Positions 1 through 32,000 of a stretch of 32,000 bases of DNA are shown piece by piece; position 1 is the first letter of the stretch; every line of letters starts with the position of its first letter. The stretch spans positions 101,771 through 133,770 of the forward strand of contig JAKOTQ010000096.1 of the NCBI GenBank assembly GCA_029776205.1, in the 5' to 3' direction. Position numbers and translations under genes: made by a program. Origin of the DNA: Bacillota bacterium. Lineage in GTDB: Bacteria > Bacillota > UBA4882 > UBA8346. Below the pieces are notes generated by a model. The model made no database searches. It was given only the letters and a program-made list of their open reading frames with translations, and was not told where the DNA came from.

Positions 1-440
1 CGTACCAAGGCAAATTTAGTCGGGATGCTGAAAGCATTGCCATAGGACATTGCCCCCAGCACAATCGGCATCTCCAAAGATAAGGGCCGTTTAGCCCGGG
101 GCCCAAGTACTACCGAGGTATCCACTTCAATATCCTCAGCCAGAGGTTTTAATGCATAATATCCGGCAGCAAAATGAAGCAGATGAAAATCAAAATGATG
201 TAGAGGACTGCCAAAAGGCCGAGAAAGAGGTTCCCCGCTTTCCGCCCGGAGGAACGCTTCAAAAAAATCGGGCCATCCTAATTTTTTCGCCAAATTCAAA
301 TTTTCATAGATTTTCCTGGATTTTAAAAATTTCATCAAAGCCTTTGCCATCTGGCGACGCAATAAAAAAACACTGATGCAACCCATCACCGCTAGACTGC
401 TCAGTAAAGTCAGGCAAGCGATCAAAAGCATTTTAAACAT
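1..440 (-). CDS. FMN-binding glutamate-synthase-family protein, N-terminal part (CDS runs off the left window edge)
   Basis: Minus-strand ATG at 440-438 has GGAGG about 6 nt upstream and overlaps the stop of the upstream gene by 8 nt (ATGTTTAA). The translation reads MFKMLLIACLTLLSSLAVMG...SRPFGSPLHHFDF...VLGPRAKRPLSLEMPIVLGAMSYGNAF. This is collinear with the N-terminus of the neighbouring 474-aa paralog (RPFGSPLHLSPW...IGPKANRPLIISMPIMISGMSYGFG). It is absent from the ORF track because the ORF is open at the edge. Confidence 0.6.
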   Translation of the reverse strand, partial: MFKMLLIACLTLLSSLAVMGCISVFLLRRQMAKALMKFLKSRKIYENLNLAKKLGWPDFFEAFLRAESGEPLSRPFGSPLHHFDFHLLHFAAGYYALKPLAEDIEVDTSVVLGPRAKRPLSLEMPIVLGAMSYGNAFSIPTKFALV

Positions 441-1857
441 GGATCTCCTCCCGATATCCCGGTGGGAATAAAGCCAATTCAGCGCCTGTCATCTGAGCAA
501 CTTCCGGGCTAAGGGCAGATAAATCTTTCACCGAAAGGTCAGCGTACGAACATCTCCCCATGGCCCGCATGGCTAAAATCATCTCCTCATGACAACTGGT
601 GAGAAACCGGGCTATATTCTCAGCCCCTTCATCCGGATCCAGACAGTTTTTAAACTTGCCCTGCTCATAGACAAGCTCGGTAGGAGGTTCCCAGGGAATT
701 ACTTGGGTTAACTGTAAATGGGCCATGACGACGACAGCGATGGTCCCGATATTCACAACATCTGCCCCCAAAGCCAATGCTTTTAAAAACTGGCCGGGGG
801 TATACAATCCTCCGGAAACAATTAATGAAATCCGTTTTTTTAATCCATGTTGGCGAAGATAAGCAGCCGCTCGACATAATGCAGGCAATGTCGGTAACCC
901 GGTATCATCAGCCAAAATAGCCGGTCCATAGTTAATCCCCGCCTCCGCTCCGTCGATGGTAATAAAATCAATACCGGCACTCGTGATAATATCCAATTCT
1001 CTCTCTAAAAAATGGGTCGCCCCAATTTTAACCCCTATCGGTACACCATTTGTCAGTTCCCGTAAATATTCCACTATCCGTTTGAGCCCTTTACGATCAC
1101 GAGCCCCTTCTAACTGAGTCGTCATTATCAACTCTTCTCCGGGAGCCAATCTCAAATACTCCCGCAAGTCGTCACTAATATGGTTTGCAGACACCGTAAT
1201 CGGAGCAGAAGCCAAAGCACCATATCCTAGCTGAATTTCAATGGCATCCGCCTGGCGGAGAATCCCTTCTTCCTTTCCCCAAGAGCCTCGGTGATATTGA
1301 ATAATCAATCGTCTCGTAGCTTTTCGTTCTTCCGGTAGAAACGGCCCGACACCGGTGTTGCTAGCCGTATTTACTTTATCCGCTCCCTTCGCCAGAGCGA
1401 GTTTGGCTTGGAGAGACAATCCAAACCCATAGGACATTCCACTTATCATGATAGGCATACTGATAATCAAGGGCCGATTGGCTTTCGGGCCGATCACAGT
1501 TTCCGTACTGACCTTAGCTGATTCTAACAGGGGTTCCCGCGAAAGATAGACTGGATTTAACATCAGCTTGTCCCATGGTGACAAATGTAAAGGTGAGCCA
1601 AAGGGCCTATCCAAAGGCCCACCATTTCCACGAAGATCGGCCTCCAATACATTTTGAACGCCGACCTTCTTAAAAACATTGAGCATCTCTGCAATATTTT
1701 CCGGATACGGATCTGTCAATAGCCGTTTCGTAAACGTATCGACAAAGATATTGATTAACGGGCGCCACAACAATAACATTAATAATCCGGCGAGAACCAG
1801 CACAATACCATATGCCAAGATCAGTTGCCATGTTAGACTCATCTGTCTATCCTCCAC
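433..1857 (-). CDS. Membrane-anchored FMN-binding glutamate synthase family protein (GltB domain-2-like oxidoreductase)
   Basis: 474-aa ORF with an N-terminal TM helix (LILAYGIVLVLAGLLMLLLW). It carries GltB FMN/TIM-barrel type motifs: PIMISGMSYG, IEIQLGYGA, FITIDGAEAG, SLIVSGGLYTPGQFLKALALGADVVNIG. Confidence 0.85.
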   Translation of the reverse strand: MEDRQMSLTWQLILAYGIVLVLAGLLMLLLWRPLINIFVDTFTKRLLTDPYPENIAEMLNVFKKVGVQNVLEADLRGNGGPLDRPFGSPLHLSPWDKLMLNPVYLSREPLLESAKVSTETVIGPKANRPLIISMPIMISGMSYGFGLSLQAKLALAKGADKVNTASNTGVGPFLPEERKATRRLIIQYHRGSWGKEEGILRQADAIEIQLGYGALASAPITVSANHISDDLREYLRLAPGEELIMTTQLEGARDRKGLKRIVEYLRELTNGVPIGVKIGATHFLERELDIITSAGIDFITIDGAEAGINYGPAILADDTGLPTLPALCRAAAYLRQHGLKKRISLIVSGGLYTPGQFLKALALGADVVNIGTIAVVVMAHLQLTQVIPWEPPTELVYEQGKFKNCLDPDEGAENIARFLTSCHEEMILAMRAMGRCSYADLSVKDLSALSPEVAQMTGAELALFPPGYREEIHV

Positions 1858-1931
1858 TACATATTGCTCTTAGTATTACCCCTTTCAGTGATTCAAAACC
1901 TTAAAGTCCCCACATCAAGCCTTGACAAACC

Positions 1932-1955
1932 AAAAAAATACCGGGGAATACCCGG
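1932..1955 (-). terminator. Putative intrinsic terminator after cotJC
   Basis: On the minus strand there is a short GC hairpin (ccggg-tattc-cccgg, plus coordinates 1941-1955). It is followed by tattttttt (plus-strand A-run 1932-1938). The element lies 30 nt after the cotJC stop. The stem is only 5 bp. Confidence 0.4.
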
Positions 1956-1985
1956 CATTTTGAATAAAATCTATTCATTTTCCAC

Positions 1986-2558
1986 TTAAAAGATATGTTT
2001 ACTGTTCTGATACTCCTGAACCAAATCCAATGCTTCACCAAACCGTTGAAAATGAACAATCTCCCGCACTCTTAAAAAGTTCAACGTATCAATGAGATCC
2101 GGATCATCGGTTAAATCAATAAGCCATTGATAGGTTGCCCGTGCTTTTTCTTCAGCCGCCATATCTTCATGCAAATCGGCTACCGGATCACCTTTGGCCT
2201 GAATATAAGTCGCTGTCCATGGATTTCCCGTCGCATCCACATAGTAAAGGGCATTGTCATGATCAGCATAATGCCCGCCCAAACCAGCCCGTTCCATTTC
2301 CTCAGGAGAGGCATCTTTAGTCAGTTTGTAAACCAAAGTAGCGATGATTTCCAGGTGGGCCATTTCCTCCGTGCCGATATCGGTTAAAATAGCCTTGGTC
2401 ACATTCGTCGGCATACTGTACCGTTGATTCAAATATCGTAATGCGGCTGACAGTTCACCGTCCGGCCCGCCATATTGGGTAACTAAGTATTTGGCCATTC
2501 TCAGATCAGTCTTGCCGACCTTTGCCGGATACTGTAATTTTTTCTCATAGATCCACAT
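1986..2558 (-). CDS. cotJC: Spore coat protein CotJC (manganese catalase family)
   Basis: 190 aa. It starts MWIYEKKLQYPAKVG..., a typical CotJC N-terminus. Di-metal ferritin-like motifs are present (GELSAALRYLNQRY, EEMAHLE). It sits last in a cotJA-B-C arrangement. Confidence 0.9.
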   Translation of the reverse strand: MWIYEKKLQYPAKVGKTDLRMAKYLVTQYGGPDGELSAALRYLNQRYSMPTNVTKAILTDIGTEEMAHLEIIATLVYKLTKDASPEEMERAGLGGHYADHDNALYYVDATGNPWTATYIQAKGDPVADLHEDMAAEEKARATYQWLIDLTDDPDLIDTLNFLRVREIVHFQRFGEALDLVQEYQNSKHIF

Positions 2559-2570
2559 CGTTCAATCCTC

Positions 2571-2825
2571 CTAGTATTCGATTTCCCACGGCCACGGATC
2601 ATCGATCCAGTTCCAACAGGGTTGACGGGCGGTATCATCCACAATCAACGGACCGTAATTCCTGGTATAGATCTCTTTCTGCTGCTCCAATTCTCTGACA
2701 GTATTGACAAAATCCATGAATGCCCTTTGATCCCCTGGATGAGTATCTAAATATAAATTAAATTCGATCGCAGTAAATTCCAACGCTTGAATTCGCTTTA
2801 ATAACTCTAACTGTTCACGCTGCAT
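2571..2825 (-). CDS. cotJB: Spore coat protein CotJB
   Basis: Translation reads MQREQLELLKRIQALEFTAIEFNLYLDTHPGD...YGPL, the CotJB signature. I prefer the ATG at 2825 because GGAGGGG lies 5 nt upstream and it sits 1 nt after the cotJA stop. That gives about 84 aa, versus the longer ORF-track start at 2852. Confidence 0.85.
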   Translation of the reverse strand: MQREQLELLKRIQALEFTAIEFNLYLDTHPGDQRAFMDFVNTVRELEQQKEIYTRNYGPLIVDDTARQPCWNWIDDPWPWEIEY

Positions 2826-2826
2826 A

Positions 2827-2985
2827 TTAACCCCTCCGTCTGTCGCGACCATAATAAGGCCGATATAATTCGGGGAATATGGTTCCCATCATTAAGCCTT
2901 TCGTCGGATCCCAACGATTCACATATGTTTGAAACGGCACATAGGCCTGTGCCAATCGTAACATAATCGGGTTCATATCATTCAT
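2827..2985 (-). CDS. cotJA: Spore coat-associated protein CotJA
   Basis: Contains the conserved CotJA core LAQAYVPFQTYVNRWDPTKGLMMGTIFPELYRPY. The ATG at 2985 has GGAGG 7 nt upstream. The ORF-track start at 3012 has no SD and would lie inside the putative promoter. Confidence 0.75.
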   Translation of the reverse strand: MNDMNPIMLRLAQAYVPFQTYVNRWDPTKGLMMGTIFPELYRPYYGRDRRRG

Positions 2986-3016
2986 AGTTGAACCTCCTTG
3001 GTCTTTTGTCATAGTT

Positions 3017-3045
3017 TATTCATGGATCCGGCCAAAAGAATATAG
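3017..3045 (-). promoter_or_regulatory. Possible sigma-E-type sporulation promoter of cotJABC
   Basis: The minus strand reads ctATATT, then 14 nt, then CATGAATA. The sigma-E consensus is kmATAww-14-CATACAhT. The predicted TSS would be about 25 nt before the 2985 ATG. B. subtilis cotJ is sigma-E dependent. The -10 match is only partial. Confidence 0.3.
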
Positions 3046-3077
3046 GCATAAGTCCCGATTCTATAGGAAAAAAGCAT

Positions 3078-3112
3078 AAAAAAAAGCCCCGTCACATAAA
3101 GTGAATCGGGAC
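3078..3112 (-). terminator. Putative intrinsic terminator after the Cys-rich ORF
   Basis: In the minus-strand RNA, GUCCCG (3112-3107) pairs with CGGGGC (3091-3086), including one G-U pair, around a 15-nt loop. A run of 8 U follows immediately (plus-strand A-run 3078-3085). Confidence 0.45.
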
Positions 3113-3152
3113 TTTTAGATTTTAATGATATCATTGCAGGAACTAATAATTA

Positions 3153-3353
3153 TTAATTCTTTGAGGAATCATCCTTCCGTTTTGTCTTAAGTTCTTCCGG
3201 AAGAATAATTTCCGTTATTTCGATGGCCCGAAAATCTGCATCACCTAAGCATCGGCAACAATTATCACAAATCTTTTCCTCATCCAAATCACACCGTTCA
3301 CACCCGCCACATTCTCGGCAGATCTGCCCAGCTTCCAAAATACACTCTTTCAA
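3153..3353 (-). CDS. Small cysteine-rich protein (9 Cys in the first 35 residues), function unknown
   Basis: 66-aa ORF MKECILEAGQICRECGGCERCDLDEEKICDNCCRC... with a CxxCxxCxxC core and a CxxCCxC motif, followed by an acidic/basic tail. It has its own terminator. I do not recognise the family. Confidence 0.55.
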   Translation of the reverse strand: MKECILEAGQICRECGGCERCDLDEEKICDNCCRCLGDADFRAIEITEIILPEELKTKRKDDSSKN

Positions 3354-3441
3354 AGAAATCGCCTCTTTCCTGGAGAAATTCAGCCCGCCAAAAAGGTTTT
3401 CCTGTTTTCAACGCGAAAATATTCAAAATGGAGGGATCAGG

Positions 3442-3714
3442 ATGCTCTATGCTGCGTCAGTCAAAATTACCCATGGCAAGAACCAGCGTCGGCTTGATTT
3501 GGTGGTTGAAGCTGTTTCTCCCGAAGAAGCAGAAACCAAGGCTCTCAAACAAGCCCGCAAAATGTATTGCCCCGGTAAAAAAGCAATTTATACCATAATG
3601 ACATTAATCGACGAAACCGAAGCCATGGCCGCATTTAACAGCCCCTCTTCCCAAGTTCCGGAGGAAACGGCTTCGGCTCAACAGGATGAGGACCCATACT
3701 CCCACGACCTCTAG
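3442..3714 (+). CDS. Hypothetical protein (90 aa)
   Basis: The ATG at 3442 is preceded by GGAGGG. The translation is MLYAASVKITHGKNQRRLDLVVEAVSPEEAETKALKQARKMY.... The upstream part of the ORF-track frame (from 3223) is antisense to the Cys-rich gene and is unlikely to be translated. Confidence 0.45.
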   Translation: MLYAASVKITHGKNQRRLDLVVEAVSPEEAETKALKQARKMYCPGKKAIYTIMTLIDETEAMAAFNSPSSQVPEETASAQQDEDPYSHDL

Positions 3715-3726
3715 TCAATGGGAGGT

Positions 3727-4650
3727 TTATGCTTCAACACTCCCCACTCTTCCCTGACGAAAGGCGTCAGCCATCGCTTTGGGTACTTCCGCTTCCGCTG
3801 CAACCACTTTCGCGCGCATTTCCTGCACAGCCGCTTTCATCTCCTGTTCTTTAGCTACAGCCATCGCCCGGCGTTCCTCCGCCTTCGCTTGGGCAATCCG
3901 TTTGTCGGCTTCTGCCTGGTCCATTTGCAGCTGAGCTCCGATATTCCGCCCCACATCAATATCGGCGATATCAATGGAAAGAATTTCAAAAGCCGTCCCT
4001 GCATCCAATCCCTTTTGCAATACCGTCCTGGAAATAGCATCGGGATTCTCTAAAACCTCTTTATGAGTCTCACTGGAACCAACTGTGGTGACGATTCCTT
4101 CGCCGACTCGGGCAATAATCGTCTCCTCCCCGGCACCACCGACCAAGCGGTCAATATTTGCCCTCACTGTTACCCGGGCTTTCACCTTAAGTTCAATGCC
4201 ATCTTTAGCAATGGCCGCTACCACCGGAGTTTCTATAACTCTGGGATTAACACTCATCTGCACTGCTTGGAGCACATCCCGACCTGCCAAATCAATGGCA
4301 GCTGCCCGTTCAAACTCTAACGGAATATTCGCCCGTTGCGCAGCAATTAACGCATTGACCACCCGGTCCACATTTCCACCGGCCAAATAATGGGCCTCCA
4401 GTTTATTGGTGGATACCTCCAATCCCGCCTTGACCGCTTTAATCATCGGGTTCACTATCTTCGATGGAATGACTCGTCTCAGCCGCATCCCAATCAGGTT
4501 AAAAATGCCGATAGGAACTCCGGCAGCGAAGGCTGAAATCCACAACCCAATCGGAAAAAAACTTAAAAAAACAGATGATACAACGAAAAATAAGATAGCT
4601 ACGATAAAAATACCAAACAGATCAAGCGGCAATGGAAACTCCCCTTTCAA
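3727..4650 (-). CDS. floA: Flotillin-like protein FloA (UPF0365/YqfA family)
   Basis: Long collinear similarity to B. subtilis FloA: [136 protein letters not shown] start overlaps the NfeD stop (TTGA). Confidence 0.92.
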
Positions 4651-5150
4651 TCCCGAACTTCCTGAACAACCACCCGGCGTCCTTCAGTTTTAACCACCGT
4701 CACCTTTCGTCCTTTTTCAATATATTCACCTTCTGAAACAACATCAAGCTTGACCCGGTCTATTTCAGCAATACCGGCAGGACGTAAAGTCGTCAGCGTG
4801 ATACCTTCTTTCCCCAGATATTCCTGAAGATCCTCGGTTCCGCTGTAGCCCGATTCTTTCCGAAGAGATTCCGTCAACACCAACGTTTTAGCCAACCGCC
4901 CCTCTTTGGCTGACTGAAGAACCATTTTGAGGACAACCCCCAAGATGACTAAGATAATTCCCACGAGCACCAAAGCTTCAAGAACCGACGTCGCAGTCAT
5001 GGAAACGGCAAAAAACAATAAAATAACGCCGGTAACCCCGGGAACTCCAAAGCCCGGATGAAACATTTCCACCACAATCAAAACTAAACCAAAGATAAAA
5101 AATAAAGCCGAAATAATTGTGAAATGATCAATAAAACCTAATAAATCCAT
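4647..5150 (-). CDS. NfeD-family membrane protein (flotillin partner)
   Basis: 167 aa with 3-4 N-terminal TM helices and a C-terminal OB-like soluble domain ([32 protein letters not shown]). It sits immediately upstream of floA and is translationally coupled to it, as in the B. subtilis nfeD2-floA operon. Confidence 0.8.
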
Positions 5151-5167
5151 CCGGTCACCCGCTTTCC

Positions 5168-6424
5168 CTAAAATTTTATCCCAAAGGACAATTCCAGAGA
5201 ATCTTCGGCATGATCATAACTGAGCTCGGTCTTAAAGCAACAAGATTCTTTGGAAATAGAATAAATTTGATGGATCCAGCCGGTATCATCACTATTATAT
5301 ACGCCGTTCAATCCTACCATATGTCCGTCTCCAAAGGGCAACCGCAGATCATACAACCAGTTATCCCCCAAGCCGTAATCCTCCATCAAATCGCCATATT
5401 CCCGTGAGGTATGCGAATCAATCCTCAAATAACTTAACGTAACATTGGAGGAGAGCTTGTAATCCAACTGCCAACCTGTATAAAAACCGCCATATTCCTG
5501 AAATTCTTCAGTTTTACTGACTTCTCTGGCCAAAGCGCTTACCTGCCATGAACCCCATGAAGTCTCCCAATATTTCCGGGTCACCTTAGCTCCATACTGT
5601 TTTTCTCCACCCGCTGAAAAGTCATGGAATACATCAAGAGTAAACAACCAATTGGAATCATCATAGACCAGTTTATCGATAAATGCCCAACCGGCATCCG
5701 AACTATACTCAAATTTCAATTGATTTTGCAGTCCCTGATGATTTGATTCCCAACCAATGCCTAACGTTGACTCACCATGAACAGACAAATCTCCGTCAAT
5801 AACCAAACCTGAATTCGCAGTAAGTTCGGCAAGATAATCAAAGGCATACTTCAATCCATCATCATTGCTGTAACCGATACGGAATTCCGGCATCTTACGA
5901 TCTAAATTTAATGTCAACCGCGGTAAATAAAAAACGGGAACTTCCTTGATTTTTAAAACAACGCGTTCCAGATGAATCTTTTCCCCTTCAATCGTCACTT
6001 CTTTCGCAGAAATATGATAATGAGGGTGGTCAAGTTCACACCGGGTCAAAGCAACCCCTGATATCGTCGATTTTTCATCGGAAAGAGTGACTGAAGTCCC
6101 AGATAATTGGATATTACGTTCTGAATAAATGGTTCCATTAAAAGCGGTCATTACTCCAGACGATTTTTGCATATCATAGGTGATAGATTCGGTATGATAA
6201 ACCATATCACCGGTGGTTACCTTCACTGATCCTGTGGCTTCAATGACACCGGTCTCTGTATCATAGGTTACATCATCCGCTTCGATCCGAATCTTTTCTC
6301 CATTGATGATCACTCTTTCGGAAACTTCGCTTCCGTCAGTTGCGGCAACACAACTTCCAACAGCGAAAACCAGTATCGAAACCACAATTACGACTTTGAT
6401 GTTTAAGAATTTAATTATCATCAA
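5168..6424 (-). CDS. Compact LptD-like LPS-assembly outer-membrane protein (OstA-like N-domain plus small beta-barrel)
   Basis: A signal sequence is present. An OstA/LptD jellyroll-like N-domain follows (IRIEADDVTYDTETGVIEATGSVKV..., ...LTRCELDHPHYHISAKEVTIEG...VPVFYLPRL), matching the LptD TxC...W.i.A..i...PvfY.P signature. The C-terminal half has alternating hydrophobic beta-strand patterns and ends in a C-terminal Phe (SFGIKF), the OMP beta-signal. Confidence 0.65.
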   Translation of the reverse strand: MMIIKFLNIKVVIVVSILVFAVGSCVAATDGSEVSERVIINGEKIRIEADDVTYDTETGVIEATGSVKVTTGDMVYHTESITYDMQKSSGVMTAFNGTIYSERNIQLSGTSVTLSDEKSTISGVALTRCELDHPHYHISAKEVTIEGEKIHLERVVLKIKEVPVFYLPRLTLNLDRKMPEFRIGYSNDDGLKYAFDYLAELTANSGLVIDGDLSVHGESTLGIGWESNHQGLQNQLKFEYSSDAGWAFIDKLVYDDSNWLFTLDVFHDFSAGGEKQYGAKVTRKYWETSWGSWQVSALAREVSKTEEFQEYGGFYTGWQLDYKLSSNVTLSYLRIDSHTSREYGDLMEDYGLGDNWLYDLRLPFGDGHMVGLNGVYNSDDTGWIHQIYSISKESCCFKTELSYDHAEDSLELSFGIKF

Positions 6425-6431
6425 CCTCCGG

Positions 6432-7349
6432 TCATTCTAATAACGTAAATACCCGAACCGATTCTGTAACTTCCAAATAAAACTCGGTATCTGTCGGAAT
6501 TTCTCTCTCCTTCCCTTTGACCGCTAAACCAATCAAAATACCTTCCGGGCCAAAGGCTAACATTCCCGCAGTACTGGCTCCAACAACCCAACGTCGGGAA
6601 TGGCCACTATCTCGAGCCTTTAAACTATAGCCCACTTTAACCGACGTCCCGTCTAATGCCCGTATTTCACGAAAATCCAAGGTTAAACGGGCATCATTTC
6701 CTAATTTCTCAGGGCGTTTAACGGTTTTTAAAACGCCCCGGCCAATCATTCCCACCGGAAAAATCACTTGTCGGCCTTGATAGACCGTCTCCATGACTTC
6801 GTAACGAAATTCATCGCCAACTTTATTGGTTGCCGAATGAATCGGATCAATCATTTTCACTTTAACCCGAAGGCCTTCCGGTATTGTCACCCAGGCGCTT
6901 TTTACCACCCCGTCAGGGAAGATTTGACTGATTAACTTCTCCAGCCGCTGATTTAAAGGCCCATTAAACTTACGTTGAAATAAGGTCATTTCGATATTAC
7001 CGGTTCTGTCAATCAGCGCTCCGGAATCAGACGCTTTATAAATCAGCCATTCCAATGCCTGAACTTTATAAATTAACGAAATATCATGGGGCTTATTGAC
7101 AAACATTAATTGATCAAGATATGTCAGGCGTTTCACCAGATTTTCATCGCGGTTTTTCCCAATCAATGTTTCTTCCAGCCGATTCAACCGCTCAAACACC
7201 CCACCCTTACTAGGGCTGCCATAGGTTTCCGTTTCTAACCGATCAAGCCATTCCAATGGATTTTGAGCTGAAGTTTCAGCAAAAGCCAGAGCCGTTGCCA
7301 ACAAAATGGCAATCATCCCTACCAGCGCTATCCTGCCTACCCTGTTCAT
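6432..7349 (-). CDS. Secreted/periplasmic protein of unknown function
   Basis: 305 aa. It has an SPase-I type signal peptide (...LATALAFA/ETSAQ) with no lipobox Cys. The N-terminal half carries repeated RL..LE helical motifs (LDRLETETYG, LNRLEETLIG, NQRLEKLISQIF). The C-terminal half is beta-rich. It lies 7 nt upstream of the LptD-like gene. Confidence 0.7.
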   Translation of the reverse strand: MNRVGRIALVGMIAILLATALAFAETSAQNPLEWLDRLETETYGSPSKGGVFERLNRLEETLIGKNRDENLVKRLTYLDQLMFVNKPHDISLIYKVQALEWLIYKASDSGALIDRTGNIEMTLFQRKFNGPLNQRLEKLISQIFPDGVVKSAWVTIPEGLRVKVKMIDPIHSATNKVGDEFRYEVMETVYQGRQVIFPVGMIGRGVLKTVKRPEKLGNDARLTLDFREIRALDGTSVKVGYSLKARDSGHSRRWVVGASTAGMLAFGPEGILIGLAVKGKEREIPTDTEFYLEVTESVRVFTLLE

Positions 7350-7361
7350 TTGTCCCCCTCT

Positions 7362-8729
7362 TTAGAAACGAAAAGTTAAAGCACCTGTTACCACCGGATC
7401 GTCAAAATCCAATAATTGATAAGCGAGCCAAAATGTAACCCACTTATCATATTCCAATCCGATCGAGGTTGTACTGATCAATCCGGAATTCACTCTGGAA
7501 TTGACAAAAGATTGATAGGTTAACAACGTCCAATATCCATTCACCTGATGACTAATACCGGCGCTTGCTTTGGTATCGGACGGTAAAAAACTTTCAAACA
7601 AAGCTTTGTCTCCGGATTCCCGGTAAATCAAGTCAAGTCCGCCATAAACTGATGTTTGAGAGTTAATGGCCAAGGACCCGTGAATATTAATTTGTAAAGA
7701 TTCCAAAGAACTATTGGTAATTCGGTCCAAATCAACTGCACCCGAAGGTTGGGCTTGAGGTAAGGTATAAAAAGGCAGCCCAAAATCGATGGTTTCAAAA
7801 TTGGTTACCGCCGGTGTTTGCGAAAAGAGCAAAAGTCCACCCACTTTTAACCCATGTTGAATATTTCCCAACAACGTCCTGGACTGCAAATTGGTTTCCT
7901 TGCGGATATATCCGCTCAAGGGAAGCATCCCTTCAAATCGCCATAAATGTTCAATTTGTTGAATTTGATTCACTTCATCCAACAAGCTAAGCACGGCGTC
8001 TTCCGACTGGACCAGTGAATTTGGAGCGTCTGCTTCCACCGGAAACAGGTAATACCCTTTGATTAGCTGTTCATCGGATACCGGAAGTTCACCGCGAATC
8101 ACCAAATATGAACGTTCTTCCCCAAGTTGCTCGGAAGAAAGCAGGTTCAGATTACTGACCGACCCTTCCAGCAACATCATATCTTGAGGATTGATAAATG
8201 AATCCGGAAGAAACACAAAAGATTTCCGTTTCCAGGATTGCAAATACTCTCCAAAATAATAAAAGGGCTCAAGCGGTGCATTTTTCAACTCTGCTTTTTT
8301 ATCTTTAAACAGTAAATCTAGATCCTGATATTCCCCTTCAGTATCAGCCACCGCTACATTGGGACTGATTTTGTTGATATCGGTGATTTTTATTCCCAAC
8401 GCCTCAAGCTCCACCCGAAACTCCGATATCAACCTTTGTAATGCCATTTCAACCGACAGTTCTGTCAAACTCAGGTGTTCATCATTGAGCTTAAAGGTTA
8501 TGATTTGCTTTATGTAATATGCAATTTCAAAACGGGATAAATAATTTCCTGATTGAACCCACTCATAGGGATAATTATCTAACAATCCTTCATGATAAAG
8601 AACTGATAATTCCTGATAAACCCATCGATCGACAAAAAAGACCTCAGGGGTTTGGGCCATGCAAAATCCAGTAAACAACAGGCACATAAACCCAATCAAC
8701 AGTGTCCGTCGAAACCTTCGTTTTCGCAA
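7362..8729 (-). CDS. OmpM-like outer-membrane protein (degenerate SLH-like N-domain, coiled-coil linker, beta-barrel)
   Basis: A signal peptide is present. An SLH-like segment follows (FVDRWVYQELSVLYHEGLLDNYP...YLSRFEIAYYIKQII), then a helical linker. The C-terminal region is beta-strand rich and ends ...GALTFRF (terminal Phe beta-signal). The architecture is as described for OmpM tethers of diderm Firmicutes. Confidence 0.5.
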   Translation of the reverse strand: MRKRRFRRTLLIGFMCLLFTGFCMAQTPEVFFVDRWVYQELSVLYHEGLLDNYPYEWVQSGNYLSRFEIAYYIKQIITFKLNDEHLSLTELSVEMALQRLISEFRVELEALGIKITDINKISPNVAVADTEGEYQDLDLLFKDKKAELKNAPLEPFYYFGEYLQSWKRKSFVFLPDSFINPQDMMLLEGSVSNLNLLSSEQLGEERSYLVIRGELPVSDEQLIKGYYLFPVEADAPNSLVQSEDAVLSLLDEVNQIQQIEHLWRFEGMLPLSGYIRKETNLQSRTLLGNIQHGLKVGGLLLFSQTPAVTNFETIDFGLPFYTLPQAQPSGAVDLDRITNSSLESLQINIHGSLAINSQTSVYGGLDLIYRESGDKALFESFLPSDTKASAGISHQVNGYWTLLTYQSFVNSRVNSGLISTTSIGLEYDKWVTFWLAYQLLDFDDPVVTGALTFRF

Positions 8730-8754
8730 CCTAACCCCCCCTTTCCCGGGTCTA

Positions 8755-9162
8755 CTACCTATGCTTACGTTTTGCCAAATACCGTTCAGCTAAAATAACC
8801 GCCACATAATCATCATAAGGCCGGTCCGGTGTCCGCAGTCCCAAGGGCAGCAATCGCTTTAAGCCTCTCGAATTTTCCCGCAAGTATCGCATCCGCCCTT
8901 CAATGCTCGACCGATCCTCATTCACCATTTCGATAGGCAACTGGAAATCTCTTAAAATTTTCCTATACACTTTGCTATGGGTCCGATCACCCAAAACAAT
9001 ACATTCGACGGCATATTTGGCAATGAGTTGTTCCACAGTGGTCCGAAGTTCCTCAAAGGCAATCACCTTTTGGGTTAACGGAATTCCTTCTTCATTCACC
9101 ACTGCCACACCGCATTTCTGATGTCCCGGATCAATGGCTAAAATATTAGACACTAAAGCCAC
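8755..9162 (-). CDS. YqgF/RuvX-like RNase H-fold (Holliday-junction-resolvase-like) protein
   Basis: 135 aa. The N-terminus ILAIDPGHQKCGVAVV resembles the RuvX/YqgF catalytic-Asp motif. An internal IVLGDRT motif is present. It is separated by 2 nt from the upstream DUF3084-like gene. Confidence 0.55.
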   Translation of the reverse strand: MALVSNILAIDPGHQKCGVAVVNEEGIPLTQKVIAFEELRTTVEQLIAKYAVECIVLGDRTHSKVYRKILRDFQLPIEMVNEDRSSIEGRMRYLRENSRGLKRLLPLGLRTPDRPYDDYVAVILAERYLAKRKHR

Positions 9163-9164
9163 TC

Positions 9165-10421
9165 CTACATTTTCTTCAGATCAAGTTTTACCTTAAATTG
9201 ATCGATCCGATAAATATCTCCATCAGCGATCAACCTGATTTTAAAGGTCGCCTCAGGATGAGCTTTAATTTCATTGATTAATTTAACCATTTCGGAAACA
9301 GATACCAAATCTTTTAAATCGTCACTGTCGACACCGCGTTCAATCGCCTTATGATTCGCCAGAATCAACAAGCTTAAAATGTGATCCCGAATCGTGGATT
9401 CCGCCGTTTTCCCTACAACTTGGGTTTCGGCGAGCACATCACCGTTTTTAAATACAACTTCATTGGGATAAACCTCAATCGTCGCCGTTACCGGTTCTTC
9501 AGCAACTGAATTTTTCTCAACAACCACACGAACCAATGCTTTCTGTTTCAACTCCGACAACTGGACGCATACTTCAGCCACTTTTCTCGGCGTAACACGT
9601 AAAGCATAATCGGCTTTTCCGGGAATCCGGGCACCGCGATTGACGGCAATTTTATTGGCTTCATTTAACATCGGCTCAACAACAGCTTCAAATACTTTAT
9701 CCGCTGATATTCCTGGCTCAACGACTTTTGACGTTAAGATCTCACCCACCAAAAAAAGCATCGGTTTGCTGATTAATGTCTGATTTTGATCACTTAAATT
9801 GCTTAATTGCATCAAACGGTTTTCCAAGTTTTCGATTTGCTGTGTATACCGGCTGATCTCTGCTTCTTTATTGATGATATCATTGGTCAAATCAACCCGG
9901 ATGCGGGAGAGATTGGTCACCCGTTCCTGATTAACCTTCAGTTCTTCCTGTTTGACTTGCAGCTCTTTTTCTTTTGCTGCCAATTCTTTCAGCTTCACTT
10001 CCAACTCTTTGGCAACTTTCTGCTGCTCAGTCCGGGTCTTTTCCAGTTGCTCTTCAATTTCTTCTTTTTGAGCCTGCAATTGAAGGTGCTTTTGGGATAA
10101 TCCGGTATATTCTTCCTCCTTTTTCACCATCTGTTTAGTAAGAATGTTTACTTTTTGGGTCGTTGCTTTAAGACTAATTTGAATATTGTGTAATTCGAAA
10201 ATAGCAGTCCGAACATATTCCGACATCAACGTTAAGATCAAAAGCGTCAGTCCGGCAATGAAAAATCCTGTCAATACGGTAATGATCATAGAGGTATATT
10301 TCGGGCGCAGGCCAAAAAGAGTCAGTCGTTTTTTGCCGACCTTCATCCCCACTCGGTCGCCTAATAACGCCAGACCGCCGCCAAATACTATAATAAGAAT
10401 AATGATAAAAAAGCCAAACAA
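9165..10421 (-). CDS. DUF3084-like membrane protein with long coiled coil
   Basis: 418 aa. There are two N-terminal TM helices. An approximately 130-residue E/K/Q/L-rich coiled coil follows (KEEEYTGLSQKHLQLQAQKEEIEEQLEKTRTEQQKVAKELEVKLKELAAKEKELQVKQEELK). A globular C-terminal domain completes the protein. The family assignment is from memory of the DUF3084 architecture. Confidence 0.55.
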   Translation of the reverse strand: MFGFFIIILIIVFGGGLALLGDRVGMKVGKKRLTLFGLRPKYTSMIITVLTGFFIAGLTLLILTLMSEYVRTAIFELHNIQISLKATTQKVNILTKQMVKKEEEYTGLSQKHLQLQAQKEEIEEQLEKTRTEQQKVAKELEVKLKELAAKEKELQVKQEELKVNQERVTNLSRIRVDLTNDIINKEAEISRYTQQIENLENRLMQLSNLSDQNQTLISKPMLFLVGEILTSKVVEPGISADKVFEAVVEPMLNEANKIAVNRGARIPGKADYALRVTPRKVAEVCVQLSELKQKALVRVVVEKNSVAEEPVTATIEVYPNEVVFKNGDVLAETQVVGKTAESTIRDHILSLLILANHKAIERGVDSDDLKDLVSVSEMVKLINEIKAHPEATFKIRLIADGDIYRIDQFKVKLDLKKM

Positions 10422-10432
10422 TTATTCCACTC

Positions 10433-11521
10433 CTAAATCTTAACGTTCACGGATAGATAAACCCCATAACCGGCCAATAAAATATTGGGAAGCCAAGCGC
10501 CGATCACGGGAGGAATCACTCCGGCACGAGCCATATAGGAACCGATCCCCATAAAGGAATACCATAACAAAATAAAAACAATACACAATCCGAACCCGGC
10601 TGCATTGGACCGGCGCTGCGGGCGCAGCGCAAGGGGTGCTCCCAGCCAGGCCAATATTAAAGCAGCAAAAGGAACGGCAAATTTGAGATGATAATCAACC
10701 AATAAACGCTGGCGCTCCGAACCTTTGGGATAATATTTATCTATAAATTCCCGTAACTCAGTGATGCTTTTCCGATCCGCATCCTCGGTGTCCTCATCGA
10801 TCTCTTTCGGAGTGATACTGAGATCATATTTGACAAATCCTTTTTTGACCGTAATTGGATAAAAACTCTCTTCACCAAGCTGATAAATCAAACCATCCCG
10901 GAAAAACCATCCCTGCCCGTCCCAGGACATCACTTCAGTGGTGATAACCCGGATCAACTTTTGATCTTCAAATTCTTCGATGGTTACCTGGTGCAACTCC
11001 TGAGTCTTGGAGTCAAACCGGGCTGCATAAACTCTTTTGTCGATCTGCCCGGTATCCGTGTCATAAAAATCTTTACTAAAGTTATAAAGCACTACGGACT
11101 TTTCAGCTTTGCTCGCTTCGCTTTTGACATTGTAATACGCTTTCAAGCCTAAAGGCACCAGGTATTGGTTCATTAAAACACCGCTAATGCTGACAACAGT
11201 TCCAATAATAATCACTGGCAGCACTAACCGGAAATAGTTGAGACCTCCAGACCGCATGGCAATAGTTTCGCTATGGCTGGTCAACTTGCCAAGGCCCAGT
11301 AAAGTCGCCATCAAAACGGCAATCGGCGCTGCCTGAACGATATACTCCGGCATCCGTGCAAACAACATTTGCAAAACATACCAAAAGGACAGATGATATC
11401 TCTCAGCATGCTTCAGGATGCTTAAGAAGGTCACCCCGGAAAACATGCTGGTAAAAGCGAACAGCGCAAAGAATAAAGGTCCCATAATTTCTTTGAGAAT
11501 ATATTTAGTCAGAATCTTCAA
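10433..11521 (-). CDS. LPS export ABC permease, LptF/LptG (YjgP/YjgQ) family
   Basis: 362 aa. It starts MKILTKYILKEI...GPLFF, typical of the LptF/G family. It has 3 TM helices, then an approximately 140-aa periplasmic jellyroll insert, then 3 more TM helices. It lies directly downstream of lptB. Confidence 0.85.
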   Translation of the reverse strand: MKILTKYILKEIMGPLFFALFAFTSMFSGVTFLSILKHAERYHLSFWYVLQMLFARMPEYIVQAAPIAVLMATLLGLGKLTSHSETIAMRSGGLNYFRLVLPVIIIGTVVSISGVLMNQYLVPLGLKAYYNVKSEASKAEKSVVLYNFSKDFYDTDTGQIDKRVYAARFDSKTQELHQVTIEEFEDQKLIRVITTEVMSWDGQGWFFRDGLIYQLGEESFYPITVKKGFVKYDLSITPKEIDEDTEDADRKSITELREFIDKYYPKGSERQRLLVDYHLKFAVPFAALILAWLGAPLALRPQRRSNAAGFGLCIVFILLWYSFMGIGSYMARAGVIPPVIGAWLPNILLAGYGVYLSVNVKI

Positions 11522-11559
11522 TAAAAGACCTCCCGACCGGATGCTTAGTGTGGTTCAAT

Positions 11560-12276
11560 TTACATGACAAAAGTTTCTCCCAGATAGAAACGGCGGGCGT
11601 TTTCATCATTGGCAATTTCTTTGGAACTTCCAGAAACCAGAATTTCACCGGAATACATAATATAAGCCCGGTCAGTGATCGCCAACGTTTCCCGGACACT
11701 ATGGTCTGTAATCAAAATACCCATCCCTTTATCCCGAAGTTGCCGGATAATTTCTTGAATATCCGCAATCGCAATCGGATCGATACCGGTAAAGGGTTCA
11801 TCCAGCAAAATAAAGCTTGGAGAAACGGCCAGCGCCCTGGCAATCTCTACCCGACGGCGTTCTCCCCCGGATAACATATACCCTAAGCTTTTACGCAAAT
11901 GGGTCAGGCGAAACTCCTCCAACAATTCATCGGTACGCTGTTTTTGTTCAGCCCGGGTGAGAGAAGTCAACTCCAGAATCGCTTTAATATTATCTTCAAC
12001 AGTCAATTTTCGAAAAATGGACGGCTCTTGGGCCAGATAACTTACACCATATTTTGACCGGTGATGCATTGGCAAAGCCGTCACATCATGACCGTTAATA
12101 TGAATTGAACCGGCATTACACCGTTCCAAACCGACAATCATATAAAAGGTTGTAGTTTTACCTGCACCATTCGGTCCCAGCAAACCGACAACCTCTCCCG
12201 GATTGACATCCAAATCGACACCTTTAACCACACGCCGTCCACCATATTCTTTAACCAATCCCCGGACAACAATCAT
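11560..12276 (-). CDS. lptB: LPS export ABC transporter ATP-binding protein LptB
   Basis: 238 aa. Motifs present: Walker [10 protein letters not shown], signature [15 protein letters not shown], Walker [13 protein letters not shown]. Also present is the characteristic LptB stretch [18 protein letters not shown]. Context is lptC-lptA-lptB. Confidence 0.92.
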
Positions 12277-12298
12277 GATTATTCTCCCATCAACTCAG

Positions 12299-13018
12299 TC
12301 AGTTATTTTCAGTTATTTTAGTTTTTAGTATTCCTTTGGCGGATACCTTTTTGGTTTTCAGATCATAAATAATTTCATTGGCTGATAGTTCATTTTTCCC
12401 ACGAATCACAACCGGATTATCCTGAAGATAAAACACTTCCTTTTGACGTTCGGCAATTAATCGACCGGCTTTAATGACCGTATCTTGATTTGCCCCATAA
12501 ACAGGGCCGATAAGAGTCATAATCCCCGATTTCAACTGGCCCTCTACTATCTTGCCTGTTATCTTCCAATCGTCATATTCAATTTGAGGGTCATTCATCA
12601 ATTTAAACCGATCATTGGCCCGGTCCCATTCCAAATACCCGCCTTGGGCACGTATAGAAGTATCTACCTGAATCATCACCTGTTCCTTGGCGATGATTAA
12701 ATTTTTATTGAGATCAAACGTTATTTCCGCTGATTGGACCTTGCGTTTTTCGGGAGTATTATTTTGGTAAATAACCACTCGCCCTCGGGCAACGATCATA
12801 CGTTGCGTATGGTGATATTCCAAATAATCAGCGAGTAATTGATAATCGCCCCAACGAGCTTCCACTTGCCGGGAAGAGGTTCCGTAATATTTCACCACAT
12901 TTTGGACGAGATCAAACTCACCGCCGCCCGGCGCTGTCAACTGAGGTTCTCCTGCCGCCCAGGCAATACCGGCCAATAAAAATAAACAAAGAATGAAAAG
13001 GAATATCTTTTTATTCAT
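12299..13018 (-). CDS. lptA: LptA/OstA-family periplasmic LPS transport protein
   Basis: 239 aa with a signal peptide and repeated OstA-like beta-jellyroll segments (...ADYLEYHHTQRMIVARGRVVIYQ..., ...ANEIIYDLKTKKVSAKG). It lies between lptC and lptB. Confidence 0.7.
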   Translation of the reverse strand: MNKKIFLFILCLFLLAGIAWAAGEPQLTAPGGGEFDLVQNVVKYYGTSSRQVEARWGDYQLLADYLEYHHTQRMIVARGRVVIYQNNTPEKRKVQSAEITFDLNKNLIIAKEQVMIQVDTSIRAQGGYLEWDRANDRFKLMNDPQIEYDDWKITGKIVEGQLKSGIMTLIGPVYGANQDTVIKAGRLIAERQKEVFYLQDNPVVIRGKNELSANEIIYDLKTKKVSAKGILKTKITENN

Positions 13019-13583
13019 CGGCAGGTCCCCTTTTTGAAATCACTTTAGTCATTCCTGAAAAAACAACCTTTTTAAAACCAGCAGACGTGATCAAGCCGTC
13101 CGTTTTTACCGTCATATCTTCCGTTTCCAAAACGACGTTACCCTGGGCCTTAATGGTTTCCTGACGAGAATCCCACGTGAGAAGATCAGCAACGATCCGT
13201 TTTCCTTCGTCATTTTTTAATTCAACCTTATTCTCAAAGGTCAGCTGTCGATTCTTCCAATGAATCTCGCCCTGACCTGCCGAAACAATATAGACGGGTT
13301 TTTGCTGAACAAGGTACTTCCCAGATATTTCGGTCATTTGTCCCACATCATTCAGACTGGTCAATTTAGCCAGCTTGAGTTCCCAAAAACTGTTGGGTTC
13401 CGAACCCGGGACCTTAATTGTCAAACCTTCAAATTCCGTCACATTTCTCGCTGAACCGGACTTTTTCTCCAGTTTGGACGGCTGATGCTGACGGAACAAC
13501 AGGAAAGACAGAACCGCTGCAACCAATGCTATTCCAATAAAAAAGAGCCATCGTTTTTTTGTAAAGTTCATCTTTCCTACCAT
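13011..13583 (-). CDS. lptC: LptC-like membrane-anchored LPS transport protein
   Basis: 190 aa with a single N-terminal TM helix (WLFFIGIALVAAVLSFLLF) and a beta-rich periplasmic domain (ADLLTWDSRQETIKAQGNVVLETEDMTVKTDGL). It overlaps lptA by 8 nt. The call rests on synteny and architecture. Confidence 0.6.
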   Translation of the reverse strand: MVGKMNFTKKRWLFFIGIALVAAVLSFLLFRQHQPSKLEKKSGSARNVTEFEGLTIKVPGSEPNSFWELKLAKLTSLNDVGQMTEISGKYLVQQKPVYIVSAGQGEIHWKNRQLTFENKVELKNDEGKRIVADLLTWDSRQETIKAQGNVVLETEDMTVKTDGLITSAGFKKVVFSGMTKVISKRGPADE

Positions 13584-13720
13584 CTCATTTTCTTTATCAA
13601 TTCGCCGATTTCCCTTTAAATCCTGCCAAACTCCATTGTCAGAGTTTATTAATAACGGAATTATTTTACTTAATTTTATGTTAACTTTTGACTTCCGTAA
13701 TGCTCATTTCCCGTCATTTC

Positions 13721-14539
13721 TTAATTTGCAAGAATATCGGAGGAAACAGCCACTATTTTGATACCGTTACTTTCCGCCATTTCCAATACAAATTCTTTCT
13801 CAGTCAGTAAGGTCTTTTCCGCCTCGACTGCCAAAATTGTCGCTTTAGCTTCAATCATCGATTCCAGAGTGCCCTTCCCAACGGTAGGAACATCAAAACG
13901 CTCGTCTTGCCGCGGTTTGCTGACCTTAACCACTACAGAACCGGGACCACCCAATTCCCCACCCCGGATAATCGCCCGGTCTGTTCCTTCAATAGCTTCC
14001 ACAGCCAGAACAACGCCATTTTTCACCACAACCGTCTGCCCTATATCCAAGTCCCCGCTGGCCTTTGCCATTCTAAATCCAAGTTTGACATCCTGATATT
14101 CGGCAGCCGTTAGTTCTCCCGTGATATTACCCGGTTTTACCAGCAATTCACGAAGATAATCCGTTTGCTTCAGAATTTGAATACCGTTGTCCTCAAAAGC
14201 GTCCACTACCGCTCCCAAAATCGCATCATCATTCTTCTGGGGCAAAGCATTAAGAAGCTTCATAAGCATCGCATCAAAGCCCCCGGTGAAAATGGCCTCT
14301 TTGCCAACCTTTCCGGCGAATACCGCCTTGGTGACCTGCTCTCTTCGGAAATAAGCAATCATCTCCCCCATATTGCCGGGAGCTATCTCCGTATAACGCG
14401 AAACCAGACCTGATAGTTCCGGCCTCACTTCGCCTTTCAACCCAATAACCACTGCTTCATCACCGCGATGGGCAATTTCTCTGACAACTTCGAACGGAAG
14501 GTTTCCCCGCCCGGCAATCAAACCGCATTTGTTGTTCAT
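13721..14539 (-). CDS. lpxI: UDP-2,3-diacylglucosamine pyrophosphatase LpxI (DUF1009 family)
   Basis: 272 aa. The N-terminus GLIAGRGNLPFEV is typical of DUF1009. The C-terminal domain contains GDLDIGQTVVVKNGVVLAVEAIEGTDRAI and KPRQDERFDVPTVG. It sits adjacent to lpxA. Confidence 0.8.
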   Translation of the reverse strand: MNNKCGLIAGRGNLPFEVVREIAHRGDEAVVIGLKGEVRPELSGLVSRYTEIAPGNMGEMIAYFRREQVTKAVFAGKVGKEAIFTGGFDAMLMKLLNALPQKNDDAILGAVVDAFEDNGIQILKQTDYLRELLVKPGNITGELTAAEYQDVKLGFRMAKASGDLDIGQTVVVKNGVVLAVEAIEGTDRAIIRGGELGGPGSVVVKVSKPRQDERFDVPTVGKGTLESMIEAKATILAVEAEKTLLTEKEFVLEMAESNGIKIVAVSSDILAN

Positions 14540-14570
14540 TCCTCACCATACACCCCTTAAGTAATAATCC

Positions 14571-14600
14571 ATTATACTCTTTCATCATTCATAGTTTACA
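14571..14600 (-). promoter_or_regulatory. Possible sigma-A promoter for the lpxI-lpt operon
   Basis: A perfect TATAAT is present on the minus strand (plus coordinates 14571-14576), about 32 nt before the lpxI ATG and just downstream of the lpxA terminator. The -35 is weak (tgtaaa/gtaaac). An RBS GGTGAGGA follows. Confidence 0.35.
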
Positions 14601-14614
14601 CAAAACATGATACG

Positions 14615-14643
14615 TAAAAAAGACTAGACCGACGTCTAGTCTT
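14615..14643 (-). terminator. Intrinsic terminator after lpxA
   Basis: A 9-bp perfect stem (agactagac/gtctagtct, 14621-14629 and 14634-14642) flanks a 4-nt loop. On the minus strand it is followed by tttttt (plus-strand A-run 14616-14621). It lies 20 nt after the lpxA stop. Confidence 0.65.
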
Positions 14644-14662
14644 TCCAATGCTATCAACCTGC

Positions 14663-15469
14663 TTATCGTAAGATTCCGCGTTCGGCATTTCGTACAAACC
14701 GGATAAAATGGTCAATTTCCGGACTGCTCTGAAGTTCCTGCTCCATCTGTTCGACAGCACGGGAAACAATCAGATTGGACCGATATAAGATTCGGTAAGC
14801 TTTTTTGATTTCGTCCCGTACTTCCGGCGGAATATTATTCCGGCGCAAACCAACCACGTTAATCCCGGAAACCTTGGCCGGATTGCCGTCAACCAAGATA
14901 AACGGCGGAATGTCTTTCACTATTTTGGAACAAGCCCCGATCATGGCCATTTTCCCGATTTTTGAAAATTGATGAACACCGGTTAAACCACTGATAATGG
15001 CCCGATCTTCAACCACAACATGCCCCGCTAAAGCCGAGCAGTTGCCAAGAATAATATGGTTGCCGATTTGGCAGTCATGCGCCACATGGGAATAAGCCAT
15101 AAATAAATTATTGCTCCCGATGCGGGTTTCTCCGCCGCCGCCTTCAGTACCACGGCTAATCGTCACATTTTCACGGAAAATGTTATTGTCGCCGATGAAC
15201 AAATAACTCTTCTCACCCTTAAATTTTAAATCCTGAGGTTCACAACCAATCGATCCGGAGTGATAAAATTTATTTCCCCGTCCAATCGTCGTCCAACCTT
15301 CAATCGTCACATGAGGACCCACTACACAATCATCGCCTAACTCGACGTTTTCACCAATAACCGCATAGGGGCCAATCACCACATTGCGCCCAAGTTTTGC
15401 ATTGGGATGAACAATTGCAGTTTCATGTATTTCCCGAAGAGTTACCACCTTAGATTCGACTAGTTTCAT
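14663..15469 (-). CDS. lpxA: Acyl-ACP--UDP-N-acetylglucosamine O-acyltransferase LpxA
   Basis: 268 aa. Starts ...IHETAIVHPNAKLG. Left-handed beta-helix hexapeptide repeats follow. The C-terminal helical domain is typical of LpxA (GLRRNNIPPEVRDEIKKAYRILYRS). Confidence 0.92.
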   Translation of the reverse strand: MKLVESKVVTLREIHETAIVHPNAKLGRNVVIGPYAVIGENVELGDDCVVGPHVTIEGWTTIGRGNKFYHSGSIGCEPQDLKFKGEKSYLFIGDNNIFRENVTISRGTEGGGGETRIGSNNLFMAYSHVAHDCQIGNHIILGNCSALAGHVVVEDRAIISGLTGVHQFSKIGKMAMIGACSKIVKDIPPFILVDGNPAKVSGINVVGLRRNNIPPEVRDEIKKAYRILYRSNLIVSRAVEQMEQELQSSPEIDHFIRFVRNAERGILR

Positions 15470-15656
15470 AAATACTAGGCCCCCTATCTATCCTCACTTA
15501 AAATAATGTAATAATGGTTTATTCTCACATCATAGTTTATTATCGGGCCTATGTTTGGTTCAACGGACAAGCATATAAACCCATTTTAGCCAAAATACTT
15601 TACTTTTCATAGATTTTCTTTCTTTTTCTTATTAATTTGCCTATTTTACGAATTTT

Positions 15657-16082
15657 TTATTCTCCCAGGATGAACATCATTTCAGCTTCAGCCGCTACTT
15701 GATTGTCGACTTTGGCCCATCCCTTGACGCGGCCGACATTTCCCTTTATACGCAGCACTTCGACTTCAATAATAATCTGATCACCGGGAACCACCGATCG
15801 ACGAAAACGCGCATTGTCAATGCCGGTAAAATATGGCACTTTCCCTCGATGTTCATCTTGGGATAACACGACCAATCCAGCTGCCTGAGCCATGCTTTCA
15901 ATGATTAAAACCCCGGGCATCACCGGTTTTGCCGGAAAATGCCCATTAAAATAACTTTCATTGGCTGTAACGTTTTTCAAAGCAACAATCCGTTGCTTCG
16001 GCACAATCTCCAATACCCGGTCGATTAACAAAAAGGGATATCTATGAGGGAGCATGGATTTAATATCATTGATATCATACAT
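15657..16082 (-). CDS. fabZ: 3-hydroxyacyl-ACP dehydratase FabZ
   Basis: Starts MYDINDIKSMLPHRYPFLLIDRV... and contains FNGHFP..PVMPGVLIIE. The ATG at 16082 has a GGAGG upstream and gives a B. subtilis-like N-terminus. The ORF-track start at 16112 has no SD. Confidence 0.92.
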   Translation of the reverse strand: MYDINDIKSMLPHRYPFLLIDRVLEIVPKQRIVALKNVTANESYFNGHFPAKPVMPGVLIIESMAQAAGLVVLSQDEHRGKVPYFTGIDNARFRRSVVPGDQIIIEVEVLRIKGNVGRVKGWAKVDNQVAAEAEMMFILGE

Positions 16083-16114
16083 GGGAAAACAGCCTCCTAG
16101 TTTATAGTTCATCG

Positions 16115-16984
16115 TTAAGAACGACTAATATCCTTCGTAGCTTGCTGCATAGCAATTTTTTTCGCCAATTCCCAATCCAACTTATGCCCGGAACGGATCG
16201 CGATCACATGTCCGCGAAGAGGCCCTACTAAATAAAGATCGCCCATAATGTCTAAGATCTTATGACGGACAATTTCTTCAGGATAACGCAGTTCATTTTG
16301 GTATCCATCATCTCCGACGACCACAACGCAGTTGAGATCGCCCCCCAAAGCCAGACCTTGACTTTGAAGATACTCAATCTCCCGCAGAAATCCAACGGTT
16401 CGGGCAGATGCAATCTCCTTCAGAAATTTATCAGGACTGGCCTCAAAATGGTAATACTGAGTTCCGGTCACTTTATGGTCCGAGGTAAAGGTAAAACTGA
16501 CCTCAAAACGATCCGACGGCAGAATAACGAGCATCGCCTTGGCCGGAATGTCTTGTTTATAAACTACCCCTTCAACCCAAAGCGGTTCTTTGACCACAGT
16601 ATATTGACGGGGTGCATTTTGAGTAACTAGGCCGGTTTTCATGATCTCCTCAGCGAAGAAACGAGCACTGCCGTCTCCCACCGGAATTTCTTCCCCGTCG
16701 ACTCCAACCAGAACATTGTCAATACCCAAGCCATGAAAAGTCGCCATCAAGTGTTCAATGGTTGATATTTTCCATCCATCCTTGCCAATGGTTGTGCTTC
16801 GTTCAGTACTTACCACGGCATGGACATCCGCTTTGATCGATGGCTGGCCCGGTAAGTCGAGCCGTTGAAACACCACGCCGGTATTTTCCGGCTGAGGTGA
16901 TATTTGCATAGTGACCCTTTGTCCACTGTGGAGTCCCTGACCGGAAATCATCGTTGTCGCAGCCACAGTTTGTTGATAATCCAT
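16115..16984 (-). CDS. lpxC: UDP-3-O-acyl-N-acetylglucosamine deacetylase LpxC
   Basis: Starting at the ATG at 16984 (GGGGG 5 nt upstream) gives MDYQQTVAATTMISGQGLHSG.... The spacing to GxGLHSG then matches E. coli LpxC. Other motifs present: TIEHLMA, GHKLD. The longer ORF (to 17179) would overlap the ABC ATPase and swallow a consensus promoter. Confidence 0.9.
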   Translation of the reverse strand: MDYQQTVAATTMISGQGLHSGQRVTMQISPQPENTGVVFQRLDLPGQPSIKADVHAVVSTERSTTIGKDGWKISTIEHLMATFHGLGIDNVLVGVDGEEIPVGDGSARFFAEEIMKTGLVTQNAPRQYTVVKEPLWVEGVVYKQDIPAKAMLVILPSDRFEVSFTFTSDHKVTGTQYYHFEASPDKFLKEIASARTVGFLREIEYLQSQGLALGGDLNCVVVVGDDGYQNELRYPEEIVRHKILDIMGDLYLVGPLRGHVIAIRSGHKLDWELAKKIAMQQATKDISRS

Positions 16985-17092
16985 TGTTACCCCCATTTTG
17001 AGCCGGTTCACCGCCCTTGGCAAACCGGAAATTTCTTTATTAGTAGCTACAATGGTTCCATTATATCCTACATCAGAAACAATACTCCCAAA

Positions 17093-17121
17093 ATTATAAG
17101 TCAACACACTATTCCTGTCAA
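17093..17121 (-). promoter_or_regulatory. Consensus sigma-A promoter for lpxC-fabZ
   Basis: The minus strand reads TTGACA (17121-17116), then exactly 17 nt, then TATAAT (17098-17093). It begins 3 nt after the stop of the ABC ATPase. The implied lpxC 5' leader is about 100 nt. Confidence 0.6.
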
Positions 17122-17123
17122 TA

Positions 17124-17861
17124 TTAGTGACGTAAAAGGCTCTGATACTTTCGCCCGATTTCTGAAACCGGCTGTTCAAATACTATTTCCGGCGGCCCTG
17201 ATTCCACAATTTGGCCTTTATCCATAAAAACGATGCGATCTGCCGCCCGTCGGGCAAAGGACAATTCATGAGTGACAATAACCATGGTGGTTCGTCCTTC
17301 GCTCACCAATTCTTCCATAACCTCAATGACCTCCCCAACCAGGATCGGATCAAGGGAAGCCGTAGGTTCGTCCCAAAGCATAATCTCAGGCTCTAAAGCA
17401 AGAGCTCGGGCAATGCCGACACGCTGCTGCTCTCCGCCGCTAAGTTCATTCGGTTTTTCCCGAAGTTTATGGCCAAGCCCCACTTTTCCCAAAGCAATCT
17501 CCGCACGGCCGTTGGCTTCTTCCACATCCATCCCGTGAAGGCGAAGGGCCATAGCTACATTATCCAAAGCGCTTAAACGCTGAATTAAATTGAAATGTTG
17601 AAACACAAACCCAATTTTGCGGCGAGCTTCCAACAGGTGAGGCAAGTCCAATCCGGTAATCAGTTGTCCCCCGACGATCACTTCCCCGGCATCGGGTTCA
17701 GTCAACCGGTTGATACACCGAATCGTCGTGGACTTGCCACATCCGCTGGGCCCCATAATGACCACGGTCTCACCCCGGGCAACCTCAAGGTCTACCCCGT
17801 TCAAAGCCCGCTTATGGCCGTAATTTTTATATAATCCATGAATTTGTAACATCATTTTCAC
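17124..17861 (-). CDS. ABC transporter ATP-binding protein, MetN/GlnQ-like (type I importer-style NBD, no C-terminal regulatory domain)
   Basis: Motifs present: Walker [38 protein letters not shown], signature [15 protein letters not shown], Walker [15 protein letters not shown]-loop IVTHE. The true start is probably the ATG at 17852 (MLQIHGL...), with AGGTG 7 nt upstream. The ORF-track start is a GTG. Confidence 0.9.
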
Positions 17862-17904
17862 CTGCTTGCTTTCTTTTATCCATTCCCTAATGTCGATGAT
17901 TTAT

Positions 17905-20433
17905 TTACCTCAACTGCATTTTCCACCGGTTCAGGATTTGCAGCATGCCAGGACGGCCCGCCGGAATCACAATCTCCCGCATAATGGTTTTAAACGGCAG
18001 ACCCAGAGACAATCCGGCCATGATTTCATCCTGATTAATCGGATTAATCTTCTCAGCCAATATCGAAATGAAGATCCCCAACACGCCACCGATAATTCCC
18101 AAATGCCAAAGTTGAAGATAAGGAACTTCCGCTCCGGCCAACCAGAAAGTCATCACCAGCCAAACCCCGCCAATAACGAAGGCATAAAGATTGGCGGCAC
18201 TGAATATCTTTTGAATCAATTGATATCCTTTCTTCATTAAACCGCTGCGGAAATCAACATGTTTCGGAAGGAACGAAAACCGCATCTGCTTCAACATGGA
18301 AATGATCAACGAATGATCCAGGATAAAGGTTAAAATCCACAAAATCGTAACGACCAACGCAGCAATGACCGAACGGACTTCACCTAAGATCTTATAGAGT
18401 TCGCCTCGGACATCCAATTGAATGGTACCGGCAGGAAGCGTGGAAATTCCCACTTCAGAATCGCCCACAGCGTCTTTAATAGCTGCGTCAACCACCGTCC
18501 GATCCACATTGGCTTTGGTAAAGATCTGAATCCGATCCCCGGTGGAAGCATCTCCGCCGCCGACATATTTATCGATCAATTCAACTGAATTGCCGATTTC
18601 TTCATCCAGCAAATTCGGCAGCGAATTTTTAACCTTTTCCAGTTCGGTAATGAGCGCTGACAAATCCACCTTATCGGAACCGAATATCCGATCGGTAACC
18701 ACAGAAAGCCCACTCTTCACTTCATCCATATCAAACCCGGTAATACCGGAAAGCACCTCGTCGGTTGAATCGATCAGGTCCATCATCTGCTCGTAATTCT
18801 CACTACCCGGCGTAAAGACAGCGCCAAAATCATTGACCTGTTCTGCAAAGGCATTTGCCTTATTCCGCCAGGAAACCAAGACCGATACCAACGGATTAAA
18901 CTGATTGATAAAATCATCCAGCTTCTGGACACGGGAACGTAACGATTCCTCAACCGAGGTCAATTGATCATTCAAAGACACCAATTTATCGAAAACTCCT
19001 CCGGTGCCGCTGAATGCATTTTGCAGCATCGGACTGCCGATAACTAATTGAGCAGTATCTAATCCATTTAACGCCTGTTCGAAACGGTTTTCCAGGATCT
19101 GAACCCGGCCGAAATTTTTCGCCAGGTAATCCAGATCATCCCCGACCCCGCTGATCAGGTTAACCATCTTACTCAAACTGCTATTATCAACTTTACCGGT
19201 CAATCCGTTAATCCCCGATTTCATGCCTCCCAATGCCTGCTTCACTTGAACCAGTTGCTTATAAGCCTTTTCAATGCCGCTAACCGTAAGTCCGGCGCCA
19301 CCGGTGGAGTTATTGTAATCTTCCACTGCCTGATCCAATTTGGTTAACAACTTGACTCCCTGATCCATCGCATAAACTAATTGCGCTTTTCTGCTGGAGA
19401 CTTCAACCGTTCCAACGACAGAGCCAATTTTGTCATTGGTTAGTAGTTTATAAGCGGACATATCCGTCAAATACTCGGCATCTCCCTGAATGATCAATCC
19501 TTGGACTCCGGAAGAATCCACCGACGTCACTTTCACAACGACATTCAATGGCTCCATGACACCGCCGGCTTTCAACGGTTTCTCGTTTTTTCCGTTCAAC
19601 ACCAACAGATCGCCGACTTCCAGAGTTTGTCCCTCAGCCGGAACCACTTTCACTTCCGCTGCATAAGACAGTAAAAATTTCTTCACTTCCGATAGTGTAT
19701 TCATCAAATACTGATAATCGCCGGAACTACCGGACATAGTAATATCTTTGGCATAATCGATTCCTTTGATTCCAATTAACGATTGGGAAACATTTTTACT
19801 CAACGTGAGCAGATCTTCCGATGAATAGGACCCCTTTTCAAGGCGGACCTCTAAAATCTGATACTTATTGAGGATTTGCTTAATTCCATCTTCAACTTCC
19901 GTTGCAACTTTGGAGCTTTTCATGATGACGCCCATATTGCTCCCATCATGGAAAGTGAAATCGACTCCAGGAAGTTTCTCAACTTCACTAGCGATCACAT
20001 CAAATATCGCCGACGGAATACTAGTAATATGCAATTTCGGCTCGGTCATAATCGAAAAACTGCCGCTTCCGGGGAGGCTTTTGAAGTAGTAGTCGAGATT
20101 ATCAAATACCTCTTTCGTATGGTACTTTGACGGCAGAGTAACAAAGAATGTGGATTTCCCGGCAACAGTAATCCCCGGTTTTAATGTAGCACCAGGAAAA
20201 CGTTCCGCGATAACCTCCTTAATCCGCCGTGCCAGAGCAGTTTTCAATTCCTCTCGGCCCTGGAAGAGAAGGTCATACTCACCATAATCACCGATAACGC
20301 CAGTGACCGCTTTCGCAAAATATTTATCGGTGGCCATGGCAAAACCGGCGGCAAACACGGCTGAAACCACAATGCCAACCAAGAGTAAAATCGTTATGTC
20401 TTTTACAAATGTATCTTTCCTTAAAATTTTCAT
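17905..20433 (-). CDS. 842-aa membrane protein: N-terminal TM, ~650-aa ectodomain, three C-terminal TMs, terminal EAA-like ABC coupling loop (atypical ABC membrane component)
   Basis: An RBS GGAGGAG precedes the ATG at 20433. TM1 is ITILLLVGIVVSAVFAAGFAMA. The long region that follows has no hydrophobic helices and contains helical, heptad-like G/S/N/D/L-rich stretches. Three TM helices occur within roughly the last 150 residues. Residues about 802-831, DEIMAGLSLGLPFKTIMREIVIPAGRPGML (nt 17941-18030), fit G-x9-I-x-(L/I)P of the EAA loop. The ORF stops 11 codons later. Confidence 0.8.
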   Translation of the reverse strand: MKILRKDTFVKDITILLLVGIVVSAVFAAGFAMATDKYFAKAVTGVIGDYGEYDLLFQGREELKTALARRIKEVIAERFPGATLKPGITVAGKSTFFVTLPSKYHTKEVFDNLDYYFKSLPGSGSFSIMTEPKLHITSIPSAIFDVIASEVEKLPGVDFTFHDGSNMGVIMKSSKVATEVEDGIKQILNKYQILEVRLEKGSYSSEDLLTLSKNVSQSLIGIKGIDYAKDITMSGSSGDYQYLMNTLSEVKKFLLSYAAEVKVVPAEGQTLEVGDLLVLNGKNEKPLKAGGVMEPLNVVVKVTSVDSSGVQGLIIQGDAEYLTDMSAYKLLTNDKIGSVVGTVEVSSRKAQLVYAMDQGVKLLTKLDQAVEDYNNSTGGAGLTVSGIEKAYKQLVQVKQALGGMKSGINGLTGKVDNSSLSKMVNLISGVGDDLDYLAKNFGRVQILENRFEQALNGLDTAQLVIGSPMLQNAFSGTGGVFDKLVSLNDQLTSVEESLRSRVQKLDDFINQFNPLVSVLVSWRNKANAFAEQVNDFGAVFTPGSENYEQMMDLIDSTDEVLSGITGFDMDEVKSGLSVVTDRIFGSDKVDLSALITELEKVKNSLPNLLDEEIGNSVELIDKYVGGGDASTGDRIQIFTKANVDRTVVDAAIKDAVGDSEVGISTLPAGTIQLDVRGELYKILGEVRSVIAALVVTILWILTFILDHSLIISMLKQMRFSFLPKHVDFRSGLMKKGYQLIQKIFSAANLYAFVIGGVWLVMTFWLAGAEVPYLQLWHLGIIGGVLGIFISILAEKINPINQDEIMAGLSLGLPFKTIMREIVIPAGRPGMLQILNRWKMQLR

Positions 20434-20456
20434 TGCTTACTCCTCCATCGGCATCG

Positions 20457-20465
20457 ATTATACCA
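20457..20465 (-). promoter_or_regulatory. Extended -10 promoter (TGgTATAAT) for the ABC pair
   Basis: The minus strand reads aTGgTATAAT (plus coordinates 20465-20457), about 24 nt before the ATG at 20433. The -35 is poor, which is compatible with an extended -10 promoter. Confidence 0.45.
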
Positions 20466-20560
20466 TATAAAACGTAAACAAAGGGAACAAATTACCCATT
20501 TTAGCTGCATAAATATATGGAAACGATGGTAGAAAACGAACAAATGAAACAATAAATGAT

Positions 20561-20861
20561 AGGTACTGAGTACTAGATTATAGGTCCGGCCCAGGGTCCT
20601 GGGTACTAGGTCCTGGACACTGAGTGCGGGATACCGGAGGCTGGATAAGAGACAGGATTCAGGAGCTTAAAATAGTTAACAGTTGAGACAGCGGACAGTT
20701 CGCAGTTATATGTAAAGGTAAAAGGTTAAAGCTCGAACTTTATATGAACTATGAATTAAAACCAAGTATCTAATCGATTAATTGTCAACTGTAAACTGTA
20801 CTATACTCGTGCCTCATGCCTCAAAAATATACTATGAACTGTACGCTATGAACTAAGAACC
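20561..20861. repeat. Modular 'stuttering' intergenic repeat block A
   Basis: About 300 nt of non-coding sequence built from short words, each repeated 2-3 times locally. Examples: ggtactgagtactag; ggtcctgggtactaggtcctgg; acagttgagacagcggacagttcgcagtt; gtaaaggtaaaaggttaaag; aactgtaaactgta; tgcctcatgcctca; ctatgaactgtacgctatgaact. It shares exact words with blocks B and C; block D is linked to the family through block C. Confidence 0.6.
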
Positions 20862-20880
20862 AAAAACTCTAGGCTTTCCC

Positions 20881-20911
20881 AAAAATAGAAGAAGGCAGCT
20901 TTGGCTGCCTT
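20881..20911 (-). terminator. Intrinsic terminator after the 162-aa SPOCS gene
   Basis: An 8-bp stem (aaggcagc/gctgcctt, 20892-20899 and 20904-20911) flanks a 4-nt loop. On the minus strand it is followed by cttctattttt. It lies 10 nt after the stop codon. Confidence 0.7.
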
Positions 20912-20921
20912 ATCGTTTAGG

Positions 20922-21410
20922 TCAACGTACCAGCACCCCGCTGGCCCGCGCCCGGACTGTATTGGGTTCTCCGAAAACCACCGGCTGGGTTGGTAAGGTC
21001 TGATTAAACACGAGAGTCTGTACCGGAGTATCGAAAACAGTTACTCCCATGGCAATCACGACCGTTTCCCGTAATTGCGTCGGTGTAACCAATTCAAAAC
21101 TCAAAAATTCGATCTCGGGATCCAACTGACAGGCGGAACCCGCCGGAACTCCGGGAACGTCCACAAATCCGCTGAAAGGGATATCGACACCGACATGCCG
21201 GACAACACCTTCCAAATCCACAAAGAATATCTGTTTATGCAATGTTCCTTGAAAAATGACTTTGTTATCGATGACAAAACAATGGGCATCCCGGATACTA
21301 GCAACGATCTCATCAATTTTTTCAGCCGGAAGGGGGAGAGTCACCACATCATCGACTAGGACCTGAGCGGTTGTTTCCGCCAGAACTGCCATATTAACAC
21401 CCTCTTCCAT
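20922..21410 (-). CDS. SPOCS (DUF3794) domain protein, sporulation-associated
   Basis: 162 aa. It carries the motif pattern LPLPAEKIDEIVASIRDAHCFVIDNKVIFQGTLHKQIFFV, the same as the repeats in the neighbouring 559-aa protein. The start could instead be the ATG at 21392 (MAVLAE...), which follows GAGGGTG. Confidence 0.7.
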   Translation of the reverse strand: MEEGVNMAVLAETTAQVLVDDVVTLPLPAEKIDEIVASIRDAHCFVIDNKVIFQGTLHKQIFFVDLEGVVRHVGVDIPFSGFVDVPGVPAGSACQLDPEIEFLSFELVTPTQLRETVVIAMGVTVFDTPVQTLVFNQTLPTQPVVFGEPNTVRARASGVLVR

Positions 21411-21518
21411 TATCGGTTCCTTTGAAAACCGGTTTCATTGAACTCGGTTAATATATCATATGAGCCTTTAACCTTAGGCAAACCGTGCCGGAAGCATTTT
21501 ACATATTCCTTTAAATCC

Positions 21519-21549
21519 AAAATAAAAGAGAGCCGGGTCAATGGCTCTC
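21519..21549 (-). terminator. Intrinsic terminator downstream of the SipL-like gene
   Basis: The minus strand reads gagagcc-attgaccc-ggctctc (plus 21528-21534 and 21543-21549), followed by ttttatttt (plus 21519-21527). Confidence 0.65.
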
Positions 21550-21583
21550 GCAAATCAAGGCATATAATATCTCCCATTAGCTT

Positions 21584-21638
21584 CATGTACGGCACAGGCA
21601 TGCCTGTGCCGTACATGAGCATGCCTATTCCGTATATG
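21584..21638. repeat. Perfect 34-nt palindrome plus a third degenerate half-site
   Basis: Positions 21584-21617, catgtacggcacaggca|tgcctgtgccgtacatg, are exactly self-complementary. Positions 21619-21638 (gcatgcctattccgtatatg) repeat 21598-21617 (gcatgcctgtgccgtacatg) with 4 mismatches. The element lies between the SipL-like stop (21650) and its terminator. Confidence 0.85.
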
Positions 21639-21649
21639 GATCTTTTCTA

Positions 21650-23329
21650 TCATCCAATCCTCTTCGGAATAATCAGCTTCTGCCCAATCTCAAGGCGCGA
21701 CGGATCAAGGATCTGATTGGCTCTCACCAAACTATCGACAGTGGTTTGATACCGCCGGGCAATTCCCCACAACGTATCACCCGGTTGCACCAAATAGAAG
21801 AGCATCGATGGCCGGGTTTCCGGATCCGCCGGTATGACCAATGCACAATTTTCAACCGCCATCACGGAACGGGGACTTTTAGCTATAACTGTTGCCCGAA
21901 GGGTTCCAGTTAGCTCTAAAGTCCTTTCTCCGGCAATCTGAAGCTTAACCGATTCCAACTCCAATTGGGGCCAAAGTGATGATTCTGCCGTTAACCCGGA
22001 AAATTCGAGCATTCCAGTTAAAGGTAACTGATTATGATTTGCCCGCTGCCAATGAGCAACCGCCAGGCGTTGCTCTAAAATACCATCAGCCACATACTCC
22101 ACCCAAAGATTCAATCCGCCATCGATAAAAACCTTACCATCCCCAGCTTCAACCTTAAGATCAACCGGCGTTACCGTATAAGCCAATATCCGTTCTATGG
22201 CCGGTAAATTGGAAGGCAAAACTGCTTCCGCCTCAAATGGGACATCTCCGCGAATCTCACCAACATGCTCTTCAAAATTGACTAACTGCCGCTCGATATC
22301 GATGATTTCGCCGGACTCAGCCTTTACATCCACTACAATTTCTTTGACGGCAGTCCGTAAAACATGGGCTTCTCCTAAGATTTCAATTTGGCAACGGATC
22401 TCACGACTTGATTTTTGTCCGACCTGAACATCACCGAGAGTAATTTTGGGAATAACCACTCCTTGTTCCGGCTTAATCCGTTCCAGCCCTACTTCCACCG
22501 GAATGGCATTTCCAAATTCGCGGCTCCACTCATTGACAAATATCTCTGTAGCCCGGCCTTCATCATCGCAGCCCACGTAAACCAAGGTTACTTCCAAAAA
22601 TCCTTGAACCCCATCAGCGCCAGCTTGGACTGCCGTTTCCACCGGTTTAATCTGATAATCCAAAATACGTTGAATACCAGGTTTTAAATTAGGTAATGTC
22701 AACGTATACTCCAGATTTAAACGAGCTTGTTTATGCTCGATCATTTCTTCGACAACGACCTGTTCTTTTTCCACATTCAGTTGGCCAACTGGCTGAAGTT
22801 CCTTGACAAAGGCCCGGTTTTCCGCGATCGCCCCCCGAAGGGTCACCTCTAATTCGCCTCGGAAAACAACCTCATGAGCTCCGTCCCGTTCAAATGAAAC
22901 CGTCAGCGGATTAACGGCCACATCAACATAGGCTCCTGGGAAAATCCCCGGATACTCGATGGTTTCTTGAAAAGGAATTCCATGATCGCCGTTCCATCCA
23001 ACCCCATACTCCAACGGCGGTTGAAAGTTCATCTCCAATCCTTCAGAATTAATGTCCTCATCATTCAGCTTATCCGTTTCTTCAATAGCAACCGTCTCAT
23101 CCGAAATAGCCACGTACAGCAAATACGGATACACCATGCCGGAGATGGTCACCTGATTTTCGCCGACGCTTACCAAGGGTATCCCGGTGCGGAAATACCC
23201 TCCCTTGAGCCGGCTAATCACAGGGAGTTCATCACTGACATGCAAACGAGTCTCCAGTGTAATTCTTTGAGAGATTTCCTCCTTAAATCCGGACGCAGTT
23301 ATCAGATCATATTCACATTGAATACTCAT
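21650..23329 (-). CDS. Multi-SPOCS (DUF3794) protein with C-terminal LysM domain (SipL/SpoVID-like spore coat morphogenetic protein)
   Basis: 559 aa, with GGAGG 6 nt before the ATG. Internal repeats are present (LPNLKPGIQRILDYQIKPVETAVQAG... and LPSNLPAIERILAYTVTPVDLKVEAG...). The C-terminus YLVQPGDTLWGIARRYQTTVDSLVRANQILDPSRLEIGQKLIIP is a canonical LysM. Confidence 0.8.
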   Translation of the reverse strand: MSIQCEYDLITASGFKEEISQRITLETRLHVSDELPVISRLKGGYFRTGIPLVSVGENQVTISGMVYPYLLYVAISDETVAIEETDKLNDEDINSEGLEMNFQPPLEYGVGWNGDHGIPFQETIEYPGIFPGAYVDVAVNPLTVSFERDGAHEVVFRGELEVTLRGAIAENRAFVKELQPVGQLNVEKEQVVVEEMIEHKQARLNLEYTLTLPNLKPGIQRILDYQIKPVETAVQAGADGVQGFLEVTLVYVGCDDEGRATEIFVNEWSREFGNAIPVEVGLERIKPEQGVVIPKITLGDVQVGQKSSREIRCQIEILGEAHVLRTAVKEIVVDVKAESGEIIDIERQLVNFEEHVGEIRGDVPFEAEAVLPSNLPAIERILAYTVTPVDLKVEAGDGKVFIDGGLNLWVEYVADGILEQRLAVAHWQRANHNQLPLTGMLEFSGLTAESSLWPQLELESVKLQIAGERTLELTGTLRATVIAKSPRSVMAVENCALVIPADPETRPSMLFYLVQPGDTLWGIARRYQTTVDSLVRANQILDPSRLEIGQKLIIPKRIG

Positions 23330-23472
23330 ACCAAACCTCCTATTTAATAATTTTTATAATGAACTACGATTTATCGTCATGTTTCATTATCAACCACCTC
23401 CCAAGCATCCTTGTGGAAGGAATATAACTCCAATAATTGGTATGATGTCTCTCTGATTTTTAGACCCATCAA

Positions 23473-23498
23473 TAAAAAAACTGTCAGAACTGACAGCT
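23473..23498 (-). terminator. Intrinsic terminator after the PG-binding/LysM gene
   Basis: The minus strand reads gagctgtcag-tt-ctgacag, followed by tttttttatt (hairpin at plus 23481-23496, A-run 23474-23480). Confidence 0.6.
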
Positions 23499-23522
23499 CA
23501 TAACTCTGGATACTTCATCGGC

Positions 23523-24803
23523 TTAAAGATCCTTCAGCTTGCTCCCAGGCAACATTGCAAAGACATTTGGCACCAGCTGAGAAAGGGTATTTTCCATAAC
23601 CGACGGCTGACAAATAACCGTTCCTGGGAAATGATACCGTTTTAAGTAATCCAAATAATCAACCCATCCCTGATTATCTCTGTAATATAGGTGTCGACTT
23701 TCACCTTGCTGCACCCAATCGACCCGAGTACAAAATATTTCCGGAAGATAACGGGAGGAACGATAATAAAGCGCCCGTAATATTTTGCATTCCCGGTATG
23801 AAACACACCGCCTTTCTTGCCCGCTCCACTCCCAGCCATTTGTGCTTACCATCGGAAAAATCCGATGCATTGTGATCCGGTTCAATTTGGGAAGCAACTG
23901 CCAATATACTTTCAGAAGCCCTTCTACTTCCTGATTTCCCAGAGAAAACTGAGGTTCCACCAACACCCACCGGCCATAGGAACTCACTTCTTCCAACTCT
24001 GAAAAAGAAATAGGTTTTTTAAGCCGCCTAAGATCCGGGTCTGCGGTTATTACCAAAAAATCTAATTGACGTTTATTGATACCTTTTAAGACACTACGCA
24101 GGAATTTGCTGCGAAAAGTTTGTAATGCAGGTGGAATATTTCGTAAATCCAGGCCAAATTTGACACCGGGCATTTTTTTCAAATCAGCTATCAACCGTTG
24201 CTGACAGGATCGATTAGTCAATATCGCCTCCCAAACCTCTCCGCTGGCTCCAATCCCATGATAACCATCTTTCAAAACGACTTCTTGACTCTCCAATTGA
24301 CCTGTTAAGGCTATCTCTGCCCATGCATAAAACGTTGCCGTAAACAATGGAGATGATGCATTTGATGGAGTCTCTTCCCAGGCAAATAACGCTTTTTCCG
24401 ATAACATCAATTTCATACCCGGAAACAATTTTTTCCTGGGGTTCCCTTGACCAGCAATACTGTCCCAAGCACCTGGCATCACCCCAAATTTTTGCGAGAT
24501 ATTTTCAAGGCGATCATGTTTTTTGACAGTATAAACAATTCGTCCGGCTTTTTTAGCCAATTGCTGCAGTGCAGAAACTACCTGCCGACCAGCAATACCG
24601 TCAATGCGAAGCTTAAAGGTTTTTTCGGCAAGTATCACCGCTTCTTCGGTCAGAACGCCATAGTATCCGTCAACCTCGCCAAAGTAGAACCCGCCTTGCA
24701 CCAAAAGTTTCTGAAGTTCCTCTACATCCTTGCCCCGGCAACCATACCGCAAAACCCTGTATCCTAGCGGAAGTTGATCCACTGTCACAATTTGCCATGC
24801 CAT
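23523..24803 (-). CDS. Peptidoglycan-binding (PG_binding_1) plus LysM-like domain protein with GH18-like (SleL/YaaH-type) C-terminal domain
   Basis: The N-terminus RYGCRGKDVEELQKLLVQGGFYFGEVDGYYGVLTEEAV fits PG_binding_1. YTVKKHDRLENISQKFGV...LFPGMKLML is LysM-like. The C-terminal ~280 aa shows a GH18-like strand/helix pattern (GVKFGLDLRNI...FRSKFLRSVL). I prefer the start at ATG 24803 or 24809 (MKMAWQ...), preceded by GGAGG, over the ORF-track start at 24935. Confidence 0.5.
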   Translation of the reverse strand: MAWQIVTVDQLPLGYRVLRYGCRGKDVEELQKLLVQGGFYFGEVDGYYGVLTEEAVILAEKTFKLRIDGIAGRQVVSALQQLAKKAGRIVYTVKKHDRLENISQKFGVMPGAWDSIAGQGNPRKKLFPGMKLMLSEKALFAWEETPSNASSPLFTATFYAWAEIALTGQLESQEVVLKDGYHGIGASGEVWEAILTNRSCQQRLIADLKKMPGVKFGLDLRNIPPALQTFRSKFLRSVLKGINKRQLDFLVITADPDLRRLKKPISFSELEEVSSYGRWVLVEPQFSLGNQEVEGLLKVYWQLLPKLNRITMHRIFPMVSTNGWEWSGQERRCVSYRECKILRALYYRSSRYLPEIFCTRVDWVQQGESRHLYYRDNQGWVDYLDYLKRYHFPGTVICQPSVMENTLSQLVPNVFAMLPGSKLKDL

Positions 24804-24884
24804 TTTCATACCTCCGACTATTACTGTATGAAAAAGGCATACATCGAGTGCATACTTCGATCGCTCCGATTTTTTAAAAAACAA

Positions 24885-24913
24885 TTGACACTTGGGCTTA
24901 ACGGATATAAAAT
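24885..24913 (+). promoter_or_regulatory. Sigma-A promoter of cimA
   Basis: TTGACA (24885-24890), a 17-nt spacer, then TAAAAT (24908-24913). It lies about 115 nt upstream of the cimA ATG. Confidence 0.55.
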
Positions 24914-25026
24914 TAAGTTTAATATCTACCTTCAAACTAGGTTATTTTTTTAACATTTTATATGTCATACAATATAACTATATAACCAACATCAGCTCTC
25001 AGATGAAATCGAAAGGGGTTGACCAT

Positions 25027-26616
25027 ATGCCTAATATTGCGATTTATGATACGACCTTACGCGACGGTGCACAAGGCGAAGGCGTATATTTCTCGGTCGA
25101 GGATAAAATCCGAATTGTTAAACAACTGGATACTTTAGGAATCGATTATATCGAAGGTGGTTGGCCGGGTTCAAACCCTAAAGATTTTGAATTTTATCAG
25201 GCTGCTGCCTCTCTAAAGCTCAACCATGCCAAACTGGCAGCTTTCGGCAGTACCCGACGGTTCCAAAACCGTCCCGAAGATGATAAAACTCTCAATGATC
25301 TCTTGGCAACCGGTACACCGGTAGTGACTATCTTCGGGAAGAGTTGGGATTTACACGCTTTGGAAGTCCTTAAGGTCAGTCTGGAAGATAATCTGAAACT
25401 CATTGAAGACTCTGTCGCTTATCTGGTCTCTCATGGCCGGGAAACCGTCTATGATGCGGAACATTTTTTTGACGGATACAAAGCAAACCCGGACTATGCC
25501 ATTGAAACGCTTAAAGCCGCTTTACGAGGAGGAGCATCCACCTTGGTCCTTTGTGATACCAACGGCGGAACCCTTCCTTTGGAAGCCCTGGAAATCTTCA
25601 AACGGGTAGCTTCGCTGCTCGATGCACCCCTGGGCGTCCATTTCCATAACGATACCGGAGTGGCAGTTGCCAATACTGTGATGGCCGTTCAAGCTGGTGC
25701 TGTCCACTTTCAAGGGACATTTAACGGCTATGGTGAACGATGCGGAAACGCCAATCTTTCGGCCATCATTCCCACCCTCTTGTTAAAGCTGGGATTTGAT
25801 GCTGCCGCCAAGGAAAATCTTCATTTATTGACTCAAACGTCCCGTCTCATCTCCGAACTGGCCAATCTGCATCATGACGAACGCCAACCCTATGTCGGAG
25901 CCTCTGCATTTGCTCATAAAGCCGGAACTCATCACGACGCTTTGATTAAAAATCCTTTCAGCCTTGAACATATTCGTTCGGAACAAGTTGGCAATGTCCG
26001 CCGTTTCCTCCTGTCGGATCAAGCGGGACGAAGCACGGTATTAAATAAAGTGAAGGAAATTATGCCCAAAACAGAAAAAAACGACCCGACAGTCGTCAAT
26101 TTAACCAATCAATTGAAAGATTTGGAAAATATCGGATACCAATTCGAGGCTGCTGAAGGGTCCTTCGACTTACTTATTAAAAAAGCGTTTAACCTTTATG
26201 AAAAAGCTTTCGAACTTGAAGGATTTCGGATCATCGTTGAAAAACGGGGCGGCGATCAACCCGTGTTGGCCGAAGCAACCATCAAGGTGAATGTCGGCGG
26301 AGAACAGGAGATCACCGCTGCCGAGGGCGACGGTCCCGTAAACGCGTTGGACCAAGCCATCCGAAAAGCATTACTCCGGTTCTATCCAGAAATCAAAGAC
26401 ATCAGCCTCATTGACTTTAAAGTCCGCGTCCTGGAAGAAAGAAAAGGTACTGCTGCGAAAGTTCGAGTATTGATCGAAAGCACCGACGGCAATAAAACCT
26501 GGGGAACGGTCGGCGTATCCGAAAACTTGATCGAGGCTTCCTGGCAGGCACTGGTCGACAGTATCGAATACGGCATTCTTTATAAAAAAGAAAAAACCCC
26601 GGGAAATGGGGAATAA
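25027..26616 (+). CDS. cimA: Citramalate synthase (LeuA/CimA family, long form with C-terminal regulatory domain)
   Basis: Starts MPNIAIYDTTLRDGAQGEGVYFSVEDKIRIVKQLDTLGIDYIEGGWPGSNPKDFEF... and contains HFHNDTGVAVANT, followed by a LeuA_dimer-type C-terminal domain. Length is about 529 aa. The start at 25027 follows AAAGGGG. The ORF-track start at 24892 lies inside the promoter. Confidence 0.85.
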   Translation: MPNIAIYDTTLRDGAQGEGVYFSVEDKIRIVKQLDTLGIDYIEGGWPGSNPKDFEFYQAAASLKLNHAKLAAFGSTRRFQNRPEDDKTLNDLLATGTPVVTIFGKSWDLHALEVLKVSLEDNLKLIEDSVAYLVSHGRETVYDAEHFFDGYKANPDYAIETLKAALRGGASTLVLCDTNGGTLPLEALEIFKRVASLLDAPLGVHFHNDTGVAVANTVMAVQAGAVHFQGTFNGYGERCGNANLSAIIPTLLLKLGFDAAAKENLHLLTQTSRLISELANLHHDERQPYVGASAFAHKAGTHHDALIKNPFSLEHIRSEQVGNVRRFLLSDQAGRSTVLNKVKEIMPKTEKNDPTVVNLTNQLKDLENIGYQFEAAEGSFDLLIKKAFNLYEKAFELEGFRIIVEKRGGDQPVLAEATIKVNVGGEQEITAAEGDGPVNALDQAIRKALLRFYPEIKDISLIDFKVRVLEERKGTAAKVRVLIESTDGNKTWGTVGVSENLIEASWQALVDSIEYGILYKKEKTPGNGE

Positions 26617-26632
26617 ATAAGATTTTAAGTTA

Positions 26633-26746
26633 GAGGTTCTAGGTTCTGGCCCCTAGGTCCTAGGATATGGAGGGAACGCATTCGCGTTCCTTCCAATACT
26701 TAGAACCCATTGCCCAGTGCCTAGAACCGTACCTTACCTTTACCTC
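26633..26746. repeat. Modular intergenic repeat block B (between convergent cimA and the ZIP gene)
   Basis: Local word repeats are aggttctaggttct, cctaggtcctagg, tagaacc twice, and taccttacctttacct. The segment ggcccctaggtcctagg (26648-26664) parallels ggcccagggtcctggg and ctaggtcctgg in block A. The exact 9-mer ctaggtcct occurs at 26653-26661 and at 20606-20614. Confidence 0.55.
26673..26690. terminator. Hairpin between convergent genes (weak candidate bidirectional terminator)
   Basis: ggaacgc-attc-gcgttcc is a 7-bp stem with a 4-nt loop. There is no clear U-tract on either strand. Confidence 0.3.
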
Positions 26747-26757
26747 AATCCTCCCAC

Positions 26758-27495
26758 CTAAATAATCTTAACCAACACCACTCCCAGGCCAAATCCAATG
26801 ATAAATCCAAAGCCGGTCCAAAGAAGACCGGCTATCTTTTTAGCCATTGGAAGCAACTCTTGGATCACCAAAAAGATCATCGCTCCGCCGGCAAACCCCA
26901 ATGCCATTGAAGCCGCCCATCCGGAAATTTGTCCGACGAAAGCCCCAATCATAGCCCCGACAGCCATGGGGACCTCAACCAAAAACAAAGCTGCCACAAT
27001 TTTGGAAAAACGGACTTTCCCCAGTTTCAAGGCAGAAGCCATGACCATTCCTTCCGGAATATTGTGAAGCGCCATCAACAGTCCCAACCCGCCCCAATAC
27101 TGAATATACGGATTGGCAATATACATGGTCCCTAGGGCAACCCCTTCAGGAAAATTGTGCGTCCCGATCCCCATCCCCATCAACAGTCCCAACTTCGTGC
27201 TTTTGGAAAAGTTTCGCTGTCTATACCAGGGAATCAACTGCATCATGGTCTCAAAATACCGGATAATGATAACCCCCAGCCCTGTACCAAGTATGGTCGG
27301 TGCCCATCCCCCGTAATGTAACGCTTCAGGCCATAAATCCAACAAAACCACTGCCACCATGATTCCGCCGGAGAGGCCTATCAATCCGCTCTGTTTGATT
27401 GGGCCCTCTCCGAACCGGTAAATAACCAATCCTCCGAAAACCGTTCCGGAAATACCTACTACAAAACCGATAACTGCCGCCCACAGAATATCCAT
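26758..27495 (-). CDS. ZIP family (ZupT-like) divalent metal transporter
   Basis: 245 aa and polytopic. It carries the two ZIP signature motifs HNFPEGVALG and HNIPEGMVMA. Confidence 0.85.
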   Translation of the reverse strand: MDILWAAVIGFVVGISGTVFGGLVIYRFGEGPIKQSGLIGLSGGIMVAVVLLDLWPEALHYGGWAPTILGTGLGVIIIRYFETMMQLIPWYRQRNFSKSTKLGLLMGMGIGTHNFPEGVALGTMYIANPYIQYWGGLGLLMALHNIPEGMVMASALKLGKVRFSKIVAALFLVEVPMAVGAMIGAFVGQISGWAASMALGFAGGAMIFLVIQELLPMAKKIAGLLWTGFGFIIGFGLGVVLVKII

Positions 27496-27629
27496 AACGT
27501 CACTCCCGTACCATTCTATGCCAGGTTTTTGACAGGATATGATGAATATTCTTCGGCTAAACTATAACCGTCGCAATAACTGTATAAATGAGTTTATGCG
27601 ACATCTTTTAATTTTAGGAGGAATTCAAC

Positions 27630-28064
27630 TTGAAACATTGGCTGCCTTTTATCATGGCTGCAGTGGCAGGCGCATTAATGGCTGTTCAGGGGACATTCAA
27701 CAGTATTCTGTCGAAAATCATTGGATTACTAGAGGGTACTTTCGTGGTCCATCTCATCGGAACCCTTGCCGCAGGCCTGATTATGCTGATTATGGGTAAC
27801 GGCCATTTTAGCAAAGCAGCTCAGGTACCATGGTATAGTTGGCTTGGTGGTTTAATCGGAGTGATCATCATTATCGGGGTGGCCGTCAGTATTCCCAAAT
27901 TAGGCGTTGGAATGGCCACCACCGCTATTATTGCCGCCCAATTACTCACGGCTTATCTAATTGATCATTTTGGCTGGTTTGGGATGGAACCCATTGAGTT
28001 TAACTTTTGGAAGGCTGTCGGGATCATCCTCATCGTTACAGGAGCTAAAATTCTACTGCATTAA
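27630..28064 (+). CDS. DMT-superfamily transporter, DUF606/YdcZ family
   Basis: 144 aa with 5 TM helices. A TTG start follows AGGAGG. The sequence pattern is GALMAVQGTFNS...G...THLIGT...W.WLGGLIG...IP.LG.... Confidence 0.7.
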   Translation: MKHWLPFIMAAVAGALMAVQGTFNSILSKIIGLLEGTFVVHLIGTLAAGLIMLIMGNGHFSKAAQVPWYSWLGGLIGVIIIIGVAVSIPKLGVGMATTAIIAAQLLTAYLIDHFGWFGMEPIEFNFWKAVGIILIVTGAKILLH

Positions 28065-28080
28065 CATCTAAACATCAAAG

Positions 28081-28446
28081 TTAATTATCGAGTAATTTAC
28101 CGATAACCTCTCTAACCTTGCCTTCATTGAAGGGTTTCACAATAAAATTACATGCCCCAGCTTCAATGGCTTCTAAAACCAAAGCTTTCTGTCCCATAGC
28201 GGAACACATGACAATCTTGGCTTTAGGATCCAATATTCGAATCGAACGAACCGCCTGGATTCCGTCCATTTCAGGCATGGTAATATCCATCGTTACCAAA
28301 TCCGGGCGGCATTCCTGATACTTTACAACAGCTTCTTTACCGTTGGTAGCTTCAGCAATCACTTCATAACCAATGGATTGTAACATATTTTTTAACATCA
28401 TCCGCATTACGGCGGCATCATCCACAATCATAATCCGCTTTGCCAT
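28081..28446 (-). CDS. cheY: CheY-like single-domain response regulator
   Basis: 121 aa. Starts MAKRIMIVDDAAVMRMMLKNML. Contains DLVTMDITMPEMDG (phospho-acceptor Asp), CSAMG and FIVKPF, which is the CheY pattern. There is no output domain. Confidence 0.85.
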   Translation of the reverse strand: MAKRIMIVDDAAVMRMMLKNMLQSIGYEVIAEATNGKEAVVKYQECRPDLVTMDITMPEMDGIQAVRSIRILDPKAKIVMCSAMGQKALVLEAIEAGACNFIVKPFNEGKVREVIGKLLDN

Positions 28447-28474
28447 CCTTATCCTCCTTCGTTTTCACGTTTTG

Positions 28475-28714
28475 CTATCTACGATGATAAAAATCCGACA
28501 ATACCTGATCCAGGATTTGGATGAGTTTTCCTATAATCTCACCGATCTGATCCGCTTGGCGGATTGCATCTTCTTGCTCCGATTTCCTTGCCAGCGTTAA
28601 CGCTTGAAAATCCAGAGCACTTAATGAAAGTTGCCGTTTAGTATTGCTCAAAGCTTCGATAACATGAATCAAATGATCCAAACGGTTACGACATTCATCA
28701 AAATCCTCAAACAT
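28475..28714 (-). CDS. Small all-helical hypothetical protein upstream of cheY
   Basis: 79-aa ORF with AGGGGGTG 5 nt before the ATG. It lies 28 nt upstream of cheY. I do not recognise the family. Confidence 0.5.
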   Translation of the reverse strand: MFEDFDECRNRLDHLIHVIEALSNTKRQLSLSALDFQALTLARKSEQEDAIRQADQIGEIIGKLIQILDQVLSDFYHRR

Positions 28715-28750
28715 CCGGCCACCCCCTGGCCTATATTATGTTAGCAGGGG

Positions 28751-28776
28751 ATTAAAAGAAACCGGATATACCGGTT
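28751..28776 (-). terminator. Possible intrinsic terminator separating the GT4 gene from the cheY unit
   Basis: The minus strand reads aaccgg-tatat-ccggtt, followed by tcttttaat. The stem is 6 bp. Confidence 0.35.
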
Positions 28777-28965
28777 AAATAGGACTGCCTTCATGTTTCA
28801 GGAACTAGAGCTGATTGTTTTTAAAAATAAAAAATACCGACTGTCGCGAGGCGGCATCATGGTTTTTATATAAAAAGCCGCCCTCCGTGGCGATCAATCA
28901 GCTTCCGTGCTTACTTTGTTATATTTATCGGATGCACCAAATCACCCCTAAATGAGTCTAAAGTC

Positions 28966-30108
28966 CTAAATCAGCCCTTCATAAAGAGCTTTGGTTTTTC
29001 GGGCAATCTTATCCCAACCGAAGTATTCCTCCACCCGTCTTCGGCCCGCCTCTCCAAATCTGGCAGCCATCTCCGAATCTTCGAGTACCCGACGCATGGC
29101 CTCAGCCAATTGTTTCGGGTCATCGGGAGCAACCAATAGGCCGGTTTCTCCATCTATCACCACTTCCTTAATTCCTCCAACCCGGGTAGCAACCACCGGC
29201 GTCTGACAAGCCATCGCTTCCAAATTGATAATGCCAAAGGGCTCATAGATTGAAGGACAGACAAACAAGACCGCGTGGCTGTATAGTTGGATTACATCTT
29301 TCTTGGAAACCATTCGGTTGATCCACTTGATCCGAGAGCTTCCCTCAACCTTCCGACGCAGCTCCTGCTCAAGTTCGGGGGTATCAGGAGCACCGGCACA
29401 CAGGATCAAATGCAAATTGCAATCCGAAAGGCTGTTAAAGGCCTCAATCAATTGAAAAATCCCTTTTTGCCTGCTGATCCGGCCCACAAACAGAATATAT
29501 GGATAATCGATTTGTTCAGCATCCAAAAAATTTCGAGCGCTTGTCGGACGATATTCATCAAGATCGATCCCGTTATGAATCACCGCCACTCGTTCTTCCG
29601 GAACATTATAATGCTTTAAGATATCTTGTTTCATCTCCTCGGAAACAGCGATTACCCGATCGGCATGTTCGACCGCATTCCGTTCGATCCATGAACTAAG
29701 AGTATAACCCCTCTGGAGTTGCTCCTCTTTCCAAGGCCGTAGCGGCTCCAAACTATGCATTGTCACTACCAGCGGAATACTATAAAGAAATTTGGCTAAG
29801 AACCCTGCAAAAAACGTATACCAGGTATGACAATGCACCACTTGACCGGTGACCGGCTCACTGTTAAACGCCAAATTGACAGATAAGGCATGAAGAACTT
29901 TCGTGAATGGCAACGTATTGGTTTTTAATCGTTCCCAACCGTCAAACCCCCGAACAGCTAAATTGAATTCGTTCTTCTGCTGATCTCCAAAAGCCCGGAC
30001 TTCAACCTCCATGATCCGTGCTAAGTACCTAGATAAATAATCTACATGAACCCCTGCTCCGCCATAGATATACGGAGGATACTCGTTGGTCAACAATGTG
30101 ACTTTCAT
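28966..30108 (-). CDS. GT4 glycosyltransferase of the 'Corynebacterium-type glycogen synthase' / GlgM (alpha-maltose-1-phosphate synthase) kind
   Basis: Starts MKVTLLTNEYPPYIYGGAGVHVDYLSRYLA... and has a GT-B C-terminal motif EPFGIINLEAMACQTPVVATRVGGIKEVV.DGETG. The ATG at 30108 has AAAGGAG 5 nt upstream. Confidence 0.75.
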   Translation of the reverse strand: MKVTLLTNEYPPYIYGGAGVHVDYLSRYLARIMEVEVRAFGDQQKNEFNLAVRGFDGWERLKTNTLPFTKVLHALSVNLAFNSEPVTGQVVHCHTWYTFFAGFLAKFLYSIPLVVTMHSLEPLRPWKEEQLQRGYTLSSWIERNAVEHADRVIAVSEEMKQDILKHYNVPEERVAVIHNGIDLDEYRPTSARNFLDAEQIDYPYILFVGRISRQKGIFQLIEAFNSLSDCNLHLILCAGAPDTPELEQELRRKVEGSSRIKWINRMVSKKDVIQLYSHAVLFVCPSIYEPFGIINLEAMACQTPVVATRVGGIKEVVIDGETGLLVAPDDPKQLAEAMRRVLEDSEMAARFGEAGRRRVEEYFGWDKIARKTKALYEGLI

Positions 30109-30123
30109 GAAAGCTCCTTTCAA

Positions 30124-30419
30124 TTACTGTTACTATTGGGTTAGGCTATGAAGCGTTCACAGTACACAGTTTACAGTTCACAATACTCAATACGTAGGAG
30201 CCAGAGTCAGGATATAAAAAATAGTTTCAGGTCATTTGCTCCATGCCATCGTCCACAGTTCATAGTGCACAGGCATCAGCCTCAGCCAGAAAATGAACCT
30301 ATCATCCCTCTCCTCTGGGAGAAGACCGGGTGAGGTAAAATTGTTACAGCCAGCCATTTACGATATATTTGCCGCTTTAACCTGGTACCTAGGGCACAAA
30401 CCGTCTCCACTCCTATCCC
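30124..30419. repeat. Modular intergenic repeat block C (between the maltokinase and GT4 genes)
   Basis: Local repeats are ttactgttacta, cacagtacacagtttacagttcacaatactcaatac, and catcagcctcagcc. The exact 13-mer acagtttacagtt (30166-30178) is the reverse complement of 20787-20799. cagttcatag (30256-30265) is the reverse complement of ctatgaactg (20832-20841). tcacagtacac (30157-30167) also occurs at 31830-31840. gcacaaac (30394-30401) also occurs at 31844-31851. Confidence 0.6.
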
Positions 30420-31787
30420 CTATTTCTTCCCAATCAGCCTTTTCAACCCGTTCCTCGGGATAATCGCCCAATCAGGGCGATACTTCAACTCGTAATTGAA
30501 TTCATAGACAACCCGCTCCAACTGGAAAAGTTCCAACAATCGCTGGCTCACCGTTGGCTCAGGAAGCCATTCCAAACCGCAAGCTTTACTATAACCCTCC
30601 CAAAATCGGTCAGCCAATTCATCTTCCAACCTTTCAGGATCAGTCAAGCCCAACCCATGCATCCGATAACTGAAAGAACGCAGCATAGAAGCCACATCTT
30701 TCAAAGGGGAATCATAACACCCCCGTTCATGGATTGGCTTTAACGGCTCTCCTTCCAAATCAATGATCAACCAGCCGGAATCCGTTTTTAAAACCTGTTC
30801 CAGATGGAGATCGCCATGAATCCGAAAGCAGTATCCCAGATCTTCCCCTGATAAAGCATGTTGTAATTTCTTTAATTTCTCAATAGTAGCCTCAGCTTCA
30901 GCCGGTAAGTCCTTCTTCAAAGAAAGACGGACTAGCTTTTCCAGACTTTCAACCTTTTCTGTCAACATCTCCAGAGTAAAACAGTTAAAACGCTTTTCTT
31001 CCCGGCTAATCTGCGCCAATTCCCGATGGAACTCCCCAAGGACTTTTCCCAGTTCAAAACATTCCTGCAACAATTCTCTGTGGGAATCCTTACCCTGATC
31101 TGTCAATAAACGACGGTATACTTCCCAACCACTGCCTTGATGGGCAACCCATTCCTGGACCATGGCCAACGTATAAAATCCATCTTTGGATTGATAATTT
31201 AAGGAACCGTAGACTTTTGGAACATTCCCGGCCCCCTTTCGGCTTAACGCCCGGTTCAACTCCAACTCCGGGTTAATTCCGGGAAAAACCAAACGGTAGT
31301 TTTTGACCAAAAAACGTTGGGAAACAAATAGAAGAGAATTACTGGAGGACCCGTGCAAATGCCCCTCTACCGGCAGGGTCCATGATTCAGAGGAGAAACT
31401 AAACAGGCCCGATGAAGTTTCGTATGCCTCTTCGAGAAATCCTTGCTGGATTACGGACCAATAATAAGGAGAATGAATGCCGTCAACAAAAGAATATCCC
31501 TCTTTGACAAAGAGGGGCGGTTCTTTCGTTTTCCCCCGGACAGCCCAAAGCGGTATAAAGTAAAAAAAACCAGCCTCTTCAGAAGCTGCCGAGGCCATGG
31601 ATAAAAGAAGAAAGCAAAAGCAGCCATCTTTGAAAAAATTCGACTGAAAGACCAACATGTCCTCAAGTTTTAACTCACCGGGATGCTCCCGGTGGGAAAA
31701 CCAACGTTCCGATGTAAAAAAAGCCGGTTCCAAACTGGCACAGATATTTCTTAACCCGGTATCTTTAACAGGCTTCCAGATCACCAA
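30420..31787 (-). CDS. mak: Maltokinase (Mak/Pep2-type, aminoglycoside-phosphotransferase fold)
   Basis: 455 aa. The N-terminal ERWF motif is present, and the catalytic loop IHGDLHLEQVL matches the maltokinase HGDxHLxQvL signature. LIIDLEGEP is also present. It neighbours a GlgM-type GT4. The start is TTG/GTG at 31787/31784 after GGGGG, and the exact start is uncertain. Confidence 0.7.
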   Translation of the reverse strand: MVIWKPVKDTGLRNICASLEPAFFTSERWFSHREHPGELKLEDMLVFQSNFFKDGCFCFLLLSMASAASEEAGFFYFIPLWAVRGKTKEPPLFVKEGYSFVDGIHSPYYWSVIQQGFLEEAYETSSGLFSFSSESWTLPVEGHLHGSSSNSLLFVSQRFLVKNYRLVFPGINPELELNRALSRKGAGNVPKVYGSLNYQSKDGFYTLAMVQEWVAHQGSGWEVYRRLLTDQGKDSHRELLQECFELGKVLGEFHRELAQISREEKRFNCFTLEMLTEKVESLEKLVRLSLKKDLPAEAEATIEKLKKLQHALSGEDLGYCFRIHGDLHLEQVLKTDSGWLIIDLEGEPLKPIHERGCYDSPLKDVASMLRSFSYRMHGLGLTDPERLEDELADRFWEGYSKACGLEWLPEPTVSQRLLELFQLERVVYEFNYELKYRPDWAIIPRNGLKRLIGKK

Positions 31788-31828
31788 AGACCCCCGTCAG
31801 TACAAACCTTGATATTCTTGACAGTAAG

Positions 31829-31887
31829 CTCACAGTACACGGTGCACAAACTGCTAGGTATGATAACTATGTACTGTTTACTACTAC
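31829..31887. repeat. Modular intergenic repeat block D
   Basis: The block reads ctcacagtacacggtgcacaaactgctaggtatgataactatgtactgtttactactac. It shares an 11-mer and an 8-mer with block C and shows the same stutter style (tgtactgtttactactac). Confidence 0.5.
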
Positions 31888-32000
31888 CCGTGCTTCATTT
31901 CAAGCCTGTTATTAGATTTTCTTCCCGGCGAAAATTTGATTCATACGTTCAGTATATTCTCCAGGTTGGGAATAGATATATAAAGGAGGTAAAACTTGCA

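Follow-up and report, generated by a model that had tools for sequence, protein, structure and literature searches.

An lpxC-linked ABC gene pair of diderm Bacillota with a membrane subunit that ends after an EAA-type loop

The window analyzed in this work, a 32,000-nucleotide stretch of contig JAKOTQ010000096.1 from a Bacillota bacterium, contains a lipopolysaccharide (LPS) and outer membrane (OM) cluster, as seen by Pfam scanning and cluster annotation, in which a gene pair encoding a large membrane protein and an ABC ATPase lies upstream of lpxC, fabZ, lpxA, lpxI, lptC, lptA, lptB and lptF/G (Table 1). The two open reading frames, of 842 and 245 aa, and their OM-biogenesis neighbourhood are as described in the original prediction. 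Upstream of the pair the window encodes SipL/SPOCS, LysM and PG_binding_1 proteins (Pfam), and since a terminator-like hairpin follows the SipL gene, the pair opens a new transcription unit. The extended -10 promoter previously attributed to the pair was found again as TGGTATAAT at 20465..20457; a consensus promoter scan had overlooked this element because of its weak -35 region. As the pair and lpxC each have a promoter of their own, co-regulation of the pair with lpxC is not proven. The gap of 43 nt previously given between the membrane gene and the ATPase gene applies if the latter starts at GTG 17861, but not with the likelier start at ATG 17855 or 17852, which has an AGGTGA Shine-Dalgarno sequence upstream. 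In keeping with the earlier statement that no gene for a substrate-binding protein (SBP) is present, Pfam detected neither an SBP gene nor an SBP domain in the window ORFs (22 of the 25 non-embedded ORFs of at least 120 aa scanned, with 27630..28064 and 28081..28446 outside the scan), and none of the related loci examined contained an SBP gene. ORF 3223..3714 gave no Pfam match.

Table 1. Features of the ABC gene pair and its surroundings (nucleotide positions refer to the window; aa, residues of the 842-aa protein).
Feature	Position	Strand	Evidence or remark
lpxC	16115..16984	-	Likely start ATG 16984; Pfam LpxC 1.5e-91 from residue 69 of the long ORF
Perfect TTGACA-17-TATAAT promoter	17093..17121	-	Between ATPase stop and lpxC; 12/12 consensus matches
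ABC ATPase, 245 aa, polar-amino-acid-importer type	17124..17861	-	PF00005 at 8e-36; probable start ATG 17855
842-aa membrane subunit of the ABC pair ("BIG")	17905..20433	-	ORF; 79 close and 207 representative homologs
EAA-type coupling loop, aa 799-832	17938..18039	-	Followed by a 10-residue tail and the stop codon
TM2 (aa 675-717, invariant D706), cytoplasmic loop (aa 718-744), TM3 (aa 745-768), TM4 (aa 775-797)	18043..18411	-	
Ectodomain, aa 48-674	18412..20292	-	AF2 secondary structure; conservation and gap profile
Ectodomain alpha/beta modules	aa 55-230		AF2 secondary structure
Ectodomain beta domain	aa 260-346		AF2 secondary structure
Ectodomain helical bundle	aa 348-624		AF2; middle (aa 416-540) variable or missing among relatives
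Ectodomain beta-alpha-beta-beta module	aa 634-673		AF2 secondary structure
N-terminal cytoplasmic motif RKDTFVKD and TM1 (aa 9-47)	20293..20409	-	Hydropathy; AF2 helix 9-47
RBS GGAGGAG	20440-20446	-	Precedes membrane-gene ATG at 20433
Extended -10 promoter element TGGTATAAT	20457..20465	-	Before the pair; poor -35; direct sequence reading
Terminator-like hairpin and T-run	20892..20911	-	Closes upstream SipL gene

By its sequence the ATPase belongs with those of type I importers. Its ABC_tran domain has LSGGEQQR, Walker A and B and the H-loop all present and is closest to GlnQ, HisP and ArtP, which places it among the GlnQ/polar-amino-acid importer ATPases; identity is 46.5% to E. coli GlnQ versus 36-38% to FtsE, LolD and MacB. 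No additional C-terminal domain was found, so that the importer-type motifs and the lack of a C-terminal regulatory domain noted before both hold. The protein scored 244.8 bits against the GlnQ equivalog of NCBIfam (cut-off 379) and stayed below the cut-off of every other NCBIfam equivalog. In a Foldseek search with the AF2 model of P0197 (pLDDT 75), a natural fusion of membrane protein and ATPase, only the NBD was matched, the top structural matches being NBDs of amino-acid importers.

Hydropathy of the 842-aa protein showed TM segments only at residues 13-31, 688-706, ~745-767 and ~775-796, and AF2 secondary structure concurs, which bears out the proposed order of one N-terminal TM, a long ectodomain and three further TMs. 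The TM1 helix is long and runs on into the periplasm in the AF2 model; D12 and F9 are conserved in the N-terminus of the family and, as there is no conserved AXA cleavage site in these sequences, TM1 is probably an uncleaved anchor. TM4 carries G782-x3-G786, and the cytoplasmic loop between TM2 and TM3 is the least conserved region of the family (top-residue frequency 0.12, 54% gaps). The ectodomain of ~630 aa includes the G/S/N/D/L-rich stretches described before, such as LVSLNDQLTSVEESLRSRVQKLDDFINQF at aa 484-512, these five residues making up 46% of aa 348-630 versus 39% of the whole protein. The reported absence of cysteine is true of the window protein but is no family trait, close homologs having 0-3. 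When the whole model was compared with the PDB by Foldseek, the ectodomain gave weak helical-bundle matches only, none of which accounts for it, and no match to the Porter/Sabre fold of type VII periplasmic domains was seen at this level. The order of its secondary-structure elements, with one beta-alpha-beta module next to TM1 and one next to TM2, is compatible with such a fold.

The C-terminus of the membrane protein resembles the coupling loop of importer permeases. In MAGLSLGLPFKTIMREIVIPA (aa 805-825) the motif EAA-x3-G-x9-I-x-LP is matched in register, as had been proposed, and the ORF stops 17 codons past this segment; the 11 codons given earlier are those counted from GRPGML. Two short helices are predicted in the region by AF2. 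A profile of the family C-terminus aligned to E. coli MetI/GlnP/ArtM/ArtQ/HisM/HisQ with a probability of 94.6% (hhalign; E 6.4e-8, onto MetI 115-148), and the full-length family profile reached 89%. BPD_transp_1 (PF00528) was the sole recurrent Pfam family, with sub-threshold matches in 23 of 60 members (best E 2.7e-4) that lie in their last ~80 residues and end at profile position ~112 of 184; the best relative scored 21.2 bits versus a gathering threshold of 26.4, and the window protein had no match. Homology to importer TMDs is thus significant over 34-80 residues only, with all Pfam matches below the gathering score. In the fused relatives the loop has the canonical EAARAAG and an exact EAA-x3-G-x9-V-x-AP motif. 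The loop is also the best-conserved segment (conservation 0.64) of a family of 207 representatives, which argues that the motif is more than chance. Together these sequence comparisons support homology between the C-terminal segment and the EAA coupling loop of type I ABC importers. The two TM helices that follow this loop in importers are absent across the family.

All 79 close homologs of the membrane protein are 830-885 aa long, and nearly all of the 207 representatives with an intact C-terminus stop 10-20 residues past the motif. No entry in Pfam, NCBIfam, the PDB or the literature was found that covers the family, and the ABC pair is not among the cluster genes discussed in a survey of such loci (PMC5007114). 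These data support the existence of a genuine ABC system, conserved yet without annotation, whose membrane subunit is unusual.

In all complete loci the membrane gene is immediately followed by the ATPase gene, the frames overlap in two of the loci (L001 and L002), and in at least seven relatives, the named ones being Limnochordaceae (e.g., Carboxydochorda subterranea), the membrane protein, a linker of ~50 aa and the ATPase form a single chain. Judged from gene structure, the fusions, gene order and overlaps show that the two proteins act together. The order membrane gene-ATPase-lpxC-fabZ-lpxA(-lpxI) was seen in about 75 of 90 loci, and the pair precedes lpxC in all diderm lineages that were checked. 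These are the Hydrogenispora-like bacteria, the Limnochordia, the Halanaerobiales (Orenia) and the Sporomusa-type Negativicutes, where the carriers are Sporomusa, Pelosinus, Anaerospora, Dendrosporobacter and Lucifera. In Carboxydochorda, for which an outer membrane has been seen by TEM (PMC11456536), the gene sits between lptA and lpxC within bamA-skp-lpxD...msbA-lptB. The genome scan for carriers used a single peptide pattern, with 80 of its 147 matches retained. All carriers with a name belong to diderm Firmicute lineages and, within this scope, no named monoderm was among them. Upstream, the SipL/LysM context is retained only in the Hydrogenispora-like lineage, and other lineages have lpxD/lpxL or lptC/lptA. 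The data support assignment of the pair to the OM/LPS neighbourhood. Some Negativicutes have a second copy of the pair distant from lpxC, in one case adjoining an RND pump, and the family is therefore not confined to the LPS locus.

The build of the membrane subunit is not seen in described ABC transporters. With type I importers (MetNI, GlnPQ, HisQMP, Art(QN)2) the pair shares the in-register EAA loop with its LP-x3-PG continuation, pre-loop helices that are colinear with MetI TM1-3, and the closeness of its NBD to GlnQ. It differs from them in having no helices past the loop, and so no five-helix core, in the extra N-terminal TM and large ectodomain, in the absence of an SBP gene or domain, in its location in an LPS cluster and in a score below the Pfam gathering threshold. 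The type VII systems (MacB, LolCDE, FtsEX) resemble it in that each subunit has four TM helices, the first two flanking a large periplasmic domain, in TM1 and TM2 helices that reach past the bilayer, in a beta-alpha-beta module right after TM1 and another right before TM2 (in secondary-structure order only), and in an envelope role with no obvious transmembrane pore. Sequence relationship to these proteins was, however, not found: hhalign against FtsX, LolC, LolE and MacB gave 7-10%, and FtsX (PF02687) neither matched the window protein or ten individually scanned relatives nor appeared in the top 25 Pfam families of 60 members. Moreover, the TM2-TM3 loop of MacB holds the major coupling helix, whereas in the 842-aa family this loop is poorly conserved and coupling is assigned to the C-terminal EAA loop, and GlnQ, rather than LolD, FtsE or MacB, is the closer relative of the NBD.

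We think it rather likely that the two genes encode a dedicated ABC system of the LPS/OM cluster of diderm Bacillota, a homodimeric 4-TM mechanotransducer, derived from a type I importer, which performs ATP-driven periplasmic work for LPS/OM biogenesis. Two copies of the 842-aa protein would probably assemble with two GlnQ-like ATPases as (TMD)2(NBD)2 with eight TM helices, each membrane subunit running from the conserved cytoplasmic N-terminus through TM1, the periplasmic domain and TM2-4 to an EAA-type loop. This loop would dock in the NBD groove, for which the natural fusions and the overlapping genes speak indirectly. A polar-amino-acid type I importer is the probable ancestor of both the ATPase and the TM3-TM4-EAA part. 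In importers the helices following the EAA loop help to line the translocation path, and their absence here makes mechanotransmission likelier than import. The idea that the ectodomain replaces an SBP is not supported, since it has no SBP homology and, without the post-EAA helices, there is no reason to assume import. ATP binding and hydrolysis would instead move the EAA loops and thereby displace TM2-4 together with those helices that run on into the ectodomain. The ectodomain could then extract, push or hand over an envelope lipid species or, alternatively, drive or regulate a partner in the periplasm that is tied to the making of lipid A/LPS; we infer both the direction and the nature of this work.

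A bolder reading, which we put forward tentatively, is that the pair represents a new architectural class of ABC systems, in which a type I importer lineage was trimmed to four helices, leaving the EAA loop at the C-terminus, and turned into a periplasm-directed mechanotransducer, and that it is an ancestral, overlooked LPS/OM biogenesis component common to diderm Firmicutes; it could, for example, provide the energy-driven step that is missing for an envelope lipid or lipoprotein, or be an LpxC control system. Diderm Firmicutes have a central place in the debate on gain or loss of the outer membrane, and their OM machinery lacks BamB-E, LptE and Tol-Pal, with Lol also lacking in Negativicutes. 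A conserved, energy-consuming and unannotated system in a fixed place by lpxC is hence an obvious candidate for a missing OM function. If this is true, a four-helix subunit bearing a giant ectodomain can be powered by the coupling module of type I importers, an arrangement that parallels MacB, LolCDE and FtsEX but would have arisen independently.

Other explanations of the locus were weighed against this mechanotransducer. Control of lipid A synthesis, with an ectodomain that senses periplasmic LPS or the state of the envelope and an ATPase cycle that sets the level or activity of LpxC, is unlikely. YejM/LapB/FtsH control in E. coli would be the functional analogue, signalling ABC systems that do not transport exist (FtsEX, BceAB), and lpxC is the one constant neighbour even where the cluster is otherwise rearranged. 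Gene order is, however, the sole specific support, no domain tied to proteolysis or LpxC binding was seen, a strong promoter of its own precedes lpxC, and paralogous pairs occur away from this gene. Distinctly less probable is an amino-acid importer that, like GlnPQ of lactic acid bacteria, has permease and binding domain in one chain, with the ectodomain as a diverged substrate-binding domain. Fused importers of this type are known in Firmicutes, and GlnPQ of Lactococcus and OpuA have, like the pair, an N-terminal anchor, an extracytoplasmic domain, an importer-type TMD and a GlnQ-like ATPase; the EAA-type loop also fits, as does the label "amino acid ABC transporter ATP-binding protein" given to one fused relative. 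In contrast to these importers the TMD is incomplete, both post-EAA helices being missing family-wide, the AF2 secondary structure of the ectodomain shows alpha/beta modules and a long helical bundle and not a two-lobed SBP, no SBP family matched the window protein or the ten individually scanned relatives or was in the top 25 Pfam families among 60 members, and the genes have a constant place in a lipid A/LPS cluster.

Nor is it probable that the pair substitutes for Lol in those diderm Firmicutes that have no LolA/LolB, extracting lipoproteins from their inner membrane, a proposal that ranks between the two just considered. The TM1-ectodomain-TM2-4 topology is the same as in LolC/LolE, and Negativicutes lack LolA/B (PMC5007114). 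The idea, already raised by the original prediction, is weakened by Halanaerobiales (Orenia), which carry the pair at the same locus despite reported LolA and LolCDE (PMC5007114), as well as by the lack of FtsX/LolC homology and of linked lipoprotein genes. Very improbable is a role in activating cell-wall or spore-envelope enzymes in the manner of FtsEX, which would suit the SipL/SPOCS, LysM and PG_binding_1 neighbours and the many spore formers among the carriers: these neighbours are peculiar to the Hydrogenispora-like lineage, with OM or LPS genes in their place elsewhere, and the terminator divides them from the pair. A 3'-truncated pseudogene or annotation artefact, suggested by an ORF that stops where importer permeases would go on with two helices, was ruled out, given that the 207 representatives keep the same architecture, with nearly all complete ones stopping shortly past the same motif, that the last 40 residues are the best conserved and that the ATPase follows directly in the fusions.

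Mla/MCE systems have in common with the pair the envelope lipid context, and the helical region weakly matches TIGR00996 (22.4 bits; cut-off 140.5) in the helical C-terminal portion of MCE, but this match is to coiled-coil-like sequence only, and neither an MlaD/MCE domain (Pfam) nor an MlaE-type permease was found. One homolog of the 842-aa protein in JGI is labelled MlaD.

The membrane protein encoded in the window is not truncated and is a member of a family. A word-indexed search returned 79 clusters, Hydrogenispora ethanolica among them, all of 830-885 aa except two fragments and none with a Pfam domain or an informative name; its repetition with a 60-sequence alignment gave the identical 79 proteins and no new one. 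An exhaustive HMM search of 1.84 billion representatives identified 207 proteins, of which 125 fall below 1e-30; those of full length measure about 570-1000 aa. The family is marked at its C-terminus by the motif E-x2-AG-x-(A/S)LG(L)-x4-(I/V)(M/L)RE(I/V)V(I/V)P-x-(G/A)(R/K)PG-x5-N, and nearly all members with an intact C-terminus stop 10-20 residues past it, contrary to the 3' truncation which the original prediction had considered. There is no entry in Pfam, NCBIfam or the PDB that covers the window protein, and when PDB sequences were searched with profiles of the family, from the C-terminal alignment and from the full one, the outcome was either no match or coiled-coil noise. In the 60-member alignment the C-terminal loop ranks first in conservation (mean top-residue frequency 0.64), followed by TM1, the first ectodomain module, TM2 and TM4 (0.46). 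Variability is greatest in the cytoplasmic loop between TM2 and TM3 (0.12, 54% gaps) and in the central part of the helical region (0.15, 51% gaps). A signal peptide in place of TM1 (AMA-TD in the window protein) was rejected, since the AXA is not conserved and the cytoplasmic N-terminal motif is.

All of the sequence features listed in the original prediction are present in the window. Hydropathy limits the hydrophobic segments of the membrane protein to residues 13-31, 688-706, about 745-767 and about 775-796, in agreement with the AF2 secondary structure and with the one N-terminal and three late helices that had been described. The quoted heptad-like stretch of the ectodomain was located at aa 484-512; the absence of cysteine holds for the window protein and fails as a family property, as close homologs have 0-3. 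The EAA-like string occupies aa 805-825, with 17 residues remaining after it and 11 after GRPGML. The place of the "EAA" triplet is taken by MAG in the window protein, and an invariant Glu stands two residues before it; Limnochordaceae relatives carry EAARAAG or EAARAFG, and their register is exactly the canonical one. Single scans of 60 members gave BPD_transp_1 (PF00528) as the sole recurrent family (23 members, best E 2.7e-4); the matches lie within the last ~50-90 residues, cover profile positions ~29-114 of 184, and all fall under the gathering score of 26.4 bits. Comparison by hhalign of the family C-terminus with MetI, GlnP, ArtM, ArtQ, HisM and HisQ of E. coli MG1655 gave 94.6% probability (E 6.4e-8), pairing window residues 799-832 with MetI 115-148, while FtsX, LolC, LolE and the MacB TMD gave 7-10%. 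A permissive alignment placed TM2-4 colinear with TM1-3 of MetI, with confidence confined to the loop. As judged from these alignments, the C-terminal loop is an EAA loop.

The gene arrangement indicates that the ATPase is the partner of the membrane protein. All complete loci that were examined have its gene directly 3' of the membrane gene, with an overlap of 1-4 nt between the two in a pair of homologous loci (L001 and L002). In at least seven relatives natural fusions of 930-1000 aa join the membrane protein, a low-confidence linker of ~50 residues and the ATPase; the fusions with names are those of Carboxydochorda subterranea and of one Limnochordaceae MAG. In the C. subterranea locus (L093) both parts form one 967-aa chain, encoded at 9001-11904 between lptA and lpxC. 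The 43-nt gap originally given for the window pair is correct when counted to a GTG start, and an ATG six bases past this GTG, behind AGGTGA, appears the likelier start. The ATPase has the quoted importer-type motifs and no extra domain; it shares 46.5% identity with E. coli GlnQ, 45% with HisP and 36-38% with FtsE, LolD and MacB, and falls under every NCBIfam equivalog cut-off. In the AF2 model of the natural fusion P0197, which is somewhat better than that of the window protein (pLDDT 75, TMD 81-92), the NBD alone was matched by Foldseek, the best matches being amino-acid importer NBDs (TTHA1159, Art(QN)2, ArtP and HisP; 42% identity).

Features of the locus (window coordinates) and predicted parts of the membrane protein (aa)
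Feature	Position	Strand	Remark
Membrane gene	17905..20433	-	842-aa ORF
ATPase gene	17124..17861	-	245-aa ORF, 3' of membrane gene
lpxC	ORF 16115-17179, likely start ATG 16984	-	Pfam LpxC
Perfect promoter TTGACA-17-TATAAT	17121..17093	-	within 139-nt ATPase-lpxC spacer
Extended -10 TGGTATAAT	20465..20457	-	5' of 842-aa gene, plus GGAGGAG ribosome-binding site
Terminator-like hairpin	20911..20892	-	closes SipL gene
Two SipL/SPOCS genes, spore-coat-type	20922-23329	-	one with C-terminal LysM; directly upstream of pair
Long TM1 helix	aa 9-47		AF2
Alpha/beta modules	aa 55-230		AF2
Beta-rich domain	aa 260-346		AF2
Nine-helix bundle	aa 348-624		AF2; two ~50-residue helices
Beta-alpha-beta-beta module	aa 634-673		AF2
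Long TM2 helix, then TM3 and TM4	TM2 aa 675-717		AF2
Three short C-terminal helices	aa 801-809, 814-822, 830-841		AF2

In its long form the lpxC ORF opens at TTG 17179 and so runs across the ATPase stop; the ATG is the probable start because Pfam LpxC matches this long ORF from residue 69 onward. It is followed on the same strand by fabZ, lpxA, lpxI, LptC-like and LptA-like genes, lptB and a single lptF/G, and the same minus-strand run also holds DUF3084, a RuvX/COG0816-like gene, two unannotated ORFs and an LptD_N-like ORF. On the 5' side of the membrane gene, the SipL/SPOCS genes are accompanied by a PG_binding_1 gene, and their adjacency to the pair is kept only in the Hydrogenispora-like lineage.

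For the comparison of gene order, the proteins of the window served as tblastn queries against every locus retrieved, and the order membrane gene-ATPase-lpxC-fabZ-lpxA(-lpxI) was found in about 75 of the 90. Loci with this order come from the Hydrogenispora-like lineage (55-90% identity), from uncultured Bacillota at a greater distance (30-40%) and from the genera Sporomusa, Pelosinus, Anaerospora, Dendrosporobacter and Lucifera (27-32%). Upstream of the pair, Negativicutes loci have skp, lpxD, a YjbH-like gene and lpxL, and in Carboxydochorda the arrangement is bamA-skp-lpxD-...-lptF/G-...-lptC-lptA-[fusion]-lpxC-fabZ-lpxA-lpxI-lpxB-msbA-...-lptB-DUF3084; an unannotated 800-aa ORF (5026-7428) also lies in this locus, between lptF/G and lptC. 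The protein of Orenia metallireducens (Halanaerobiales) has the same neighbours, and Selenihalanaerobacter has a family member. A search through GTDB, with a single genome for each species, used the motif EIV[IV]Px[GA]RPG and a narrower alignment and confirmed 147 relatives; its result depends on the motif, and the best 80 of the 147 were used. Where family members found in this or the other searches have an organism name, it is that of a diderm Firmicute or an unspecific "Bacillota bacterium". The exceptions are a few bins tagged Bacteroidota, Patescibacteria or Syntrophothermus (L027, L029 and L040), which have the same lpx synteny and FabZ/LpxA that are 70-78% identical; their taxonomy seems to reflect mistakes in binning or annotation. 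A second pair, at a site apart from lpxC, occurs in some genomes of Sporomusa and Pelosinus (L070, L071, L075, L077, L079, L082-L085). In Sporomusa rhizae (L071, 871-9096) it follows TetR, MFP and AcrB-type RND pump genes, and in Hydrogenispora (L004) an RND operon lies ~2 kb upstream. A link of the paralogs to RND efflux was rejected as not general, being seen at this one paralog locus and loosely in Hydrogenispora.

AF2 modelling of the window protein with 37 homologs gave a mean pLDDT of 71. The beta-alpha-beta modules predicted directly after TM1 and directly before TM2 recall the split Porter domain of MacB and LolC, and the TM1 and TM2 helices, predicted to continue beyond the bilayer, recall their stalk; this tentative likeness follows from the order of secondary structure only. 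Foldseek, which had been proposed as a check, was run with the full 842-aa model against the PDB and returned low-TM helical bundles only (HblL1, MakE, ClyA and TolC), so no fold was assigned.

Ancestry in a polar-amino-acid type I importer is indicated by the coupling loop, by the helices preceding it and by the ATPase. Compared with such importers, the family is without the two post-loop helices and without an SBP, and has an added N-terminal helix and a very large ectodomain. An amino-acid importer with a fused SBD is an unlikely reading of the pair. A canonical translocation path is unlikely, since there are four helices per subunit (which would probably make eight in a homodimer) and the single conserved cytoplasmic element is C-terminal. 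The topology matches that of the mechanotransmission ABC systems MacB, LolCDE and FtsEX, and was reached independently by the family. We therefore read the pair as an ATP-driven periplasmic mechanotransducer of LPS/OM biogenesis. Its fixed place beside lpxC is compatible with either lipid handling or control of lipid A synthesis. The connection to the Lol pathway raised in the original prediction would, in its strict form, make the pair a pure Lol replacement; this is less parsimonious because the Halanaerobiales, for which LolA and LolCDE are reported (PMC5007114), keep the pair.

Literature searches found no published description of the family. The survey of OM clusters in diderm Firmicutes names COG0816, DUF3084 and COG750 as unexplained conserved genes, the pair being absent from this group, and the ABC components mentioned in its supplementary table are LptB and LolC/E only (PMC5007114). 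Later papers on Acetonema, Veillonella Mla and Limnochordia make no mention of the pair. We rate the pair as an ABC system of new subunit architecture whose place in the envelope gene cluster is conserved and unexplained.

Further observations were made on the window. DUF3084 and the RuvX/COG0816-like gene, two of the three "new OM-related proteins" flagged in diderm Firmicutes (PMC5007114), adjoin at 8755-10421 (minus strand). Just one LptF/LptG family gene is present in the cluster (10433-11521, minus strand), in line with the report of a homodimeric LptF/G in Acetonema longum (PMC13018214). Where the lpt genes end, three minus-strand ORFs occupy 5168-8729; two (455 aa and 305 aa) have no Pfam match and the third (418 aa) has a weak LptD_N match only, and an atypical LptD or other OM factors could be among them. 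The spacer before the 842-aa gene (20434-20921) is unusually long at 488 nt and holds three copies of a ~14-nt word, GGTMCTGRGTACTA (20562-20622), plus other short repeats; it has no Rfam match, and Rfam and tRNA scans found no Rfam family or tRNA in the window. GC skew is below zero in every 1-kb bin of 1-32000 and the minus strand carries 28 of the 29 main ORFs; co-orientation of the entire window with replication on that strand is therefore probable.
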